A stretch of DNA of 64,000 bases from Candidatus Enterousia sp. (GTDB lineage: Bacteria; Pseudomonadota; Alphaproteobacteria; Rs-D84): contig JAZSNY010000025.1 in assembly GCA_045536625.1 (NCBI GenBank), forward strand, positions 1,147 to 65,146, written 5' to 3'. The notes beneath the pieces are model-generated. The model did not search any database. It was not told the origin of the DNA and worked only from the letters and a program-made list of their open reading frames with translations. Every line of letters begins with the position of its first letter. Positions within the stretch are counted from its first letter, which is position 1. The position numbers and the translations under genes are program-made. This document shows, one piece after another, positions 1 through 64,000 of the stretch.

Positions 1-763
1 TAATAAAATCAATTGGCATTTTACTGGTCCCTTCTAATGCAACATTTGCAATCAGCGCATCCCCCCCCGTTGACAAGGCAATACGCATCGGATAAATTTT
101 TCTTTCGCTATTATATTCAGAAAAGGACACAATAAAAGGCAACACATCATCATCGCCCCCCGCCTTGATCCAACCCGAATATTCACGCCCCGGCGCATGC
201 GACATCAATCGAACATTAAACCCCGCCAATTTATAAACATCACCCAAAAAGTTTACACGCAATTTTTTGATTTCTACACCACCCAACCCCGCATCTTTAA
301 AAGGATACTTTTCCAGATCGACTGTTGCAACATTTGTTACATTCTTATTTGTGACCACCAGACGTTCCAACGAATATCGCCCCTCGCTATTTTTTTCAAT
401 ATTTACATTCGCTGCATATACACGCACATTTTGAATTGTTGGCCTATCACGAAACAAAGAAACCAAATTCAAACGCACATCTATTTTCTCGGCACTGAAC
501 GCATATTTTTCTTTGGCCCACGATGCATTTGGGATACGTACCTGATTTAATTCAACACGTGGTCGCAAAGAAAACTTCCACGACACGGCCCCCTCTATTT
601 CAACGGGCATTCCCGTTGCATCACGCAATACCGTCACAACATTTCCACGTAAAGTTTCCAAATTCACCCGACTTAACGCCACGGCAATTGCCACCACCAG
701 TCCTATAAAAAACAACCCGATGATTCTTAGTGCTGATAAAAATGCATTTTTTTTGACTTTCAT
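1..763 (-). CDS. AsmA-family membrane protein, N-terminal part; the gene continues beyond the window start
   Basis: My own translation of the reverse strand from an ATG at 763..761 gives MKVKKNAFLSALRIIGLFFIGLVVAIAVALS..., an N-terminal transmembrane helix followed by an AsmA-like domain. The ORF track lists no minus-strand ORF here, which fits a frame that stays open to the window edge. The start overlaps the rluD stop in a TAATG arrangement. Confidence 0.55.
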   Translation of the reverse strand, partial: MKVKKNAFLSALRIIGLFFIGLVVAIAVALSRVNLETLRGNVVTVLRDATGMPVEIEGAVSWKFSLRPRVELNQVRIPNASWAKEKYAFSAEKIDVRLNLVSLFRDRPTIQNVRVYAANVNIEKNSEGRYSLERLVVTNKNVTNVATVDLEKYPFKDAGLGGVEIKKLRVNFLGDVYKLAGFNVRLMSHAPGREYSGWIKAGGDDDVLPFIVSFSEYNSERKIYPMRIALSTGGDALIANVALEGTSKMPIDFI

Positions 764-1734
764 TATGGCAATTTAAACTCTAAAAATTTCATAACCGGTA
801 ACATAAAATCCGGAACAGATGCACGCAATGTCATCATCCGCCCAGTTGTCGGATGTTGAAAAGTCAACTTATACGCAAACAAAAATAAATTATTTGTCTC
901 GAACAATGTCCCCAAAACACCATCCAACTTCTTTTGCCCACCATACAACACATCACCCACAATTGGCGCCTTTAACGATAATGCACTATGTAATCGCAAC
1001 TGATGTGTACGCCCGGTCTTTGGTGAAAACTGCACCCACGACACACACCCCATTGCCGAAGACAACACGCTATACTCTGTAATCGCCCGTTGCGGACGTG
1101 GTCCCGCCCCATTATTTAGACGCATCGGCCCATCAAACACCTGTCCTTTTAGCATAAAGTTATCTATTACACCACGCTTGGGGCTAACATCACCACACAA
1201 CAACGCCAAATATTCTTTGTGTGCAGTTTTATTTTGAAATTGCCCCGCCAGGTTCTGGGCCGCCCGCTGATTTTTTGCCACGACCAAAACGCCACTGGTT
1301 TCACGGTCTAAACGGTGCACCAAGGAAATTTTATCATACGGAAACAAGGCCACCGCCATCTTATCCACAGATTTTCGAATCCCCGTCCCCCCCTGCACAG
1401 CCAAGCCAGCCGGCTTATTAAACACAACCACGTCTGCATCATTGTGAATAATACACTTGCGCAAAGCCTCTAAATCTGCCAAAGAAAAACATTCACCACT
1501 TTCAGTTTTTTTTGTCTGCACTTGCTCATAACTGACCACGGTGGGGGGAATACGTATTGCATCCCCTTCGCACAATATTTCCGTACCACGTACACGCTTT
1601 GAATTTACACGAATCTGACCACCACGACATAGCTTATAAAATTCACGTTGTGGCATTGACGGAAAATGTCGCAGGAACCAACGCAACAAACGCGTTCCGT
1701 CTTCTACCTTTGAAACCTTGATAAAATCCGCCAT
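763..1734 (-). CDS. rluD: RluA-family 23S rRNA pseudouridine synthase (RluD/RluC-like) with an N-terminal S4 domain
   Basis: HRLDRETSGVLVVAKN catalytic motif; ATG start at 1734..1732. Confidence 0.8.
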   Translation of the reverse strand: MADFIKVSKVEDGTRLLRWFLRHFPSMPQREFYKLCRGGQIRVNSKRVRGTEILCEGDAIRIPPTVVSYEQVQTKKTESGECFSLADLEALRKCIIHNDADVVVFNKPAGLAVQGGTGIRKSVDKMAVALFPYDKISLVHRLDRETSGVLVVAKNQRAAQNLAGQFQNKTAHKEYLALLCGDVSPKRGVIDNFMLKGQVFDGPMRLNNGAGPRPQRAITEYSVLSSAMGCVSWVQFSPKTGRTHQLRLHSALSLKAPIVGDVLYGGQKKLDGVLGTLFETNNLFLFAYKLTFQHPTTGRMMTLRASVPDFMLPVMKFLEFKLP

Positions 1735-1764
1735 TTTTTTATAACCCCAATCGGCACAAAAAAA

Positions 1765-2229
1765 TTATTCACCATAAACTATCTGAACCGAATTCGTGCC
1801 ATTCGCCCCACGACAATCCCCGGTTGCACCACCCTGTTTACCGTTTGACAACTGATACCCAACCGAATCAGACCAAGCCTTGGCAACCAAAGATTCACAT
1901 TCAGACTGTCCTAAGCCATTAATAGTCACAATAAATTGGCGCGGATTTGACGGATCAACCGACAATTCATACGTTCCCCCATATGGATTTTGATTGCTCA
2001 TCCCGATGGCACCAAAAATTGTCGTTCCGTTCATATTAGAAAAATCATCATATTCGCCATGGATATTACGCACCATGGTCACCATTTGTACAACCTGATC
2101 ATTAACAGCAGTCAATTTTTGGGTACGCATAGCGGTTGAAATCATACCAATTGCACCAACGGTAATTACCCCCATAATCGCCAACACCCCCAACATCTCT
2201 ATCATCGAACGGCCTGATTCCTGAATCAT
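1765..2229 (-). CDS. Prepilin-type N-terminal cleavage/methylation domain protein (type IV pilin or pseudopilin-like)
   Basis: N-terminus MIQESG|RSMIEMLGVLAIMGVITVG has Gly at -1 and Glu at +5, followed by a hydrophobic helix. Confidence 0.5.
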   Translation of the reverse strand: MIQESGRSMIEMLGVLAIMGVITVGAIGMISTAMRTQKLTAVNDQVVQMVTMVRNIHGEYDDFSNMNGTTIFGAIGMSNQNPYGGTYELSVDPSNPRQFIVTINGLGQSECESLVAKAWSDSVGYQLSNGKQGGATGDCRGANGTNSVQIVYGE

Positions 2230-2280
2230 TGAAAAACCTCTTATTTGCTATTTAATAATTAATATTCTATCATAAAGATT

Positions 2281-3708
2281 ATGAATATTCAATTTTCTGA
2301 TTTAATTGAAAATGCTCCGCACGCCCCGGGCGTGTATCGAATGTATGACAGTGAAAACAACCTGTTATACGTGGGCAAAGCAAAAAACTTGTCAAACCGC
2401 CTGAAACAATACCTGGATATATCCAAATTGGAACTACATAAACAGGTTATGCGCACACTAGTATCGCGGGTTGAATGGGAAACCGTTCCAACCGAATCGG
2501 ATGCCCTGCTGCGGGAACAGGAATTAATAAAATCCGAAAAACCAAAATACAACATAATGCTAACAGATGGAAAAATGTATCCAATGTTGGCACTAACAAC
2601 CGGTGATTTTCCACGCCTGTTAAAGTTTCGCGGAAAAATTAATCAACGTCGTGACGTATACGGCCCATATCCTTCTGTATCCAGTTTGAACGAAACAATA
2701 AAAACAATACAAAAGGTCTGTCAAATTCGCACATGCACCGACACACAAATGCGCAATCGCACACGCCCATGTTTGTTACATCAAATCGGACGATGCAGTG
2801 CACCGTGTTGCACCCCAGACAAACAAAAATACGCAGATTCCGTGCGTATAGCGCGAAAAATATTAACAGGGGACAGCGCACCAATCATATCCGACCTGAC
2901 ACAACAAATGAAGACATTTGCACAAAATATGGACTATGAATCCGCCGCGGTTATACGCGACAAAATTTCCGCATTAACACACACATCAAATCGCGGAAAC
3001 GCCCAAAAACATGCGTATACACCAAATTTAAACTGGGACAAAAATGTATCAGAGTTAGAAAAGTGGTTGGGCATAAAAATAAACACAGCAGGCGTATTTG
3101 ACAATTCACATTTATTCGGCAAACAGCCCGTTGGCGCCATGATAACCTTTGGACACAACGGATTTGACAAATCTGGTTATCGCCATTTTAAATTACATGA
3201 CAAATCACGCGCCGGCAACGACATTGCAATGATGTCGGAATTTGTACAAAGGGCCACCGAACGGGGACCAAAATTAGATTTAATAATTGTTGATGGTGGC
3301 ATTGCACAATGGCGCATTGCAAAGCGCGCTGCGGGCAACATCCCCGTTTTTGGCGTAACCAAGGGCATCGTTCGCGATGGCGACGAACACTTTATATTGC
3401 CGGATGGCACCGAATACCATGACCTGCCCCGGGATTCAGAACTGTTTTTAATGTTACGAACCGTCCGCGACGAAGCGCACCGTTTTGTCATCACATACCA
3501 CCGTACATTACGCGCGAAACAAATGACCGCATCTGTTCTGGATGAAATTGATGGCATTGGTCCAACACGCAAGCGCGCCCTTTTACAGCATTTTGGCACA
3601 CCGCGCGCAATAATTGATGCAGATTTAAATGCATTAAAACATGTTCCCGGCCTTGGGGATAATATCGCAGAAAAAATATATGCCCATTTTCACTCAGAAG
3701 TGATATAA
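2281..3708 (+). CDS. uvrC: Excinuclease ABC subunit C; compact 475-aa form
   Basis: GIY-YIG N-terminus (GVYRMYD...LYVGKAKNL), Cys cluster RPCLLHQIGRCSAPCC, UvrB-interaction motif (YESAAVIRDKISAL), endonuclease domain, C-terminal helix-hairpin-helix (HhH) pair. The typical uvrC-pgsA adjacency is present. Confidence 0.85.
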   Translation: MNIQFSDLIENAPHAPGVYRMYDSENNLLYVGKAKNLSNRLKQYLDISKLELHKQVMRTLVSRVEWETVPTESDALLREQELIKSEKPKYNIMLTDGKMYPMLALTTGDFPRLLKFRGKINQRRDVYGPYPSVSSLNETIKTIQKVCQIRTCTDTQMRNRTRPCLLHQIGRCSAPCCTPDKQKYADSVRIARKILTGDSAPIISDLTQQMKTFAQNMDYESAAVIRDKISALTHTSNRGNAQKHAYTPNLNWDKNVSELEKWLGIKINTAGVFDNSHLFGKQPVGAMITFGHNGFDKSGYRHFKLHDKSRAGNDIAMMSEFVQRATERGPKLDLIIVDGGIAQWRIAKRAAGNIPVFGVTKGIVRDGDEHFILPDGTEYHDLPRDSELFLMLRTVRDEAHRFVITYHRTLRAKQMTASVLDEIDGIGPTRKRALLQHFGTPRAIIDADLNALKHVPGLGDNIAEKIYAHFHSEVI

Positions 3709-3751
3709 TAAACTTAATTCATATATTAATCATAACCTAAGGAGAAAACAT

Positions 3752-4351
3752 ATGAAATTCTTTGTAAACTTTTTATCTGCCTTTCGGATTGCGGCATCTT
3801 TTGCCATTATCCCAACCCTGATGTTCCAAATGTATTGGACAACATTTATTCTGTATGCATTGGCGGCTATGTCGGATTGGTTTGACGGATACCTGGCACG
3901 CAAATACAATGTATGCACAAAAATCGGCGGCGTTATGGATCACATTGGCGACAAATTATTGGTCGTTAACACGTTAATCATGTTGACTGTTATGATGCCG
4001 GTATGGTTTGTTGTTGTACCCGTAATCATCATGATTGCACGCGAATTGTACATATCGGGCCTGCGTGAATTTTTGGGTACCCAGAAAATAGAAATGCCAG
4101 TCCCCAAGGCACGCTTTTCCATGGGCAAGATTAAAACAACACTGCAAATGATTTCAATCGCGGCATTTTTATTAATCTTTGCAATCGGCACATTAATCAA
4201 ACCAAACACCGACAGTCGCACGTTAATGTACATGATTTACATCCTGCCACAAATCGGGATTTATGGATTATGGCTGTCATTAATTGCATCTGTTTGGTCC
4301 GCAACCCAGTACACAAAAACATTCTTGGGACACATGAAGAAAATAAAATAA
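3752..4351 (+). CDS. pgsA: CDP-diacylglycerol--glycerol-3-phosphate 3-phosphatidyltransferase
   Basis: CDP-alcohol phosphatidyltransferase motif DWFDGYLARK...GGVMDHIGDK. Ribosome-binding site aaggagaaaaca precedes the ATG. Sits directly downstream of uvrC. Confidence 0.8.
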   Translation: MKFFVNFLSAFRIAASFAIIPTLMFQMYWTTFILYALAAMSDWFDGYLARKYNVCTKIGGVMDHIGDKLLVVNTLIMLTVMMPVWFVVVPVIIMIARELYISGLREFLGTQKIEMPVPKARFSMGKIKTTLQMISIAAFLLIFAIGTLIKPNTDSRTLMYMIYILPQIGIYGLWLSLIASVWSATQYTKTFLGHMKKIK

Positions 4352-4369
4352 AAAATACGCTATACGCAT

Positions 4370-4397
4370 AAAAACCGGCATTTCTGCCGGTTTTTAT
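4370..4397. terminator. Bidirectional intrinsic terminator between the convergent pgsA and dnaJ genes
   Basis: Hairpin ccggcatttctgccgg flanked by an A-run on one side and a T-run on the other. Confidence 0.6.
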
Positions 4398-4404
4398 TTT
4401 TTTA

Positions 4405-5535
4405 TCAGAACCAACTTTTCTTATCTGTTTTTATATCTGCAAATTCTGCCAAAACCTTCTTTTGCTTATCCGATAATTTTGTTGGAATTTTAATTGCAAC
4501 ATCTATATACAAATCCCCAAAGGCACCACTGCGTCGCACCGATGGCATACCATGCCCACGAACACGCAACTTTTCACCCACCTGGGTACCCGCCGGCACT
4601 TTGATATCCAACTTTTTATCATCAATCGTTTCTATTTCAATTTCACCGCCCAATGCCAACGTCGTAAACGGCACATCCACGCGCATAATCAAATCATTGC
4701 CATGTCGTTCAAAACGTTTATCCGGACGAATTCTGACATCTAAATAGAAATCCCCCGCCGGCGCACCATTTATTCCGGCCTCGCCCTGGCCACTTAAACG
4801 CAGACGCGCGCCATCTTCAATACCCGCGGGAATTTTTACATCCAACGTTCTTTGTTTATGCTGCACCCCCGTACCATCACATTCGGAACACTTTTTTGAA
4901 ATTTTGCGCCCCAGTCCATTACATTCCGGACAAGGCGCCTCCATTGCAAAGAATCCCTGACGCGTTTGCACAAATCCACTGCCCCCACATCGCGAACATA
5001 CCGGCGCCGGCTTACCATCGGCCGTGCCGTGTCCATGACATTTTTCACACTCTACATTGGTCGAAAATTTTACAGTATGCGTTTTACCAAAATATGCATC
5101 TTTTAAATCAATTACCACCTCGTCCAACAGATCTCGTCCACCGCGTTGTGCCGCACCACGTCCCGCGCCCGCACCACCAAAATCTCCAAAACCAAATCCA
5201 CGCATCGCTTCACGCAGAATATCCTCCATGCCTCCACCACCCATATTAAAGTGGAACGCACCATCACCAAATGGATTTCCGCCACCAAAACCGGCCCCTG
5301 CCCCATTACCATTTGCAAAGGCAGCATCACCAAATCTGTCGTACGCGGCACGTTTCTGCGGGTCTTTTAGAATATCAAAGGCATTATTAACTTCTTTGAA
5401 TTTTTCTTCGGCATCTTTATTATCCGGATTTCTGTCCGGATGATATTTCATCACCAACTTGTGATAAGCCTTTTTAATATCGGCATCCGACGCATCACGC
5501 GCGATACCCAAAACTTCATAGGGGTTCTTATTCAT
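4405..5535 (-). CDS. dnaJ: Molecular chaperone DnaJ
   Basis: J-domain YEVLGI...YHPDRNPD, Gly/Phe-rich linker, four CxxCxGxG zinc-finger repeats. Start assigned to the internal ATG giving MNKNPYEV at 5535. Confidence 0.9.
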   Translation of the reverse strand: MNKNPYEVLGIARDASDADIKKAYHKLVMKYHPDRNPDNKDAEEKFKEVNNAFDILKDPQKRAAYDRFGDAAFANGNGAGAGFGGGNPFGDGAFHFNMGGGGMEDILREAMRGFGFGDFGGAGAGRGAAQRGGRDLLDEVVIDLKDAYFGKTHTVKFSTNVECEKCHGHGTADGKPAPVCSRCGGSGFVQTRQGFFAMEAPCPECNGLGRKISKKCSECDGTGVQHKQRTLDVKIPAGIEDGARLRLSGQGEAGINGAPAGDFYLDVRIRPDKRFERHGNDLIMRVDVPFTTLALGGEIEIETIDDKKLDIKVPAGTQVGEKLRVRGHGMPSVRRSGAFGDLYIDVAIKIPTKLSDKQKKVLAEFADIKTDKKSWF

Positions 5536-5667
5536 CTTTCTAATCCATATGGTTATCGATAACAAATATATAGTTGCCCACGCACAAAATTCAACCCCAA
5601 ATTATAATTTAGGTAGAAATTCTTTGGGCTTGCACAAAAATCAAAAATGTTTTAATAATATATTGCT

Positions 5668-7647
5668 ATGACAGATAAAAACACAAACACATATGATGCA
5701 TCAGATATCCAGGTCCTAGAAGGCCTTGAACCCGTTCGCCTGCGCCCCGGCATGTACATTGGGGGCACCGATGAAAAGGCATGGCATCACCTGCCGATTG
5801 AAATTATGGACAATTCGATTGACGAAGCCGTCGCCGGCTTTGCCAAAAAAATCACGGTACATTTAATTGATTCAAAAACAATTGAAATCACCGACGACGG
5901 TCGTGGCATCCCCGTGGATGAACATCCCAAATACCCGGGCAAATCCGCACTAGAGGTTATATTAACAACCCTACATTCCGGCGGGAAATTTAACAACAAT
6001 GTTTATAAAACCAGTGGTGGTCTGCACGGCGTTGGTTCCGCGGTTGTAAATGCCCTGTCATCTGAAATGATTGTAGATATTGCACGTGACGGATACAACT
6101 GGCACCAAACATTTTCACGTGGCATCACCACGTCACCAATGACCCGTGGAGAAGCGACCAAATCACATGGCACAAAAATACGTTTTACCATCGACGACGA
6201 AATATTCGGCGCAAACGCAACGTTCAAACCGATAAAAATCTATCGCATGGCCCGCGCCAAGGCATTTTTATCACGTGGTGTCAAAATCGATTGGCATTGT
6301 AACCCGGAATTATTAACCGAAGACATGAACATCCCCGCCACAACAACATTTTATTACCCAAATGGTGTTGCAGATTTCTTGGCGGAAAAAACGGATTCCA
6401 AACCACGTATTTTGCCCCGCATTTTCAGTGGCAGTGTGGACTTCCCCGATGACAGCGGTCGCGTGGAATGGGCATTAACATTTTTGACTGATGAAAACGG
6501 CGCCGCATCGGATGATGGATTTTTTTCATCCTATTGTAATACAATCGCAACCATTGATGGTGGCACACACGAAACCGGGTTCAAGGCTGCAATTACCCGT
6601 GGCTTAAAGACATATGGCGAAAAAGTAAACAATAAATCCGCCACATCAATTATTGGCGAAGACATATTTGATTCCGTTGCGGCGATTGTATCGGTATTTT
6701 ATAAAACCCCACAATTTTTGGGCCAGACCAAGGAAAAACTTTCCAATCCCGAGGTTGCACGTTACACCGAAAACGCACTGCGCGATCCATGGGAAATGTT
6801 TTTGGCATCCGACCCCAAAACCGCAAACGCACTGTTGGAATTTGTAATCAACCTGGCCAACGCGCGTATAAAAACCAAGGCGGTCAAAGACGTTGCTCGC
6901 AAAACCCCAACCAAACGAATTCGCATGCCGGCAAAATTGGCCGACTGTTCCAAACATGGTATTGCCGGCACGGAATTATTCATCGTCGAAGGCGAATCGG
7001 CCGGTGGAACCGCGAAACAGGCACGTGATCGCGCAACCCAGGCAATCATGCCCCTGCGCGGCAAGGTTTTAAACGTATTTTCAAATTCTGACGAACGCTT
7101 TGGCAACAACCGTGAATTAAATGATTTGATTGATATCATAGGTGCCGGAACCGCCAAAGACTGGAACGAAGACAAACTGCGCTATGAAAAAATCATCGTT
7201 ATGACCGATGCCGACGTCGACGGCAGCCATATTGCATCCCTGTTGATGGCGTTCTTTTATCAATTCATGCCCCAATTAATCTATGGTGGACACCTGTACC
7301 TGTCGTGTCCCCCGTTGTATAAATTAACATGCGGCACCGAATCGATTTACGTTGACACCGACGAAGAATTGGAAAATTTAAAAACAACCAAGTATAAAAA
7401 CAAACGCGTTGAAATATCCCGATTCAAGGGATTGGGCGAAATGATGCCAAACCAATTAAAAGAAACGACCATGTCACCCAAGACAAGGCGCCTGATACGT
7501 GTTGACCTGCCGCCACGCACCGAAGAAGGCGCCGAAGACACAGAAAAGACACGTACAATTGTTTCAGAACTGATGGGCAAGAAACCAGAATTTCGTTTCA
7601 AATTCATTACCGAACACGCCCAATTCGTCAAAGACCTGTTCGTTTAA
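5668..7647 (+). CDS. parE: Type IIA topoisomerase ATPase subunit B; the 659-aa length and GLEPVRLRPGMY motif favour topoisomerase IV ParE over GyrB
   Basis: GHKL ATPase and TOPRIM motifs: LEGLEPVRLRPGMYIGGT, IMDNSIDEA, EGESAGG, VMTDADVDGSHI. Confidence 0.7.
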   Translation: MTDKNTNTYDASDIQVLEGLEPVRLRPGMYIGGTDEKAWHHLPIEIMDNSIDEAVAGFAKKITVHLIDSKTIEITDDGRGIPVDEHPKYPGKSALEVILTTLHSGGKFNNNVYKTSGGLHGVGSAVVNALSSEMIVDIARDGYNWHQTFSRGITTSPMTRGEATKSHGTKIRFTIDDEIFGANATFKPIKIYRMARAKAFLSRGVKIDWHCNPELLTEDMNIPATTTFYYPNGVADFLAEKTDSKPRILPRIFSGSVDFPDDSGRVEWALTFLTDENGAASDDGFFSSYCNTIATIDGGTHETGFKAAITRGLKTYGEKVNNKSATSIIGEDIFDSVAAIVSVFYKTPQFLGQTKEKLSNPEVARYTENALRDPWEMFLASDPKTANALLEFVINLANARIKTKAVKDVARKTPTKRIRMPAKLADCSKHGIAGTELFIVEGESAGGTAKQARDRATQAIMPLRGKVLNVFSNSDERFGNNRELNDLIDIIGAGTAKDWNEDKLRYEKIIVMTDADVDGSHIASLLMAFFYQFMPQLIYGGHLYLSCPPLYKLTCGTESIYVDTDEELENLKTTKYKNKRVEISRFKGLGEMMPNQLKETTMSPKTRRLIRVDLPPRTEEGAEDTEKTRTIVSELMGKKPEFRFKFITEHAQFVKDLFV

Positions 7648-7751
7648 AAAATATAACCAAAAAACAGTGATATTTTTTATAGCGACCATTGACAATTATT
7701 TTTTGCGTACTATATTTAGTATGAATAATAATTATAACAAAGGAAAGAAAA

Positions 7752-8249
7752 ATGGGATTTTTTGATAAATTTAAATCCAAACCAACCGAAACCACATCGA
7801 CAAAACCTGTAATTGCCGAAAATCATGTATCACAGAAAAAAAAGAATACATATCAAATTCGCTATTCTCATTTCTGTGATTTAACACTATTTGAAATGTG
7901 CAAAACAACTCCATTAGGGGTAATAACCCTGAATGGATATCCAATTAATGCACAAAATGGTTGGGCCGTATGCACACAATTCCCAAACCCATGCGCTTGC
8001 GACATGGCAAAAAAGAAAGATATTTTACGCGAAATCATGGGGCCAAAAATTTCCACACAAATCATTGAATATCTGGATAAAAAGACGGGTGAACCCGTAT
8101 GCCAAATATACCCAGAAATGCTATACGTTTTCGATGAATACGAAAATAATTATATGGAGCACTTGAACCACGCATCACGTCGCGATTTAAGTAAACAAAT
8201 CGCACTACGTGAAAAGTTAATTTCTGATTTTCTGGCACGTCAAAAATAA
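7752..8249 (+). CDS. Hypothetical protein
   Basis: 165-aa ORF with a ribosome-binding site aggaaagaaaa before its ATG. I recognise no motif. Confidence 0.4.
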   Translation: MGFFDKFKSKPTETTSTKPVIAENHVSQKKKNTYQIRYSHFCDLTLFEMCKTTPLGVITLNGYPINAQNGWAVCTQFPNPCACDMAKKKDILREIMGPKISTQIIEYLDKKTGEPVCQIYPEMLYVFDEYENNYMEHLNHASRRDLSKQIALREKLISDFLARQK

Positions 8250-8277
8250 ACAAACGCCCGACTGGGCGTTTTTTTTA
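8250..8277. terminator. Bidirectional intrinsic terminator
   Basis: Hairpin acgcccgactgggcgt followed by a T8 run, with an A-run on the other side. Confidence 0.55.
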
Positions 8278-9207
8278 TTCAATAGAATCAAAATTTTTTT
8301 TGATTATTTTGGCGCTGCGACGCAAAGCGCCACCTTCGGCCGAATCCATTTTTGGATTCAATGTCGCAACCACACCATTATTTCCAACAACACGCGGCAA
8401 AGACATTGCAACCGTCCGCGTGCCACTTCCATCAACTGTACTGACCGTTAAAATACGACGTTCATCATTTATGATGCAACGCAACAAATCGGCCACCGCC
8501 CCCGCGATACCATCCCATGTTGCACCACGTCCACGTATAATTTCATATGCCGCATTATGCACACGATGTTCAATCGTCTTGCGCGTCGTTTGCGGTAAAC
8601 TGACCTTAACCTGGCGACAAAAATCATTTAATGCAATCGATCCAATACATGCCGCGGACCAATTTATCATACTGCTGTCCCCATGTTCACCCAATACATA
8701 GGCATTAATTGATTGCGGCGACACAGACAACTGGCGCGACAAAATTGTACGCAAACGTGCCGAATCCAACATAGTCCCCGTACCAATCACACGCGCCGGT
8801 GGTAATTTGGACAATTTCTGGGCCAACATCACCATTACATCCAACGGATTGGTAACAATAATTAATTTTACGGTCTTGGCATCAACATTTGCCATAACAC
8901 GCGGAACGATATCAGAAATAACGGCCGCATTTGCATTTAATAAATCTGTCCGCGTCTGTCCGGGTTTTTGATTTGCACCGGCGGCAATAATAACAATTTC
9001 GCACCCACGAACAGAACGATAATTATTAACCGCGGTAATTTTTACATCATACGAAAAAGCAGCGGCATGCCCCAAATCTTCTGCGGCGGCACGCGCACGC
9101 ACCCCATCACGATCGAACAAAACAATTTCATGTGCCAATCCGGTATTTTTTACAGCCGTCGCAACCGCCGACCCAACCGATCCCAAACCGATAATTGCAA
9201 TTTTCAA
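8275..9207 (-). CDS. ldh: NAD-dependent L-lactate/malate dehydrogenase family protein (LDH-like)
   Basis: Rossmann N-terminus KIAIIGLGSVGSAVA; LGEHGDS substrate motif; IVTNPLDVM. Appears to start on TTG, with ggagagagaaa as the ribosome-binding site. Confidence 0.75.
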   Translation of the reverse strand: MKIAIIGLGSVGSAVATAVKNTGLAHEIVLFDRDGVRARAAAEDLGHAAAFSYDVKITAVNNYRSVRGCEIVIIAAGANQKPGQTRTDLLNANAAVISDIVPRVMANVDAKTVKLIIVTNPLDVMVMLAQKLSKLPPARVIGTGTMLDSARLRTILSRQLSVSPQSINAYVLGEHGDSSMINWSAACIGSIALNDFCRQVKVSLPQTTRKTIEHRVHNAAYEIIRGRGATWDGIAGAVADLLRCIINDERRILTVSTVDGSGTRTVAMSLPRVVGNNGVVATLNPKMDSAEGGALRRSAKIIKKNFDSIE

Positions 9208-9249
9208 TTTCTCTCTCCATGCTGTATCATCAAAATAAATTATATCATA

Positions 9250-9278
9250 AAAAACGCCCCAATGGGGCGGATTTTTTT
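9250..9278 (-). terminator. Intrinsic terminator downstream of ybaB
   Basis: Hairpin cgccccaatggggcg with flanking A and T runs. Confidence 0.5.
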
Positions 9279-9576
9279 ACTGTGGCATCGGGACACCTGC
9301 GGTGGCTTCACCCATGACCCTATCAATCAATTCATCTGCTTTTTGTTTTGCATCACGATACGCAGACATAATAACCGATACAACCGTATCCACACCATGC
9401 GCCAAAACAGTTGGGTGAATCTTTATGTTTGTTAATTCGTACTTGCCCGTCATATCAACAACACACGAACCATTTTCCGAAACACCCTTAACCGTCGTTT
9501 TGGCCAACTGTTCCTGGGCCGCGGCAACCTTGTTCTGTAATTCTGCGGCCTGGGCCATTAATGCTTCCATATCCAT
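9277..9576 (-). CDS. ybaB: Nucleoid-associated protein YbaB/EbfC
   Basis: Whole-length resemblance to YbaB: MDMEALMAQAAELQNKVAAAQEQL...GKYEL. Start placed at the ATG at 9576; the longer N-terminal extension in the ORF track looks spurious. Confidence 0.8.
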   Translation of the reverse strand: MDMEALMAQAAELQNKVAAAQEQLAKTTVKGVSENGSCVVDMTGKYELTNIKIHPTVLAHGVDTVVSVIMSAYRDAKQKADELIDRVMGEATAGVPMPQ

Positions 9577-9595
9577 TTTAAATCTCCCCCCTGCT

Positions 9596-9958
9596 CTATT
9601 TCTGATTATTTTTAATATGCAACATTTGCAAAACCCTGGTCGGCACATTATGCATCTCGGCCACAAATGGCTTTAATTCCAAAGATGGCACAAACACATT
9701 GTTTGTATATTCCACCATTTTATCCAGTGGCCAGTCAAAACCACCCGATGTGGCCATGGGAATAAAACGCACAGAACCGGACGGCGTATCATGTCTAACT
9801 TCTATCTGCGCGTATTTTAGTCCCTTTGGACCTTCTTGCCAAATACCAAGCACAAAGTTTTCCTCTAAATACTTTTTAAACCTTGGCACATCTGCAACTT
9901 TACATTGCAGATGTTTTGCCCAGTCTTTATCCGTCCAATTTAATTGTTCTGGCTTCAT
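9596..9958 (-). CDS. Hypothetical protein
   Basis: 120-aa ORF sitting between pnp and ybaB on the same strand. No motif recognised. Confidence 0.4.
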   Translation of the reverse strand: MKPEQLNWTDKDWAKHLQCKVADVPRFKKYLEENFVLGIWQEGPKGLKYAQIEVRHDTPSGSVRFIPMATSGGFDWPLDKMVEYTNNVFVPSLELKPFVAEMHNVPTRVLQMLHIKNNQK

Positions 9959-9962
9959 ATTA

Positions 9963-12137
9963 TTATTCCTTTACGATTTCTTCGCCTGTTTTCTGGTCAA
10001 TGCCAATCATGGACAAACGTGTCTTACCACGTTTATCGGCCCCCATATACCGAACATAAACCGTATCACCTTCTTTGATATTAGTATCTTCAATCTTTGC
10101 AATACGTTCACCGGTAATTTCGGAAATATGAACCATTGATTCAAATCCATTCATAACTTTCACGAACAAACCAAAGTCCTTTATACCGGATACGACGCCT
10201 TTATAAATTTGCCCCACTTCAGGTTCGGCGACAATATCTTTGATTCGCGCAATCGCTTCATCTGCGTCATCTTTATCCACCGCCATAATTTTAACCGTTC
10301 CATCATCTTCCAGATCAATAATCGTATTTGTTTCACGCACCAACGCCTGAATCACAGAACCACCTTTGCCGATAACTTCACGAACCTTGTCTGGATTAAT
10401 TTTCATGGTATATAACTGTGGTGCATACTCGGATACATGATCACGTGGCTTTTTAATAGCTTTTTCGATTTTACCCAATATATGCATACGACCATCTTTT
10501 GCCTGGGCCAACGCACGCTCCATAATTTCAAATGTAATGGATGTAATTTTAATATCCATCTGCAATGCCGTGACCCCCTGGTCTGTACCCGTCACCTTAA
10601 AGTCCATATCGCCCAGATGATCTTCATCGCCCAAAATATCGGTCAGAATTGCATAATCATCACCCTCTTTAATCAATCCCATCGCAATACCCGCAACCGG
10701 ACGTTTCATTGGAACACCACCGTCCATCATTGCCAATGTCGCCCCACATGTTGTCGCCATTGACGAAGAACCATTTGACTCCAAAATATCCGATACGATA
10801 CGAATTACATAATCAAATTCGCTGCGACTTGGCACCATTGGATGAACCGCACGCCACGCCAAATTACCATGACCAATTTCACGACGTCCCGGCGACTTCA
10901 ACCCCTTGCATTCACCAACGGAATACCCCGGGAAATTATAGTTCAAAATAAAGTCACGTTCTTCGGAACCATCCAACGATTCGATTGGCAACGCATCTTT
11001 ACCGCCACCCAAAGTCAACGATACCAACGCCTGGGTTTCACCGCGTGTAAACAGCGCCGAACCATGTGCACGTGGCATTACCCCCAATTCAATTTCGATT
11101 GGACGAACCGTCTTGTTATCGCGACCATCAATACGTGGTTTACCGGCCAAGATATTACCACGCATAATACGCGCCGTCAGATTTTCAATCACTTCATCCG
11201 CCCAAGATTCCAATGTAGACACAGCACGTTCCGATTCCGGAAACAATTCTGGGATACGCGCTTTGGCCATTGCATGAATTTCAGACAAAGTTTCCAAACG
11301 AACCAATTTTTCTTTTATTTGCAATGCTTCTTCAATCGCCGGCACAAAGGCTTCAAATTCAGATTCCATTGTCAATTGTTCCTGGGTCTTTTCTGGCACA
11401 GCCCAACGTTCTTTACCCGCCGCCCCGGCCAATTCGTTAATAGCACGAATAACATCCTGTTGTGCATCGAAACCAAATTTTACGGCCCCCAAGACAGTTG
11501 CCTCATCCAATTCTCCAATTTCGGATTCAACCATTAACACACCATCTTTGGTCGCGGCAACAACCAAATCCATTTCTGATTTTTCACACACTTTCTTTGA
11601 AGGATTTAAAATATATTTGCCATCTGCATACCCAACACGCGCCGCACCAATCGGCCCCTGAAAAGGAACACCACTTAACGCCAACGCTGCACTGGATGCA
11701 ATCATTGCCAAAACATCCGGCTGATTCTTTTTATCATAAGAAAACACCTGGGCAATAATCTGAACTTTGTTCTTAAATGTTTCCGGGAACAACGGACGGA
11801 TTGGACGATCAATCAAACGCGCCGTCAAAGTTTCCGCCGTCGAAGCCTTGCCTTCACGTCTATCACGCGATCCCGGGATACGACCCGCAGATGCAAACTT
11901 TTCCTGGTAATCAACGGTCAACGGGAAAAAGTCCTGGCCCTCTACCGCGGATTTTTCCGCACACACGGTTGCCAGAACCATTGTTCCACCCATGGTTGCC
12001 AACACCGAACCATTTGCCTGTTTCGCCATACGTCCCGTTTCCAAACGCAATGTTTCATCACCGTATGGTATTTCAACCGCAATCGGGTTGTTTAATTTTG
12101 TTGTTTTTTCTTCTTTACCAAATAAACCAAATAACAT
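9963..12137 (-). CDS. pnp: Polyribonucleotide nucleotidyltransferase (PNPase)
   Basis: 724 aa with two RNase PH domains, a KH domain (GKGGSVIQAL) and a C-terminal S1 domain (GQIYKGVVSGIKDFGLFV). Confidence 0.9.
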   Translation of the reverse strand: MLFGLFGKEEKTTKLNNPIAVEIPYGDETLRLETGRMAKQANGSVLATMGGTMVLATVCAEKSAVEGQDFFPLTVDYQEKFASAGRIPGSRDRREGKASTAETLTARLIDRPIRPLFPETFKNKVQIIAQVFSYDKKNQPDVLAMIASSAALALSGVPFQGPIGAARVGYADGKYILNPSKKVCEKSEMDLVVAATKDGVLMVESEIGELDEATVLGAVKFGFDAQQDVIRAINELAGAAGKERWAVPEKTQEQLTMESEFEAFVPAIEEALQIKEKLVRLETLSEIHAMAKARIPELFPESERAVSTLESWADEVIENLTARIMRGNILAGKPRIDGRDNKTVRPIEIELGVMPRAHGSALFTRGETQALVSLTLGGGKDALPIESLDGSEERDFILNYNFPGYSVGECKGLKSPGRREIGHGNLAWRAVHPMVPSRSEFDYVIRIVSDILESNGSSSMATTCGATLAMMDGGVPMKRPVAGIAMGLIKEGDDYAILTDILGDEDHLGDMDFKVTGTDQGVTALQMDIKITSITFEIMERALAQAKDGRMHILGKIEKAIKKPRDHVSEYAPQLYTMKINPDKVREVIGKGGSVIQALVRETNTIIDLEDDGTVKIMAVDKDDADEAIARIKDIVAEPEVGQIYKGVVSGIKDFGLFVKVMNGFESMVHISEITGERIAKIEDTNIKEGDTVYVRYMGADKRGKTRLSMIGIDQKTGEEIVKE

Positions 12138-12285
12138 TTAACTTCTCCATTTTTTATTTACATTTTCATGCGAAGAAAAATCATTCTTTTCTGCGCCCTG
12201 TATATTCAGACACACAAAGGAACAATTTCATCTTCGCCCCACAAATTATAAAGCATATTTAGTGCTTTGCAAGGTAAACTTTATA

Positions 12286-12310
12286 TAAAAAACGCCCCGT
12301 TGGGGCGCTA
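12286..12310 (-). terminator. Intrinsic terminator downstream of der
   Basis: Hairpin cgccccgttggggcg; the A-run on the plus strand becomes a T-run on the minus strand. Confidence 0.5.
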
Positions 12311-12314
12311 ATTC

Positions 12315-13649
12315 CTAATCATACGGGTTTTCTGATTTCTCGTACTCTATTACAATTGGCAAATGTTCCCAATGCAGGGCGGTTGCCAATCCACGACGCA
12401 AATACCGGGTATAAGATTCCGGTATATCGGACGCCCCACCAACATTAATGGTTATACGCATTGGATGGCGCCCCGTTTGACGTGCAAACTTAATCTTCAT
12501 CGGCCGCTTCAAACGCGACAAAGGCGGCTGACGTTCCGCGACCAATTTTTCTACGATACGATTAACCAGACTGGTTGGTACCTGGGTTGTGGAAATATCC
12601 CACTGTTCATAAATACGACGGAACATGTTTTGTACCCCACTTCCGGTTTCGGCCGACACCGCCAATATCATGGGCTTAATAATTTGGTGAAAAGAATTTG
12701 AAAACTGATGTTTTAATTTTAATAACTTTTCATCGCGCAATTCTGGTTCAACCAAATCCCATTTATTCAACGCAACACATAAAATTTTCCCTGCGTTATA
12801 AACACGCGCTGCAATCCCCAAGGCCTGATTTTCGATATTACGTGTTGCATCAACCATCAAGATAACAACATCGGCCTTGTCTATTGCATCCAGGGATTTT
12901 AACGCCGACAGGGTTTCCACATCATCTGTCACCCCTGCCTTGCGTCGCAAACCGGCCGTATCCATCAATACAATATCGCGTCCATAGAACTTAGTTGGTA
13001 TCTTGACGGTATCACGTGTAATACCCGGCGCATCCATAACAATCTGGCGTTTTTCACCCAACACACGATTCACAAAGGTCGACTTACCAACATTTGGCTG
13101 CCCCAAAATCGCAATTTTCATCCGCGTATCTGTTTCACGTTCAACCACCGGCGCATTCGCATCATCACCCGCGATTTTATCCAAGAATTCATATATACTA
13201 TCAAATCCGCGCTTATGCTCGGCCGACACCAACACAGGCTCTCCAAACCCCAATTTGTAAAAATCATGAATATTTGCCAGGCGCTTTTCCGATTCGCTTT
13301 TATTCACCAACAGCAATATCGGCGCCCGTGTTTTACGACGCACCAATTTGGCCCAATCGATATCTTCATTGGTCAAACCAACACGACCGTCTACAACAAA
13401 CAAAATCGCATCCGCATTTTCAACCGCAGATATCGCCATATTTGTTGAATCCAACGCAATCCCCGATCGCGCGCGTTCCAGGCCCGCCGTGTCATACAGC
13501 GCATATGGTCGGTCACGAAAATTACCCGAAATCGTATCACGCGTTACCCCCGGCCGATCATGCACCAGCGCATCCCGTGTCCCTGTCAACGCATTAAATA
13601 ATGTGGACTTTCCTGTATTTGGTCGTCCAACTATTGCTATTCTAGTCAT
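12315..13649 (-). CDS. der: Ribosome-biogenesis GTPase Der (EngA)
   Basis: Tandem GTPase domains IAIVGRPNTGKSTLFN and KIAILGQPNVGKSTFVN, then a KH-like C-terminus. Start placed at ATG 13649 (MTRIAIVG). Confidence 0.9.
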   Translation of the reverse strand: MTRIAIVGRPNTGKSTLFNALTGTRDALVHDRPGVTRDTISGNFRDRPYALYDTAGLERARSGIALDSTNMAISAVENADAILFVVDGRVGLTNEDIDWAKLVRRKTRAPILLLVNKSESEKRLANIHDFYKLGFGEPVLVSAEHKRGFDSIYEFLDKIAGDDANAPVVERETDTRMKIAILGQPNVGKSTFVNRVLGEKRQIVMDAPGITRDTVKIPTKFYGRDIVLMDTAGLRRKAGVTDDVETLSALKSLDAIDKADVVILMVDATRNIENQALGIAARVYNAGKILCVALNKWDLVEPELRDEKLLKLKHQFSNSFHQIIKPMILAVSAETGSGVQNMFRRIYEQWDISTTQVPTSLVNRIVEKLVAERQPPLSRLKRPMKIKFARQTGRHPMRITINVGGASDIPESYTRYLRRGLATALHWEHLPIVIEYEKSENPYD

Positions 13650-13716
13650 CGTTTTTTTCCATTGATTTTTTACAATTATAAAGCAAAAATATAAATAATC
13701 AAATGGGGCTGTAAAC

Positions 13717-14313
13717 ATGAAGAAAAAAATACACAACGCTTTTAAACACGTTCGCAACGTAATTGTAAACCCAAAACGCTATTTCACAAAAATTGTGGCA
13801 GACGGCAACATGGAAGAATCAATGTTAAAGGCATTTTTATACGGTCTGTTGGGCGGATGTTTGGTATTACTTATCCGTCTGATTGGTGGTGCGACCATAA
13901 CATTGGGTTCTATCTTCACGGCGATTATCATAGTTCCCGTTTTGGCGGTAACGTTACTGTTTGTAATGGGCGGCCTGATGATGTTGGTATCTGAAATCAC
14001 GGGTGGCGAACGGGATTGGGAAATCGCGATTAAGGGCCTGGCATCTATATTCTTCATTTACCCAGCCATATTGGTCTTAAACGCATTGGCATTTAATTGT
14101 ACATCTATGTGGATAATTAGCTTATTGGTAGATATCTATATACTGTTCCTGTTTTATAACATATCCCTGTATTGCATGCGTGGCAAGCGCGGCAGCGTAA
14201 TCTTGGTAATTGGTGTATTGGCATTATTTTTATTAACGGTATATGCAACTGATTATCGTATTGGTTGGTTCATGTTAAAGAATACCGGCGCCACATTGGC
14301 ATGCCTGTTATAA
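13717..14313 (+). CDS. Hypothetical polytopic membrane protein
   Basis: 198 aa with about five predicted transmembrane segments. Confidence 0.45.
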   Translation: MKKKIHNAFKHVRNVIVNPKRYFTKIVADGNMEESMLKAFLYGLLGGCLVLLIRLIGGATITLGSIFTAIIIVPVLAVTLLFVMGGLMMLVSEITGGERDWEIAIKGLASIFFIYPAILVLNALAFNCTSMWIISLLVDIYILFLFYNISLYCMRGKRGSVILVIGVLALFLLTVYATDYRIGWFMLKNTGATLACLL

Positions 14314-14340
14314 AAAAAGCCCCACGGGGCTTTTTTTTTA
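14312..14340 (+). terminator. Intrinsic terminator
   Basis: Hairpin gccccacggggc followed by a T9 run. Confidence 0.6.
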
Positions 14341-14376
14341 TGATATAATAACCCCTGTTCAGGCAAGAGAGAATTC

Positions 14377-15102
14377 ATGAAAAAGCAACGCACAGAAAAC
14401 ATTATTTCACTGCAACACATCAACAAAAGTTTCCCATTGGAATTAGGTGGCGAACAACAGGTTTTATTTGACATAAACTTTGACGTTCGTGCGGGTGAAT
14501 TTGTCGCGATTATGGGCCCATCTGGTTCGGGGAAATCCACATGCATGAATATCATTGGCGCATTGGATACGCCGACATCGGGCACATACGAATTATATGG
14601 CCGTGATGTAACGGGTCTGACATCTGACGAATTGGCAATCGTCCGCAATGAACACATTGGATTTGTATTTCAGCAGTTTAACCTGTTGTCCAAGCGCAGC
14701 GTACTGGACAACGTGATGTTACCATTAATGTATCGCGGTCTGCCCATGGATGAACGGATTTCACGCGCCCGTGAAATGCTACGACGTGTGGGGCTGGAAA
14801 AATTCGAATCGTATCTGCCCACACAACTATCGGGTGGGATGAAACAACGCGTTGCAATCGCCCGTGCATTGGCGGGTAATCCGAAACTGATATTGGCGGA
14901 CGAACCGACCGGCGCCCTGGACAGTAAAATGGGCAATGAAATATTACAATTTTTTAAACAATTAAACCAAGAACTGGGCATAACAATCGTTATGATTACC
15001 CACGAATTCGACATTGCGAAATATGCCCAAAGACTGATACATATTCGCGACGGCAAAATAAATTATGACGGACCAATTCCACGTGACGACAGAAATTTAT
15101 AA
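14377..15102 (+). CDS. ABC transporter ATP-binding protein, MacB/LolD family
   Basis: Walker A GPSGSGKST, LSGGMKQR signature, ILADEPTGALD Walker B. Confidence 0.85.
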   Translation: MKKQRTENIISLQHINKSFPLELGGEQQVLFDINFDVRAGEFVAIMGPSGSGKSTCMNIIGALDTPTSGTYELYGRDVTGLTSDELAIVRNEHIGFVFQQFNLLSKRSVLDNVMLPLMYRGLPMDERISRAREMLRRVGLEKFESYLPTQLSGGMKQRVAIARALAGNPKLILADEPTGALDSKMGNEILQFFKQLNQELGITIVMITHEFDIAKYAQRLIHIRDGKINYDGPIPRDDRNL

Positions 15103-15114
15103 AGGAACAACAAA

Positions 15115-16332
15115 ATGACAATCGGCGATATATTAAAAGAATCATGGCTGTCCATCAGCGGCAATAAAATCCGTTCATTTCTAACGGTATTGGGGATTAT
15201 TATTGGTGTGATGGCGGTGGTTATAATGGTTGCGGTTGGCGAAACCGTACAAAAACAAATCACGGATCAGTTTTCGTCCCTGGGAACTAACACAATCATG
15301 ATTCGTGCGGGCGCGGCGCAAAGTGCGGGCGTACGCACGGGAAATCGTCACACATTGACCATCCAAGATGCCGAATTCATTGCCCAATTACCCGACGTAA
15401 TGGCGGTCACCCCCGTACAAAACGGCGCCGCCCAGGTTATATATGGCAACAAAAACTGGGGCACATCAATGGTGGGTGTATATCCCGATTATACAACGGT
15501 TCAAAATGTTGAAATTGAATACGGCACATTTTTTGATCAATCGGCCGTCCGCAACGCATCAACCTATGCGGTCATCGGTCCCGAAACGGCCCAGGAACTG
15601 GGGCTGCCCAAAAATCCGATTGGCGAAGTTATACGTATTCAAAACACCCCGTTTGTAATCATTGGCGTCACACGGGCCAAGGGCGATTCCGCCATGGGCA
15701 GTCAGGACGACATGGTAATAATTCCCATTACGACATTAAAAAAGCGTCTTCAGGGTTCACGCTTTCCCAATTCTGTAAACATGGTTGCATTAAAACTATT
15801 TGCCGAATCGGACAACAACCTGGCGATTGAACAAATATCGGCATTACTGCGCCAACGTCATCGCCTAAAAGAAGATGCCGACGACGACTTTCAAATTATG
15901 GATATGAAGCAAATCATGGAAACCATGACAACCGTTACGGGATACATGAAATTATTATTAATCGCGATTGCGGCGGTGTCACTTTTGGTTGGTGCCATCG
16001 GCATTATGAACATGATGTTGGTATCGGTTGCCGAACGCACACGCGAAATCGGCATACGCAAGGCCATTGGCGCCCGCGAACGCATGATAATTATACAGTT
16101 CTTGTCCGAATCGGTATTAATATCCTTTATCGGCTCTATGATAGGGTTAATAATCGGCGTTGGCCTGTCCCAGGGGGTTGGTCGCTTTATATTGGGTTAC
16201 AACGTCCCGTTCAGCATTTGGCCCGTCGTACTGTCCGTATCGGTTGCGGTAATTGTCGGGTTATCATCGGGCGTAATGCCCGCGATGAAGGCGGCAAAAT
16301 TAAACCCAATCGACAGCCTGCGCCACGAATAA
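15115..16332 (+). CDS. ABC transporter permease, FtsX/MacB family, with a periplasmic domain
   Basis: 405 aa with an N-terminal transmembrane helix, a large periplasmic domain, a C-terminal FtsX-like four-helix permease, and a conserved ERTREIGIRKAIGA motif. Confidence 0.8.
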   Translation: MTIGDILKESWLSISGNKIRSFLTVLGIIIGVMAVVIMVAVGETVQKQITDQFSSLGTNTIMIRAGAAQSAGVRTGNRHTLTIQDAEFIAQLPDVMAVTPVQNGAAQVIYGNKNWGTSMVGVYPDYTTVQNVEIEYGTFFDQSAVRNASTYAVIGPETAQELGLPKNPIGEVIRIQNTPFVIIGVTRAKGDSAMGSQDDMVIIPITTLKKRLQGSRFPNSVNMVALKLFAESDNNLAIEQISALLRQRHRLKEDADDDFQIMDMKQIMETMTTVTGYMKLLLIAIAAVSLLVGAIGIMNMMLVSVAERTREIGIRKAIGARERMIIIQFLSESVLISFIGSMIGLIIGVGLSQGVGRFILGYNVPFSIWPVVLSVSVAVIVGLSSGVMPAMKAAKLNPIDSLRHE

Positions 16333-16337
16333 CCCCT

Positions 16338-16859
16338 TTGTCATCCCCGCGCCCCCTCTTTTGTCATCCCGCGGCTGGACCGCGGGACCCAGGTTTTGCT
16401 TTTTTCAATTTTTGTTCACAAAAATTGTCATCCCCGCGCAGGCGGGGACAGGGTCTATAAAATTACCCAACCGCCTTTTGGCACGCGTTTCACACACTTT
16501 ACACCACCCCATAAAGAAATTGTCATCCCGCGGCTTGACCGCGGGACCCAGGTTTATCCTTCCCTATCTTTTACAGAAACAACAATTAATCCGCACGCGT
16601 TTCACGCGCATTACCTGGGTTCCGGGGTCGGGCCCCGGAATGACATAAGTGCTTAATTTTTTTCACAAAAATTCTGTTTGGGGTTATTGTATTAAATTTT
16701 AATTATTCCTCCCCCCGTCATCCCGCGACTTGCCCCACGCACCCCAGGTTTGTTTTTTCAAAAACATAAAAAGTTTTGTCATCCCGTGGCTTGACTTTCG
16801 CACCCAGGTTATTTTCATCTTCCCCCGTCATCCCGCGGCTTGACTTTCGCACCCAGGTC
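16338..16859. repeat. Cluster A of short GC-rich palindromic repeat units; 7-8 copies, one of them inverted
   Basis: Copies of TGTCATCCCGCGGCTTGACCGCGGGACCCAGGTT and close variants at 16362-16395, 16521-16555, 16717-16750, 16777-16810 and 16827-16859. Inverted copy at 16613-16646. Variant unit with a TATAAAAT box at 16426-16469. A repeated GCACGCGTTTCAC motif at 16481 and 16593. Confidence 0.85.
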
Positions 16860-16878
16860 ATATTTATCTTATCCCCAC

Positions 16879-16910
16879 AAAAAAACACCCGCGGTTGCGG
16901 GTGCTTTTTG
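16879..16910 (-). terminator. Intrinsic terminator downstream of the 514-aa cysteine-rich gene
   Basis: Hairpin cacccgcggttgcgggtg flanked by an A7 run and a T5 run. Confidence 0.6.
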
Positions 16911-16924
16911 TCTTCCATCATCTT

Positions 16925-18469
16925 TTATTGGATACCGACGCGGAACTGGTCCCCCCAATCGGCAACAACCTGGCCACCGATGGTACATTTCAAATCTTCA
17001 AAACCATTTTCAACCTGGTTCTTCTTGACAACGTTACTGGTGATTAATCCACCGGCGGTTCCCAACACAACACCCGCCACCGAATCAGACACCAAACGCG
17101 ACGTATTAAATTTACCTTCCTCATCCTTCCACACACTTTTTTTGAACCCTTTGGCCATACCCGACAAATTACTGTGCGCATCACGGATTATACGAATTGA
17201 TACACGTAACCTATCCGCCCCGTCATCAACCTGCGGTGGAGGGGGCAAATCCGGTTGCGTACCACATTCACCCGGATTTAATGACATCAAGACAGTCCAC
17301 AATGCATTAAAATCTTCCGTGGTAACATTCGGCGACGCACACAGATCTTTAATTTGATTAATCGTGCTTACAATCGTCGGCTTGTCCTTGCATGAAATCA
17401 ACCATCCATCTAGCAATGCCAACTGTGTCGCATTACACTTAAATGCCTCGCCCGGGGTTGTCTGTTTTGCGACACATTGCCCACGTCCATTTTCAATTTT
17501 AAACTCCATCCCCTCTATAACACAGTTACATTTTTGGCCATCCCATGTTGCAACCGAATTCAGCAGATAACAGCATGCCTTGCCCTCTGCTGTATTACGT
17601 GATGCCAAACATCTTTCCAATGCCGACTCCTCCGAACCACCACCGGAAACTTTTACACATTTTTTATACTTACCTTCCCAAATTTCTCCATCAAGGCGAT
17701 AGTTTGACTGGCACTGTGTAACATAGCCTGTCTCGCTACCATCAGAATTGCAACGCTTGCCGCATTTTACACCACCCGTGATACCCAATGTTTTACAATC
17801 AACGTCCCACGTATCTCCCGCTTTATATCCACTAGTAAGGCAATTTTTCACTGTATCACCGCGCCCCGTCTTATTACATCTCTTTGTCGTACTATTCCAA
17901 ACGGGTTCAAAACCCTCCTTATCATTACACGTACAATAACCACCATTGTCCGTTTTCCACTCTGCCGGGTCACCTTGTTCCTGGGCCTCATAACAAGCAA
18001 TCATTTCATCATTAGTAATCTCACAAACTCTATATAAAATGCTATATTCTCTTGCATGTCCATCTGAACAATTTTTCAGCTTACAAACCACAACACCGTT
18101 TTCTTCCTTAAAATTCGACCCCAATAAATATTTTCCACTTCTTTTTAATGCCCCCTTAGAATAATTCGAAATATCAACCGGCAAACACTCCTCTACCGAT
18201 TCTGCAAAACTGACCCATGTATCTTCCACCCCCCACTGATCATAACACTGCACAACTTCATCCCCTCTTATAATCACCGCACCATACGGGCACTCATCAT
18301 CACCAACATCCGCATCACATACATACCCACTTGTATCGGAAATATCAAACCGCTCGTCCTGATTGGCCTTAGTATATATATCACCACTCATTAGATTACA
18401 ATTTTCCGCCCCCCATGCACCCGACATGGCGCCACAGATTAACATTGACAACATCAGAAATTTTTTCAT
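16925..18469 (-). CDS. Secreted cysteine-rich protein, hypothetical
   Basis: Signal peptide MKKFLMLSMLICGAMSGAWGA; at least 30 Cys in CxxC and CxC patterns. Ribosome-binding site ggggaaggg before the ATG. Confidence 0.55.
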   Translation of the reverse strand: MKKFLMLSMLICGAMSGAWGAENCNLMSGDIYTKANQDERFDISDTSGYVCDADVGDDECPYGAVIIRGDEVVQCYDQWGVEDTWVSFAESVEECLPVDISNYSKGALKRSGKYLLGSNFKEENGVVVCKLKNCSDGHAREYSILYRVCEITNDEMIACYEAQEQGDPAEWKTDNGGYCTCNDKEGFEPVWNSTTKRCNKTGRGDTVKNCLTSGYKAGDTWDVDCKTLGITGGVKCGKRCNSDGSETGYVTQCQSNYRLDGEIWEGKYKKCVKVSGGGSEESALERCLASRNTAEGKACCYLLNSVATWDGQKCNCVIEGMEFKIENGRGQCVAKQTTPGEAFKCNATQLALLDGWLISCKDKPTIVSTINQIKDLCASPNVTTEDFNALWTVLMSLNPGECGTQPDLPPPPQVDDGADRLRVSIRIIRDAHSNLSGMAKGFKKSVWKDEEGKFNTSRLVSDSVAGVVLGTAGGLITSNVVKKNQVENGFEDLKCTIGGQVVADWGDQFRVGIQ

Positions 18470-18529
18470 ATTCCCTTCCCCTTGTTATATATCACTATCA
18501 CGACAATTTTATCACATTTTAACACACTT

Positions 18530-18560
18530 TCCAAACATAAAAACGCCCGATTGGGCGGTT
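18530..18560 (-). terminator. Intrinsic terminator downstream of dnaA
   Basis: Hairpin cgcccgattgggcg with a T-run on the minus strand. Confidence 0.5.
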
Positions 18561-18561
18561 T

Positions 18562-19842
18562 TTATCTGCATTCTTCAATCAACTGTTGAATCTGTGCCGC
18601 CAACACCAGGTCCGATGCACCCTGCTTTTCAATCTGCTTGATTGCATACAAAACCGTTGCATGATCACGACCACCAACAAAGTTACCAATTTCCGATAAT
18701 GACAACTGGGTCGCACCTTTTAAAACCACCATCATCATCTGACGCGCCAACACCAGGTTACGACTGCGACCCGCACCACATACCGCATCATACGACACAC
18801 CCAATTTTTCACACATCATTTTAACCATTGCAACCGGTGTTTTTGCAACCTGTAATGTATCGGCCAACAAACGTGTCGCCACCGCCATATCAACCGACGT
18901 TCCCATCAAATCTGCATATGTTTTGATTTTTGTCGCAATACCCGCAACCACATGACCATCATTTGCCATACGACCCGCCAAAGCATTTGCAACATCCGCC
19001 TTGACCCCCGCACGCATCAACATAACAGATTTTACATGTGCATTTGGTGCCACCACATCCGCAACCAGGCCCGATGCCAACAAACTTTGCGCATGACGAT
19101 CAAAGCCCGTCAAATTACCCGGCATTGCATTTGCCGTCAAAACAATATTTTTACCCGCATTGCGCAAATCAACGATTAATTGCAGGAATTCTTCGGTTGA
19201 TGCCTTTTTGCCGGACAAAGCCTGAACATCATCCAAAATAAATGTATCGCAATTACGACAATAATCCTTGAACGCGAAAACATTATGTTCCTTTAAACTG
19301 CGTGTAAATTCGGAAACAAACTGCGCACCGGACATTTTGATAACACGTGCATTTGACGCACCCGCAATGCAATCGACCAAATGTGACTTACCGCATCCCG
19401 CCGGTCCATAAATAAACAGCGGTGAAAACGCAACCGCACCCGCCGCCAATTTTTTGCATGCCGATACAACAAACAAATTTTCATCCGCCACAACAAAGGA
19501 ATCAAAAGCAACAGATGCGCTTTCAACCGCCACTGGGGCATAAACCTGGGTATTATTGTCGTTTGCAACCGGTGCCACAGATGCCTTGGCCGCACCACGC
19601 ACAACAACGGATGCCCCCAACCCAAATTCCGCCGCCACGGCCGCGATAGTACCGAAATGAACACTGTTGATAAAATCTGCGGAAAATTGATTTTGTGCAC
19701 CCAAAACCAATACACCATCAACAACATCTGCGCTCAAAGGTGCAATCCAAGAAGTATAAGATGCTGCATCAATTTTCGCGGCAATGGCCCCCTTGATTGA
19801 ATCTGGGTTTGTCATTTGTGTTTTTGCCGCCATTGTCTGCAT
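18562..19842 (-). CDS. dnaA: Chromosomal replication initiator DnaA
   Basis: AAA+ Walker A GPAGCGKSHL and a C-terminal DnaA-box-binding helix-turn-helix (RDHATVLYAIKQIEKQ). Start placed at ATG 19842 (MQTMAAK...) with a GGAGAAAAGG ribosome-binding site. An in-frame ATG at 19914 is an alternative start. Confidence 0.85.
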   Translation of the reverse strand: MQTMAAKTQMTNPDSIKGAIAAKIDAASYTSWIAPLSADVVDGVLVLGAQNQFSADFINSVHFGTIAAVAAEFGLGASVVVRGAAKASVAPVANDNNTQVYAPVAVESASVAFDSFVVADENLFVVSACKKLAAGAVAFSPLFIYGPAGCGKSHLVDCIAGASNARVIKMSGAQFVSEFTRSLKEHNVFAFKDYCRNCDTFILDDVQALSGKKASTEEFLQLIVDLRNAGKNIVLTANAMPGNLTGFDRHAQSLLASGLVADVVAPNAHVKSVMLMRAGVKADVANALAGRMANDGHVVAGIATKIKTYADLMGTSVDMAVATRLLADTLQVAKTPVAMVKMMCEKLGVSYDAVCGAGRSRNLVLARQMMMVVLKGATQLSLSEIGNFVGGRDHATVLYAIKQIEKQGASDLVLAAQIQQLIEECR

Positions 19843-20193
19843 GCCCTTTTCTCCTTTTGCTTCCCCTGTCAAAAGAGTTTTCAGGTTGTAAAAACCACCC
19901 CCGCAAAACGCCATTTTCCGATATTTCTATCATCCATGGTATTTTTCGATTTTAAACTCTCTCTCGCGTTTTTATTAAAATGTTATGGATTAATTTCATT
20001 TCTTTTGAAACAAAACCAACCCGCTTTTTTTGATTACCTTCTTCTCGTTTTGGATACGTCAAATAAGTTAAAACATTATTTCCCGTTTACAAGTAATTCT
20101 TGCCCCAAAAAAGCACTTTTATTTTTTGACAACGATTCGTTTTTTCGCCCGTTTTCCGCCCTTTGTATATACAGTGTATAGACAATATTTTTA

Positions 20194-21207
20194 TCACGCA
20201 CGAACATATCCGCCATCAACTTTGCGCACAAAACCCTGCAATTCTAAAACGACCAACTCGCTTTTTATTTCCGAAATTGTTTTTTTGACAATTACTGCCA
20301 ATACAGATTCTGATACGGGAATTGTTCCCATTGCGTCAATCAGATTATTTTCCGTATCAATTTTTTTTGATTTTTTTATCGACTTTTTATCCGCGCCAAA
20401 AAAATCATCCGGCCCCATACACAGACGCGCCACCCCATCCCGAATCAGTGAATTTGGCCCCATCGCCCGTAAATCTGCGGGGTGCGACGGAATCGCCCAA
20501 ATTTCACGCCCCATTTCAATTGCGAATCGTGCCGTTGTCATAGAACCCGATTTTAAATCTGCTTCGCCCAGGATTAATTTTTCCCCCAATCCTGCGACCA
20601 ATTTATTACGCATTACAAAATTTGTTGCCACCGGCACAAATCCAACGGGCATTTCACTGATAACCGCGCCCCGTTCCAATATTTCATGATACAGCGATTC
20701 GTTTTCCGTCGGCCAAACATAATCCACCCCACCGGCCAAAACCGCAATCGTCACCGCATCCCCCTTTGCACGCAACGCGCCACGATGCACCGCCGTATCC
20801 GTACCAATTGCCATACCCGACACAACCGCAAAATTATTTTCGGCAAACCTTTGTGCAATATCCGCAACCAATCCCATCCCCGCGGCGGTTGCATGTCGCG
20901 TCCCGACAATGGACACCATATGCGCCCCCAATGCCGCACGATTTCCCCGCACACTTATCACCGGCGGATGATTTTTGACCCGCCGCAATATATCCGGATA
21001 TAAATCATCCGTATCGCATACATAATATATGTCATGACGCGTGGCCAAATCCATTTCATGCATAACCGAATCGCGCAATTCCAATCCAACATTTAAAAAA
21101 TCAACCACCGCCGCCGGCGTTTCAAAGCGGCGCAACAAATCATTATAACGCGCGGGTCCAATACCGGGCGTACGCAAAATTAACAACTTATTAAATATGT
21201 CTGACAT
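20194..21207 (-). CDS. dprA: DNA processing protein DprA (Smf)
   Basis: Rossmann-like DprA core: IVGTRHATAAG...VVSGMAIGTDTAVHRGAL. Start placed at ATG 21207 (MSDIFNKL). Confidence 0.8.
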   Translation of the reverse strand: MSDIFNKLLILRTPGIGPARYNDLLRRFETPAAVVDFLNVGLELRDSVMHEMDLATRHDIYYVCDTDDLYPDILRRVKNHPPVISVRGNRAALGAHMVSIVGTRHATAAGMGLVADIAQRFAENNFAVVSGMAIGTDTAVHRGALRAKGDAVTIAVLAGGVDYVWPTENESLYHEILERGAVISEMPVGFVPVATNFVMRNKLVAGLGEKLILGEADLKSGSMTTARFAIEMGREIWAIPSHPADLRAMGPNSLIRDGVARLCMGPDDFFGADKKSIKKSKKIDTENNLIDAMGTIPVSESVLAVIVKKTISEIKSELVVLELQGFVRKVDGGYVRA

Positions 21208-21242
21208 ACCGGCACCATACAACAAAAGAAAAGTTGATTTCA

Positions 21243-21272
21243 TTAAAAAATCCCGCATTGCGGGATTTTTGT
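21243..21272 (-). terminator. Intrinsic terminator
   Basis: Hairpin atcccgcattgcgggat with flanking A and T runs. Confidence 0.5.
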
Positions 21273-22196
21273 TTAACCGGCCATATTAAATATGCCTTTG
21301 AACTCTTCACACATTTCGCGCAAATCCTTGTCTTCGCCCATGGCATTGACAACATGATCCTTGGCGCACTCGTCCTTTAAATCACGCAAATGGCGCATAA
21401 ACTTTTTATATTCGGCCTCGTTATCTTTTTTCAGCACGGCCAACTGACTGCGCAACAGTTCATCACCTTTCAATGCCTTCTGTCCCTGAACCGCGCCATC
21501 AATCAACTCGTTTCCAAACAATTCCATGGCACCAACACCAACGGCCGCGCCACCAACCGCGCCACCAACGGTCGCCCATGTACGTGCAGATTTTTTTGCA
21601 TCCAAGATACGTTTTTTCAACACGTCATAATCCGCCCATGCGCCACATGTGATACTTTGCCCCATTTCATAGTATTTAACCGGAACATCCGCCACACTAA
21701 TACGCGCATCATTTGATTTCATTTCAACCTTAACAAAACAGGTATTATTTTCCGGATTTTCAACATCTTCGACCATTGTTGAATAATTATTCAGATTGCT
21801 GTAACGCGACGCCCAAACAAAGGTATTCCCAATCCCAATATTATTTGCAATACATGCACCACGTTCTTTTTCGCGCATATCTTTTTTTGGCACCGAAATC
21901 ATCTCTTCTGGGGTAACGGCCAAATCGGCACTGACATTATCGGTAACATTACCATCAACCTTGACACTTGACTTTTGTACCACCGCCGAATCGGGTGCCA
22001 TTGTTGCCGTCATTGAAATCTGATTTTTGGACGCAATACCCGCACGTTCCTGTTGATATTGCGGATTTGGCATCATCTGTGCCGCCATTGATTGACGACC
22101 ACGCCCCTGGGCCGGTGCGCCATATGGTGCCGCAATCGCCGGCATAACCAAAACAGACAAAACAATAACTGAAACGAAATTTTTCATCCTTCTCAT
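21273..22196 (-). CDS. Hypothetical secreted or membrane-associated protein
   Basis: Signal peptide MKNFVSVIVLSVLVMPAIAAP and a glycine-zipper segment GGAVGGAAVGVGAM. The track start at 22217 is a TTG, so I moved the start to an internal ATG. Confidence 0.45.
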   Translation of the reverse strand: MRRMKNFVSVIVLSVLVMPAIAAPYGAPAQGRGRQSMAAQMMPNPQYQQERAGIASKNQISMTATMAPDSAVVQKSSVKVDGNVTDNVSADLAVTPEEMISVPKKDMREKERGACIANNIGIGNTFVWASRYSNLNNYSTMVEDVENPENNTCFVKVEMKSNDARISVADVPVKYYEMGQSITCGAWADYDVLKKRILDAKKSARTWATVGGAVGGAAVGVGAMELFGNELIDGAVQGQKALKGDELLRSQLAVLKKDNEAEYKKFMRHLRDLKDECAKDHVVNAMGEDKDLREMCEEFKGIFNMAG

Positions 22197-22251
22197 CCCT
22201 TTGATACTTTTGTCCAATTATATCACAAAATCGCACAAAAATAAAGCACAA

Positions 22252-22282
22252 ATAAAAAAACACGGGGAAATCCCGTGTATTT
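22252..22282 (-). terminator. Intrinsic terminator downstream of plsY
   Basis: Hairpin cacggggaaatcccgtg. Confidence 0.5.
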
Positions 22283-22284
22283 TA

Positions 22285-22872
22285 TTATTTTTTCCACTTC
22301 CACTCTATCTTGGATTCCTTGCCGGCAATCAGTCGCTTGATATTTTCACGATGGCGCCACATACACAACAATCCAATCGCCAAAAACGCAAACCCGACCG
22401 AAACAGATATTGCAAACCCCAACAGCGGAATTAAACAGAAAACAATAACCGCCCCAAACGAAGAAATCCCCGATGTTAATGCAACGGTTAACCACTCAAT
22501 CCCACAAACGGCAAAAGACAAAGGACTGACCGCCAATAATACGCCAAACAAAGATGAAATCCCCTTGCCCCCCTTGAACCGCAACCAAATTGGATAGCAA
22601 TGCCCCACAATCGCGGCAAAACCACACCACGCCCCAAACGCTTCACCACCCACATACTTTCCGACAAAAACCGCAGCAATCGCCTTGGCCATATCCAAAA
22701 TCCACACCAACCCCGCCATACGTAATCCACCGACCCGCATAACGTTTGTGGCACCGATATTACCACTTCCCACCTTGCGCAGGTCGCCCTTGCCCGCCAT
22801 TTTGGTCAGGATTAAGCCCATTGGAACACTGCCCAACAAATAAGAGATAATAATTGCAATTATATAAGTCAT
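22285..22872 (-). CDS. plsY: Glycerol-3-phosphate acyltransferase PlsY
   Basis: Motif SGNIGATNVMRVGG; polytopic membrane protein of about 195 aa. Confidence 0.85.
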   Translation of the reverse strand: MTYIIAIIISYLLGSVPMGLILTKMAGKGDLRKVGSGNIGATNVMRVGGLRMAGLVWILDMAKAIAAVFVGKYVGGEAFGAWCGFAAIVGHCYPIWLRFKGGKGISSLFGVLLAVSPLSFAVCGIEWLTVALTSGISSFGAVIVFCLIPLLGFAISVSVGFAFLAIGLLCMWRHRENIKRLIAGKESKIEWKWKK

Positions 22873-22945
22873 GTTATTTTTCCTTGATTTTATGTTTCTT
22901 TTTTATAAAATAGCAAAATCAAAACAAAAATAAAAGGAAAATAAC

Positions 22946-23206
22946 GTGGCAAATCATAAGTCATCTGAAAAAAGAATTTTGGTAACTGCCAAGAAGAACG
23001 CAATCAACACATCCCGTCGCAGTGTTGTTAAAACCGCGACTAAAAAGGCATTGGTTGCAATCGAATCTGGCGACAAGGCTGCGGCAACAACCGCTGCCCG
23101 CAACGCAGAAAGCAAGATTATGAAATCTGCCGGCAAAATCATGCCGAAAAAGCGCGCCGCGCGCAAGATTTCACGTCTGGCGAAAAAGGTTGCCAAAATG
23201 GCATAG
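22946..23206 (+). CDS. rpsT: 30S ribosomal protein S20
   Basis: MANHKSSEKR...AARKISRLAKKV; GTG start preceded by an aaaaggaaaa ribosome-binding site. Confidence 0.9.
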   Translation: MANHKSSEKRILVTAKKNAINTSRRSVVKTATKKALVAIESGDKAAATTAARNAESKIMKSAGKIMPKKRAARKISRLAKKVAKMA

Positions 23207-23220
23207 TTGCCATTTCGGAT

Positions 23221-23252
23221 ATAAAAAATCCCCCGATTGGGGGATTTTTATT
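23221..23252. terminator. Bidirectional terminator between rpsT and the helix-turn-helix regulator gene
   Basis: Hairpin atcccccgattgggggat with flanking A and T runs. Confidence 0.55.
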
Positions 23253-23466
23253 TGCGCCGTTTACATAAAATCATTGCCATGCCATTGGCGGTAATTTTTT
23301 CCAAAACTCTGTCCGGTATCAATAATTTTCCACATTCTATACGCAGTATTTGACGTCGTGTTAAACCAAACATGCGTGCGCAATCGTCGCTTTTTATCCC
23401 CAATTCGCGACGTGCCTTGCGGAAATATTGCCCAAAGTATTTTGTATCAACCAATATTACACTCAT
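23248..23466 (-). CDS. Small XRE-family helix-turn-helix transcriptional regulator
   Basis: 72 aa with a helix-turn-helix segment ELGIKSDDCARMFGLTRRQILRIE. Confidence 0.55.
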   Translation of the reverse strand: MSVILVDTKYFGQYFRKARRELGIKSDDCARMFGLTRRQILRIECGKLLIPDRVLEKITANGMAMILCKRRK

Positions 23467-23811
23467 TTTGTCCTCCGATTTTTGTTAAACAAAAAAACCG
23501 CACACAAGGCGGTTGGAGGTTAAAGACTACAAGCAAGTATAGTGCTGTTTATTTATATATATCACAGCCCCCCAACCAATGTTGGAGAATATTTTATTCT
23601 TACTTTCGGGTCTTTACACCCCACACCGGTTTCCCAATGCAAATTCATTATACGCAAAACGAACCCAAAACGCAATTAATAAGATAAACAAAAGATAACA
23701 GGGAATAAAATCAAAGATAACAGCACAGATAGACGGGTTGGAAATGGCATAATATACAGAAATTACATAAGCCAATCCCAATCCGCTCTAAATATATCAC
23801 TAGATTTAATA

Positions 23812-25440
23812 TTAGTTCAATGGGGCCCCCCAGTGTTGCTGAATACTGCGTTCCATATCCATCGGGCTAATCAAAACCTGTGGTGTCAGAATAACCACCA
23901 AAACTTCACGCGTGGCGGATGTTTCACGTGACCCCGACAAAGCCATAAAGTCCGGATCCCCAAGGCCATAGCGTGTATCTTCACTGGTCTGTTTTTCAAA
24001 ACCGGACACAACCAACATCTGCCCCGATTCCATAATAACTTCTTGCATGAAACTACGCTCTTCAACCTCGGGCAATTGCAAGGTTACTTCGCCAATCGTC
24101 TGGGTTGACATACGCAACAATTCGCGCACCGACATACGGAACAACAATAAAATTTTGCCATTTTCCAAAACGTTCGGCAACAACTGCATCGTGAACCCGG
24201 TTTCCAAATCATCCTGATCAACGGTACTGGATTCTACGGTCGTAAAGTTACGCGACTCAAAACGTTTAATATATCCGGTTGTGCGCGTATTGCTTACCGG
24301 CGCAACACGGTTTGAACGTGTTGTTACACCAACGTTTGTGACCAAAGACACCTTGCCCTGCTTAGCCAAAGCCTCAATCAATGCATTACTGCCTGCCGCC
24401 CCCGACAAAGAACCATTCATAATTTGATCATTCGTATACGCCCCTTCCACCACAGAACCGTTCTCCAAGTGCGTAGCCCCAGTCAAAGCCGATACCGTAT
24501 TCGACAAAACTGCAATATTCATCGAGCTAGCCTCGGTCGATGCCAGGTTATTCTTAGGATTCGCCACGATATTCAACCCCGACGTTGAATTAATGGCCGC
24601 AGCCAAATTCAACCCAAACGCCGAATCGTTTGAAATTGTAACCTGTAATACTTTTACATCAATTGTGATTAACTGGCTAAGACGTTTATTTTGACGTTCA
24701 ATATATTCACCCACACGTGCCAACACGGACGGAGACGCAGTAACCGTAATTGTCCCCAAACTGCGAGAAACCGTAAAGTCCGCATTCGATGACTTTCCAA
24801 TAATCGACGCAATTGCACTTTCAACCTCGTCCCACTCTTTCAATGTAGATGCCAATGATACTTCGTTTGAATTATCTGTCGACACAGATGTCTGATACGC
24901 AACTTCGGTCCCCAGGGCATACAGTGTAAAAGTTTTTGTTTCCGTTTCATAAAAAACAATCGAATCCCTGTCATAGTACCACAACAAATCTAAATCTGTC
25001 GCAACCTGATTTAACAAACCCGACAATTTTCCTGTATATGCAACATTAACCTGTTTTTTCAATTTTTCTGGCGAGACTTGGCCATCAATCTTAACAGGAA
25101 TCCCAGTAATAGAATATACATCATTGGCCAAAACCTGTAACGACACAGGTTCATTCAACAATATAGTAACCCCCGTATCCGTCTCAAATTTAGACGGTAA
25201 TTTATTACGATGTTCCAACGTCACGGACTTATTTCCCAACCAAACACCTTCGGACATAGAAACGGTATCTCCACTGGCCACCTTGGCACGCGGATTTTTC
25301 GCCATTTCAAAGGCATCATACGCATTAATAAAATCCTGATCTACGGACGCCGCGACCTTGGCAGATTCACGTTTAGCGCACCCCGTAAACGTTGCCAATA
25401 CCACCGCGGACAAAATCAAAAATTTCATTGGCTTTATCAT
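23812..25440 (-). CDS. Secretin-family outer-membrane lipoprotein, resembling the type IVb pilus secretins PilN and BfpB
   Basis: Lipoprotein signal ending FTGC; C-terminal secretin-like pattern LQLPEVEERSF...GQMLVVSGF...REVLVVILTPQVL. Ribosome-binding site aggagag. Confidence 0.55.
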   Translation of the reverse strand: MIKPMKFLILSAVVLATFTGCAKRESAKVAASVDQDFINAYDAFEMAKNPRAKVASGDTVSMSEGVWLGNKSVTLEHRNKLPSKFETDTGVTILLNEPVSLQVLANDVYSITGIPVKIDGQVSPEKLKKQVNVAYTGKLSGLLNQVATDLDLLWYYDRDSIVFYETETKTFTLYALGTEVAYQTSVSTDNSNEVSLASTLKEWDEVESAIASIIGKSSNADFTVSRSLGTITVTASPSVLARVGEYIERQNKRLSQLITIDVKVLQVTISNDSAFGLNLAAAINSTSGLNIVANPKNNLASTEASSMNIAVLSNTVSALTGATHLENGSVVEGAYTNDQIMNGSLSGAAGSNALIEALAKQGKVSLVTNVGVTTRSNRVAPVSNTRTTGYIKRFESRNFTTVESSTVDQDDLETGFTMQLLPNVLENGKILLLFRMSVRELLRMSTQTIGEVTLQLPEVEERSFMQEVIMESGQMLVVSGFEKQTSEDTRYGLGDPDFMALSGSRETSATREVLVVILTPQVLISPMDMERSIQQHWGAPLN

Positions 25441-25472
25441 ATTTACACTCTCCTACGACATCCGTAATTAAA

Positions 25473-26447
25473 TTATTCCTGAGATGTTGAAATCACCAAC
25501 ACTCTATTACCTTTATAAAATTTTGCATATGGGATTGGTGTCGCACGCCCAAAATTCCGCACCAAAGCCGACGCAACATCAACAAAACGCCCTTTAAACA
25601 CCGCACTGGCCTCAATTGGATATTCACGCGGGGTCGTCCAAACCAAATCCCACCCCTCTTTATCACACCAAGACTGTAAAACCTCGCGCAAGGTCTGTCC
25701 ATTTGCCACAACCCACGAACGAACCTGATCTGTCAAAACTGCCGGCGCCTCAGCATCAGCAGAAGAATCAACCAAAATCTCAGACTCGGAATTTTCTTCT
25801 ATTATCTCTTCAACAACGGTCGTTCCATCCTCGCGCGTAACAATACGTTTACCATCGGCAGTTTTGCCTTCAATACGCATCCCATTTCGCGCAGCAAAGG
25901 CCTCGTAACCATCCCCATACTTTCCACAATCTTTACGCCCACTGCGCGACACAGCCAAAACATTTCCGCCATCATCCTCCAAAACCTCGCGATGTAACAG
26001 GGGCATCTCAGAACTGTTATAACATTCATCATCAAACCCAACTGGAATTTGATTCCCATGCAACATATTTGCCCCACCAGACCATCCGGCAAATTCACCA
26101 CGCGCCCCAAGATTGAAATTATTTTCCACAACCAAATCAGCACCTATTTTGGACACAATTCGAATATTATCATCCTGTTTTTTCTTGGAACAAACACCAT
26201 GTTCACACGACACCTCAACATCGGCATCCGACCCCGCCAAAGGCCACGCAGGCACCTCAACCGGCGCCTGGTACATCTCCCGCATATCAATTTGGGTATC
26301 CTCTACCTGTTCATATTGGGCACCATCTACAATTTTATCCTGCTCATAAAACACTTCTGACGTAACAACCTGGGGCATCGAATTAGATGCAAAACAATAC
26401 CCCACAGCGGTGGCAAACATCGCAAAAATCAATATCTTACGGAACAT
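25473..26447 (-). CDS. Periplasmic protein co-transcribed upstream of the secretin gene; possible pilus or secretin accessory protein
   Basis: Signal peptide present; conserved-looking C-terminal domain VRSWVVANGQTLREVLQSWCDKEGWDLVWT. Ends 33 nt upstream of the secretin gene. Confidence 0.4.
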   Translation of the reverse strand: MFRKILIFAMFATAVGYCFASNSMPQVVTSEVFYEQDKIVDGAQYEQVEDTQIDMREMYQAPVEVPAWPLAGSDADVEVSCEHGVCSKKKQDDNIRIVSKIGADLVVENNFNLGARGEFAGWSGGANMLHGNQIPVGFDDECYNSSEMPLLHREVLEDDGGNVLAVSRSGRKDCGKYGDGYEAFAARNGMRIEGKTADGKRIVTREDGTTVVEEIIEENSESEILVDSSADAEAPAVLTDQVRSWVVANGQTLREVLQSWCDKEGWDLVWTTPREYPIEASAVFKGRFVDVASALVRNFGRATPIPYAKFYKGNRVLVISTSQE

Positions 26448-26646
26448 AAATATTTTCCTTTCCCTAAAAAAACCTTACCTTTATAATATTTATTATAACA
26501 ATTTGACCGAATCTGTGCAAGACCTAAAACACACATAAATCAACACAAAAAAAATCCACAACAACACAAATTCACACGAATCGCAAAAAAAGGTGTTATA
26601 CTACTATCCAATGAATTTACTTCAACTTAAAAAGGACAACAAAGAA

Positions 26647-27189
26647 ATGACAAACATCCTGTTTTTTGTACTGCTTGGATTAATATTAACGTTAATTGGC
26701 ACCATTGGATTTTATACATATCGTATAAACACACGCTTTACATTACTAAACAAAACACTTGAACATCAATACAACCTGCTTGTAAAAATTCAATCTGTAC
26801 TAAAAAACAAATCCGCAACCAACGCAGTTGCGGAAAACGCAGAAATGATTTACCAAGATTTACTACAAAACCTGATACCAATCATGGCAGCCATCGACAT
26901 CATGCCACGCAACACCCCCGAACACGCACTGTGGCGTGCCCTGGGCGGAATAATGGACGAATACGCAAAAAACCCCTTTGCACTGGAAAAATTACGCCGG
27001 GCAATAAAATTGGATTCCGAAGTCGCCCGCAGTATTGATAACTATATACGTCGTGCAGACAATTTCTTGCACCATTTGACAACAACAGAACCAGACGGCT
27101 TGCTGTCCAACACATTCACAGACGGCCTTATGGGACAATCGCTTACCTTCTTTGCCCAGGCAAAACAACTGGCCGCACAAAACAATTAA
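26647..27189 (+). CDS. Hypothetical membrane-anchored protein
   Basis: Single N-terminal transmembrane helix (ILFFVLLGLILTLIGTIGFY) and an alpha-helical remainder. The ORF-track start at 26593 is an alternative. Confidence 0.4.
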   Translation: MTNILFFVLLGLILTLIGTIGFYTYRINTRFTLLNKTLEHQYNLLVKIQSVLKNKSATNAVAENAEMIYQDLLQNLIPIMAAIDIMPRNTPEHALWRALGGIMDEYAKNPFALEKLRRAIKLDSEVARSIDNYIRRADNFLHHLTTTEPDGLLSNTFTDGLMGQSLTFFAQAKQLAAQNN

Positions 27190-27202
27190 AAAATGGAAAC
27201 AT

Positions 27203-28531
27203 ATGGCAAAACTGTGTAAAAACCTTATCCAAGAAATATCATCGCTTCGCAACGAACCTACATGGCTATTGCAATGGCGCCTGGGCGCATTTAACACATG
27301 GCAACACATGTCCGAACCGCATTGGGGCACGATTGATTACACACCAATAAATTATGACGAACTAAACTATTACAACGAACCCATTCCAATTGATAATTCC
27401 GATCTGGAATCAACATACGACAAAATGGGATTACCCGAATCGGAAAAACGCGCCCTGATGGGCATGGCGACCGACACCGTGATTGACAGCCGATCGGTCC
27501 ACACGTCATACACGGCCGAACTGGAACGCCTGGGGATAATATTTATGCCATTTTCAGACGCCGTACAAAAACACCCCGACCTGATAAAGAAATACCTTGG
27601 CACCGTTGTTCCTGCAACCGACAATTTCTTTGCGGCATTAAATGCGGCCGTTTTTTCAGATGGCACATTTGTCTATATCCCCCCCAACACAAAATGCCCG
27701 ATTGATTTGGCCAGTTATTTCAGAATCGAAACCGCAAAAATTGGACAATTTGAACGTACACTGATTATCGCAGACCAAGGCGCCGAATTGACATATATGG
27801 AAGGTTGCAGCGCACCACGTCGCCCAAACCACCAATTGCACAGCGGTGTTGTTGAAATAATCGCAATGGATAACGCAACCGTAAAATACGCAACCGTACA
27901 AAATTGGTTTGCGGGTGATTTTGATGGCACAAAAAACAACGGGGGGATTTTAAACTTTGTTACCAAACGCGGGTTATGTCACAATAACGCAAAATTACTA
28001 TGGACCCAAATGGAAGTTGGCAGTGCCCTTACCTGGAAATACCCATCCACAATTTTGCGCGGAAACAATGCGTATAGCGACTTTTATTCACTATCAATTA
28101 CCCGTGGCGCACAAATGGCCGATACCGGCACAAAAATGATACACATTGGCAACAATTCTAAATCAAATATTGTTTCATATGGCGTTGCAACCGACGCATC
28201 CACACAAACATTTCGCAGTTTGGTATCATTTACCGGCGACAACTGCACAAACGCATCAAAATGCGACAGTCGCTTGATTGGCGATTGCGCCACGGCAAAC
28301 ACCCTGCCCCGCATTATACACGCCGGAACAAACAACCATCAATCACACGAAGCATCAACCGGCACAATTGACCCAACAACATTAACATATTTAAATATGG
28401 CGGGCATTGACACAGATTCTGCAATCGCATTAATTATCGGCGCGACGGCCACACCTGTATTATCACGCCTGCCGATGGAATTTTTGGTTGAATCCAAACA
28501 ATTAATAAAAATGGCTTTATCCAAGGACTAA
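27203..28531 (+). CDS. sufB: Fe-S cluster assembly protein SufB
   Basis: TLIIADQGAELTYMEGCSAP, YATVQNWF, and C-terminal LPMEFLVESKQLIKMAL motifs. Confidence 0.8.
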   Translation: MAKLCKNLIQEISSLRNEPTWLLQWRLGAFNTWQHMSEPHWGTIDYTPINYDELNYYNEPIPIDNSDLESTYDKMGLPESEKRALMGMATDTVIDSRSVHTSYTAELERLGIIFMPFSDAVQKHPDLIKKYLGTVVPATDNFFAALNAAVFSDGTFVYIPPNTKCPIDLASYFRIETAKIGQFERTLIIADQGAELTYMEGCSAPRRPNHQLHSGVVEIIAMDNATVKYATVQNWFAGDFDGTKNNGGILNFVTKRGLCHNNAKLLWTQMEVGSALTWKYPSTILRGNNAYSDFYSLSITRGAQMADTGTKMIHIGNNSKSNIVSYGVATDASTQTFRSLVSFTGDNCTNASKCDSRLIGDCATANTLPRIIHAGTNNHQSHEASTGTIDPTTLTYLNMAGIDTDSAIALIIGATATPVLSRLPMEFLVESKQLIKMALSKD

Positions 28532-28536
28532 AAACA

Positions 28537-29214
28537 ATGTTAAAAATTGAAAACCTGAACGTTTCTTTTAATAGTAAAGAATTACTGACCGATATAAACC
28601 TGCATATAAAACCCGGGGCGCGGCACCTGCTTGCGGGACATAATGGTTCTGGTAAATCTACACTTGCAAAAACAATCGCAGGCACACCAGAATACACCAT
28701 AACATCAGGCAAAATCATTTTTGACAAACGCGACATAACCAACGAAAACACAACCACACGCGCATTGCTAGGCATATTTATGGGCGCACAACATGTTCCC
28801 GAAATCCCGGGGCTAAGCGTAATCAGTTTTCTAAAACATTCGGCCATCGCACACCATCATTTTAAAACCGGTCATGATTTATCCATGGGCGAATTTTTAA
28901 GCCGCCTAGAATCTGCACGCGAACACCTGGACATTCCACGCGATTGGTTAAACCGCGCCATGAACGTTGGCTTTTCTGGTGGCGAACGCAAAAGACTGAT
29001 GTTGTTGCATTTAATATTAACCGCGCCACACCTGGCAATTCTTGACGAACCCGATTCAGGCGCAGATGACAGCACCAAGCAATTAATTACAAACATCATA
29101 AACACTATGACGGACACAACCTTCTTGATAATCAGCCATCAAAACGATTTTACATCACAATTAAACCTGACAGATACAACAACTTTATCACACGGAAAAA
29201 TTATGATAAAATAA
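28537..29214 (+). CDS. sufC: Fe-S cluster assembly ATPase SufC
   Basis: Walker A GHNGSGKSTL, FSGGERKR signature, LAILDEPDSG Walker B. Confidence 0.85.
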   Translation: MLKIENLNVSFNSKELLTDINLHIKPGARHLLAGHNGSGKSTLAKTIAGTPEYTITSGKIIFDKRDITNENTTTRALLGIFMGAQHVPEIPGLSVISFLKHSAIAHHHFKTGHDLSMGEFLSRLESAREHLDIPRDWLNRAMNVGFSGGERKRLMLLHLILTAPHLAILDEPDSGADDSTKQLITNIINTMTDTTFLIISHQNDFTSQLNLTDTTTLSHGKIMIK

Positions 29215-29247
29215 CTGCAACAAAATAATATTTTTTGGGGGTGACAA

Positions 29248-30165
29248 ATGACAACAAACACTTCAAAATTATCAACATGGCTCTTTTGGGCACCGCTCAG
29301 ATTCGCGATATCTACATTTTTTGCTGTAACATTAACGGGAATATTATACATAATAATATCGGCGCTTATTTTTTCATCTACTCCGATTCCACAAACCCCC
29401 CTGGGCGCATTAACTTCCCTTGTAATTTTGTACTGTATTTATTTAACAGAACGCAAACTGCCACGAAACGAATTGGACCAAGCGTCATTTGTTATGATCC
29501 ACAATGCACAAACCATTTTTGGTGCATTACTTTCTATGATTTCGTCATATATGATTATTCGTAACATCAATGAAATTGCATTTAAATTAATGTTATTAGA
29601 AAATCAATCAACTTTACTTTTCATTTTAACAATAACGCTATCCACAATTTTTTTACTGTACATCCCGGGAATATTAATCACAAATTTTTTCGCTAAATTC
29701 CGCCGCATACAAAGTTTTGACATACCAACATGGAAAATTATTTGCAGTATACCTTTTGGTTTTTCGGCATTATGGATTCCGGGATATATATTGAACACTC
29801 GCTCAAAACCAGAAACACATATCACCACCAAGATTACATGGTATAAAAAATTAACCAACCTTGTACTATCCAACCCAACAAACACAATAATTACATTTAT
29901 TCCCGTAACTCTTATGTCTGGATTTCTATTCGGATTATATGGGATACTTTTAGCATTAATCTTCTCGCTAATCTTTGGAATATGGATGATGCAAATCGGT
30001 CGAAAAAAATTTATAAAAAACATCGGGGGCCTATATGCATCAATATCGGTTATCATCAACATAGTCTTAATCATGCTTACAATCTGCATGTTCATATTTA
30101 CCCCAACACCAACACAAAACATTCAAATAAACATTTCTGAAACACAACAAACCACGAACCAGTAA
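29248..30165 (+). CDS. Hypothetical polytopic membrane protein, sitting where sufD would normally be
   Basis: 305 aa with about eight transmembrane segments; no SufD motifs. Confidence 0.45.
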   Translation: MTTNTSKLSTWLFWAPLRFAISTFFAVTLTGILYIIISALIFSSTPIPQTPLGALTSLVILYCIYLTERKLPRNELDQASFVMIHNAQTIFGALLSMISSYMIIRNINEIAFKLMLLENQSTLLFILTITLSTIFLLYIPGILITNFFAKFRRIQSFDIPTWKIICSIPFGFSALWIPGYILNTRSKPETHITTKITWYKKLTNLVLSNPTNTIITFIPVTLMSGFLFGLYGILLALIFSLIFGIWMMQIGRKKFIKNIGGLYASISVIINIVLIMLTICMFIFTPTPTQNIQINISETQQTTNQ

Positions 30166-30176
30166 AGGACAAACAA

Positions 30177-31208
30177 ATGATTAACATCATCGGATTTATT
30201 GGCTTTACATTTCTACTTTGGATTGGCCGTTCTATATTTATCCCATTACTAATCGCGGCATTTTTATGGTACTTGATGAATGCTATATCTGATTATTATC
30301 GACGTGTATTACCATACAAAAACGGTCCAAAAGTTCAAAAAATTATATTTGACTGTGTGGCATATACCGCAACATTTGCAACGGTAGTTTTGGTTGGATA
30401 CTTATTTGCGACCCAAATACGTCCAATGTTTTCAGAGTTATTAACATCCTTACCCACCCTGCAAACAAAACTGATTGAATTTGGAACCTATCTATCAAAA
30501 TCTATTGGTCTAACATTTGATTCCAACATGATACCAAACATAACAAAAATCGCGGCGAACATTGGCACATCCGTCGCAGGCATTGCGGCATCCATGGGCA
30601 TGGTATTGGTATACATGATATTTATGTTTGTTGAACAAAGCACATTTAATAAAAAATTCTCGGCAATGTTTCCAACCCGTCGCCAATACAAGAAAATACG
30701 CTTTATACTGGACAGCATTGATACGAACATGAAAAAATATCTGTTCGTCAAAACCAGCATTTCTGCAATCACCGGCGTTGCATCATACTTTTGGCTACAA
30801 ATCATTGGTGTTGAATTTGCGGGCGTTTGGGCATTTATTGTATTTATCACCAGTTATATACCAACCATCGGTGCAATTGTTGCATGCGGGCTGCCAATTT
30901 TATATTCGTTGGTATCGGCCCCCACGTTACAACAACCTATATTAACCGCCGTGGGATTAATTGGCCTGCAAATACTGTTTGGGAATATTATCGAACCCAA
31001 ACTGACGGGAAAAACATTAAACCTGTCCACATTGGCCATATTAATTAATTTGGTTGTATGGGGCATGATTTGGGGAATTGCCGGCATGTTTTTCAGTGTT
31101 CCCCTGTTGGTTGCGCTATACATCATTTGCGCACAATTTGACTCAACCCGCCCCATTGCGATATTACTATCTGCAGATGGACGAATACCCGACAAAAACG
31201 AAGAATAA
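30177..31208 (+). CDS. AI-2E family transporter (PerM/YdiK-like)
   Basis: 343-aa polytopic protein with a conserved C-terminal GMFFSVPLLV-type segment. Confidence 0.6.
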   Translation: MINIIGFIGFTFLLWIGRSIFIPLLIAAFLWYLMNAISDYYRRVLPYKNGPKVQKIIFDCVAYTATFATVVLVGYLFATQIRPMFSELLTSLPTLQTKLIEFGTYLSKSIGLTFDSNMIPNITKIAANIGTSVAGIAASMGMVLVYMIFMFVEQSTFNKKFSAMFPTRRQYKKIRFILDSIDTNMKKYLFVKTSISAITGVASYFWLQIIGVEFAGVWAFIVFITSYIPTIGAIVACGLPILYSLVSAPTLQQPILTAVGLIGLQILFGNIIEPKLTGKTLNLSTLAILINLVVWGMIWGIAGMFFSVPLLVALYIICAQFDSTRPIAILLSADGRIPDKNEE

Positions 31209-31225
31209 AAATTTGCGCTATACGC

Positions 31226-31256
31226 ATAAAAACCGGGCATTATGCCCGGTTTATCA
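31226..31256. terminator. Bidirectional terminator; one copy of a conserved terminator module
   Basis: gcgctatacgcataaaaaccgggcattatgcccggttt, which shares 20 identical nucleotides with the terminator module at 4354-4397. Confidence 0.55.
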
Positions 31257-31689
31257 TTGCAATCGCATTTTCCAATATCACACGCGCAGATTCAGAATCA
31301 AGGCGCATTTTCAAATCACGAACCCGTACACGCCCCATCCCCTCTTGGGCCGAAACAGAGGTCAGGTTTTCTTCCATTGTACAAATTGGCAAATCTGTTT
31401 TTTCCGCCAATTTATCAATGAACGCGCGCACCATTTTTGTAGTATCCGATTCGCCCCCATCCGGATATAACGGCAACCCAACCACAATTCCCACGGCATT
31501 TTCACGCACCGCCGTTTCCGCAACCAAATCGGCATGATTATCTGCACCACGGGGTAAAACAATCGCATCACGGGCAAAGACAAAATCGCGCGCCGGGTCA
31601 GATACCGCGACCCCAATCCGTCGCAGTCCCCAATCAATCCCTAAAACACGCCCACTGCGCGGAAAAGCCTTGAAATCTGGTAAAATCAT
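31240..31689 (-). CDS. ruvX: Holliday junction resolvase-like YqgF/RuvX
   Basis: ILGIDWGLRRIGVAVSD...VVGLPL motifs. Confidence 0.8.
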   Translation of the reverse strand: MILPDFKAFPRSGRVLGIDWGLRRIGVAVSDPARDFVFARDAIVLPRGADNHADLVAETAVRENAVGIVVGLPLYPDGGESDTTKMVRAFIDKLAEKTDLPICTMEENLTSVSAQEGMGRVRVRDLKMRLDSESARVILENAIAMINRA

Positions 31690-31720
31690 TGTATAATCCC
31701 TTTACTTTGTAAATATAGGA

Positions 31721-32023
31721 TTGAAAATGGCATTTAGCAAGCAACAATTACAAAAATTCGCAGATTTGATTAAGATTGAAATCAGCCCAGAAAAACTGGA
31801 ATCCATGAACATTGATTCCGTGGTTGAATGGCTGGATAAATTACAACAAATTGACACAACGGGCGTGCCCCCAATGTTAAATCCGGCCGAACATAAAATA
31901 CCAATGCGCGACGATGTTGTAACAGATGGCAACATCCGTGATTTGGTTTTGGCAAACACACCCGATAACGCGGGCACATCACGCGGATACTTTGCCGTAC
32001 CCAAGGTTATGGATGGTGAATAA
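31721..32023 (+). CDS. gatC: Asp/Glu-tRNA amidotransferase subunit C
   Basis: 100 aa ending VTDGNIRDL...GYFAVPKV. Confidence 0.8.
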   Translation: MKMAFSKQQLQKFADLIKIEISPEKLESMNIDSVVEWLDKLQQIDTTGVPPMLNPAEHKIPMRDDVVTDGNIRDLVLANTPDNAGTSRGYFAVPKVMDGE

Positions 32024-32024
32024 A

Positions 32025-32450
32025 ATGTCAGACAATAAAAAAAATATTTCCGTTTGCTTTGCCAAGTACGAGCCATACGAACACATCCCCGACATATGTC
32101 ATGTTCTGGGCAAAATATCCGATGACGATTTAAAAAAAATAATGGATACGTTTTCCGACAAGAATGCCCAACCGCACTCGTGCATTCTACACATGTCACT
32201 TGACTTTCACGACCAAGCAGTCTTTGGACACCCACCGTGGGATCACAAACGACACAGGGTTCTGGAATTATCCAACATGTTTCATTACAACACTAAATGC
32301 AACAAACATGGCCCCGAACTGGATGAAACGGCAAAAATAAAACGATGCGCACGCAATTTGCAAAATGGTAAATGTGTCGACGAATTTATACGCAACACAC
32401 TAGGTGCAATCTTATACCCACAACATTACGCGATGGACAAGCAAAAATAA
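32025..32450 (+). CDS. Hypothetical Cys/His-rich protein inserted between gatC and gatA
   Basis: ATG two nucleotides after the gatC stop; 141 aa; eight Cys and many His residues. Confidence 0.45.
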   Translation: MSDNKKNISVCFAKYEPYEHIPDICHVLGKISDDDLKKIMDTFSDKNAQPHSCILHMSLDFHDQAVFGHPPWDHKRHRVLELSNMFHYNTKCNKHGPELDETAKIKRCARNLQNGKCVDEFIRNTLGAILYPQHYAMDKQK

Positions 32451-32463
32451 AACAGGTACAACG

Positions 32464-33048
32464 ATGAAACCCAATAAAAAACATCTACGAAACTTTCACA
32501 ATCTATCGAACCAGATAATAGTCGCTTCTGAAAATTACGATTTTCAGGCCGATAAACTTGCAAAAAGACACAATATAAACTTTAAAGCAGAAGACTTACT
32601 AGACCACCCAGAATATTATGAATATCTAGAAGATTTGGGACAATTCCTGGCAGAATACGAAATAAAACACTCTATCCTGAACGCCGAACGCGTTGCCGAA
32701 TTAATAATCGGATACAACATTGCGCATCGTGGAAAAAAACTGCACCCAACTGCAATAACCAAGAAATTAAGCAAACTGCCCGAAGTGCACGCCGAAACAA
32801 TTTATCATGCAATAAATGACGACCATTTTAATTCCCCCGTATTAACGGCCCAACCATATTTACATTCTATATTGCAAAAAAAATACGGTATCTTGCTATT
32901 GGATGAAAAATACTTTGAATACCTGCATATAACATTAAACAATCCGTATACTCAAATATCGCAAAAACAACGTGAAAAAATTTTCGCACAATTAAAATTA
33001 TTTCACAGCGCAACCGTCAAATCCTATTTGAACAACAAACAAAAATAA
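32464..33048 (+). CDS. Hypothetical protein inserted between gatC and gatA
   Basis: About 195 aa from MKPNKKHL. The track ORF begins at 32404 and overlaps the preceding gene. Confidence 0.4.
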   Translation: MKPNKKHLRNFHNLSNQIIVASENYDFQADKLAKRHNINFKAEDLLDHPEYYEYLEDLGQFLAEYEIKHSILNAERVAELIIGYNIAHRGKKLHPTAITKKLSKLPEVHAETIYHAINDDHFNSPVLTAQPYLHSILQKKYGILLLDEKYFEYLHITLNNPYTQISQKQREKIFAQLKLFHSATVKSYLNNKQK

Positions 33049-33061
33049 AAGAAGAAAAAAG

Positions 33062-34528
33062 ATGATTAACCTGACACTAAGCGAAGCACTACAGAAACTA
33101 AACACCCGCGAAATTTCCGCAGTGGAATTAACACGCGCGTACTTGGACCGCATTGAAAAATATGGCACGGATTTAAATTGCTATATCACAACCACACCCG
33201 AACGCGCCATGATGGACGCCGCCGCATCTGATGCACGTCGCGCGGCGGGCGACGCAAAATTCTTGGACGGTGCGCCAATCGCGATGAAGGATTTATTTGC
33301 GACGCGCGGCATTCGCACAACCGCGGCATCACGCATGCTGGAAAATTTTGTTCCCGAATACGAATCAACCATTTCACAAAAATTCATCGATGCCGGCACC
33401 GTATTATTGGGCAAGGCAAACCTGGACGAATTCGCAATGGGCACTTTCAGCAAGACCAGTTACTTTGGCGCACCTGTCAACCCATGGCAAATTGAAAAAC
33501 GCCTGACCGCGGGCGGTTCTTCGGGCGGTTCTACTTCTGCCGTGGCGGGGGGACTGGCCATTGCGGCGACCGGCACCGATACCGGTGGTTCTATTCGCTT
33601 TCCGGCGGCCATAACCGGCCTGGTCGGGATGAAGCCGACATACGGCCTGTGTTCACGCTTTGGTTGCATTGCTTTTGCTTCCAGTCTGGACACCCCCGGT
33701 CCAATCGCACGCACCGTTGATGATGCGGGATTATTATTAAACATCATGGCGGGACATGACCCACGCGAATCGACCAGTTGTGAAAATAATTTTTCATGCA
33801 CATCGGAAATCCAACCAATCCTGGGCAACGGAAAGAAATTACGCGTTGGCATCATCAAAGAATTCAATGATGTAAAAATTTCGGACGACATGAAGACACT
33901 GTTTGAAAAACGCATTTCCGATTTAAAATCCATGGGCGCAGAAATCGTCGAAGTATCCATCCCAAACATCTTGGATGCATTGGCGGCATACTATATCATC
34001 GCCCCGGCCGAGGCATCATCAAACCTTGCCCGCTATGACGGTATGCGCTATGGCCTGCGTGTCGAAGGTCGCGACATTTACGACACATTTAAAAAATCGC
34101 GCGCCGCCGGTTTTGGCGACGAAGTGCAACGCCGTATGGTAATCGGCACCGCGGTTTTATCCAGTGAATCGTATGACGTATACTTTATGCAGGCGGCACG
34201 CGTACGTCGCATGATATCGGACAGTTTTAACACCGCCTTTGAACAGTGCGATTTAATCGTATGCCCGTCCAGTGCGGGTACCGCAATGCCATTGGATTCG
34301 GATTTAACGCCATTGGAATACTATGCACTGGATTTATTTACGGTTGCAATGAACCTGGCGGGGGTACCGGCATGCAGCGTACCATGCGGACTGGCAAACA
34401 ACGGTCTGCCCCTGGGGATGCAGGTTGTAGGGGCGCGCTTTGACGACATGCGTGTTTTACAGTTGGCAAAACACATTGAAACCGCAGCCGCCATTGACAA
34501 CCGCCCAACAATAATTATGGGGAAATAA
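33062..34528 (+). CDS. gatA: Glutamyl-tRNA(Gln)/Asp-tRNA(Asn) amidotransferase subunit A
   Basis: Amidase signature GGSSGGSTSAVAGG with GTDTGGSIR. Confidence 0.9.
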   Translation: MINLTLSEALQKLNTREISAVELTRAYLDRIEKYGTDLNCYITTTPERAMMDAAASDARRAAGDAKFLDGAPIAMKDLFATRGIRTTAASRMLENFVPEYESTISQKFIDAGTVLLGKANLDEFAMGTFSKTSYFGAPVNPWQIEKRLTAGGSSGGSTSAVAGGLAIAATGTDTGGSIRFPAAITGLVGMKPTYGLCSRFGCIAFASSLDTPGPIARTVDDAGLLLNIMAGHDPRESTSCENNFSCTSEIQPILGNGKKLRVGIIKEFNDVKISDDMKTLFEKRISDLKSMGAEIVEVSIPNILDALAAYYIIAPAEASSNLARYDGMRYGLRVEGRDIYDTFKKSRAAGFGDEVQRRMVIGTAVLSSESYDVYFMQAARVRRMISDSFNTAFEQCDLIVCPSSAGTAMPLDSDLTPLEYYALDLFTVAMNLAGVPACSVPCGLANNGLPLGMQVVGARFDDMRVLQLAKHIETAAAIDNRPTIIMGK

Positions 34529-34565
34529 AAAATGACCGTAAAAACGGCCTCATTTAGAAAGGAGA

Positions 34566-34641
34566 TGGTGGCTAGGGACGGAATCGAACCGCCGACACAG
34601 GGATTTTCAGTCCCTTGCTCTACCAACTGAGCTACCTAGCC
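34566..34641 (-). tRNA. tRNA-Phe (anticodon GAA)
   Basis: The reverse complement folds as a cloverleaf: GGCTAGGTAGCTCAGTTGGTAGAGCAAGGGACTGAAAATCCCTGTGTCGGCGGTTCGATTCCGTCCCTAGCCACCA. The acceptor stem closes 7/7, the anticodon loop is CTGAAAA, and CCA is encoded. Confidence 0.85.
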
Positions 34642-34696
34642 AACGCGACGACAATAATAAGATACAAAAAATAAAAAAGCAAGGGAAAAAGACAAA

Positions 34697-36217
34697 ATGT
34701 TTACGATAAAAGGCAAAACATGTGATTGGGAATTGGTAATCGGACTGGAAACACATATCGAAGTGTTATCCAATTCTAAATTATTCAGTGGCGCATCTGC
34801 GGACTATAACCCAACCGTATCCCCCAACACCCAGGTTTCAATGATTGACGCAGGCATGCCCGGCATGTTACCGGTATTAAACAAATACTGTGTTGAACAG
34901 GCAATAAAATTTGGCTTGGGTATTAATGCAGAAATATCCCGCACCAGTCGCTTTGCCCGTAAACAATACTTCTACCCTGACCTGCCCCAGGGATATCAGA
35001 TTTCACAACCCGCCGATGAAGCGCCCGTTGTCGGACGTGGTTGGGTTGAAATTATGGGTGACGATGGCAATCCAAAGAAAATTTTAATTGAACGCGCACA
35101 TCTGGAACAAGACGCCGGCAAATTAAAACACGACGTCCATCCAACAAAATCCTTTGCAGATTACAACCGCACAGGTGTCGCATTGCTTGAAATCGTGACC
35201 TTTTTGGACACCAAGGATCCCGAAAACAACTCGTACATTTCATCCCCGGACGAAGCGGAACGCTATCTGCGCGAAATCCGTGAAATTGCTCGCGCCCTGG
35301 GCGTGTCACGCGCAAATATGGAAGAAGGCTCTATGCGTGCCGACGTAAATGTTTCCGTACGTCCCGTGGGCTCAACCGAATTCCGCACACGTACCGAAAC
35401 AAAAAACATGGTATCATTTAAATTTATTAAAACTGCCATTGAATACGAGGCCCACCGTCAAATTGAAATCTATGAAAACGGTGGCACCGTTTCCCAGGAC
35501 ACAATGCGTTTCCATCAGGGCGACGGCACAACATCCGTCATGCGCAGCAAAGAAGACGCACTGGATTATCGCTATTTCCCGGATCCGGACCTATTACCAA
35601 TCGAAATCACAGACGAACAAATTGAACGTATACGCGCAAACCTGCCGGAATTACCATCTGCGACACGCGCGCGCTATACGCACGAATTCGGGCTGTCTGA
35701 ATATGATGCCACACGCCTGACCGAAAGCACTGATATATCACATTGGTATGATGCATCTGTAAATGGCGACAAAAAACGCGCCAAAGGTGTCGCCAACTGG
35801 ATGATTTCTGAATTGTTCGCACACCCCGAAAACTGGGACGTCAAAAACGAAAAATCGGGTATTGTGGATAACATGCGCATTATCACACCATCTGATTTGG
35901 CCGAACTGGTTGACATGGTTGCCGAAAACACAATCAACGGCAAACAGGCCAAAGAAATATTTATCAAAATGCTGGATGGCGAATCGGGCACACCGCGCGA
36001 AATCGCGGACAAATTCGGTATGAAGCAAATGACCGACACCGGCGCAATCGAAAAGATTGTTGATGAAGTAATCGCGGCAAACCCATCCCAGGTTGAACAA
36101 TACAAATCTGGCAAGGTGGGACTGCTGGGCTTCTTTGTTGGGGGGGTCATGAAGAAAACCGGCGGCACCGCAAATCCGGCCGTCGTGAACGAAATCCTAC
36201 GCAATAAATTGGCATAA
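34697..36217 (+). CDS. gatB: Asp/Glu-tRNA amidotransferase subunit B
   Basis: 506 aa with GLETHIEV and an FPDPDLLP-type motif. Confidence 0.9.
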   Translation: MFTIKGKTCDWELVIGLETHIEVLSNSKLFSGASADYNPTVSPNTQVSMIDAGMPGMLPVLNKYCVEQAIKFGLGINAEISRTSRFARKQYFYPDLPQGYQISQPADEAPVVGRGWVEIMGDDGNPKKILIERAHLEQDAGKLKHDVHPTKSFADYNRTGVALLEIVTFLDTKDPENNSYISSPDEAERYLREIREIARALGVSRANMEEGSMRADVNVSVRPVGSTEFRTRTETKNMVSFKFIKTAIEYEAHRQIEIYENGGTVSQDTMRFHQGDGTTSVMRSKEDALDYRYFPDPDLLPIEITDEQIERIRANLPELPSATRARYTHEFGLSEYDATRLTESTDISHWYDASVNGDKKRAKGVANWMISELFAHPENWDVKNEKSGIVDNMRIITPSDLAELVDMVAENTINGKQAKEIFIKMLDGESGTPREIADKFGMKQMTDTGAIEKIVDEVIAANPSQVEQYKSGKVGLLGFFVGGVMKKTGGTANPAVVNEILRNKLA

Positions 36218-36232
36218 AGAAAGGATAAAAAA

Positions 36233-36493
36233 ATGGCAAAGAAAGAAACAATCAAGGTTATTGGCATAACAAAAAATAACTGCATCACTGGCCTGGAATA
36301 CGGCCTGGTCGAAGTAGAAGTTTTCCCAGAAGGCGAAGTTGCAACACAAAAAAATACAACAAAAACGGTAAAGCCAACAGGCCCAATCAAGCAAACTCAC
36401 ACACCAATCAGACAACCTGCGTTAAAATGGGCAAACAAAATATCCGCCGCAAAAAAACGCATGCTGGACGCCCAAAAGATCAAGGAAAAATAA
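36233..36493 (+). CDS. Small hypothetical protein (86 aa)
   Basis: Ribosome-binding site aaaggataaaaaa before the ATG; lysine-rich C-terminus. Confidence 0.35.
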   Translation: MAKKETIKVIGITKNNCITGLEYGLVEVEVFPEGEVATQKNTTKTVKPTGPIKQTHTPIRQPALKWANKISAAKKRMLDAQKIKEK

Positions 36494-36494
36494 T

Positions 36495-36674
36495 ATGACA
36501 TATGAAATATATGATATGGTTCACATCCTGCGCGAAATGGCCGCCTTTGAATCCCGGGCAAAAATTCAGAAACGCAACGACCAATATCGAAAAAGACATA
36601 TGTTACGTGCATACGGCGCAAAACAAACCCAAATCATAAAAAAATTACGCAGCGAACACACAAAACACAAATAG
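36495..36674 (+). CDS. Small basic hypothetical protein (59 aa), translationally coupled to the 86-aa ORF
   Basis: My own translation: MTYEIYDMVHILREMAAFESRAKIQKRNDQYRKRHMLRAYGAKQTQIIKKLRSEHTKHK. The ATG lies two nucleotides after the upstream stop. It is below the ORF-track length cutoff. Confidence 0.3.
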   Translation: MTYEIYDMVHILREMAAFESRAKIQKRNDQYRKRHMLRAYGAKQTQIIKKLRSEHTKHK

Positions 36675-36681
36675 AACAAAC

Positions 36682-37980
36682 ATGAAGAAATTCTTTATCC
36701 AAACCTTTGGTTGTCAAATGAACGTATACGACGGTTGGCGTATTGCCGCGATGCTGAAACATCATGGCATGGCCCAAACAAACAACGTCGCAGACGCAGA
36801 TATTATTATTTTAAACACCTGCGCCGTTCGTGCCAAGGCAACAGATAAAGTATTTTCTGCCCTGGGGCGTATCAGACGCGCAAAAAAGCCCTCTGCCCTG
36901 TTTGGAATTGTTGGTTGTGTCGCACGCGAATCGGGCACAGATGCTTTTCGTCGAATTCCCGAATTAAACTTTGTCCTGGGCCCGCAAAGTTACCACAAAC
37001 TGCCCGAGATATTAAATAACCCAGACGCGCGTTTATTTAATATTGATTTGGGCGGGCTGGAAAAATTTGATTCCCTGCCCCAGATGGAAACTTCACCACG
37101 CGTTGCATATATCCCAATCCAGGAAGGCTGCAACCATTGTTGCACATATTGTATCGTACCGTACACACGCGGACGTGAAATTTCACGTTCCTTTGAATCG
37201 GTAATACGCGACACCATCCACGCATCAAAAACCGGCGCAATTGAAATTTGTTTCTTGGGACAAAATGTAAATGGATATAAATACAACGACGAAAACGGCA
37301 ATACATATCGCCTGTCCGACCTAATACGTGAAACGGCAAAAATCCCGGAAATCATGCGTATACGCTTTACTTCCAGTTATCCAACCGAAATGACAGACGA
37401 CCTGATTGACATGTTCAAAACTGAACCAAAACTGTTACCGTTTTTAAACATGCCAATTCAAAGTGGCGCCCCAAATGTATTAAAACGCATGAACCGCCCA
37501 TACAGTTTGGAATTATACTGCGACATCATAAATAAATTAAAATCCGCACGTCCCGACATTCAAATATCATCTGACTTCATTGTTGGTTTTCCGGGTGAAA
37601 CCGATTCGGATTTTGAACAAACGATGCAAATTGCCAAACAAATAAAATATATAAACTCGTATTCTTTTAAGTATTCACCACGCCCACATACCGGCGCCGC
37701 ATTAATGCCCGACCAAATACCTGAAAAAATAAAGTCAGAACGCCTGACGAAACTGGACACCTATCTTAACGAAGTCCAACGCGAATTTAATATATCGTGT
37801 ATTGATAAAACATTATCATGCCTGCTGGAAGGGGCCGACAAAACTGGGAAACACTTGATATATCGTACACCTTACATGCAACCATGTATTGTTGCACACC
37901 GTGACAACGCACCCGTTTTGACGGACATTATCATCACAGATGCAAACAAGGCATGTCTGCGAGGGAAATTTATTAGCTAG
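36682..37980 (+). CDS. miaB: tRNA-i6A37 methylthiotransferase MiaB (radical SAM)
   Basis: N-terminal FGCQMN; radical-SAM CNHCCTYC; TRAM-type C-terminus. Confidence 0.85.
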   Translation: MKKFFIQTFGCQMNVYDGWRIAAMLKHHGMAQTNNVADADIIILNTCAVRAKATDKVFSALGRIRRAKKPSALFGIVGCVARESGTDAFRRIPELNFVLGPQSYHKLPEILNNPDARLFNIDLGGLEKFDSLPQMETSPRVAYIPIQEGCNHCCTYCIVPYTRGREISRSFESVIRDTIHASKTGAIEICFLGQNVNGYKYNDENGNTYRLSDLIRETAKIPEIMRIRFTSSYPTEMTDDLIDMFKTEPKLLPFLNMPIQSGAPNVLKRMNRPYSLELYCDIINKLKSARPDIQISSDFIVGFPGETDSDFEQTMQIAKQIKYINSYSFKYSPRPHTGAALMPDQIPEKIKSERLTKLDTYLNEVQREFNISCIDKTLSCLLEGADKTGKHLIYRTPYMQPCIVAHRDNAPVLTDIIITDANKACLRGKFIS

Positions 37981-39533
37981 AAAATTGCACGCGCATTAAC
38001 CGAAATCCTGTATGACGTAATATCCGCCATTGAAACAACCGACGCAGAGAAATCGCCACCAACCCCATCCATATCACCCCAGAAACCAACACACCCCATA
38101 AATTCCAATTCTGAATTAGTATTTACATTTATACCGATGCCATAATTATATTTTATTCCCAACATATCATAATCATAACGAATATCCATACCCACAACCC
38201 CGTAATTACGTTGGGCTTGATACTTTTCAACATCTGTATAATCTGCACCGACACCAACAAAAGGCACACTCCAAAACGAATCGGCAACTTTAAATTTATA
38301 TCCAACACTGCTTTCCAAATTCAGGCCTATTCCCACCGGCCCGGTTACAATATTATTTTCATAGAGTGCGCAATCAATATCAAAAACATAACGCAAAACA
38401 TCTAACCCCCCACGCACAAACAAATTATTTTCAAAAGTATATTCTGCCATAAAACCGACACCATAAATCACCCCCGAAAACACATCCACATCCGATTTAA
38501 ATTCTATGTCACCAACATGTCCAACAATCCCAAGTCTAAAATTTTCATCCACATTAACAACATATCCCAAATTCAATCCCCACACATAAAAATCATTACT
38601 CCATCCCATAAATGGATTTAATAGTACGCCACCATTACGCATATAATCATCACGAAATATTACACCAACAACACGAATAATATTTAATAAAACATCTGGG
38701 TTCAAACGTGCACTTTTCGTCATAACACGATGCAATTCATTCATATCATTCGCGGCATCCAACGCATTAATCAAATCATCTTCCGAATCACGCATACGCA
38801 AAGAATCAAGAAACGCACCCAATTCATCACCAAAAATTTTGGAATAATCCGTTTCACGAACACGTGTAAAAATCAGATTACCATCCCGAATATACGCCAC
38901 ATCTGAAAACAATCTGTCCGCATTATCCGACAACACACGCACAGTACCACTTCCCGATACATTTTTCATGAACACAACATCATACAAGTCACCCAAATCA
39001 TCTATTTTAAATATCACATCACCTTCAATTGTTATCGGCACTTCTATTCCTGAGGTAACACCATTTATATCCAAGACAGAATTTTTCAATATTATTTCAT
39101 CCGCCATATTTGCAAAATCAATCACATGCGCCAAAGACAAATCATCCACACCATCAATCATTACAGAATATGGCACCATAAAACCACCGGAAACCATATC
39201 AGCATTACCTGACACCACCTGAAACAATCGTGCATATTCACCCAGATAAAAATTTGAATCTATCACCCCACGATTCTTTACAAATAAATCACAACGGTCA
39301 CATAAATATATATCTGTTTTTAATTCACCATTATTTTCCAAAAGAATTGTTTCCGTAACAAACAACGTATCGGGCGCATACATAACATCCGTTCCAATAA
39401 CTAAATCAGAACGTGCATATTTATCACCCAACCAAACACTGCCGTTTACAATATCGGCACACACAGCTGCAACTGGCAACAAACAAGACAACAAAAAAAT
39501 TGCAACAGGTTTCATTTCCCATGATACTATCAC
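37977..39533 (-). CDS. Outer-membrane beta-barrel protein, possibly autotransporter-like
   Basis: Signal peptide; C-terminal beta-strand pattern ending in Phe (ISVNARAIF). Confidence 0.45.
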   Translation of the reverse strand: MIVSWEMKPVAIFLLSCLLPVAAVCADIVNGSVWLGDKYARSDLVIGTDVMYAPDTLFVTETILLENNGELKTDIYLCDRCDLFVKNRGVIDSNFYLGEYARLFQVVSGNADMVSGGFMVPYSVMIDGVDDLSLAHVIDFANMADEIILKNSVLDINGVTSGIEVPITIEGDVIFKIDDLGDLYDVVFMKNVSGSGTVRVLSDNADRLFSDVAYIRDGNLIFTRVRETDYSKIFGDELGAFLDSLRMRDSEDDLINALDAANDMNELHRVMTKSARLNPDVLLNIIRVVGVIFRDDYMRNGGVLLNPFMGWSNDFYVWGLNLGYVVNVDENFRLGIVGHVGDIEFKSDVDVFSGVIYGVGFMAEYTFENNLFVRGGLDVLRYVFDIDCALYENNIVTGPVGIGLNLESSVGYKFKVADSFWSVPFVGVGADYTDVEKYQAQRNYGVVGMDIRYDYDMLGIKYNYGIGINVNTNSELEFMGCVGFWGDMDGVGGDFSASVVSMADITSYRISVNARAIF

Positions 39534-39594
39534 CCATTACAATATTAACAACAAAAAACACCCAAAATGGGTGTTTTTATTACAATTTAAATTA

Positions 39595-40149
39595 TTATTT
39601 TTCTAATTTGCCCCATCCGGCCTTGTATCCACCATCACGTTCCAGATAGATATTGGCACCTTCCAATTGTCCTGCATTCAATCCTTGAATCATATAGGTT
39701 TGATTCAAGCGACCACTCATCCCGGTTTGCAGCATAGGCAACTGAACATTTAACAACTTAGCGTTGTTACAGCACTTTGCATCATTATAGCACGAACCGC
39801 ATTGATACATTTTTACGTGATACTGAACGCCTGGGCGCATATCTTTTAAATCAACGGTCATCTTTAAACCATTATCTGTTTCTTTGAACTTAATATGTCC
39901 CATTTTTGATTCACCGCCACGACTGCTGTGCGTATACATTTTTGCATACACAGAATTCACATCCGCATTTTCATATGTTTGATACACAACAATTGTATCC
40001 GATTCGATAACCTCAACAGGTTGGGGGTGATGCATCGCTTTCTTGTGATGCGTCTTTTTTGCGGGACATTCCATCATGCACCCCGACAACAGCGCCACCA
40101 CCCCCATCAAAGATGCAAATGTTAACATTTTTTTACTTACATTTTTCAT
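39595..40149 (-). CDS. Lipoprotein with a His-rich N-terminus and a Cys cluster; possible metal-binding protein
   Basis: Lipobox LLSGC; HHKKAMHH; CGSCYNDAKCC. Start placed at ATG 40149. Confidence 0.4.
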   Translation of the reverse strand: MKNVSKKMLTFASLMGVVALLSGCMMECPAKKTHHKKAMHHPQPVEVIESDTIVVYQTYENADVNSVYAKMYTHSSRGGESKMGHIKFKETDNGLKMTVDLKDMRPGVQYHVKMYQCGSCYNDAKCCNNAKLLNVQLPMLQTGMSGRLNQTYMIQGLNAGQLEGANIYLERDGGYKAGWGKLEK

Positions 40150-40332
40150 ATGTTTCTCCTTTGTGTTTACACAAACATACTTTACAATAAAAACCCACAA
40201 ATTACCCCAGGTTTGAATTCCCAAAAAAACACCGGATTATATGCGTATAGCGCTTTTTGATTACAATCCTGTAACATACTTTTTTTCAAACTGATATTTT
40301 AAAATACAACCAACAAAAAAAGGAGGATAAAA

Positions 40333-40689
40333 ATGTACGAATTGATACAACACTTAATTGCGTTTAAATACGCATGCAAAATAAATCATTGGTCAACCGA
40401 CAGTTATTCAAAACATCTTATGTTTGACAGATTATCCGAAGACATCGACACATGGATTGACGCAATCGCAGAAACATACTTTATGGCGACAGATAACAAG
40501 AAAGTTTTTAAATCTGATATTTTAAATCCAAAATTCATTAATCGCGATTTAGTAAAACTGTGCGAAAAAATAATATCACATTTGGAAGAATTGCAGAACG
40601 ATGACGAAACAAACGAAGGCCTAAATTCTTTATTAAGCGGAATTGAAGAAGGGTTCTTAAACAAACTTGCAATTGCGAAATTAATATAA
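40333..40689 (+). CDS. Hypothetical helical protein (118 aa)
   Basis: ORF followed by the terminator aaatccccattttggggatttt. Confidence 0.4.
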   Translation: MYELIQHLIAFKYACKINHWSTDSYSKHLMFDRLSEDIDTWIDAIAETYFMATDNKKVFKSDILNPKFINRDLVKLCEKIISHLEELQNDDETNEGLNSLLSGIEEGFLNKLAIAKLI

Positions 40690-40712
40690 AATCCCCATTT
40701 TGGGGATTTTAT

Positions 40713-41228
40713 TTATTTTGCAACATTAACACTTGCCTTAAATCGTCTATATTTCCCTAACACCATCATCCCAAGGCGATATGCAACTAAAACCTGTAAC
40801 AACAATGCAACTATATAATTACGTGGCAAAGCCGTTAAATACTGCTGTGTCCCCGGCAAATATCCCGTTTCAATAACTGGCGCCAAACCGGTCAATATCG
40901 TTGCCATCAAACCAACACGCAACAGTGGCATATATTTCATAATGTCAAATCTTTTAACGATTCGCATTACCATCGGTCCAACAATAAAAAAATCTAAACA
41001 AAAGGCCGTCAAATACATCGGCACAAACGCCGCACAAAAATTTTCCAAGGTCAAATGACCATAAATCCATAAATTCAAAGTCATCATCCCCAACAACATT
41101 GTTGTACAATTTGGTATTGCTGAAATAATTGCCTCTTTAAAATTTTGCGGTGGTAAATGCTGTATCGAACTCATAATATTTCTCCTATACATGTAAAAAA
41201 CAGTGCCTTCAACTGGACTTATTGGCAC
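40713..41228 (-). CDS. Hypothetical membrane protein
   Basis: About four transmembrane segments. Confidence 0.4.
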   Translation of the reverse strand: MPISPVEGTVFYMYRRNIMSSIQHLPPQNFKEAIISAIPNCTTMLLGMMTLNLWIYGHLTLENFCAAFVPMYLTAFCLDFFIVGPMVMRIVKRFDIMKYMPLLRVGLMATILTGLAPVIETGYLPGTQQYLTALPRNYIVALLLQVLVAYRLGMMVLGKYRRFKASVNVAK

Positions 41229-41338
41229 TGCACGTTGTTAATTCCTCTTCAAAAACCACCGCATTATAATTTTTTAAATAATTTTGGTCAACAAAAAACG
41301 CCCCAAACGGGGCGCCTATACCTAGATTTTCTTCTGAC

Positions 41339-41953
41339 CTAGAACATAAACCTGATGCCAATATCACCACCAAAGTTATGCAACCCGGAATTGATATCAA
41401 CATAGGTATAACGTGCAGCCAAATCAACCGCAAAGCGTTCCATATCAAATGTCACGCCCAATGTCCCCATTGCCGAGAAACGTGTTTCATCCTTGCTGTG
41501 ACTTGGCACCAATGTTCCATGACGTTTAACATCAGTCATTGCGATACCCGCACCAACACCTATGAACGGACGAACGATTTTATATGAACCAAATTCCATA
41601 TAGTTATTCCATAATAACGTCTGCATTTTTGCTTCAACATCAACGGTACCCGCATCACCAAAGCGTTCAGAATCAGACAGTTTACCAAAATAAGACCATT
41701 CAATTTCTGAACGAACGGTATCACAGACCTCTAACCCCAATGCGGCGCGCCCCTGAAAAATATAATCCGTCATAGATTCTTTATTGCCATTATATTTATA
41801 ATTCAGGTTTGAATAACTCATACCACCTCTCAGGCCAACATAAGGATCCATCCCCCACATTTGCCAACTGCTGCCCTGATCCGGATGATTAATCCCTGCA
41901 AAAGCCGGGCATGCAATCAACACCGCCAACGCTGATATTGCTAATTTTTTCAT
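41339..41953 (-). CDS. Small outer-membrane beta-barrel protein (OmpW/OmpA-like porin family)
   Basis: Signal peptide MKKLAISALAVLIACPAFAG; alternating beta-strand pattern; C-terminal Phe (GIRFMF). Confidence 0.55.
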   Translation of the reverse strand: MKKLAISALAVLIACPAFAGINHPDQGSSWQMWGMDPYVGLRGGMSYSNLNYKYNGNKESMTDYIFQGRAALGLEVCDTVRSEIEWSYFGKLSDSERFGDAGTVDVEAKMQTLLWNNYMEFGSYKIVRPFIGVGAGIAMTDVKRHGTLVPSHSKDETRFSAMGTLGVTFDMERFAVDLAARYTYVDINSGLHNFGGDIGIRFMF

Positions 41954-42122
41954 TTCTTCTCCTTTTTGTATTTAATGTTTTTGTTTCATGTCAACACTTT
42001 AATTCTATCAGCACTAAACAAAAAAATGCATAGGTATGAATCCCTGACGTATACGCATGATTTCTGGGATTTTTTTCTTATATAAAACAAATAAAAAAAC
42101 GGCCACACACGACCGTAATTTT

Positions 42123-42198
42123 TGGTGGACGCGCAGGGACTCGAACCCTGGACCCACTGATTAAGAGTCAGTTGCTCTACCAACTGAGCTACGCATCC
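42123..42198 (-). tRNA. tRNA-Lys (anticodon CTT)
   Basis: Reverse complement: GGATGCGTAGCTCAGTTGGTAGAGCAACTGACTCTTAATCAGTGGGTCCAGGGTTCGAGTCCCTGCGCGTCCACCA. Cloverleaf with anticodon loop CTCTTAA and encoded CCA. Confidence 0.8.
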
Positions 42199-42260
42199 AA
42201 AACCGATTTTTTTCTTATCAGCGCGCTAATTATATCCTTTTTTTTATAAAATGCAAGTTT

Positions 42261-43472
42261 TTATAATCCCCCATCCACAACAGACACACATCTTGGGCGT
42301 AAATCTATATTTTTTATATCTTCTATGGTTTGTGCGCCCGCCAATGTCATAACACGACGCAAATCCTGTTTCAGATAATCAAATACATCAACGACCCCGC
42401 GCCATCCACCCAACGCCAAGCCATAAATTACGGGTCGTCCAATTGCAACAACATCCGCCCCACTGGCAATGGCCTTGAATATATGTTGTCCACGCCGAAT
42501 ACCACTGTCAAAAATAATTGGCACACGCTTATTTACACGTGCGGCTATCTCTGGCAACATTTCAAAAGCCCCCGGCGCCCCATCCAACTGACGTCCACCG
42601 TGGTTTGAAACCCATATTGCATCTGCCCCCGCCCATATAGCCAATTCTGCATCATCAGGATGTTGAATCCCTTTGACAATAACCGGTAAATAGGTCACAG
42701 ATTTCACCCACATAACATCATAAGGTGTCAAATCATTTTTTGAGGCAGCAAAAATCTTGCTGATTCCCTGCCCCTTGGTCTTAACACTTTTCTTAGCAAC
42801 ATTTGGCAATTCCAATGGAAACTTAAAGCTATTTCGCAAATCCGCGATACGATTTCCACCAACCGGCGCATCCACGGTTAAAATAATCGCCACATAACCC
42901 AAATCTTCGGCCTTTTTGATAATCTGCTTATTAAAGGCTTCATCCTTGCTCAGATACAACTGAAACCATTGTGGTGCCCCACGTCCCGCCTTGGCAATAT
43001 CTTCAAGACTGGAACTGGCATAATTACTTACACTCATTATCGTTCCCGCTGCGGCCACGCCATGCGCGGTTCCGGCCTCGGCCGATACATGCGCCAACCC
43101 ATGTGCCGCCGCCGGCGCCGCAATAACCGGCAAAGAAATTTCCGTCCCCAGTATTGTTGTTGCAATATTTGGCTCAACCACACCGGTCAACACACGTGGC
43201 ACAATATCCACATTATCAAACGAAGAAATATTACGCATCATTGTCTGTTCTGTTTCCGCACCCCCACGAATATAATCAAATCCCCCCTGTGGGATAATTT
43301 CACGCGCTTCTAACTCTAAATCTTCAATATCATATATTACAATTTGTCCATCGCGATTCGATGCCTGATAACCAACATTTTCAACGATTGGCGATTTATG
43401 CATATACGCAACAAACCATGCAATCAACAGCACGGCCAACAAAACACATAAAATAAAAATTATTTTTTTCAT
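42261..43472 (-). CDS. FMN-dependent alpha-hydroxy-acid dehydrogenase (L-lactate dehydrogenase/oxidase family) with an N-terminal transmembrane anchor
   Basis: WVSNHGGRQLDGAPG motif and TIM-barrel FMN-dehydrogenase pattern; N-terminal helix ILCVLLAVLLIAWFVAY. Confidence 0.75.
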   Translation of the reverse strand: MKKIIFILCVLLAVLLIAWFVAYMHKSPIVENVGYQASNRDGQIVIYDIEDLELEAREIIPQGGFDYIRGGAETEQTMMRNISSFDNVDIVPRVLTGVVEPNIATTILGTEISLPVIAAPAAAHGLAHVSAEAGTAHGVAAAGTIMSVSNYASSSLEDIAKAGRGAPQWFQLYLSKDEAFNKQIIKKAEDLGYVAIILTVDAPVGGNRIADLRNSFKFPLELPNVAKKSVKTKGQGISKIFAASKNDLTPYDVMWVKSVTYLPVIVKGIQHPDDAELAIWAGADAIWVSNHGGRQLDGAPGAFEMLPEIAARVNKRVPIIFDSGIRRGQHIFKAIASGADVVAIGRPVIYGLALGGWRGVVDVFDYLKQDLRRVMTLAGAQTIEDIKNIDLRPRCVSVVDGGL

Positions 43473-43570
43473 ATATTTTCCCCCTTGGATAAAACAAATT
43501 CTACCACGCGAAAAGGAAAATTATGATTTGACAATATTCATAAAATAAATCCCCACTATGTGGGGTAAAA

Positions 43571-44833
43571 TTATTTTTTTAAATAAGACGTTGGGTTATA
43601 TGCCTGTGTTCCCTTGCGTATTTCAAAGTGTAATTGTGGCGTATCAACCTTTCCTGTTTCACCAACTGTTCCTATTTTCTGACCAACTTTGACCCGTACA
43701 CCACGACGCACCATCATCGAATCCATATGTGCATAAACTGTCATCCAACCGCCATCATGCTGAATTATCACCAGGTTTCCCATACCCTTGACCTCATTCC
43801 CGGCATACGCAACGACACCATTTTCCGCGGCCAAAACATTAGCGCCACGTGTTGCAGAAATATTTATACCATCATTAAACAAACCATTTGACTTGGCACC
43901 ATAATCGGACAAGATTCGACCACGAACCGGCCATGAAAATTTAGACGAAGACCGCCCCACAATCTTGGGCAATTTTTTCGTTGGATCCGAAGAAATCTTT
44001 TTGGCCTGGGCGACTGCGGTTGTCTTATTTTTCGTGGTGTCGGGTGCCTTATCCGCCACCTTGCCCTTTTCAGTTTTCTCTATCTTTTTTTCAGGCACTT
44101 TCGTCTTGTCTACGCTGGAAATCTGGGATATTTTTGAATTTTCTTTTTTCTTCACGACGACATTTTCCACCGCCCGGGCATCCGTCAAATTTGGCACACG
44201 AATTTTTTGCCCCACAACCAAATTAAAAGGCGCCTTTAAATTATTCATAACCGCCAAATCATTAACGGGCACAGAATACCTGCGCGACAAAGAATACAAA
44301 GTATCCCCCGGCACAACACGAACCTCGCTTAATTCTACACGCGTAACAGTTTTAACCCCGGCTTTCGGCTTATTTACTTCCAATACAGTACCCACATCTG
44401 CACTTTTTTCCGCATCCGCGCGCACACCGGTATCTTTATACGTCGGCACAACCAAGATATCATCCGCCGTTTCCGCCCCTGTCTCAACAATCGCCCCGCC
44501 CCTATCGGCATCCGCAGATACGACAGATTCTGACACCTGTGGTGGCACAACATAATCGTCAACCGAGGCATACATAACATAATCAACGTCTTCAAATTTT
44601 CCGTACAATTCGGGCGAATCATACACCCCATAATCTGTTACAGCCGAATTATAAATTTCGGGATTTTTATCTGGATCTGCCAACAACGTTGGATATCGCG
44701 CTGAAATAAAATCCCCAACCGAATCCGGCAATGAAGTAATCTTCGGTTGCAGATCACACGATGTTTGTGTAATCAAAATACCGATAAAAATACAAAAGAC
44801 TTTCCTCACACGACAATTATAGCACAAAATCAA
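43571..44833 (-). CDS. LysM-domain M23 metallopeptidase (NlpD-like), probably a lipoprotein
   Basis: LysM segment (VVPGDTLYSLSRRYSV...), an Ala/Lys/Thr-rich linker, and a C-terminal M23 domain (HDGGWMTVYAHMD...QLHFEIRKG). The track start is a TTG, so the true start is uncertain. Confidence 0.75.
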   Translation of the reverse strand: MILCYNCRVRKVFCIFIGILITQTSCDLQPKITSLPDSVGDFISARYPTLLADPDKNPEIYNSAVTDYGVYDSPELYGKFEDVDYVMYASVDDYVVPPQVSESVVSADADRGGAIVETGAETADDILVVPTYKDTGVRADAEKSADVGTVLEVNKPKAGVKTVTRVELSEVRVVPGDTLYSLSRRYSVPVNDLAVMNNLKAPFNLVVGQKIRVPNLTDARAVENVVVKKKENSKISQISSVDKTKVPEKKIEKTEKGKVADKAPDTTKNKTTAVAQAKKISSDPTKKLPKIVGRSSSKFSWPVRGRILSDYGAKSNGLFNDGINISATRGANVLAAENGVVAYAGNEVKGMGNLVIIQHDGGWMTVYAHMDSMMVRRGVRVKVGQKIGTVGETGKVDTPQLHFEIRKGTQAYNPTSYLKK

Positions 44834-45537
44834 TCACGACGCATAAATAAAATACTAAATTCAAACAAAATCCACATTGGTATCGCCAACATAATCTGCG
44901 ATACAACATCTGGTGGGGTTAAAATTGCGGCAACAACAATAATAAAAATTATAACATAACGTCGCATTTTAACGGCACGCATTTTTGGCAAAACACCAAT
45001 TCTATTCAACAACACCAATACCAACGGCAACTGAAAAGCAACCCCAAAAATCTTCATCAACCCTATGGCCATACTTAAATAATCCCGCGCCACGGGCATC
45101 AACATTGCAGGTACCGGTGCCGATTGATTTAATTGAATAAAAAATTTAAACACCACCGGAAACAGGAAATAAAAAGCAAACCCCGCCCCCAATACAAACA
45201 GACAAGGACACAATAACAACAAAGGCCAAATTATTTTACGTTCTTGCTTTTTCAGTCCCGGTGCAACAAAGGCCCACGCATGCCACAACCCAACCGGCAA
45301 GACCACAATCAGTGCAAACAATCCGGCCAAAGACAAGTGAATCATCACACCATCAGACAATCCAGTATACAACAACTCTCCATCGGGCCAAACTGATAAC
45401 AGCGGCCCTGTCAAAAACGATTGAAACATCGGTGCGACATACCACCCCAGAATAAAACTAATTACAAACACCAATGCCACCCACAAGACACGTCGGCGCA
45501 ACTCAGAAAAATGTTGCATCAGGGTCATCTGCTTCAT
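44830..45537 (-). CDS. tatC: Twin-arginine translocase subunit TatC
   Basis: FSELRRRVL N-terminus and six transmembrane segments; the ATG overlaps the tatB stop. Confidence 0.85.
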   Translation of the reverse strand: MKQMTLMQHFSELRRRVLWVALVFVISFILGWYVAPMFQSFLTGPLLSVWPDGELLYTGLSDGVMIHLSLAGLFALIVVLPVGLWHAWAFVAPGLKKQERKIIWPLLLLCPCLFVLGAGFAFYFLFPVVFKFFIQLNQSAPVPAMLMPVARDYLSMAIGLMKIFGVAFQLPLVLVLLNRIGVLPKMRAVKMRRYVIIFIIVVAAILTPPDVVSQIMLAIPMWILFEFSILFMRRD

Positions 45538-45836
45538 TTTTTTGTCCCTTTACGCACGTTTTTCGGCATTTTTTTCTTTTTTGGAATCACATCAGAAAAA
45601 GTATCCAAAACATCACTGGTTGTGTTTTGAATCAAATCATCAATCGGTTTTTCTAAATCAATTTGTTGCTTTAAATTTTCTGATATATCTGAAATTTTCC
45701 ACATAACGCGACGCACCGCATTTACCAACCGTGCCAGGAATCGGGCAACATCGGGCCACAGACGGGCCGGTACAACCAACACAGCCACCAACAATATTAC
45801 AAAAAATTCTGCCCAACTAATTCCAAACATTTGCAT
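45534..45836 (-). CDS. tatB: Twin-arginine translocase subunit TatB
   Basis: MQMFGISWAEFFVILLVAVLVV transmembrane helix followed by an amphipathic helix; sits immediately upstream of tatC. Confidence 0.7.
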   Translation of the reverse strand: MQMFGISWAEFFVILLVAVLVVPARLWPDVARFLARLVNAVRRVMWKISDISENLKQQIDLEKPIDDLIQNTTSDVLDTFSDVIPKKKKMPKNVRKGTKK

Positions 45837-46450
45837 TAATCATAGTATTCATCACCACCACTTGTACTAACCATTTTATGTCGCTGAATCTGGAAATAAT
45901 TTTTTCCAAAATTCGTTTTTTCTTTTAAAGCACGAAAAGCAACATCTGTCGTGGCCCCAGTGGCATCAACCACCGTCCAAGAATTTAACTTTACCGGTTT
46001 TTTATCAAACACAACCGTCATATACCCCAGACCCTCCTGTCCCTTTAAATTTAATTTCAACGCAAAAGAATTTTCATAATCAATTGTCTCAACAACATTA
46101 ATATCTGCATTTTTCAAATCAATATTTTTGCGCACCAAAATCCCCGCCGGCGTACTAGTAACCGGAACGGTTGTAATCTGATCCAGGGATTTATCAAAGA
46201 AATACAAATCTTGTCCATCTGAAATTAATTGCACGGGCATATTATCATAATCTAAACGAACACGTCCCGGACGCAACATAGAAAACTGTCCCGCCTGCTG
46301 CTTGCCATTTGCGGTTTGCACAAATTTCCCGTCCAAACCGGTTACAGAATTTAAATATTTTTCTGCACTATTCACCAATTCAGTATCAACAGCGGCATTG
46401 GCACCAACACAAAAAACAGACATAAAAACGGTGACAAAAAATTTTTTCAT
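45836..46450 (-). CDS. lolA: LolA-like outer-membrane lipoprotein carrier protein
   Basis: Signal peptide; MLRPGRVRLDY...ISDGQDLYFFD pattern. Confidence 0.6.
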   Translation of the reverse strand: MKKFFVTVFMSVFCVGANAAVDTELVNSAEKYLNSVTGLDGKFVQTANGKQQAGQFSMLRPGRVRLDYDNMPVQLISDGQDLYFFDKSLDQITTVPVTSTPAGILVRKNIDLKNADINVVETIDYENSFALKLNLKGQEGLGYMTVVFDKKPVKLNSWTVVDATGATTDVAFRALKEKTNFGKNYFQIQRHKMVSTSGGDEYYD

Positions 46451-46451
46451 C

Positions 46452-47405
46452 CTATTCTCCCTTGAACAATGCTATAACCCGTGCACGCACATCTTCCAAA
46501 GTTTCCCCACGAACAATCGCACCTGCGGCCCTTTCGTGCCCCCCGCCCCCCAGGGCGACCGCAATATGATCTATTGGTTTTCTACGACTGCGTATAGAAA
46601 TACCTATTTGGCCTGGCTTTTGTTCTTTTAACAAAACAATATAATCCACCCCCTGAATCTGCCCCAACAAACTAAGAACCATTTCACCACGCCCATCCAA
46701 ATATTTATAGTCTTTTTTTACGATCATCGCCAACGCCAACCGACCATGATACAAAAATTCTGCATTTGCGGTTGTTCTGGCCTCTAATTGAACCGCCTTG
46801 CGTGGTTTATTATGCATCAGCTCAATCAAATTACGGATATTGACACCTGCATCAACCAAATCAGCCATTATCCGCAACGCATCGCCATTGCGCACAAATT
46901 TAAAATTCCCCGTATCTGTCAAAATTCCCAACGCCAACAAATCTGCCGTACGCGAATCCATATACAAACCACCAGCCCGCATAATTTTGTACACAATAAC
47001 AGCCGTGGCGGGCGCATTTTCATCATTAATACACAACGCACCCACATTTTCATCATTTTTATGATGATCTATTTCGATAACAAACTTTGCGTTATCAACA
47101 ATTGCCCGCGGTCCACCAATATGCGCCTGGTTTCCATAATCCATCACAATTGCCAAATCATATTGCATTTGTGTATCAATACGTTCAAAGTATTTTATAC
47201 GTGAACGTAACGGCACATAATCCAGCGCATCCGGAATATTTCCATCATAGGTACAAACCGGCACAATTCCAAAATTATCTTCTATTAAATGCGCCAACGC
47301 TAACACACTGCACAGCGAATCACCATCTGGGTTCTTGTGTCCCATAATTGCAATTGACCCAGCGTTTTTTACACGTTCATAAAATTCTTGTATTTTCTGT
47401 TCCAT
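46452..47405 (-). CDS. nrnA: DHH/DHHA1 phosphoesterase (NrnA-like nanoRNase/pAp phosphatase)
   Basis: IAIMGHKNPDGDSLCS and a DHH motif; 317 aa. Confidence 0.7.
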   Translation of the reverse strand: MEQKIQEFYERVKNAGSIAIMGHKNPDGDSLCSVLALAHLIEDNFGIVPVCTYDGNIPDALDYVPLRSRIKYFERIDTQMQYDLAIVMDYGNQAHIGGPRAIVDNAKFVIEIDHHKNDENVGALCINDENAPATAVIVYKIMRAGGLYMDSRTADLLALGILTDTGNFKFVRNGDALRIMADLVDAGVNIRNLIELMHNKPRKAVQLEARTTANAEFLYHGRLALAMIVKKDYKYLDGRGEMVLSLLGQIQGVDYIVLLKEQKPGQIGISIRSRRKPIDHIAVALGGGGHERAAGAIVRGETLEDVRARVIALFKGE

Positions 47406-47417
47406 ATCAATCTTTTT

Positions 47418-49151
47418 TTATATCGCCACATCCTCTAAAAAGAACTGGGCACTAACACGTCCATTATACTCGTTCTGTTTCAACCGCCCCAGTAACTTTA
47501 TTGTAGTATTTGTGTTCGCATCGTCCAGTAAAAAATCACCAACAGGCGTTCCAACCAGATTAAATCCAACAAAGGCCAATTTTGTTCCGACACTGGTTCC
47601 CACGGTTCCACGCAAATGCGCCCCCCCCGCCCCAATAACAGACGCATGTCGCAATTGGGCACCACGCAATACCAATAACGGTTCCGGGTTTCCCTGGCCA
47701 AACGGTTCCAAAGCATCCAATTGACGAACCAATCGCATATTTGCCCCCCCCGCATCAATTTCTGCATCAACCAAAACCTGTGGACTGGGTCTTTGTCCAT
47801 GCAACTGTTTATTCACCGCATTTTCCAAGAACCTGCAAAACGCATCTTCATTTTCCGCCGGCAAAGAAAATCCCGCGGCCGCTGCATGCCCCCCCCCTTC
47901 GGACACAATACCCGCGGCCAACGCATCATGAATAATCTTGCCTAAATCAATTCCTGCGATTGAACGCCCCGACCCATTTATCATACCATCAGCACGTGTT
48001 GCCACACATGACGGCAAATTATACTTATCTTTTAATCGTCCGGCTATGATTCCCATAACACCGCCATGCCAGTTATCCCCACACACAAATAAACTGCACC
48101 GCCCAGACTCACAGCACTGTTGCGCCATTTCACACGCACGCAACATAATCGCATTTTGAATATCAATACGCTCTTGATTCATCTGATGCAATTTTTCGGC
48201 TAAATCATGTGCAATCAAAGGATTATCGGTCAACAACAACTCTAACGCAGGTGTTGCAGAGTCTAATCTCCCCGCTGCATTTAACCGTGGTCCCAACGCA
48301 AACCCGGCCGCATAAACGGACGGTTTTTTTATTCCGGCCACATCCATCAATACACGCACCCCCAGGTTTTGTCGTAACCCCAACACCTTTAGTCCCGTCG
48401 CAACAAATGCCCGATTTAATCCGACCAGGGGCATCGTATCACAAATTGTCCCCAACGAAACCAAATCCATATAATTCATCAGTTCTGAATTATCCAACCC
48501 CATACCACGATTTTTCAATTCGCGATTCAACGCCACCAATGTTAAAAACGCAACCCCAACACCGGCCAAATACGTCAACCCAGAAACATCATCCACACGT
48601 TTTGGATTAACAACCGCATCCGCATCTGGCAACAAATTATCGGGTGAATGATGGTCTGTAACCACAACCCGCAACCCAAGTTTCCGCGCATACTCTACTT
48701 CACCGACCCCGGAAATTCCACAATCAACCGTAATTAACAGATTTGCCCCCTGGGCAACAATTTCATCAATAGCCTGATTATTCAGGCCATACCCTTCACC
48801 TTCGCGCGTTGGCAGGTGCCACAACACATCCGCCCCTACCGCACGCAAATACTTAACCATAATTGCAGTGGACGTAATACCATCAACGTCATAATCACCA
48901 TAAATTGCGATTTTTTGATTACTTTGTACGGCTTCGGCAATCACCTGCACAGCCCGGTCCATATCCATCAAGACGCTTGGATCTGGCATATATTCTTTAA
49001 TACTGGGATTCAAAAAACTTTTAATATCCGCGTCCGTTTCTATCCCACGCCCACGCAAAATATTTTTAACCAAATCCCCATGTCCATCAAAAACGTCACT
49101 TTCCATCACCCACGCCTTGCCCAGCATGGATTTATCTACTATCTTTCTCAC
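47418..49151 (-). CDS. recJ: Single-stranded-DNA-specific exonuclease RecJ
   Basis: IAIYGDYDVDGITSTAI, DHH and DHHA1 motifs, and an OB-fold C-terminus; 577 aa. Confidence 0.85.
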   Translation of the reverse strand: MRKIVDKSMLGKAWVMESDVFDGHGDLVKNILRGRGIETDADIKSFLNPSIKEYMPDPSVLMDMDRAVQVIAEAVQSNQKIAIYGDYDVDGITSTAIMVKYLRAVGADVLWHLPTREGEGYGLNNQAIDEIVAQGANLLITVDCGISGVGEVEYARKLGLRVVVTDHHSPDNLLPDADAVVNPKRVDDVSGLTYLAGVGVAFLTLVALNRELKNRGMGLDNSELMNYMDLVSLGTICDTMPLVGLNRAFVATGLKVLGLRQNLGVRVLMDVAGIKKPSVYAAGFALGPRLNAAGRLDSATPALELLLTDNPLIAHDLAEKLHQMNQERIDIQNAIMLRACEMAQQCCESGRCSLFVCGDNWHGGVMGIIAGRLKDKYNLPSCVATRADGMINGSGRSIAGIDLGKIIHDALAAGIVSEGGGHAAAAGFSLPAENEDAFCRFLENAVNKQLHGQRPSPQVLVDAEIDAGGANMRLVRQLDALEPFGQGNPEPLLVLRGAQLRHASVIGAGGAHLRGTVGTSVGTKLAFVGFNLVGTPVGDFLLDDANTNTTIKLLGRLKQNEYNGRVSAQFFLEDVAI

Positions 49152-49194
49152 GCGCTACTCTTTTTTTTATTATCACCAATATTATAATTCAAAT

Positions 49195-50832
49195 TTATTC
49201 AAATAGCAACGGCAGTATACTGTTTAAAATCTTACCTGTTGTCGGCACGGCATTCCATGCAGCGGTTCTCCACCCCCAAGATTCCTTGGTTCCCTGGGGT
49301 TCATCCAACACAACCATAATCGTATACTGTGGCGCATGTGCAGGAAAGATTCCCACAAACGCGGTAACATTTCGTTTATTATCTATCTTTCCATTTGTAT
49401 ATTTTTCCGCGGTCGACGTTTTACCACCGATTTGAATACCGGCCACCCTGGCCTGTTTACCACTGGTTTCTTCGGCGACCCGCAACATAATCGGACGCAA
49501 TTTTGCAGAAATCTCGTCTGCCAAGACACGTTCCCCGCGCACGACCCCAACACTGCGTTTTTGCAACGTTGGATAAATATAAATACCACCATTGGTCACC
49601 GCGTTTACCGCCAACATCAAATGCATTGGCGTTACGGCATATCCCTGACCATATGCCACGGTTGCCCGCTCAACCGGCCCCCATTTGCGTTGCGGGATAC
49701 TGTTTTCCGTGCGTCCAAATTCCAAATTCAACGCTTTATCCATATGCAACCGTTCAAAGAATTCTTTTTGTGCCCCATCGGGCAATTCCAGTGCGATTTG
49801 TGCACTACCCACATTACAGGAATGAATCATAATTTCTTCGACATTAATACTGGGGCGCGGTGGCTTAAAACTGCGAATATCGGTGATTTTTTTTGCAATT
49901 CTGCCATTTTTATCATAAATGGGAAAAGGCTTTGCCACATAATACTCTTTGGTGGGTTCTATACCATTTTCCAACGCCAACGCCGTATTGAATATTTTAA
50001 ATATAGACCCCAATTCGAACACACTGCGCATTGGTTTAAAGGTACGATTCGCCACCGGATCAGCCCGCAGGTTTTCCGGGTCAAAGTCCGGCAAAGACAC
50101 CATTGCGATAATTTCCCCCGTACGCGAATTCATCAACATGCCCATAGCGGCCTTGGTCTGATATTTCTGCATTGCAAAAGACAGCTGCTCATAAAACACC
50201 GATTGAATTCGCGAATCGACACTCAGACGTAACGGGTCTTTATTTTCACGCAAATATCCATCGTACACACGTTCGGCCCCTTCCAATCCGCGTCCATCTT
50301 CACCAACGAACCCAACAACATGCGAAAACAGTCTGCGTTTCGGATACCTGCGCGTTTGAATTTTTTCAACCTCTAATCCGGTCAGGCGTGCTTTTTGCAC
50401 GATTTCGCGCTGTTTATCACTGGCATATTTTTTCAAATATTTAAACCGCACCCCCGAATTAACCAATTCAATTGCCTGGGCCAACGAATATTCATATGGC
50501 AAAGCCTCGTGTATGGTTTGGGCAACGGCATCACGGTCCTGGGGTCGCACGGCACGATTTCGCAATATTATATGCCCCGACACGACATTTTTTGCCAAAA
50601 TATCACCATTTCTATCAACAATATCTGCACGATGCACCATCCATTCGCCATCAGCACCGGCCAATCGCGATCTATCAGTTCCCTGGATTCCCAACTGCAA
50701 AGTCCGCCCTATGAACAAAACAAAGGCACATAAAAAAAACGCATTCAGGACCCCCAAACGCTTTCGCGCCACGGCATTACCCCGCATACCGCTAAATCCA
50801 TGTTTAAAGATATCTCGTCCAACTTCAAACAT
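49195..50832 (-). CDS. ftsI: Peptidoglycan D,D-transpeptidase FtsI (class B penicillin-binding protein 3)
   Basis: N-terminal transmembrane helix; SxxK (GSIFK), SxN (HSCN) and KTG (GGKTSTA) motifs. Confidence 0.85.
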   Translation of the reverse strand: MFEVGRDIFKHGFSGMRGNAVARKRLGVLNAFFLCAFVLFIGRTLQLGIQGTDRSRLAGADGEWMVHRADIVDRNGDILAKNVVSGHIILRNRAVRPQDRDAVAQTIHEALPYEYSLAQAIELVNSGVRFKYLKKYASDKQREIVQKARLTGLEVEKIQTRRYPKRRLFSHVVGFVGEDGRGLEGAERVYDGYLRENKDPLRLSVDSRIQSVFYEQLSFAMQKYQTKAAMGMLMNSRTGEIIAMVSLPDFDPENLRADPVANRTFKPMRSVFELGSIFKIFNTALALENGIEPTKEYYVAKPFPIYDKNGRIAKKITDIRSFKPPRPSINVEEIMIHSCNVGSAQIALELPDGAQKEFFERLHMDKALNLEFGRTENSIPQRKWGPVERATVAYGQGYAVTPMHLMLAVNAVTNGGIYIYPTLQKRSVGVVRGERVLADEISAKLRPIMLRVAEETSGKQARVAGIQIGGKTSTAEKYTNGKIDNKRNVTAFVGIFPAHAPQYTIMVVLDEPQGTKESWGWRTAAWNAVPTTGKILNSILPLLFE

Positions 50833-51146
50833 TACGCGCCATCCCTGTTTGGCAATTCATCAACAGATACCGACTTTTGGAATCCCACACCTTCAACCTT
50901 GGGCAAAACGCTTACCACCATATTACGTAAAACCTCGGGCCGAACCAAGGACGCAAAATTAGCCTGGGCCACGGCAATTTTTTGTTGTGTTTCAATAATA
51001 TCACGACGCACACGATTTATTTGACGTGTCTGGGTTCGAAAGCATACCTGCAGCATTACACTAAGCAACAACACCGTACCCAGTGACCAAACCCCAATAT
51101 GAAACATTTTTTCATCATCATGCATAAATACCGCCCCCATACGCAT
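50832..51146 (-). CDS. ftsL: Cell-division protein FtsL
   Basis: Small bitopic protein immediately upstream of ftsI; transmembrane helix then a coiled region QINRVRRDIIETQQK. Confidence 0.55.
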   Translation of the reverse strand: MRMGAVFMHDDEKMFHIGVWSLGTVLLLSVMLQVCFRTQTRQINRVRRDIIETQQKIAVAQANFASLVRPEVLRNMVVSVLPKVEGVGFQKSVSVDELPNRDGA

Positions 51147-51155
51147 GGCATTTTA

Positions 51156-51518
51156 TCATAAATTTTGCAAAAAACGAATCATAGAATTCACACCATTTAA
51201 ACGCCCCGCCCCCAAAACTAAATTCAGCCCTGCAAATTCTTGCGCTATGTTAATTTTTTTTATCTCTTGCGCGCTTTTACCGTCCACCATCGCCAACAAT
51301 ATTGCCAATATTCCACGTACCAACGCCGAATCGGCCCGTCCATAGAACCGATTTCCCAACCGACAAATTTCCACAAACGAAGCACATCCCACAATTTCAC
51401 TGCACGCGGCACCATCCGGCACCGACTCTAATTGGGAACCAAAATCCATAATCAATTCTAATTTTTGTTCGGCGTCATCACAAATGGACAACATATTTTT
51501 CATATCTTGATATGTCAT
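51156..51518 (-). CDS. sufE: Cysteine desulfuration protein SufE
   Basis: SufE-domain pattern including ...SEIVGCASFV... Confidence 0.7.
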   Translation of the reverse strand: MTYQDMKNMLSICDDAEQKLELIMDFGSQLESVPDGAACSEIVGCASFVEICRLGNRFYGRADSALVRGILAILLAMVDGKSAQEIKKINIAQEFAGLNLVLGAGRLNGVNSMIRFLQNL

Positions 51519-51521
51519 ATA

Positions 51522-51836
51522 TCACCACCCCTGATTCGTCAAATCCAATTCCAATCGCGCTGCATCCGACATACGCGACAAATCCCATGGTGGATCCCAA
51601 ACCAAATCCACATACACGGGCACATCCCCGGTCACAGTCCGTACGACGTCATAAATCTGTTGCATTAATTCTTCCATCATGGGGCACGTTGGGCTGGTAA
51701 AAGTCATTTTTATCCGCACCGCATCCGCCGATATATCTATATTATATATCAGTCCCATATCCCAAATATTCACAGGGATTTCCGGGTCATAAACTTTTTT
51801 TAATTGTTCAATAATATCATCTTTGGAAAAATTCAT
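51522..51836 (-). CDS. sufT: Fe-S assembly protein SufT (DUF59/MIP18 family)
   Basis: VYDPEIPVNIWDMGLIY...TSPTCPMMEEL motifs. Confidence 0.75.
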   Translation of the reverse strand: MNFSKDDIIEQLKKVYDPEIPVNIWDMGLIYNIDISADAVRIKMTFTSPTCPMMEELMQQIYDVVRTVTGDVPVYVDLVWDPPWDLSRMSDAARLELDLTNQGW

Positions 51837-52921
51837 TTTACAATATCTTTTATATATTTAACCGCCTGTTTAACTTCATCGATTGTATTATATGCCCCCA
51901 CAGAAACGCGAACAGACCCCGGCACCCCCAATCGATTATGTATCCATGTTGCACACATATTTCCCACACGCACACACACGCCCCGCGCCCCCAACAACGC
52001 GCCCACATCCAACACATGCATATCGTCAACAACGAACGTCAACATCGCCGCATCACGATGCGACAATATTTTTATACGTCTTTGCCCCACCAATTCATCA
52101 TACATATATTGAATCAGTTTCGAATCGGGTCTGTTTTGTTCCAGATGATTAATCGCCACCCCCAACCCTGCAATTTGTGTCAGTGGTAATGTTCCCGCCT
52201 CGAATATTTCGGGGGCGCAACTGTACGAAATATCATCCCCACAGATTCTGTTAACCATCCCCCCGCCAAACTTCACCGGCCGCCACAGTTCTGGTTTTTT
52301 GATATACATTACCCCCAAACCCGTGTCACCACCAATTTTATGTGCCGACCAACAAACAAAATCCGCCCCCCATTCCAAGACATCAATTTTTTCATGCACG
52401 ACAAATTGTGCGGCATCGACAACAATTATTGCATCGGCATTTTTTTCACGTGCACACGCCACAATTTTGGCGACATCCTGGGCCCGTCCCAAAACATTTG
52501 ACATTGCGGTTATAACCACCACATCGGCCCACGGGATATTATCCACATCGAAATCATAATTTTCATCCAACGGACAGACCGCAATTTTTGCCCCCGTCAT
52601 TGCAAAGGGCAACCGTGCACTGTGATGATCCAAATCAGACACCGCCACAATCGAATCCTGGTTCAGATTCAACATACGTGCAATTTGATTCATACCATCG
52701 GTTGTTCCCGACGTAAACACAATATGTTCCGCCGTGGTGTTCATCATGGTTGCGACCCGTTCACGTGCGCCCATCACCATATTATCGACCAACACGGCGC
52801 GTTCACACACGCCGCGCCCCGAATTCGCATAATGATTGCGCAGAAAGTCAATTTCTGCCCCGACGACCGCATCTGATTTTTGATATGTTGCGGCGGCATC
52901 TAAGTATATGATTTTATTCAT
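51833..52921 (-). CDS. sufS: Cysteine desulfurase (SufS/NifS-like class V aminotransferase)
   Basis: PLP-lysine motif SAHKIGG; 362 aa; start overlaps the sufT stop. Confidence 0.75.
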   Translation of the reverse strand: MNKIIYLDAAATYQKSDAVVGAEIDFLRNHYANSGRGVCERAVLVDNMVMGARERVATMMNTTAEHIVFTSGTTDGMNQIARMLNLNQDSIVAVSDLDHHSARLPFAMTGAKIAVCPLDENYDFDVDNIPWADVVVITAMSNVLGRAQDVAKIVACAREKNADAIIVVDAAQFVVHEKIDVLEWGADFVCWSAHKIGGDTGLGVMYIKKPELWRPVKFGGGMVNRICGDDISYSCAPEIFEAGTLPLTQIAGLGVAINHLEQNRPDSKLIQYMYDELVGQRRIKILSHRDAAMLTFVVDDMHVLDVGALLGARGVCVRVGNMCATWIHNRLGVPGSVRVSVGAYNTIDEVKQAVKYIKDIVK

Positions 52922-52995
52922 TTATGATTTCTCTTGCATTTTTGGATGATTATAATACACTCTTGCCGAATATCAACAAAAGAAAGGAGACACCC

Positions 52996-53313
52996 ATGGC
53001 AGTACAACATGCAAACGACGCAACATTTGAATCAATGATTGGTTCTGGGATAACATTGGTTGATTTTTGGGCGACCTGGTGTGGTCCATGCCGTATGTTT
53101 GGCCCGATATTTGAATCCGCATCGGACAAAACAACGGATGCAAAATTTGTAAAATTTGAAATTGACGAATCGAATCGTCAGACACCTATGAAATATGGAA
53201 TTCGCAGCATTCCATCAATTTTGGCATTTCGCGATGGCGAATTGGTTGCGGCACGCACCGGCGTTATGGACGAAGAAACGGTATTGGACTGGGTCCGGGA
53301 ATTAAAGGGATAA
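52996..53313 (+). CDS. trxA: Thioredoxin
   Basis: WCGPC active site; aaaggaga ribosome-binding site; start placed at ATG 52996. Confidence 0.9.
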   Translation: MAVQHANDATFESMIGSGITLVDFWATWCGPCRMFGPIFESASDKTTDAKFVKFEIDESNRQTPMKYGIRSIPSILAFRDGELVAARTGVMDEETVLDWVRELKG

Positions 53314-53316
53314 AAA

Positions 53317-53748
53317 ATGTCAGCACAAGATTACACAACAATTAAATTGGCCCCGAATTACAAGCCAAAAAAATCCGAACCATATATGTGTCCGGAACAC
53401 CTGGCGTACTTTTATAATGTATTAACGGCCCAGCGCGACGAATTAATGGACGAACGCGATTCCGTGTTAAGTGCGGTTCGCCTTGCGGACAAGACCGAAG
53501 CGGTCGGTGTCGGCGACGAATCCGACAACGCCACCTATAACCAGGATATAACCATGGACCTGCGGATGTCCGACCGCAATAACAAATTACTAATGAAAAT
53601 TAATGCGGCATTGGATCGCATTGCCAATGGCACCTATGGTTTCAGTGTTGTTTCCGGTGACGAAATTGGGATTGAACGTTTAATGGCGCGCCCCCTGGCG
53701 ACCATGACCATCGAAGAACAGGAAGAATACGAAAGCCATAAAAACTAA
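53317..53748 (+). CDS. dksA: DksA/TraR-family transcription factor lacking the four-Cys zinc finger
   Basis: Coiled-coil with a DxxDxA-type tip and C-terminal GTYGFSVVSGDEIGIERLMARPLATMTIEEQ, in which the usual CxxC motifs are replaced. Confidence 0.65.
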   Translation: MSAQDYTTIKLAPNYKPKKSEPYMCPEHLAYFYNVLTAQRDELMDERDSVLSAVRLADKTEAVGVGDESDNATYNQDITMDLRMSDRNNKLLMKINAALDRIANGTYGFSVVSGDEIGIERLMARPLATMTIEEQEEYESHKN

Positions 53749-53789
53749 ACCCCATCCCGCCCCGGCGGGATTTTTTCCCATCGCGTGGC

Positions 53790-53870
53790 CTGACTACTTT
53801 TTGTCATCCCAACACTTGACCGCACCCCCAGATTATAACTTACTTATTTTTTACAAAAAATTACCCCCAC
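53790..53870. repeat. Cluster B: one degenerate palindromic-repeat unit plus a flank motif
   Basis: ttgtcatcccaacacttgaccgcacccccagatt at 53801-53835, preceded by a dksA terminator hairpin (cccgccccggcggg) at 53752-53778. Confidence 0.6.
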
Positions 53871-53939
53871 AAAAAACACTTTACAGGTATTTCAAAAATA
53901 TGGTAAAATACGCATGAACATAAAAAGGAAGGGAAAATT

Positions 53940-54614
53940 ATGCTACAACATAAATTCAAGAGATTCTATTCACACATCCTGGCATCATTGTCGGCGATTG
54001 GTATTGTATCAATTGCCTCAGAACGCGAAGCGGCGGCGGGGTATGAAATTGGGGGTGGGGGCGAAACCGTCACTTTTAACTATTATGATGACATCCCTTT
54101 GACCGCCACCTATACAGAACAACTTGAATGCCAAACAAGCAGCAGCAAAAATGTTATTGACGCTTTCCCCAGTGGCTCTAACTGCGTCTTTATATGCAAA
54201 CGTGGCTATGGCGTCGCCAATATAGGCCAAGGTAGCAATATAAACGTCACGGGCTCATGTGCCTTTTATACCACAAGCTCCGACACATCTAGTTTTAAAT
54301 CTTGCATTCAAAACCAACGTTCCGTATTTTATAACGGCAGTTCCGAAGATTATGGCAGTGTCATTGCCAACCAATCCGTCCAAAACCGTATGAACGGCAT
54401 ACCACACTATTGGTATTCCGGCACAAGTGCAACCCCACAGTATGACTGTATCCCATTACCAAATACGGTCACATTTGACTGTGGCGAAGGTGAGATAAAT
54501 ACTAACTCTTACACGGGTGCAATACGCGCGTTGCATGGCGAATCATTTACATTGCCCTCCGCAAATGCATGCCACGCCCCCGAAGGTTATACGTTCAATG
54601 CATGGGAATCGTAA
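53940..54614 (+). CDS. Secreted cysteine-rich protein, hypothetical
   Basis: Signal peptide LASLSAIGIVSIASE; 12 Cys; ribosome-binding site aaaaggaaggg. Confidence 0.5.
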   Translation: MLQHKFKRFYSHILASLSAIGIVSIASEREAAAGYEIGGGGETVTFNYYDDIPLTATYTEQLECQTSSSKNVIDAFPSGSNCVFICKRGYGVANIGQGSNINVTGSCAFYTTSSDTSSFKSCIQNQRSVFYNGSSEDYGSVIANQSVQNRMNGIPHYWYSGTSATPQYDCIPLPNTVTFDCGEGEINTNSYTGAIRALHGESFTLPSANACHAPEGYTFNAWES

Positions 54615-54626
54615 TAATAATTATGC

Positions 54627-54668
54627 TGAATCAAAAAAAAGACGTCGGGAATCCGACGTCTTTTTTTT
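54627..54668 (+). terminator. Intrinsic terminator
   Basis: Hairpin agacgtcgggaatccgacgtct followed by a T10 run. Confidence 0.6.
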
Positions 54669-54685
54669 TCACACACACCCACTTT

Positions 54686-55070
54686 TTCATCCCGTGACCG
54701 GTTCGTCCCTCTTGTCATCCCGGCGCTTGACCCACGCACCCCAGGTTATATCTTCCTTTGTCATCCCGCGGCTTGACCGCGGGACCCAGGTCTTATCTTC
54801 CCCTTTGTCATTCCCGTGGCTTGACTTTCGCACCCAGGTTTGGCATTTCCATTTTTTTCAAAAACACGAAAAGTTTTGTCATCCCGGTGCTTGACCCACG
54901 CCCCCCAGGTTATATTTTATCCTTTTTGTCATCCCGCGGCTTGACCGCGGGACCCAGGTTATACATCCACTTTATCATCCCATGTTTTAACTCTCGCACC
55001 CCAGGTTTGTTTTTTTACATAAAAAGTTTTGTCATCCCCGCGACGGCGGGAACAGGGGCTATAAAATTAT
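54686..55070. repeat. Cluster C: seven or eight tandemly spaced palindromic-repeat units
   Basis: Units at 54713-54747, 54759-54790, 54806-54840, 54876-54911, 54927-54960 and 54974-55006, plus a TATAAAAT-bearing variant at 55031-55070. Spacers are 10-35 bp. Confidence 0.85.
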
Positions 55071-55156
55071 CAAATTACTTTTGTATGCACGTTACGCCCC
55101 CCATATATAAAAACACCCCCGCATACACGGGGGCGATACAAACAAAGCATACTTAA

Positions 55157-57412
55157 TCACCCGGCGGTGACGGTTGATGGCTGCGCCACACACTGCCCAT
55201 TTTCCTCTACAAATCCCGACTTACACTGGCATACACCATAACTATCACGTTCCTGATTTGTTCCACACTCTAACACACATGCATTACCCCATGCAACATA
55301 GCCATCATTGCATCTGCAACGTTCATTAACACATTGCTCACCATTACCAACATTATAGTTTTTAATACACCCAGTGGTAGAGCTAGAAGTATCAGTATAG
55401 GTGGAATTTTCCGGACACAATAACGACTGATAAAACATGGTCGATATTGCTTTAATACAATTACTCTCGCTACTACATGTGGATGTCGACGAAAACACCG
55501 CATATCCACACGTCAATGCCACATTACGACACGCGCCCGCCAATACGGCCTGAATACTTGTGACATTTGCATTGCTGGACCATGCGTTAACCTGGGTTAC
55601 CTGGCTGTTATAGCAATCGGCAACATCCACAATACAAGTGGACGCATATTCAGAAATAATCTTGCTTTGTGCGGCACGTATATTAACCAACGCGCGCTGA
55701 ATATAATTCACAACAACATCATTAAATCGTATATAGTTGCCATTATCATCATATGTATAACGCTGGCATTTATCCAAAACTGCGCGACACAGTCCTTCGT
55801 CGGTCACCTTTTGCTTGGTTCCAATTTTCTGTAATAAATACTTGGCATTACAATGCCCGACTTTTCCGCCCGCCCCACAATAACTTTCTGTAATATCTTT
55901 ACCGTACGCGGTTTGCAAGAAGTCACCATCAATCAGGGCATTATTATACCCGGACATAAAATTCTTAATTTTGGAAATATTCTGCCCCAAAACAACATTA
56001 CCATTTTCATCTATATATATTTTTGTTGGATCAACACATTTGAAATATTTTTCACCACATACCATTTCGTCGGTCATACATGTTTCCAGCGCCGCAATAC
56101 ACCCCTTGGCATCATACATATTTTTATTTTGCAACACGGCCAAACGCGCCTTTTGTAACATACGATTCGCACTGCCCACATTTGACAACAACGTTTCGTT
56201 CATCTTAATCAGTCCCTTTTCATATGCAATGCAATCCTTGTCAATTGCCAAATCGTAATTACCCGTAATCTGCGATACGGTTGACCCGGCCTCTTTACAC
56301 TGATTTAAAACCGTTTTACAGCGTTTTTTGGCGGCGTTATATAATTCCGTTCCACGCAGATTTGAAAAACTGCCCGATGTACCGGTCCCCAGAAAATCCA
56401 GATTAAATAAATCCATGCTTTCGGACGAAAAATCCAAATTCATATCCAAACCAAAGTCACTGTAATCATCACCCGAATACACGGCCGAAGTGTTCGACAC
56501 CGGATCACGAATTAATTCTTCGATTTGTTCCAACATATTACGCGTTTCCGACGTATCCGTTGTCCCCGACAGGGCCTCTTCCGCCTCGGTCTCGGTCAAT
56601 ATGGCACGAATTTCATCGGCGGACAATCCCACATAACGAATACGTTGCGCGACCTCGTTCAATTGATTATTGGCATCTTTGACGGCCTCTTCCACCTTGG
56701 TATAACGCGACAGGTTCGACGAACACGAACAACGCCCCTGATTTGCATCAATCACGGCACAGAACTGATCCATACAATCGTTATATTGTTCCTGGCATGA
56801 TTTGTTCAATGTGGCCGTCTGTTCCAAACGTTCGGTTGCCTGGGCGATGGTTTCTGCATTTATTTCCTTGGCGGCACGCATTTTCAGCGAACGAACCTGT
56901 TCATCAATATTTGACCCGGTCTGAACCCCCGTATCACCAATCGTGGCGCGTCCCCCAACCTCGGCCGTACTGGGGCGCAAAACCAAGCCTGCACGACGCA
57001 CGGTCGGATTGCTGTTTATACTGGCATCCGAAACACGTTTATTACGCCCCACGGTATTTACGGTGGCACTTAAATTACTGCGCGCCACATCCCCCGAACG
57101 GGCAACGACCGCCGAACGCGCGGCAACCGATTGGGGGGCCGGCGCATCCGTCGCACCCGAAAACACACGCGACACAGCACCACGTACCGCAACCCCCGAA
57201 TTATTATTATCTTCAATAACTTCTGCCTTTTTGGGCACCCCCGAAACAACGCGGGTCGCGGTACGTGCAACCGCCGCCCCCCGCCCCGACGTATCTTCCC
57301 CGGCCGCCCCCGTATCAATCGTTGGAATAACACGCGAAACAGCGCCATCGGCACCAAACGCACCGGGCGCAATCAAAATAACCGCCATAAAAAATCCCAG
57401 CAGTCTTTTCAT
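55157..57412 (-). CDS. Large secreted or surface protein with a coiled-coil middle and a cysteine-rich, EGF-like C-terminal half
   Basis: Signal peptide MKRLLGFFMAVILIAPGAFGA; Ala/Arg/Val/Ser-rich N-terminal low-complexity region; more than 40 Cys in the C-terminal half; ribosome-binding site gggaaagg. Confidence 0.55.
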   Translation of the reverse strand: MKRLLGFFMAVILIAPGAFGADGAVSRVIPTIDTGAAGEDTSGRGAAVARTATRVVSGVPKKAEVIEDNNNSGVAVRGAVSRVFSGATDAPAPQSVAARSAVVARSGDVARSNLSATVNTVGRNKRVSDASINSNPTVRRAGLVLRPSTAEVGGRATIGDTGVQTGSNIDEQVRSLKMRAAKEINAETIAQATERLEQTATLNKSCQEQYNDCMDQFCAVIDANQGRCSCSSNLSRYTKVEEAVKDANNQLNEVAQRIRYVGLSADEIRAILTETEAEEALSGTTDTSETRNMLEQIEELIRDPVSNTSAVYSGDDYSDFGLDMNLDFSSESMDLFNLDFLGTGTSGSFSNLRGTELYNAAKKRCKTVLNQCKEAGSTVSQITGNYDLAIDKDCIAYEKGLIKMNETLLSNVGSANRMLQKARLAVLQNKNMYDAKGCIAALETCMTDEMVCGEKYFKCVDPTKIYIDENGNVVLGQNISKIKNFMSGYNNALIDGDFLQTAYGKDITESYCGAGGKVGHCNAKYLLQKIGTKQKVTDEGLCRAVLDKCQRYTYDDNGNYIRFNDVVVNYIQRALVNIRAAQSKIISEYASTCIVDVADCYNSQVTQVNAWSSNANVTSIQAVLAGACRNVALTCGYAVFSSTSTCSSESNCIKAISTMFYQSLLCPENSTYTDTSSSTTGCIKNYNVGNGEQCVNERCRCNDGYVAWGNACVLECGTNQERDSYGVCQCKSGFVEENGQCVAQPSTVTAG

Positions 57413-57508
57413 CCTTTCCCATAAATTATATCAAAAAAAAACACCCCCGTCACTAAGTTAATTATATTTTCCAATCAAAAATCCCCACCAAATGGCGGGG
57501 AAATATTT

Positions 57509-57718
57509 TTATTTTTTCTTGGCCGGTTTCTTTTTTGTCACCGTCTTTTTGGCCCCTTGGTCCTGGGACTTGGGCGCGGACTTTTTCAATTCCTTTTTAA
57601 AGATATTCAAACCATCGGCCAGGTTACGCATCATCCCCGGTATTTTGTTATGCCCAAACAGGATAACAACCAAGATAACGATAACCAGTATTTCCATCCA
57701 TCCCAAACGTCCAAACAT
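57509..57718 (-). CDS. tatA: Twin-arginine translocase subunit TatA
   Basis: MFGRLGWMEILVIVILVVILFG followed by an amphipathic helix and a lysine-rich tail. Confidence 0.8.
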   Translation of the reverse strand: MFGRLGWMEILVIVILVVILFGHNKIPGMMRNLADGLNIFKKELKKSAPKSQDQGAKKTVTKKKPAKKK

Positions 57719-57733
57719 TTTTATCCCCTTTGA

Positions 57734-58564
57734 TTATCTGGCAACATAGCAATCCAATCCATCAGATTTTGCATTGCGACAAAATCCGTTTGCATCATTT
57801 GCATTTTTAAACGCAACGCGCAATCTGTATGTTGTTTTGCCATCTTTTAACTGTGCGGCCAATATAACAAATTGTTTACCCGCGAACAATCCCTGATGTG
57901 CCTTTTGCAATTGACGTTGGGCATTTTCGGCCAATGCACGCGAACTGTATGATCCAAACTGAACATACCATGCCCCTGCAACCGGTTTATCAGCGACCAC
58001 CCGGGGTGCCGATTTTTGGGATGTTTTTGGTTGTGCCTTGGCAACCGGTTTTGTGGTGACCTTGGGTGCCGGCTTTACCACACGCGGCTGAACCGCGGGT
58101 TTTGCAACCGCTTCGGGGTTAAATTTTACTTCCTTGCGTTCTTCGACCACACGTACGGGAACACCGGCCGTCGGCTGAACGGGGGTCGGCTGTGCGGCGG
58201 GCTGGGGCTGTGATGCGACCAATGGTTGTGGCGCCGGTTGCACAACAGGTTTCTGAACCGGTTGCGGTGCGACCTGTACCGGCTGTGCCGGTGGCATAAC
58301 GTTCATATCAACTGGCATCGGCTGACCCGCACCATTATCCACCATTACCGGGACATCCAAATCCACCTCCATCGAAGAAGTCGAATCATCCCCAATCGCA
58401 CGAATAATGATATATGTTGCCAACACAATAACAACCAATCCCACCGTTAACAACAGCCACGGTTTCTTTGGTCTTGGTGCACCAAAAGGCACGGCATCCG
58501 GCAAAGTATCCATCGACGCATTATCGTCCAAATCTAATAAATCCAAGTTATTATCATCATTCAT
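57734..58564 (-). CDS. SPOR-domain protein with a proline-rich linker
   Basis: N-terminal transmembrane helix, a Pro/Gln/Val repeat linker, and a C-terminal SPOR domain (WYVQFGSYSSRALAENAQ...YRLRV). Confidence 0.65.
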   Translation of the reverse strand: MNDDNNLDLLDLDDNASMDTLPDAVPFGAPRPKKPWLLLTVGLVVIVLATYIIIRAIGDDSTSSMEVDLDVPVMVDNGAGQPMPVDMNVMPPAQPVQVAPQPVQKPVVQPAPQPLVASQPQPAAQPTPVQPTAGVPVRVVEERKEVKFNPEAVAKPAVQPRVVKPAPKVTTKPVAKAQPKTSQKSAPRVVADKPVAGAWYVQFGSYSSRALAENAQRQLQKAHQGLFAGKQFVILAAQLKDGKTTYRLRVAFKNANDANGFCRNAKSDGLDCYVAR

Positions 58565-58641
58565 GATAAAATCCCCCCATATTTCATTACACGCATTATA
58601 TCATAAAAAACGCCAAAGACAAAATGCTTTGGCGTATTTTT

Positions 58642-58785
58642 TTACTTTGGCATATTCCCAAAATTTGGTGGAACAATTAATTTATGATTTTGTTCCACGA
58701 TTGGTTCTACCTCGCACTTCTTGGCGCACCCCGTCATAACACACGGCACCGCAACCAACATACACAACAAAATAACTTTTTTCAT
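58642..58785 (-). CDS. Small lipoprotein (47 aa) immediately downstream of thrS
   Basis: My own translation: MKKVILLCMLVAVPCVMTGCAKKCEVEPIVEQNHKLIVPPNFGNMPK. Ribosome-binding site aagggaga, a lipobox, and a terminator hairpin downstream at 58606-58643. Confidence 0.45.
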   Translation of the reverse strand: MKKVILLCMLVAVPCVMTGCAKKCEVEPIVEQNHKLIVPPNFGNMPK

Positions 58786-58802
58786 ATGTTTCTCCCTTGG
58801 GT

Positions 58803-60536
58803 TTACAATGGCATCTTCACAGAATTCTGCATCATTTCTACAAATTCAGAAAGTGACATAGATTCCTGTTTTTCCACGCCCAATCGACGCAGCGTAACAT
58901 TTTTTTCCGCCATTTCTTTTTCACCAACAACCGCAATAATCGGCGTTTTTGCCAACGACAATTCGCGGATTTTATAGTTTACTTTTTCGTCCCTCAAATC
59001 GGCACGCGCATTAACACCCGCCGCACGCAGGGCACCAACGACCTCGTTCGCATATTCTGCATGCTTTTGCGAAATTGGTGTAACAACAACGGGCTCTGGG
59101 CTCAGCCACAGTGGCAAATTCCCCCCCGTTGATTCCAACAAGATTCCCATAAATCTTTCAATCGACCCCAACATTGCACGATGCAACATAATCGGACGAT
59201 GCTTTTCACCATCTTCGCCAACATAACTCAAATCGAATCGTTCCGGCAGGTTCATATCAAGTTGCACCGTACCGCATTGCCATACACGCCCCATTGAATC
59301 ACGCAGATAATTATCAATCTTCGGTCCATAGAACGCCGCATCTCCTTCGGCGATTTCAAATTCAATACCGTTTGATTCCAACGCATGTTTCAATGCACCT
59401 TCGGCCTTGTCCCAAATTTCATCAGACCCAATACGGAATTCCGATTCCTTGCGCGTGGCCAATTTCATGGTAATTTTTTCAAATCCAAATTTACCATAAA
59501 TATCCTTGATAAAGCGCAGGATTTTAACAACTTCTTCCTCTAACTGTTCTTCGGTACAGAAAATATGCGCATCATCCTGGGTAAATTCACGTACACGCAA
59601 AATACCTGACAAACCGCCCGCCGCCTCGTAACGATGAACCTTGCCAAATTCCGCCATATATAATGGCAAATCCTTGTACGAACGCAATCCATGTCCAAAT
59701 ACCAACATCCCACCCGGGCACGACATTGGTTTGATACAGAAGACCTTGCCATCCTGGGTTTTTCCGGAATAATTATGTTCACCATATTTTGCCCAGTGGC
59801 CCGAACGTTCCCACAAACATCTGTCCATAACGGCCGGGGTCGAAATTTCCTGATACCCCGCCAACTCTTGACGACGACGAACAAATTCAATCAATTTGCG
59901 ATACATTTTGTATCCCTTGTCATGCCAAAACACCGACCCCGGCGCATATTCCGGTTCAAAGTGGAACAAATCCATATCCTTGCCCAGTTTACGATTGTCG
60001 CGCGCGGCGGCCTCTTCCTGCATTTTCAAGAAATTTTCCAATTCTTCACGTGTGGCGAACGCATCTACATAGATACGTTGCAACATTTTATTTTTTGAAT
60101 CCCCCTTCCAATATGCACCGGCCACACTGCGGATTTTAAATGCGTCCCTTGGCAAATCTTTGGACGATTCCACATGTGGTCCACGACACAAATCCACAAA
60201 ATCACGAAAGGTATAAATTGACAAATCCGCGCCCGCCGCATCATATTCGTTTAACCACTCCATCTTATATGGTTGGTCCGCAAAGATTTCTTTGGCTTCA
60301 TCCAAACTGACGTTGCGCTGTTCAAAACGGCCATTTGATTTAATTAAATCCCGCATTTCCTTTTCAATTTTTGCAAAGTCTTCTTCGGAAAAGCGATAAT
60401 CTGTATCAAAATCGTAATAAAAACCATTTTCAATGGCCGGCCCACCCGCGAATTTAACATCCGGGTGCAATTTCTTTACCGCCGCCGCCATAACATGCGC
60501 CAACGAGTGACGAATCAATTCAATATCATATGCCAT
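58803..60536 (-). CDS. thrS: Threonine--tRNA ligase lacking the N-terminal TGS domain
   Basis: Editing-domain HSLAHVMAAAV...GFYYDFD and class II catalytic motifs (HRAMLGSIERFMGILLE); 577 aa. Confidence 0.85.
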   Translation of the reverse strand: MAYDIELIRHSLAHVMAAAVKKLHPDVKFAGGPAIENGFYYDFDTDYRFSEEDFAKIEKEMRDLIKSNGRFEQRNVSLDEAKEIFADQPYKMEWLNEYDAAGADLSIYTFRDFVDLCRGPHVESSKDLPRDAFKIRSVAGAYWKGDSKNKMLQRIYVDAFATREELENFLKMQEEAAARDNRKLGKDMDLFHFEPEYAPGSVFWHDKGYKMYRKLIEFVRRRQELAGYQEISTPAVMDRCLWERSGHWAKYGEHNYSGKTQDGKVFCIKPMSCPGGMLVFGHGLRSYKDLPLYMAEFGKVHRYEAAGGLSGILRVREFTQDDAHIFCTEEQLEEEVVKILRFIKDIYGKFGFEKITMKLATRKESEFRIGSDEIWDKAEGALKHALESNGIEFEIAEGDAAFYGPKIDNYLRDSMGRVWQCGTVQLDMNLPERFDLSYVGEDGEKHRPIMLHRAMLGSIERFMGILLESTGGNLPLWLSPEPVVVTPISQKHAEYANEVVGALRAAGVNARADLRDEKVNYKIRELSLAKTPIIAVVGEKEMAEKNVTLRRLGVEKQESMSLSEFVEMMQNSVKMPL

Positions 60537-60750
60537 AACATATATCCTTATGCTTGTTTTATTTTTATTATTTAATTTTTGATTTTTTTATTCTAAGAAA
60601 ATACGCGGTTTTCCGCAACACAAATTACACCCCCAACGGGGTTGTAGTAGTTGTTGTAAAAAAAGACTTAAATAAATTCATGATTAAAATTCTATGCCCT
60701 TGCCCATCAAAAGTCAACCACAAAAAAACCGGCAAATGCCGGTTTTAGTT

Positions 60751-61488
60751 TTACAAATCCAAAATACACCCGAACAGAACAGCGAAAAAGAAACAAACCG
60801 TTCCCCCAATTACAAACAGGTGCCAAACCCCATGCGAAAATTTCATCCGCCGCCACAGATAGAATATCACACCAATCGTATACGATAACCCACCCGCCAA
60901 TATAAACCACAAACCGCGCATCGGGATATTACGAATCATTGCCGGCAATATAAACAGCAACGTCCAACCCATTGCAACATAAAGCGCAACCATCCATTTT
61001 GGCTGTTGCTTTGGATTGCGAATTTTCATGTACGAGCCAAATAACACAATCGCCCACAATATTCCGAATACGGTCCAACCAACAATCCCGCGCAGATTCA
61101 CCAACAAAAACGGCGTATACGTCCCCGCAATCAACGCATAGATTGCAACACTGTCCCACACTTCAAAAAAGCATTCATGCTTTTTACCGATTGTCGCATG
61201 ACACATTGTTGACCCGAAATACAATGTTATCATCGTCACACCAAAAATCGCACACGACACAATCGCCCATGCATCACCCCGCATCCCTGCAAACACAACC
61301 AACAGTGTCAATGCCGCAATGGCCAACCCAATACCAATCCCATGGGTCAGGATATTAACGACCTCTTCTGCATGTGTGCTGGGCTTTTCCCAACGAAACA
61401 ATCCCGTTGCACGCAAAACCTTTAACAGTCTTAACCCATGCTCATCTTTTTTTACTGCACGTATCCGCGCCCGTTTTTCCTTGGTCAT
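60751..61488 (-). CDS. Hemolysin-III family (PAQR) membrane protein
   Basis: Seven transmembrane segments with HATIGKKHE...AIYALIAGTYTPF motifs. Confidence 0.7.
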   Translation of the reverse strand: MTKEKRARIRAVKKDEHGLRLLKVLRATGLFRWEKPSTHAEEVVNILTHGIGIGLAIAALTLLVVFAGMRGDAWAIVSCAIFGVTMITLYFGSTMCHATIGKKHECFFEVWDSVAIYALIAGTYTPFLLVNLRGIVGWTVFGILWAIVLFGSYMKIRNPKQQPKWMVALYVAMGWTLLFILPAMIRNIPMRGLWFILAGGLSYTIGVIFYLWRRMKFSHGVWHLFVIGGTVCFFFAVLFGCILDL

Positions 61489-63074
61489 TTTATCACCCCT
61501 TCGATTCGTTTAATAACTCTATCCCCACCCATAACCGACATAATAGAATACAGGTCCGGGGTATTTGTGCGACCCGACAACGCCACACGCAGATTCATTG
61601 CCACATCACCGTTTTTGACACCACATTTTTCAGCCACCGCAACAATTTTTGCCCACCATGTGTCTTTATCATCCGCCGGATTATATGTCGCCAAGAACGC
61701 ACGCAACGCGTCCGAATTAAATTCATATTCTGTATTTGCTACGAACAATTCATCCCAGAAAAATGCGACATTTTCCAACGTCTGGGACCAGGTGATAAAG
61801 TCCTTGCGTACACGCTTTGGATTATCGCGTTCAATTCCCAAAACACCGGTCAGATAATTAACATCTGCGACCTGCATTTTGTTGGTGTCCGTGCCATATT
61901 CATTGGCCCACGCGACCACACGCGACACCAATTCCGGCACCGGCAGCGCGCCAATAAATTCCTTGGCCCACCATTCCAGTTTATCTGTATTAAATAAAGC
62001 ACTGCTGGTTGGAATTTTTTTAATACGCAATGGATAATTCCAAATTGTTGTATCAGCCTTTTTGTTTTTTTCTTCTTCAAATCCAGACGCAACAATATTA
62101 TACAGATAGTTTAACACGGCCTCAACCGGCCAACCTGCCGTTAAATAATGCATAGTGTTCGCCTCTGGGTCTGTACGTTTAGACAACTTTCGCGAATTTC
62201 CCGTTTGTTCATCTAACTTATTAATTGTTGCAACATGAACATATTCCGGATTTTGCCACCCCATCATACGAAACAGTTGCAAATGCAAATTTAACGAGGA
62301 CAGCCATTCTTCACCGCGCTGAACCAATGTCGTACGCATAAAGTGATCGTCACACAAATGTGCAAAGTGATATGTTGGCAATCCATCGTTTGATTTAATC
62401 AAAACTATATCTTCATCATTTTCCGGGAATGCCAAACGTCCACGTACCTTATCATTATAAAAAATCTTATTATCTTTATTTCCCGTTGAATACAAACGAA
62501 TCGATGGCACCATACCACTATCCAAACGCGCAATGATTTCTTCTTCGGTCAAATCCCTGTCACGCGCCCATTCACCATATATACCTGTTCCCCAACCTGC
62601 TGCCTTTTGCTTATTACGAATATCCTCCATTTCTTCGGCGGATAAAAAGCACGGATACGCCAATCCCCGTTCTAACAATTCTGCAACAACACTGTGATAA
62701 ACATCCTTGCGTTCTGATTGGTAATAAGACCCATATTCACCACCATACGTTGGCCCTTCGTCCGGCTGCAACCCAAAACTGTCCGCACACTTTAAAATAA
62801 CATCTACCGCCCCCTGCACTTCACGTTTTGTATCCGTATCTTCAATACGCAACATAAACACGCCATCTGACTGCTGGGCCAATTTTTTTGCAATCATCAT
62901 TTGATACAGCGTTCCCAAATGCATAAATCCCGTTGGGCTGGGGGCCACACGTGTCACCATTGCGCCATCTGGCAATGTACGCGCGGGAAACTTTTCTTCC
63001 AGTTGTTCGATTGTATACTTTGGCGCACCGCCCAACACACGCGCAATTAAATCTTTTGACAAACCATTTCTCAT
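61485..63074 (-). CDS. gltX: Glutamate--tRNA ligase family protein with a roughly 40-aa N-terminal extension
   Basis: HIGH-region RVAPSPTGFMHLG and KMSKS-type KLSKR. The gatCAB genes in this window imply a non-discriminating enzyme. Confidence 0.75.
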   Translation of the reverse strand: MRNGLSKDLIARVLGGAPKYTIEQLEEKFPARTLPDGAMVTRVAPSPTGFMHLGTLYQMMIAKKLAQQSDGVFMLRIEDTDTKREVQGAVDVILKCADSFGLQPDEGPTYGGEYGSYYQSERKDVYHSVVAELLERGLAYPCFLSAEEMEDIRNKQKAAGWGTGIYGEWARDRDLTEEEIIARLDSGMVPSIRLYSTGNKDNKIFYNDKVRGRLAFPENDEDIVLIKSNDGLPTYHFAHLCDDHFMRTTLVQRGEEWLSSLNLHLQLFRMMGWQNPEYVHVATINKLDEQTGNSRKLSKRTDPEANTMHYLTAGWPVEAVLNYLYNIVASGFEEEKNKKADTTIWNYPLRIKKIPTSSALFNTDKLEWWAKEFIGALPVPELVSRVVAWANEYGTDTNKMQVADVNYLTGVLGIERDNPKRVRKDFITWSQTLENVAFFWDELFVANTEYEFNSDALRAFLATYNPADDKDTWWAKIVAVAEKCGVKNGDVAMNLRVALSGRTNTPDLYSIMSVMGGDRVIKRIEGVIK

Positions 63075-63075
63075 A

Positions 63076-63636
63076 TTACTTACCCTTTTCCCATTCTGAT
63101 TTTAATTTTGAATAAACCGCAATATCATGCACAACACCTGGACGAATGATTTCCGCCTGGCGCAAGATACCATCTTGATTAAACCCCAATCTTTCTGGAA
63201 TCGCACGCGACGGCTTATTTTCTGTCGCACAGCGAATTTCAATACGATTTGCTTCACCGTGTTCAAAGCATAAATCCTGAACCCGTTTCACAGCCTGGGT
63301 CATAACGCCATTTCCATTCACATCTTGCGATAACCAATACCCCATTTCCATCGTACGATTAGATTTATCTTCACGCACAACACCAACCATACCAACCAAC
63401 CGCATATACCAATAAATAAAATATTTGCATACATCATCTTTTGCAACAGACTGAACAACACTAAATTCATCTTCGGGGCTTTTTACAAAATCAACCCACC
63501 CCAACCAAGGCCGAAAGAAATCACGATTTCTGTCCACCGCCAAAAACACATCACGTGCCACAGAAAACTCAGCCCCCGGTTTACGTAAACAAAAGTTTGG
63601 TTTTTCTATACTTATTTCCCTAGGATACTTCGCCAT
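63076..63636 (-). CDS. GNAT-family N-acetyltransferase (RimJ/RimL-like)
   Basis: GNAT fold motifs (MEMGYWLSQDVNGNGVMTQAV...); start placed at ATG 63636. Confidence 0.6.
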   Translation of the reverse strand: MAKYPREISIEKPNFCLRKPGAEFSVARDVFLAVDRNRDFFRPWLGWVDFVKSPEDEFSVVQSVAKDDVCKYFIYWYMRLVGMVGVVREDKSNRTMEMGYWLSQDVNGNGVMTQAVKRVQDLCFEHGEANRIEIRCATENKPSRAIPERLGFNQDGILRQAEIIRPGVVHDIAVYSKLKSEWEKGK

Positions 63637-63684
63637 ATCTATATATTCCTTGTGTTTTATTAAAGTCAATTCTATACTAAAACT

Positions 63685-64000
63685 ATGGAAAAACAAGAAA
63701 TAAGAACATTTGGTCGCCGTCACGGCAAAAAATTATCTGCACGTCAACAAACACTGATTGCTGAACTGTTGCCAACATTAAAACCAACATCGGGCGACAT
63801 TTTGGAAATTGGCTTTGGCGCGGGCGAACATGTACGCGACCTGGCACGCGCAAATCCGGGGAAAATCATAATTGGCGCCGAACCTTTTATGAACGGTGTT
63901 GCATCCCTGATGTCTGCAATAACGGACGAAAAAACGAATCGGATTTTGGACGAATATACCGGCATTCGAATTTGGCCGGACGATGTTCGTGATTTTTTGC
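63685..64000 (+). CDS. trmB: tRNA (guanine-N7)-methyltransferase TrmB, 5' part; continues beyond the window end
   Basis: My own translation: MEKQEIRTFGRRHGKKLSARQQTLIAELLP...LEIGFGAGEHV. No stop codon before the window end. Confidence 0.6.
   Translation, partial: MEKQEIRTFGRRHGKKLSARQQTLIAELLPTLKPTSGDILEIGFGAGEHVRDLARANPGKIIIGAEPFMNGVASLMSAITDEKTNRILDEYTGIRIWPDDVRDFL

Follow-up and report, generated by a model that had tools for sequence, protein, structure and literature searches.

CGTC-tagged repetitive extragenic palindromes arrayed in an uncultured alphaproteobacterium, with a GIY-YIG nuclease as candidate partner

The two clusters of short repeats in the window, by which we mean the whole stretch of 64,000 nucleotides analyzed here, are arrays of CGTC/TGTC-tagged repetitive extragenic palindromes (REPs), a kind of element that has already been described and is widespread. 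CGTC-tagged REPs form the second great REP superfamily, which includes dRS3 and the NIMEs, RPE-4, RPE-6 and the "WsnRNA46" repeats of Wolbachia. Our explanation as a whole, in which the clusters are CGTC-REP arrays and a GIY-YIG nuclease is the best candidate for a partner of the family, appears probable to us.

Composition and folding of the two arrays

The two intergenic regions hold 17 units in total, namely 13 full units, each about 34 bp long and of the CGTC-4 type, two CGTC-1-like hairpins with a 4-nt loop and two truncated units, and this number is far above chance. Indeed, a search of the window found GTCATCCC 13 times against 1.6 expected, always within 16340-16834 or 53803-55038, which bears out the two repeat regions proposed in a first-pass annotation of this DNA. 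A 31-mer core gave four matches at up to three mismatches with none expected, a repeat-family search of the window returned one family with 11 copies, and an nhmmer profile recovered the 13 full units and nothing elsewhere in the 64 kb. All copies in the window are non-coding, as the annotation had also stated. In the correct register the unit reads YGTCAN{22}CCAG or GTCATYCCNNGGNNNNNCCNNGGRAYCCAG; a scan of the species genome with a pattern one base off (GTCATYCCNNNGG... as against GTCATYCCNNGG...) returned four matches attributable to chance, all single copies without a hairpin on high-GC contigs, and is uninformative on the distribution of the unit.

Array 1 opens with a truncated unit (16338-16358, on the forward strand like all units below unless stated otherwise), which reads as a TGTC tag and left arm only and precedes the next full unit by 23 nt; a half-unit is likewise found 16-28 nt upstream of a unit in 37% of 117 metagenomic units. 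It is followed by a CGTC-4-type palindromic unit, TGTC-A-TCCCGCGG-CTGGA-CCGCGGGA-C-CCAGG, at 16361-16395 (core matching; -16 kcal/mol), and by a CGTC-1-like, that is dRS3-like, unit at 16425-16455, TGTC-A-TCCCCGC-GCAG-GCGGGGA and then the conserved CAGGGTCTATAAAATTA (repeat-family search; -15 kcal/mol). The next element is an inverted dimer of 127 bp (16520-16646; -30.2 kcal/mol, z -5.1), with inverted ends of about 33 nt and no visible target-site duplication; a related cassette that bears a gene is known from relatives. Its left end is a CGTC-4-type unit (16520-16554; core matching and folding) and its right end an inverted CGTC-4-type unit on the reverse strand (16613-16646; -14.4 kcal/mol) with the compensatory stem TTCCGGGG/CCCCGGAA, so that the inverted copy reported earlier is real. 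Between them lies an unstranded spacer of 58 bp (16555-16612), in which folding and comparison with the metagenomic loci L145 and L177 place a small inner hairpin (16592-16610) and then ATTA; this hairpin resembles the 3' UTR hairpin of the relatives' GIY-YIG cassettes. Three non-palindromic units, assigned by folding together with the repeat-family search or, for the last, strain comparison, complete the array: a type C unit (16715-16750), which keeps tag, left arm, loop and tail and has its right arm swapped (CCCACGCA), a type B unit (16776-16810), with CTTTCGCA in place of the right arm, and a second type B unit with a CGTC tag (16825-16859), at which site other strains have a single B unit, a copy-number difference of 49 bp. 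An unstranded hairpin resembling an intrinsic terminator (16886-16903; terminator scan and sequence) closes the array and could serve both convergent genes.

The second region begins with a degenerate unit directly after the DksA terminator (53801-53834; nhmmer E 2e-4), which lies within a strain-specific forward-strand segment (53749-54680; strain comparison) comprising a promoter-like site, a gene for a 224-aa signal-peptide protein (53940-54614) and a terminator. After a truncated, degenerate unit (54686-54710; sequence reading and a weak nhmmer match), array 2 is built from two higher-order blocks of about 160 bp, the second (54876-55028) being a duplicate of the first (54712-54875). Block 1 consists of a type C unit (54712-54747), a CGTC-4-type palindromic unit (54758-54792) and a type B unit (54805-54840), and block 2 of a type C unit (54876-54911), a CGTC-4-type palindromic unit (54926-54960) and a degenerate B/C-type unit (54972-55007), where the palindromic units were assigned by core matching and folding and the others by repeat family and folding, with nhmmer in addition for the degenerate one. 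The array ends in a CGTC-1-like unit (55029-55059; repeat family, -10.7 kcal/mol) after which comes a CTATAAAATTA tail shared with the unit at 16425. The earlier view of REP- or MITE-like elements rather than a simple tandem repeat is supported.

When the units were folded one by one, 7 of the 15 full-length units proved to be true hairpins (-10.7 to -16 kcal/mol), and the other 8 fold no better than shuffled sequence (0 to -5 kcal/mol), internal pairing being absent from the B and C units. The hairpin is consequently not maintained in every copy. Perfect stems occur in five units and stems of 5-7 bp in two; the 7-bp stem and 5-nt loop first described do hold for five units, except that the stem is 8 bp long. 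Selection on the hairpin had also been suggested, and this notion stands even though the examples quoted for it, CCCGTGG...CTTTCGCACC and CCCGGCG...CCACGCACC, do not pair on folding. Truly compensatory stems are found in the inverted copy, in other strains (CCCGTGG/CCACGGG) and in the wider family, and in a set of units picked by tag and tail only, 7 of the 8 stem pairs show changes in both partners, a result reached by none of 500 shuffles. In units so selected G2, T3, C4 and A5 are invariant, and the most conserved positions of the unit are those of the unpaired tag and tail.

Kinship with CGTC-tagged repeats

The units consist of an unpaired 5' tag (TGTC/CGTC), a G+C-rich stem of 8-9 bp, a loop of 4-5 nt and an unpaired CCA(G) tail, and since this anatomy agrees with the definition given for CGTC REPs, with a CGTC tag that is often TGTC or CCTC, an 8-9-bp stem, a 4-5-nt loop and a CCA-type tail (Di Nocera, De Gregorio & Rocco 2013, PMC3733652), we assign them to that superfamily. 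Of the 13 aligned CGTC-4-type units 12 start with TGTC or CGTC and one degenerate unit with TATC, while both CGTC-1-like units start with TGTC; the loops are CTTGA, CTGGA or CCCGA (5 nt) and GCAG or GACG (4 nt), and CCAG(G) follows the stem in CGTC-4-type units, those with a 4-nt loop ending in CAGGG. CGTC REPs are furthermore described as multi-copy and mainly intergenic, between convergent or unidirectional ORFs, and as having complementary A/T residues at the first and second stem positions (PMC3733652); both loci of the window lie between convergent genes, and the outermost A of the stem pairs with T in most metagenome copies and faces C in the window, where 8 of the 15 full-length units form no stem.

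Judged by sequence, the main type of the window is CGTC-4, which corresponds to RPE-4 of Rickettsia as well as to the arms of Rfam WsnRNA46. The window unit GTCATCCCGCGGCTTGACCGCGGGACCCAG translates to VIPRLDRGTQ and GTCATCCCGTGGCTTGACCACGGGA of strains L008 and L009 to VIPWLDHG, to be compared with VIPWLDHGI, AIPRLDRGIQ and WIPWSNHGMT in the CGTC-4 insertions of R. conorii (supplementary file 3, PMC3733652). With CGTC-4/RPE-4 the units share the tag, the stem of 8-9 bp starting A-T then T-A, the 5-nt loop, the CCA tail, the core DNA of the R. conorii insertions, an alphaproteobacterial host, the location between convergent genes and inverted dimers (PMC3733652). The window copies have however lost the first A-T pair (GGGAC, not GGGAT), they stand head-to-tail in arrays whereas those of Rickettsia are dispersed dimers or in-frame insertions, and about half of them carry a non-pairing replacement right arm which is itself repeated.

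The 20-mer TTGTCATCCCGYGGCTTGAC is shared by at least 120 metagenome contigs, a diverse set with GC contents of 0.33-0.62, and this together with the CGTC-REP anatomy (PMC3733652) refutes the earlier suggestion of a lineage-specific family. That the repeats are private to this lineage and arose by local tandem duplication would fit the evident block duplication and the presence of units at only two loci in 64 kb, but the identical core in these unrelated contigs and in published Rickettsia elements (PMC3733652), as well as related tagged hairpins in cultured alpha-, beta- and gammaproteobacteria, leave this already refuted reading with practically no probability. The 20-mer had no match in viral contigs, a 32-mer megablast had none in plasmids, where relatives have other stems, and the literal unit sequence was not found in the text of papers.

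The two units with a 4-nt loop resemble CGTC-1, the dRS3 of Neisseria, a 20-bp inverted repeat ATTCCC-N8-GGGAAT with a 4-nt loop, to which ATCCCCGC-GCAG-GCGGGGA can be compared. As ATCCCCGC-GCAG-GCGGGGAC, and ATTCCCGCGACGGCGGGAAC in one strain, they have the dRS3 architecture, though they differ from dRS3 in the consensus ends and the tail. The arrays also behave in a NIME-like manner, being mosaic and intergenic, varying in unit number by strain and adjoining genes for variable surface or secreted proteins with raised divergence in the flanks (PMC1797815). NIMEs are however dRS3 pairs around RS elements of 50-150 bp and reported to be Neisseria-specific (PMC1797815), whereas the window has a period of about 46-50 bp, mostly CGTC-4 units in one orientation, no dRS3-flanked RS blocks and an uncultured alphaproteobacterial host, and we do not count its arrays as NIMEs. 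Nor is the dimer a member of WsnRNA46: positions 16503-16663 align end to end and on both strands with Rfam RF02625, whose consensus has two TGTCAT...GGGATCCAG units in inverted orientation around a spacer of some 50 nt, but the stems differ, the window copy is known as DNA sequence only, and the scores of 41.3 bits (+) and 32.5 bits (-) fall below the gathering threshold of 65.3, at which Rfam finds just two tRNAs in the window. With the REPs and BIMEs of E. coli the arrays share the clustering of extragenic palindromic units after genes, but BIMEs alternate in orientation, with defined linkers and GTAG-type REPs, whereas the window units are mostly head-to-tail.

Neighboring genes, transcription and strain comparisons

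All copies had been placed downstream of genes for secreted cysteine-rich proteins, and this is half the case: each array has on one side the gene for a signal-peptide protein rich in Cys (30 Cys in 514 aa; 32 Cys in 751 aa), but the neighbor on the other, convergent side is a MacB-type permease or the 224-aa protein (DksA in other strains). An exact look-up of the 224-aa protein gave no record. That the two Cys-rich neighbors are paralogues which carried the array along was rejected, as BLASTP relates them at E 0.3 only and neither has a Pfam family.

Array 1 begins 6 nt past the stop codon of the permease gene and the sole terminator lies beyond it, for which reason it would be co-transcribed. 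This, the similarity of the dimer to WsnRNA46 and the RNA roles proposed in the literature for REPs after genes agree with the units acting mainly as RNA, either as 3'-UTR hairpins that stabilize or terminate the upstream mRNA or as small RNAs like WsnRNA-46 of Wolbachia. Such a function is nonetheless rather unlikely, given that 8 of the 15 units do not fold, that array 2 has a terminator on either side and, in other strains, directly follows that of DksA, that the Rfam score is below threshold, and that the inverted bracketing of a nuclease gene by units, described below, is a DNA-level feature. In addition, promoter and terminator matches in scans of the window were not above shuffled expectation, and the TTGAC of the loop gives weak promoter-like matches only (9 of 12). 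Since tag and tail are conserved most, half of the units do not fold and array 2 is enclosed by terminators, no RNA role is needed to explain the conservation.

Strains with flanks 98-100% identical differ by whole repeat blocks: even strains so alike have gained, lost and reshuffled such blocks, and this remodeling of the arrays accounts for the many units with a swapped, non-folding right arm. Divergence peaks in the arrays and at the array-proximal ends of the Cys-rich genes, where identity is 81-82% vs about 99% elsewhere. The segment of about 930 bp with the 224-aa gene is absent from the contigs of all 10 other strains, as located via their DksA contigs, and its boundaries lie at terminator T-runs and not within a unit. 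Homologous recombination or slippage would suffice to explain all the strain differences seen, and the strain comparisons gave no clean case of a single unit newly inserted.

It could be argued that the main role of the arrays is to dock site-specific recombinases or integrating elements, and that they are kept because they promote exchange of the neighboring surface-protein genes, precedents being dRS3 for the filamentous phages of Neisseria and REPs for IS110-family elements. The strain-specific cassette inside the repeat-bearing gap of array 2 and the divergence peak at the Cys-rich genes fit this proposal, which also agrees with the NIME hypothesis (PMC1797815). As a main function it is nevertheless unlikely, since no recombinase or IS lies in or beside the arrays, the cassette ends outside the units and the multiplication of the units themselves is left unexplained; as a side effect, docking is compatible with our main explanation.

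The GIY-YIG nuclease as candidate partner

CGTC REPs were reported in 2013 without any dedicated enzyme (PMC3733652), and outside subscription journals we found no literature link between GIY-YIG or UPF0213 proteins and REPs. In metagenomic relatives, the gene for an Slx1/UPF0213-like GIY-YIG nuclease of about 100 aa is bracketed by inverted CGTC hairpins. GIY-YIG is the most recurrent neighbor family in 120 loci selected by unit, with 12 genes that all abut units, and when homologues are selected by protein, tagged hairpins lie within 70 bp in 7 of 7 lineages, some of them within arrays of 8-13 units. Gene-less miniature copies stand beside the gene at loci L145, L177, L178 and L180. Homologues in PLSDB come from Azospirillum, Neisseria, Sinorhizobium, Rhizobium, Shinella, Sphingobium, Novosphingobium, Aeromonas, Photobacterium and Planktothrix, and among 10 that were inspected, 8 have inverted CGTC hairpins on both sides, with stems that differ by taxon; a ninth, from N. 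gonorrhoeae, is embedded in a dRS3 array, a unit following 6 nt after its stop codon. Culturable hosts of the bracketed arrangement are found in Azospirillum, Sinorhizobium, Rhizobium, Sphingobium, Novosphingobium and Aeromonas; in A. lipoferum 4B a dimer-gene-dimer module sits between sufB and sufC and is missing from four Azospirillum relatives with flanks 90-97% identical. The A. lipoferum protein has the accession WP_014249537. The catalytic positions of the protein are conserved in the alignment, and its structural model (pLDDT 90.6) has UPF0213 and the branched-DNA nuclease Slx1 as best matches. The occurrence of CCGCGG in the stem, which might recall the site of a Cfr42I-like GIY-YIG restriction enzyme, was judged a coincidence, as other stems lack it.

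Tag, hairpin and tail may jointly form a recognition module for a protein, and because relatives and cultured hosts alike show the order tag-hairpin-tail, gene, tail-hairpin-tag, the best candidate for this protein would be this GIY-YIG nuclease of about 100 aa from the Slx1/UPF0213 branch. The 127-bp dimer and the arrays of the window would then be gene-less, non-autonomous derivatives of the GIY-YIG cassette. The nuclease might nick extruded hairpins or junctions, after which repair or recombination would copy, delete or reshuffle units, a route by nuclease plus repair and not by covalent transposition. We know of no covalent DNA intermediate in GIY-YIG enzymes, and an unexplained repair step would therefore be needed for spread to new sites. 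That CGTC REPs are the cis-elements of this nuclease in a second, HUH-independent REP-nuclease partnership, with the window arrays and dimer as its gene-less derivatives, is a tentative proposal which we rate slightly short of probable. The association could also be accounted for by a selfish GIY-YIG gene homing into pre-existing REP dimers. Furthermore, neither the window nor 16 strain contigs contain a transposase or any GIY-YIG gene except for the UvrC domain, and the partner gene in this genome is therefore putative.

Like the REPIN-RAYT system, the units combine a hairpin with a conserved unpaired tag and occur as inverted doublets, and the logic appears parallel, in that among the hosts inspected a nuclease gene is found at one or two places per record, bracketed by inverted repeats, along with many gene-less copies. 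Indeed the dimer at 16520-16646 has the layout given in general outline for REPINs, two inverted REPs and a spacer. That these are classical REPINs mobilized by a RAYT encoded elsewhere in the genome is still very improbable, since the tag is TGTC/CGTC and not GTAG, no RAYT or IS200 gene flanked by CGTC units was reported for any host (PMC3733652), and a Y1 transposase is found neither in the window nor among the recurrent neighbors of the 120 unit-bearing loci. The gene that is bracketed encodes a GIY-YIG enzyme, incapable of covalent strand transfer of the HUH type, and we do not place the arrays in the REPIN-RAYT system.

The CGTC-REP arrays described here extend a known repeat family to an uncultured alphaproteobacterium that is apparently gut-associated, since the contigs of one relative come from pig-gut metagenomes, and provide NIME-like arrays outside Neisseria, beside fast-diverging secreted proteins. 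The GIY-YIG gene is a concrete candidate and possibly the long-missing partner enzyme of the CGTC family. If so, it would explain the origin of the dRS3/NIME arrays and of the palindromic elements of Rickettsia and Wolbachia, and would add a nuclease-plus-repair route of repeat propagation beside the RAYT route.

Units, hairpins and arrays

The first-pass annotation correctly placed the repeats, which are real: GTCATCCC is found 13 times in the window, where 1.6 occurrences would be expected, and only within 16340-16834 and 53803-55038, the 31-nt core is present in 4 copies at up to 3 mismatches (0 expected), a repeat-finding run returned an 11-copy family, and a unit-derived profile found 13 full copies and no other match in the 64 kb. 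The total rises to 17 with two related hairpins whose loop is 4 nt long (16425-16455, 55029-55059) and two copies that are truncated (16338-16358, 54686-54710). Array 1 (16338-16859) is flanked by a MacB-type permease gene (15115-16332, +) and the gene of a 514-aa Cys-rich signal-peptide protein (16925-18469, -), and array 2 (54686-55059, with an outlier unit at 53801) by genes of a 224-aa protein (+) and a 751-aa Cys-rich protein (-). The two large Cys-rich signal-peptide proteins (30 Cys; and 32 Cys, 55157-57412, -) belong to no Pfam family and are not detectably similar; both differ in length from strain to strain (498/510/514 aa and 734/751/753 aa).

Type A units, TGTC-A-TCCCGCGG-CTTGA-CCGCGGGA-C-CCAGG, occur in four direct copies and one inverted copy with the stem TTCCGGGG/CCCCGGAA and fold at -14.4 to -16 kcal/mol, and the two type D units, TGTC-A-TCCCCGC-GCAG-GCGGGGA, fold at -10.7 to -15 kcal/mol. 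Types B and C (three copies each) retain tag, left arm, loop and tail but carry CTTTCGCA and CCCACGCA, respectively, in place of the right arm; they fold no better than shuffled sequence, and the two degenerate units, decayed and B/C-like, do not fold either. Both "compensatory" stems quoted in the annotation are consequently unpaired. Selection on the hairpin is nonetheless real, though not in every copy. When 31-mers were picked solely for their tag and tail (YGTCA-N22-CCAG) in the window, in its strain contigs and in protein-derived loci, with pattern-selected metagenome loci left out, 25 distinct sequences resulted, in which seven different stems are complementary throughout; both-sided changes affect 7 of the 8 stem pairs, and the observed covariation was reached by none of 500 shuffles; pairing is 89% in the true register against 33-50% in slid registers. 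The original observation was largely correct, although the hairpin evidence quoted for it was wrong.

In array 2 the higher-order block C-A-B-spacer is duplicated (54712-54875 and 54876-55028), and in array 1 an inverted dimer (16520-16646) has its tails inward and its tags outward; for this dimer as single-stranded DNA the folding energy is -30.2 kcal/mol (z -5.1), with tags paired, tails paired and two hairpins protruding. Both arms of type A stems (e.g. 16527-16546) contain CCGCGG, the site of the GIY-YIG restriction enzyme Cfr42I, which is probably a coincidence, since the site is missing from the family's other stems. Sixteen of the 17 units read TGTC along the + strand, which is C-rich. 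Of the 64 1-kb bins (1-64000), 62 have a negative GC skew, and the cumulative curve declines steadily without a switch at dnaA (18562-19914, -), which makes a replication origin adjacent to dnaA improbable here. Five further sites (8249-8278, 9249-9278, 14312-14341, 18538-18567 and 23224-23253) are unrelated to the units and were rejected as a second repeat family, being intrinsic-terminator hairpins after genes (A-run, GC stem, T-run).

Block-wise remodelling between strains

Contigs from other metagenomes that encode an identical MacB-type permease or DksA protein are 98-100% identical to the window across most of the region, yet the arrays differ block by block: there is one inverted dimer or there are two, B units number one or two, unit order varies, and new combinations of left and right arms appear, while the stem variant CCCGTGG/CCACGGG is present among other strains. 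Identity falls to 89% in array 1, and to 81-82% where the 751-aa gene comes closest to its array, as opposed to ~99% elsewhere. No clean single-unit insertion was found in this comparison, and recombination or slippage between repeats can account for all the changes. Furthermore, a ~930-bp segment (53749-54680), comprising a promoter-like site, a terminator of its own and the gene of the 224-aa signal-peptide protein (53940-54614; no Pfam family), is found only in the window's strain; it is missing from 10 of 10 contigs of other strains, where the array directly follows the DksA terminator.

This behaviour is the same as that of the Neisseria NIME arrays, which are dynamic among strains, lie beside surface-protein genes that are divergent, and had been considered exclusive to Neisseria (PMC1797815). 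A docking-site or NIME role of the units is improbable as the main explanation, and would be compatible with a nuclease-based one as a side effect.

Membership in the CGTC-tagged REPs

The claim that the family is lineage-specific does not hold. In a metagenome scan, TTGTCATCCCGYGGCTTGAC was found in at least 120 stretches on contigs of GC 0.33-0.62, nearly all reading TTGTCATCCCGCGGCTTGACCGCGGGATCCAG among the matches listed, and there was no match in the viral contigs scanned. This wide distribution refutes a private tandem duplication, which we regard as next to impossible. Among the matches listed, 37% of 117 distinct units are preceded at 16-28 nt by a truncated copy of tag and left arm, like the one at 16338, and a further 34% have an inverted partner, giving a dimer of 77-115 nt.

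CGTC-tagged REPs were defined by a CGTC, TGTC or CCTC tag, a CCA tail and a hairpin with an 8-9 bp stem starting with A/T pairs and a loop of 4-5 nt; they occur mainly in Alphaproteobacteria, between convergent or unidirectional genes, with clusters typical of Neisseria and Wolbachia, and CGTC-1 corresponds to Neisseria dRS3 and Rickettsia RPE-6, CGTC-4 to RPE-4 (Di Nocera et al. 2013, PMC3733652). The CGTC-4 insertions listed for R. conorii in the supplement, VIPWLDHGI and AIPRLDRGIQ (PMC3733652), are the window unit in translation. In addition, Rfam WsnRNA46 (RF02625) at a relaxed threshold aligns end to end with the window dimer over 16503-16663 on both strands, at 41.3 and 32.5 bits and below the gathering score of 65.3. 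Given the match to the CGTC REP definition and RPE-4, and the sub-threshold alignment to WsnRNA46, we can conclude that the window repeats are further members of a known family.

The WsnRNA46 consensus, like the window dimer, consists of two CGTC-4-type units in inverted arrangement, and "Wolbachia sRNA 46" may therefore largely annotate a DNA repeat. That the units act as RNA, either as 3'-UTR hairpins or as WsnRNA46-like sRNA, agrees with the position of array 1 before the sole terminator, but does not agree with array 2, the non-folding units and the conserved unpaired ends, and seems rather unlikely.

A GIY-YIG gene beside CGTC hairpins

When all ORFs of the unit-selected loci (at least 120) were clustered, the most recurrent neighbour among loci listed was a 96-107-aa GIY-YIG (Pfam) family with 12 genes in 10 loci, all 12 abutting a unit that sometimes provides the stop codon. 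A RAYT-driven REPIN is highly improbable, since the tag is wrong, the literature contradicts it (PMC3733652), and no Y1 transposase was found in the window or among recurrent neighbours of these loci. In the reverse approach, searching from the protein alone returned GIY-YIG nuclease family proteins of Alphaproteobacteria or Rickettsiales MAGs, and tagged hairpins lie within 70 bp in 7 of 7 lineages inspected, usually as tag-hairpin-CCAG, gene, CTGG-hairpin-tag. Some genes sit within arrays of 8-13 units carrying the ACCCAG tail of the window, and in four metagenomic loci (L145, L177, L178, L180) the gene is adjoined by gene-less miniatures, in which a unit is followed by a 5'-UTR-like stretch, a 3'-UTR hairpin and a second unit in inverse orientation, and to which the spacer end of the window dimer, hairpin-ATTA-CCTGG, is similar. 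Neither the window nor its strain contigs yielded a GIY-YIG gene of this family; in one lineage (P0021) the gene lies beside rpsT-plsY-dprA, syntenic with ~23.2-23.8 kb of the window, where an HTH gene is found without units.

The only GIY-YIG domain in the window belongs to a UvrC homologue (2281-3708, +) of merely 475 aa with GIY-YIG, UVR, RNase H-like and HhH domains. Two metagenomic loci (L032, L083) hold two different GIY-YIG paralogues, ~60% identical and <1 kb apart, with CGTC units between them that include the long-loop variant TTGTCATCCCGCGGCTTGACCCGATGCGTCGGACCGGCGGGATCCAG. Another locus (L050, 430-1315) has, compared with L158, an extra 886-bp segment with a frameshifted secreted-protein ORF just upstream of the GIY-YIG cassette; one pig-gut contig has it and six others do not, and a short GGGG(T)GG repeat is common to the junctions.

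In cultured hosts, tblastn against PLSDB found homologues in Azospirillum, Neisseria, Sinorhizobium, Rhizobium, Shinella, Sphingobium, Novosphingobium, Aeromonas, Photobacterium and Planktothrix, a set that largely coincides with the published CGTC REP hosts. Inverted CGTC hairpins bracket 8 of 10 inspected genes, with stems varying by taxon, the tag kept and the tail mostly kept, and a ninth, from N. gonorrhoeae, is embedded in a dRS3 array, its stop being followed after 6 nt by a unit. The physical association of the gene with CGTC hairpins extends across phyla. The N. gonorrhoeae homologue, apparently intact and amid 13 dRS3 units in 1.7 kb (NZ_CP119140.1, 1881587-1883253), occurs at one place in a 2.17-Mb record that is labelled plasmid but is chromosome-sized, and has no entry in the PLSDB gene table, itself incomplete. 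The module is furthermore polymorphic: in A. lipoferum 4B, ~560 bp of [CGTC-1 dimer]-GIY-YIG gene-[CGTC-1 dimer] lie between sufB and sufC (within 254806-256493 of plasmid AZO_p3). A. ramasamyi, A. oryzae, strain B510 and A. brasilense, at 90-97% identity in the flanks, lack the module (L187 vs L197-L199). Judged by coordinates, Shinella sp. PSBB067 also has a match between sufB and sufC.

The proteins are conserved at the GIY-YIG catalytic positions and share a C-terminal motif, W-x-R-x-WK...LIE..NP.W.DL; UPF0213 proteins are closest among solved sequences, and a confident structure model (pLDDT 90.6) best matches UPF0213 BH0048, followed by the Slx1 nuclease domain, both ahead of UvrC. Slx1 is a branched-DNA nuclease grouped in the literature with bacterial YhbQ and YazA. 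In the searchable literature we found no link of GIY-YIG or UPF0213 with REPs, RAYTs, REPINs or dRS3.

The GIY-YIG protein is the best candidate for a partner of the CGTC units, with tag, hairpin and tail as the putative recognition module of a nuclease that would nick extruded hairpins, or the junction made by an inverted pair, whereupon repair or recombination would copy, delete or recombine units; half-units, chimeric arms, gene-less dimers and arrays would be the products, and a recombination hot spot a by-product. Alternatively, the gene might home into REP dimers already present. It is the GIY-YIG association that adds to what was known of this family, as a testable answer to a question stated as open.

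Follow-up and report, generated by a model that had tools for sequence, protein, structure and literature searches.

A hypervariable cysteine-rich gene beside dnaA, a conserved cysteine-rich gene and generic intergenic repeats in Candidatus Enterousia

Genes and repeats of the window

The window, by which we mean the whole 64-kb stretch of DNA that was analysed, makes up ∼7% of a genome of ∼0.9 Mb. Its DnaA and MacB proteins are 99.3% and 99.5% identical, respectively, to those of the Candidatus Enterousia sp. contigs L050 and L066. Candidatus Enterousia is a gut lineage of the order Rs-D84 with genomes below 1 Mb; it is believed to rely on a partner organism, and only 'hypothetical membrane-bound proteins' have been named as candidates for such interactions (PMC12306168). 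An earlier reading of this DNA, made from its letters alone and called here the sequence-only reading, had supposed a host-associated bacterium, which this assignment bears out, and had described three secreted, cysteine-rich proteins encoded beside clusters of palindromic repeats, in an architecture resembling contingency or surface-antigen loci. We found no literature linking Rs-D84 with cysteine-rich proteins. The genomes used for comparison, given below as L-numbered loci, are MAGs or metagenome contigs throughout.

The three genes, designated here by the lengths of their products, are all present in the list of open reading frames (ORFs) of the window: A514 (514 aa; 16925-18469, minus strand), B224 (224 aa; 53940-54614, plus strand) and C751 (751 aa; 55157-57412, minus strand). 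A high cysteine content is found in A514 (5.8%, 30 Cys) and C751 (4.3%, 32 Cys), against a window median of 1.25% (taken over the 56 ORFs that are 150 aa or longer); B224 is moderately Cys-rich only (3.6%, 8 Cys). Likewise, A514 and C751 are exported proteins that start with Sec signal peptides which, judged from sequence, are textbook-like (MKKFLMLSMLICGAMSGAWG followed by AE, and MKRLLGFFMAVILIAPGAFG followed by AD), and the N-terminus of B224 is plausible as a signal peptide or as a signal anchor. The sequence-only reading had recognised no family, and indeed Pfam, NCBIfam, PHROGs and PDB sequence profiles gave no significant match for any of the three, while comparison with PDB structures gave no structural match for the Cys-rich proteins. 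A phage origin was rejected, IMG/VR holding no relatives. The pairwise alignment that had been proposed as a test for paralogy showed no homology by BLASTP (best E-values of 0.30, 5.9 and 1.4, the match at 0.30 covering signal peptides only), and the conservation of the three is unlike: C751 is conserved, A514 is hypervariable and B224 is an orphan. A gggaa(a/g)gg ribosome-binding site had been offered as a further link and does not serve as one, since such a G-rich motif also precedes tatA, dksA, the 42261 gene and many other, unrelated genes. The window also codes for outer membrane (OM) beta-barrels, LolA and a secretin.

C751 is mainly helical in its AF2 model. A highly conserved core (aa 105-670; 55403-57100, minus strand) is bordered by a variable N-terminal low-complexity region (57101-57352, minus strand) and by variable C-terminal EGF-like CxC modules (55160-55402, minus strand); compared with L001, the C-terminal third of the gene shows 73-83% nucleotide identity and the remainder 98-99%. 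We found at least 999 homologues (clusters at 90% identity), 60-98% identical and with no Pfam domain; scanning the family with Pfam gave sub-threshold coiled-coil noise, with DUF2959 in 27 of 33 members (best E=0.0028). The Cys count is even in 29 of the 33. The EGF-like spacing noticed earlier is real as a string (CVNERCRCNDGYVAWGNACVLECG, aa 694-717) and is modelled by AF2 as small beta-hairpins, but assignment to EGF did not hold, as the EGF_MSP1_1 profile scored 11.3 bits where 27 are required (E=0.37) and gave weak matches in only 3 of 33 members. We regard C751 as unrelated to A514: an exported, helical protein stapled by disulfides, specific to the lineage and conserved except at its variable ends, which probably serves as a structural part of the envelope or is secreted. 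One 1119-aa Cys-rich protein, encoded at L062, shares a Cys-helix motif with C751 (E=9e-7) and its tail architecture with A514 (E=0.01), a transitive link that is weak.

B224 is a strain-specific orphan inside the repeat array. Among 5.8 billion proteins its relatives are itself and a single match of 48% identity, and the gene is missing from the conspecific contig L001, where the gap between dksA and C751 measures 291 bp. The gene has a promoter (53880-53909) and a terminator (54640-54669) of its own. At the C-terminus (aa 176-222) the Flg_new profile (Listeria-Bacteroides repeat) matched a truncated repeat with 11.4 bits, short of its cutoff of 27 (E=0.36). B224 probably landed in the repeat array as a strain-specific gene.

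The repeats do lie by the three genes, as had been described: the window contains 15 GTCATYCC cores, all intergenic and all confined to three gaps. Cluster A (16340-16875, plus strand; ∼9 REP/MITE-like units) lies in the gap where the 3' ends of macB and A514 face each other, cluster B (53801-53845, plus strand) is one degenerate unit with the dksA terminator on one side and the B224 promoter on the other, and cluster C (54712-55075, plus strand; ∼7 REP/MITE-like units) separates the terminators of B224 and C751. The unit is ∼45 nt long. An 8-bp GC hairpin (-14 to -16 kcal/mol), with compensatory stem variants, is formed by ∼7 of the 15 copies, for which the term palindromic is correct; the other 8 are degenerate and non-palindromic. 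The stop codons had been placed within 10-80 bp of the arrays; the distance to the nearest repeat is ∼55 nt for A514, slightly more than this range for C751 (∼82 nt) and ∼97 nt for B224. Within each of these intervals an intrinsic terminator separates the stop codon from the repeats, that of C751 at 55114-55135 (minus strand) and that of A514, which is bidirectional, at 16886-16903 (both strands; CACCCGCGGTTGCGGGTG, with T-runs on both strands). TRF detected only a 10-nt, 2.5-copy AT-rich repeat upstream of A514 and a 48-nt REP array; simple-sequence repeats were not found, and no tract at the start of A514 is longer than A6. Rfam found two tRNAs in the window and no RNA family in the repeats, and a search for their peptide-like translation (VIPRLDRG and similar) returned no papers.

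Replacement of the A514 ectodomain

A514 lies directly downstream of dnaA (18562-19914, minus strand; Bac_DnaA in Pfam on the L002 orthologue) and converges with a gene for a macB/ftsX-type ABC permease (15115-16332, plus strand; MacB_PCD and FtsX in Pfam on the orthologue). This dnaA-X-macB arrangement is repeated in four independent assemblies (L002, L006, L008 and L050), and the window holds one copy of the A514 family. A secretin and TcpQ are encoded ∼5 kb away. Across conspecific genomes DnaA is 99% and the macB product 99-100% identical in amino acids; in five such genomes, between DnaA/MacB flanks that are 99-100% identical, the segments of the A514 ectodomain share 5-96%.

The variation follows the parts of the protein (all on the minus strand). 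Firstly, the signal peptide (aa 1-20; 18410-18469) is identical (100%) in the five conspecific alleles. Secondly, the ectodomain comprises a variable module N1 (aa 21-207; 17849-18409; 5-68% amino-acid identity among conspecific alleles), modelled by AF2 with a pLDDT of 80-95, a variable module N2 (aa 208-280; 17630-17848; 26-90%), whose distribution in the family alignment A2 is mosaic, and a membrane-proximal Cys domain (aa 281-405; 17255-17629; 26-96%), which is conserved in the family yet exists in at least two allelic forms. Residues C287, C300, C314, C316, C332 and C345 are invariant in the alignment. Thirdly, the C-terminal linker and anchor module (aa 406-514; 16928-17254) is 92-96% identical among alleles and carries invariant columns in A2; its terminus reads ...GFEDLKCTIGGQVVADWGDQFRVGIQ, the tail ending in FRVGIQ. 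Within it lies a Gly-zipper-like hydrophobic segment, SVAGVVLGTAGGLITSNVV (aa 463-481; 17027-17083), a putative membrane anchor that has the highest 19-residue Kyte-Doolittle mean of the protein (1.5), is followed by KK and, at that value, is only marginal as a transmembrane helix. A tail of ∼33 aa with one lone Cys comes after it. PF05433 or related Gly-zipper profiles hit 1 of 40 family members, below threshold (E=0.42). AF2 models the ectodomain confidently (pLDDT 80-95) and gives no confident model for the anchor. The Cys spacings include CxC, CC and CxxxC, and CXXC is absent.

At the nucleotide level, the flanks of A514 are 97-98% identical to L002, with which homology is absent over 17848-18408, ending abruptly at 18409. 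Compared with L006, it is absent over 17240-18395 and ends abruptly at 18396. In both comparisons the breakpoints lie inside the coding sequence and outside the repeats. One allele (P0128) is itself a mosaic in alignment A2, and the allele classes recur on further independent contigs (P0143 and P0144; P0123; P0125 in L003 and L007). This shows that, between conspecific alleles, whole ectodomain modules are exchanged for unrelated Cys-rich modules. A tblastn search with 20 alternative ectodomains found no silent cassette outside A514 in the window, that is, in ∼7% of the genome; with neither silent cassettes nor simple-sequence repeats in the window, the locus does not qualify as a contingency locus. 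Mosaic import was also seen in a housekeeping gene, a gltX-like gene (61800-63000, 67-80% identity). Recombination in itself is therefore no peculiarity of A514. A second divergent recombination patch lies at 45300-45600.

None of the 1057 homologues of A514 has a Pfam domain. The C-terminal module is carried by 948 clusters at 50% identity, is always at the C-terminus of the protein, and in many clusters matches A514 over the last 85-100 aa only; Pfam gave no family assignment for 10 of these anchor-only relatives. Full-length identity to A514 drops below 50% by about the tenth match, whereas for C751 it is still at least 60% through 120 matches. Each of the two families is large, unannotated and restricted to Enterousia. 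In 38 of 40 members of the A514 family the ectodomain has an even number of Cys (16-34), and all 40 have the single tail Cys (p=1.5e-9). Given this parity, we infer that the ectodomain Cys are all paired, making 14 disulfides in this allele. Because the swapped modules keep even Cys numbers and are modelled as folded, a folded, disulfide-bonded domain appears to be under purifying selection.

Competing explanations

We estimate at about 55% the joint explanation that fits best, namely that three separate things, a hypervariable A514, a conserved C751 and bystander repeats, had been taken for one. The comparison with a surface-antigen locus then keeps its value for A514, on account of the swapped ectodomain, and loses it for B224 and C751, which share no homology with it. 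A514 is best read as an envelope protein, variable and rich in disulfides and anchored by its C-terminus, that resembles the Giardia VSPs by analogy only. Its ectodomain would lie exposed in the envelope or on its surface, with diversifying selection arising from phage, host IgA or partner-cell specificity. Homologous recombination would bring about the replacement, taking hold at the invariant ends that code for the signal peptide and the anchor, the signal-peptide region acting as the 5' homology anchor. Such a protein could serve as a variable, protease-resistant coat or adhesin of the VSP type, and its variation would be at the level of populations and not intraclonal switching.

Alternatively, A514 could be a periplasmic protein anchored in the inner membrane, its diversity reflecting relaxed constraint and ordinary import of divergent DNA with no surface selection. 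A cleaved signal peptide followed by a single C-terminal hydrophobic segment predicts this very topology in a diderm, and divergent patches likewise occur in the gltX-like gene and at 45300-45600. However, the modules are non-homologous replacements (5-28% amino-acid identity), which is beyond divergence, they keep even Cys numbers and are modelled as folded domains, and ∼950 clusters at 50% identity are very many for a lineage with genomes of ∼0.9 Mb. Hypervariability in a protein so placed is hard to explain, and we consider this account unlikely.

Still less probable is a role for the variable part as a polymorphic effector or toxin, or as a module of contact-dependent recognition, that is delivered to partner or competitor cells; the conserved C-terminus would then be the signal for secretion or docking, for instance at the TcpQ-secretin system. 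Polymorphic toxins are built of modular domains that are swapped on a conserved delivery module, a pattern seen here as well; the nearby secretin and TcpQ would offer a route, and the lack of a model for the conserved tail on its own suggests dependence on a partner. However, in polymorphic toxins the variation is at the C-terminus, which in A514 is constant, the 50 family members scanned with Pfam have no toxin, immunity or peptidase domain, and no small immunity-like neighbour co-varies with the allele, the neighbours being dnaA and macB.

The third alternative, the one nearest to the sequence-only reading, holds that the three genes are kin and belong to a single contingency or surface-antigen system, driven by the repeats, which would promote switching or recombination. 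It draws on the fact that all three Cys-rich ORFs abut the only three repeat-bearing gaps, on the presence or absence of B224 inside the repeat array between conspecific genomes and on the weak transitive link through the 1119-aa protein. At independent Enterousia loci Cys-rich genes make up 3 of the 18 genes next to repeats and 1 of the 47 away from them (p=0.06), a weak enrichment that leaves room for a non-random link without establishing one beyond chance; other taxa carrying the same 31-mer element show no enrichment (5 of 101 vs 12 of 352, p=0.55). Against this system stand the missing homology and very unlike conservation of the trio, the absence of simple-sequence repeats, the intervening terminators and the position of the A514 breakpoints inside the ORF. 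Moreover, four orthologous loci (L004, L120, L121 and L123) have no repeats, the gaps of L120, L121 and L004 being 26-47 bp long, and elsewhere in Enterousia the repeats adjoin rpsO, L25-like, DedA-like, GIY-YIG and other genes, housekeeping genes among them. Because the trio shows no homology and the repeats lie beside unrelated genes, the three-gene idea is essentially refuted, and we hold a repeat-driven system to be very unlikely.

The repeats are bystanders, generic and promiscuous REP/MITE-like elements outside the mechanism of A514 variation. An exact 31-mer of the repeat is found at no fewer than 111 sites, some of them in Coxiellaceae, Rickettsiales, Gammaproteobacteria, Deltaproteobacteria and Auribacterota MAGs. 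The gene ends that face repeats are 3' ends in 22 of 25 cases (counted in the window together with further Enterousia loci), the arrangement of copies in cluster A differs in L002, L006 and L008, and the gap between C751 and dksA contains no copy in L123, 3-4 in L001 and at least 8 in the window. In this tightly packed genome the elements accumulate behind terminators, in the few gaps that are transcriptionally silent, most of them sharing one orientation, and their copy number changes quickly. A small GIY-YIG ORF sits inside the repeat clusters of L029, L053 and L083; with 3 of 122 sources, a GIY-YIG nuclease as mobiliser of the repeats is a lead and not a claim.

Finally, every sequence compared is a MAG or metagenome contig, and we think it barely credible that the replacement is an artefact of assembly or binning with chimeric contigs, since five independent assemblies (ENA, NCBI and Logan) have intact ORFs with identical ends at the same locus, these ORFs keep even Cys counts and the allele classes recur in further contigs (P0143/P0144, P0123, P0125).

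Enterousia and Rs-D84 are widespread, uncultured gut bacteria with tiny genomes, and the locus at the side of dnaA is a candidate interface for interaction or evasion that is usable as a natural strain-typing marker in metagenomes. Two large 'dark' families, A514 (∼950 clusters at 50% identity) and C751 (at least 999 clusters at 90%), merit definition and structures. An over-reading is also averted, since the repeats beside the locus are selfish elements of a generic kind and no switching device.

Comparison with known systems

OmcA and OmcB of Chlamydia and Hcp of Helicobacter (a Sel1-repeat protein) are exported Cys-rich envelope proteins in which disulfides give mechanical or protease stability. 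The likeness lies in the export of Cys-rich proteins by host-dependent bacteria; neither Chlam_OMP6 nor Sel1 profiles matched the trio or 73 family members.

REP/BIME elements of Enterobacteria and Pseudomonas and the Rickettsia palindromic elements are short palindromic intergenic repeats. The repeats of the window (∼35-45 nt, GC-rich, imperfectly palindromic in ∼7 of 15 copies, variable in copy number between strains) resemble REP/BIME elements in being intergenic, clustered and preferentially at 3' ends. They differ in that half of the copies have lost the palindrome and no RAYT-type transposase was noticed among the ORFs of the window. To our knowledge, classical REPs are not shared as exact sequence across distant phyla, whereas the exact 31-mer is common to distant phyla. 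Unlike Rickettsia palindromic elements, the window repeats are never inside ORFs.

Msp2/P44 proteins of Anaplasma and Ehrlichia (Rickettsiales) are OM beta-barrels varied by segmental gene conversion from many silent pseudogene cassettes of the same genome. They too belong to host-associated Alphaproteobacteria, and in both cases conserved ends enclose a hypervariable region that recombination exchanges at one expression locus. In contrast, A514 is not a beta-barrel in the AF2 model, and the window, ∼7% of the genome, contains no silent cassette.

The closest parallel in design is with the VSPs of Giardia lamblia, which have a variable Cys-rich ectodomain, a conserved C-terminal hydrophobic segment and a short Cys-containing tail (PMC10156722). 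A514 has the same division into a variable Cys-rich ectodomain (5-96% identity) and a conserved C-terminal hydrophobic segment and tail (92-96%), and both organisms are gut-dwelling, anaerobic and dependent on a partner or host. The resemblance is by analogy only, since there is no similarity of sequence or fold. VSPs have multiple CXXC motifs and a CRGKA tail, whereas A514 has no CXXC and a ∼33-aa tail ending in FRVGIQ; Giardia has ∼136 VSP genes, one expressed per cell under RNAi-like control, whereas A514 is present in the window as one locus, with alleles replaced at the population level. A bolder proposal, possible although the odds are against it, is that the A514 family constitutes the main hypervariable coat or adhesin of Enterousia, armoured by disulfides and convergent with the Giardia VSPs: specificity for host, partner cell or phage would be decided by swappable Cys-rich modules at a fixed expression site beside dnaA, and together with the C751 family and the 1119-aa protein it would form a Cys-rich envelope layer peculiar to the lineage.

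Cysteine-rich genes with different histories

We confirmed the three open reading frames exactly where the sequence-only reading had placed them: A514 (514 aa, 16925-18469, minus strand), B224 (224 aa, 53940-54614, plus strand) and C751 (751 aa, 55157-57412, minus strand). Their cysteine contents of 5.8%, 3.6% and 4.3%, respectively, against a median of 1.25% for the 56 window ORFs of at least 150 aa, bear out the Cys-richness ascribed to them. A signal peptide had been claimed for all three; as read from the sequence, those at the N-termini of A514 and C751 are classical Sec signals, and that of B224 is plausible. None of the proteins gave a significant match in Pfam, NCBIfam, PHROGs or PDB sequences, in agreement with the earlier statement that they belong to no recognised family, and no phage connection was found for them.

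The unifying interpretation as paralogous, repeat-linked contingency loci fails. Pairwise BLASTP revealed at most a resemblance between signal peptides, the pattern of evolution differs among the three proteins and, judged by sequence, they are not one family. No simple-sequence repeats were found within or upstream of the three genes, so that a contingency mechanism of the classical type is unsupported. The ribosome-binding site gggaa(a/g)gg, put forward as a shared feature, is a generic G-rich Shine-Dalgarno-like motif, found upstream of tatA, dksA, the SPOR gene and other genes as well. The original observation is real, and only in part more than coincidence.

C751 has at least 999 homologues, the best 120 of which are still 60-98% identical at full length. 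Its core (aa 105-670) is highly conserved with invariant Cys pairs, and variation is found in an N-terminal low-complexity segment and in C-terminal CxC modules. Following the signal peptide, aa 21-104 (window 57101-57352) consist of variable Arg-rich 'VSRV' repeats, and aa 105-180 carry a near-invariant motif, RNxRVSxASINSNPxVRRAGLxLRPSTAEVGGRA, that is disordered in the AF2 model; its conservation, in the absence of a predicted fold, points to a peptide that binds or anchors. The model is weak overall (mean pLDDT 55.7, exceeding 70 in the C-terminal half only). C751 is most aptly regarded as an exported, disulfide-stapled helical protein that is conserved and lineage-specific. B224, by comparison, matched only itself and one protein at 48% identity among 5.8 billion proteins. 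It is missing from one conspecific contig, where dksA and the C751 orthologue are separated by 291 bp containing 3-4 repeat units; B224 is a strain-specific accessory gene within the repeat array.

Other Enterousia contigs encode further proteins of this kind. Beside a C751 orthologue and next to a repeat cluster, L062 encodes an exported 1119-aa Cys-rich protein (2623-5982, minus strand) that has in common with C751 a Cx7C...CGxxFxxC helical motif (E=9e-7) and ends in a Gly-zipper segment followed by ...KIQCVIGGEVIGTYGE, resembling the A514 tail (E=0.01). This hints that modules are shared among Cys-rich envelope proteins within the genus, which may belong to a wider superfamily; it does not make A514, B224 and C751 paralogues. 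On L022, a large exported Cys-rich protein of 422 aa (6266-7534, plus strand) lies beside a repeat cluster and has a Flg_new-like terminal repeat that resembles the C-terminal end of B224.

Module replacement at the A514 locus

A514 has 1057 homologues, but identity over the full length falls below 50% within about ten matches, and most matches are limited to roughly the C-terminal 45%. The order dnaA, X (the A514 position), ~550-bp gap, macB (encoding a permease, convergent) recurs in four more conspecific assemblies (L002, L006, L008 and L050/L066), in which the flanking DNA is 91-98% identical and the DnaA and MacB proteins are 99-100% identical. Inside the gene, nucleotide homology is lost at window 17848-18408 (aa 21-207) relative to L002, and at 17240-18395 (aa 25-410) relative to L006. 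Among conspecific alleles, amino-acid identity is 100% in the signal peptide, 5-68% in ectodomain module N1 (aa 21-207), 26-90% in module N2 (aa 208-280), 26-96% in the membrane-proximal Cys domain (aa 281-405) and 92-96% in the C-terminal module (aa 406-514). Mosaic alleles are visible in the family alignment, such as P0128, which combines a window-type N1 with a mid domain of the P0143 type. Strains of the species therefore differ at this fixed locus by replacement of whole A514 ectodomain modules, with junctions in the invariant ends that encode the signal peptide and the anchor. From the positions of the breakpoints, we infer that exchange proceeds by homologous recombination at these ends. 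No silent ectodomain cassettes were found elsewhere in the 64-kb window. The surface-antigen idea is well supported for A514, and confined to that one gene of the three.

In more distant genomes, a family member lies directly downstream of dnaA (L120) or of mutL (L121), followed by a repeat-free gap of 26-47 bp. Two patches of the window, 61800-63000 (in a gltX-like gene, 61485-63074) and 45300-45600, are only 67-87% identical to a conspecific contig that is otherwise 96-100% identical, indicating that mosaic import of divergent DNA reaches housekeeping genes too in this species. Over nearly the whole window (1-64000), GC skew takes strongly negative values (-0.03 to -0.43) and cumulative skew drops almost steadily; with no inflection at dnaA (18562-19914), the position of this gene is not that of a skew-defined origin.

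A repeat element in terminator-bounded spacers

The repeat core TTGTCATCCCGCGGCTTGACCGCGGGACCCAGG occurs in about 15 copies, 14/15 on the plus strand, confined to three intergenic gaps (16340-16875, 53801-53845 and 54712-55075). The description as palindromic holds for about 7/15 copies of the ~45-nt unit, which fold as an 8-bp GC hairpin (-14 to -16 kcal/mol) and show compensatory stem variants (CCCGCGG/CCGCGGG vs TCCGGGG/CCCCGGA), but the other 8 are degenerate. Between its stop codon and the array, every flanking gene carries a separate intrinsic terminator (A514, 16886-16903; dksA, 53754-53771; B224, 54640-54669; C751, 55114-55135), and the repeats thus occupy terminator-bounded spacers. 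Copy number is dynamic: the C751-dksA gap contains no unit in L123 and 3-4 units in L001, and the window has at least 8 there together with the B224 gene.

Elsewhere in Enterousia, repeat clusters adjoin rpsO, an L25-like gene, DedA-like, GIY-YIG, rubrerythrin-like and other genes, and 22/25 gene ends facing repeats, window included, are 3' ends. Defining Cys-rich as ≥3.5% Cys and ≥150 aa, we counted such genes among 3/18 repeat-adjacent and 1/47 non-adjacent genes at Enterousia loci outside the window (p=0.06), and among 5/101 and 12/352, respectively, in other taxa with the same element (p=0.55). Further repeat-linked Cys-rich genes exist on L062 and L022. By the above counts, the association in the window reflects no more than a weak tendency particular to the genus. 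Plausibly, repeats and Cys-rich genes both favour the few long, non-essential 3' spacers of a tightly packed genome.

In GTDB genomes, an exact 31-mer of the unit (GTCATCCCGCGGCTKGACCGCGGGAYCCAGG; at 16520-16552 and in further copies in the window; loci L009-L088) has at least 111 occurrences. Besides Enterousia, its carriers include MAGs of Rickettsiales, Coxiellaceae, other Gammaproteobacteria, Deltaproteobacteria, Sedimenticolaceae and Auribacterota; a short palindromic element is thus identical across phyla, in very distant lineages. In 3/122 sources only (two Enterousia, one Sedimenticolaceae), a small GIY-YIG (YhbQ-like) nuclease ORF (YVYIMAS..NGTLYVG.TSNL..R) lies within or right beside repeat clusters (L029 502-825, L053 703-1026, L083 ~4933), and could be a mobilising enzyme.

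A probable envelope location for A514

A514 was shown from its sequence to be exported. Despite sequence diversity, the number of ectodomain cysteines is even (16-34) in 38/40 family members, and a single Cys follows the hydrophobic segment in 40/40 (binomial p=1.5e-9); the Cys count was thus shown to be that of a fully paired ectodomain. AF2 predicts small beta-rich domains and a helical domain over aa 21-400 (pLDDT 80-95). Cys parity and model together are evidence for a folded, disulfide-bonded, extracytoplasmic ectodomain. The conserved tail is poorly modelled. The sequence of the conserved C-terminus, ...SDSVAGVVLGTAGGLITSNVVKKNQVENGFEDLKCTIGGQVVADWGDQFRVGIQ, contains the most hydrophobic segment of A514, marginal as a TM helix (Kyte-Doolittle mean 1.5). 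An exhaustive HMMER search found the aa 280-514 region in 948 clusters at 50% identity, always C-terminal, in proteins of 380-960 aa; many match over the last 85-100 aa alone, and the anchor is thus a module borne by many different ectodomains. No Pfam domain was detected in ten relatives matching the anchor alone (0/10). This module probably anchors the protein in or at the envelope.

DnaA and MacB are 99.3% and 99.5% identical to proteins on contigs titled Candidatus Enterousia sp., and all named homologues of A514 and C751 are 'MAG hypothetical protein, Alphaproteobacteria bacterium'. Enterousia (order Rs-D84) inhabits animal guts and has genomes <1 Mb; respiration and standard transporters are missing, and a dependence on partner cells has been proposed (PMC12306168). 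The window encodes an autotransporter-like protein (37977-39515, minus strand) and an OmpA-like 8-strand protein (41339-41953, minus strand), both with C-terminal Phe; the organism therefore possesses an outer membrane of the conventional type, a point that matters for the possible location of A514. The main caveat concerns topology, which for a diderm predicts a periplasmic ectodomain; a different location would require the anchor to engage either the outer membrane or a partner protein. TcpQ-like and secretin genes (23812-26447, minus strand; Pfam on 98%-identical L002 orthologues), kept in a genome of ~0.9 Mb, lie ~5 kb from A514 near dprA and could represent a pilus/competence system or a route of export with a bearing on the Cys-rich proteins. 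A514 is probably under diversifying selection, exerted by phage, by host IgA or through partner-cell specificity.

In its way of working, A514 has its closest analogue in the Giardia VSP, in which a Cys-rich variable ectodomain is joined to a conserved TM segment and a tail that is short (PMC10156722). A514 differs from it in lacking homology, CXXC motifs, the CRGKA tail and a known repertoire or switching, and is not a VSP-family member. It falls among hypervariable anchored surface/envelope proteins, an already known kind, and defines a large undescribed family.
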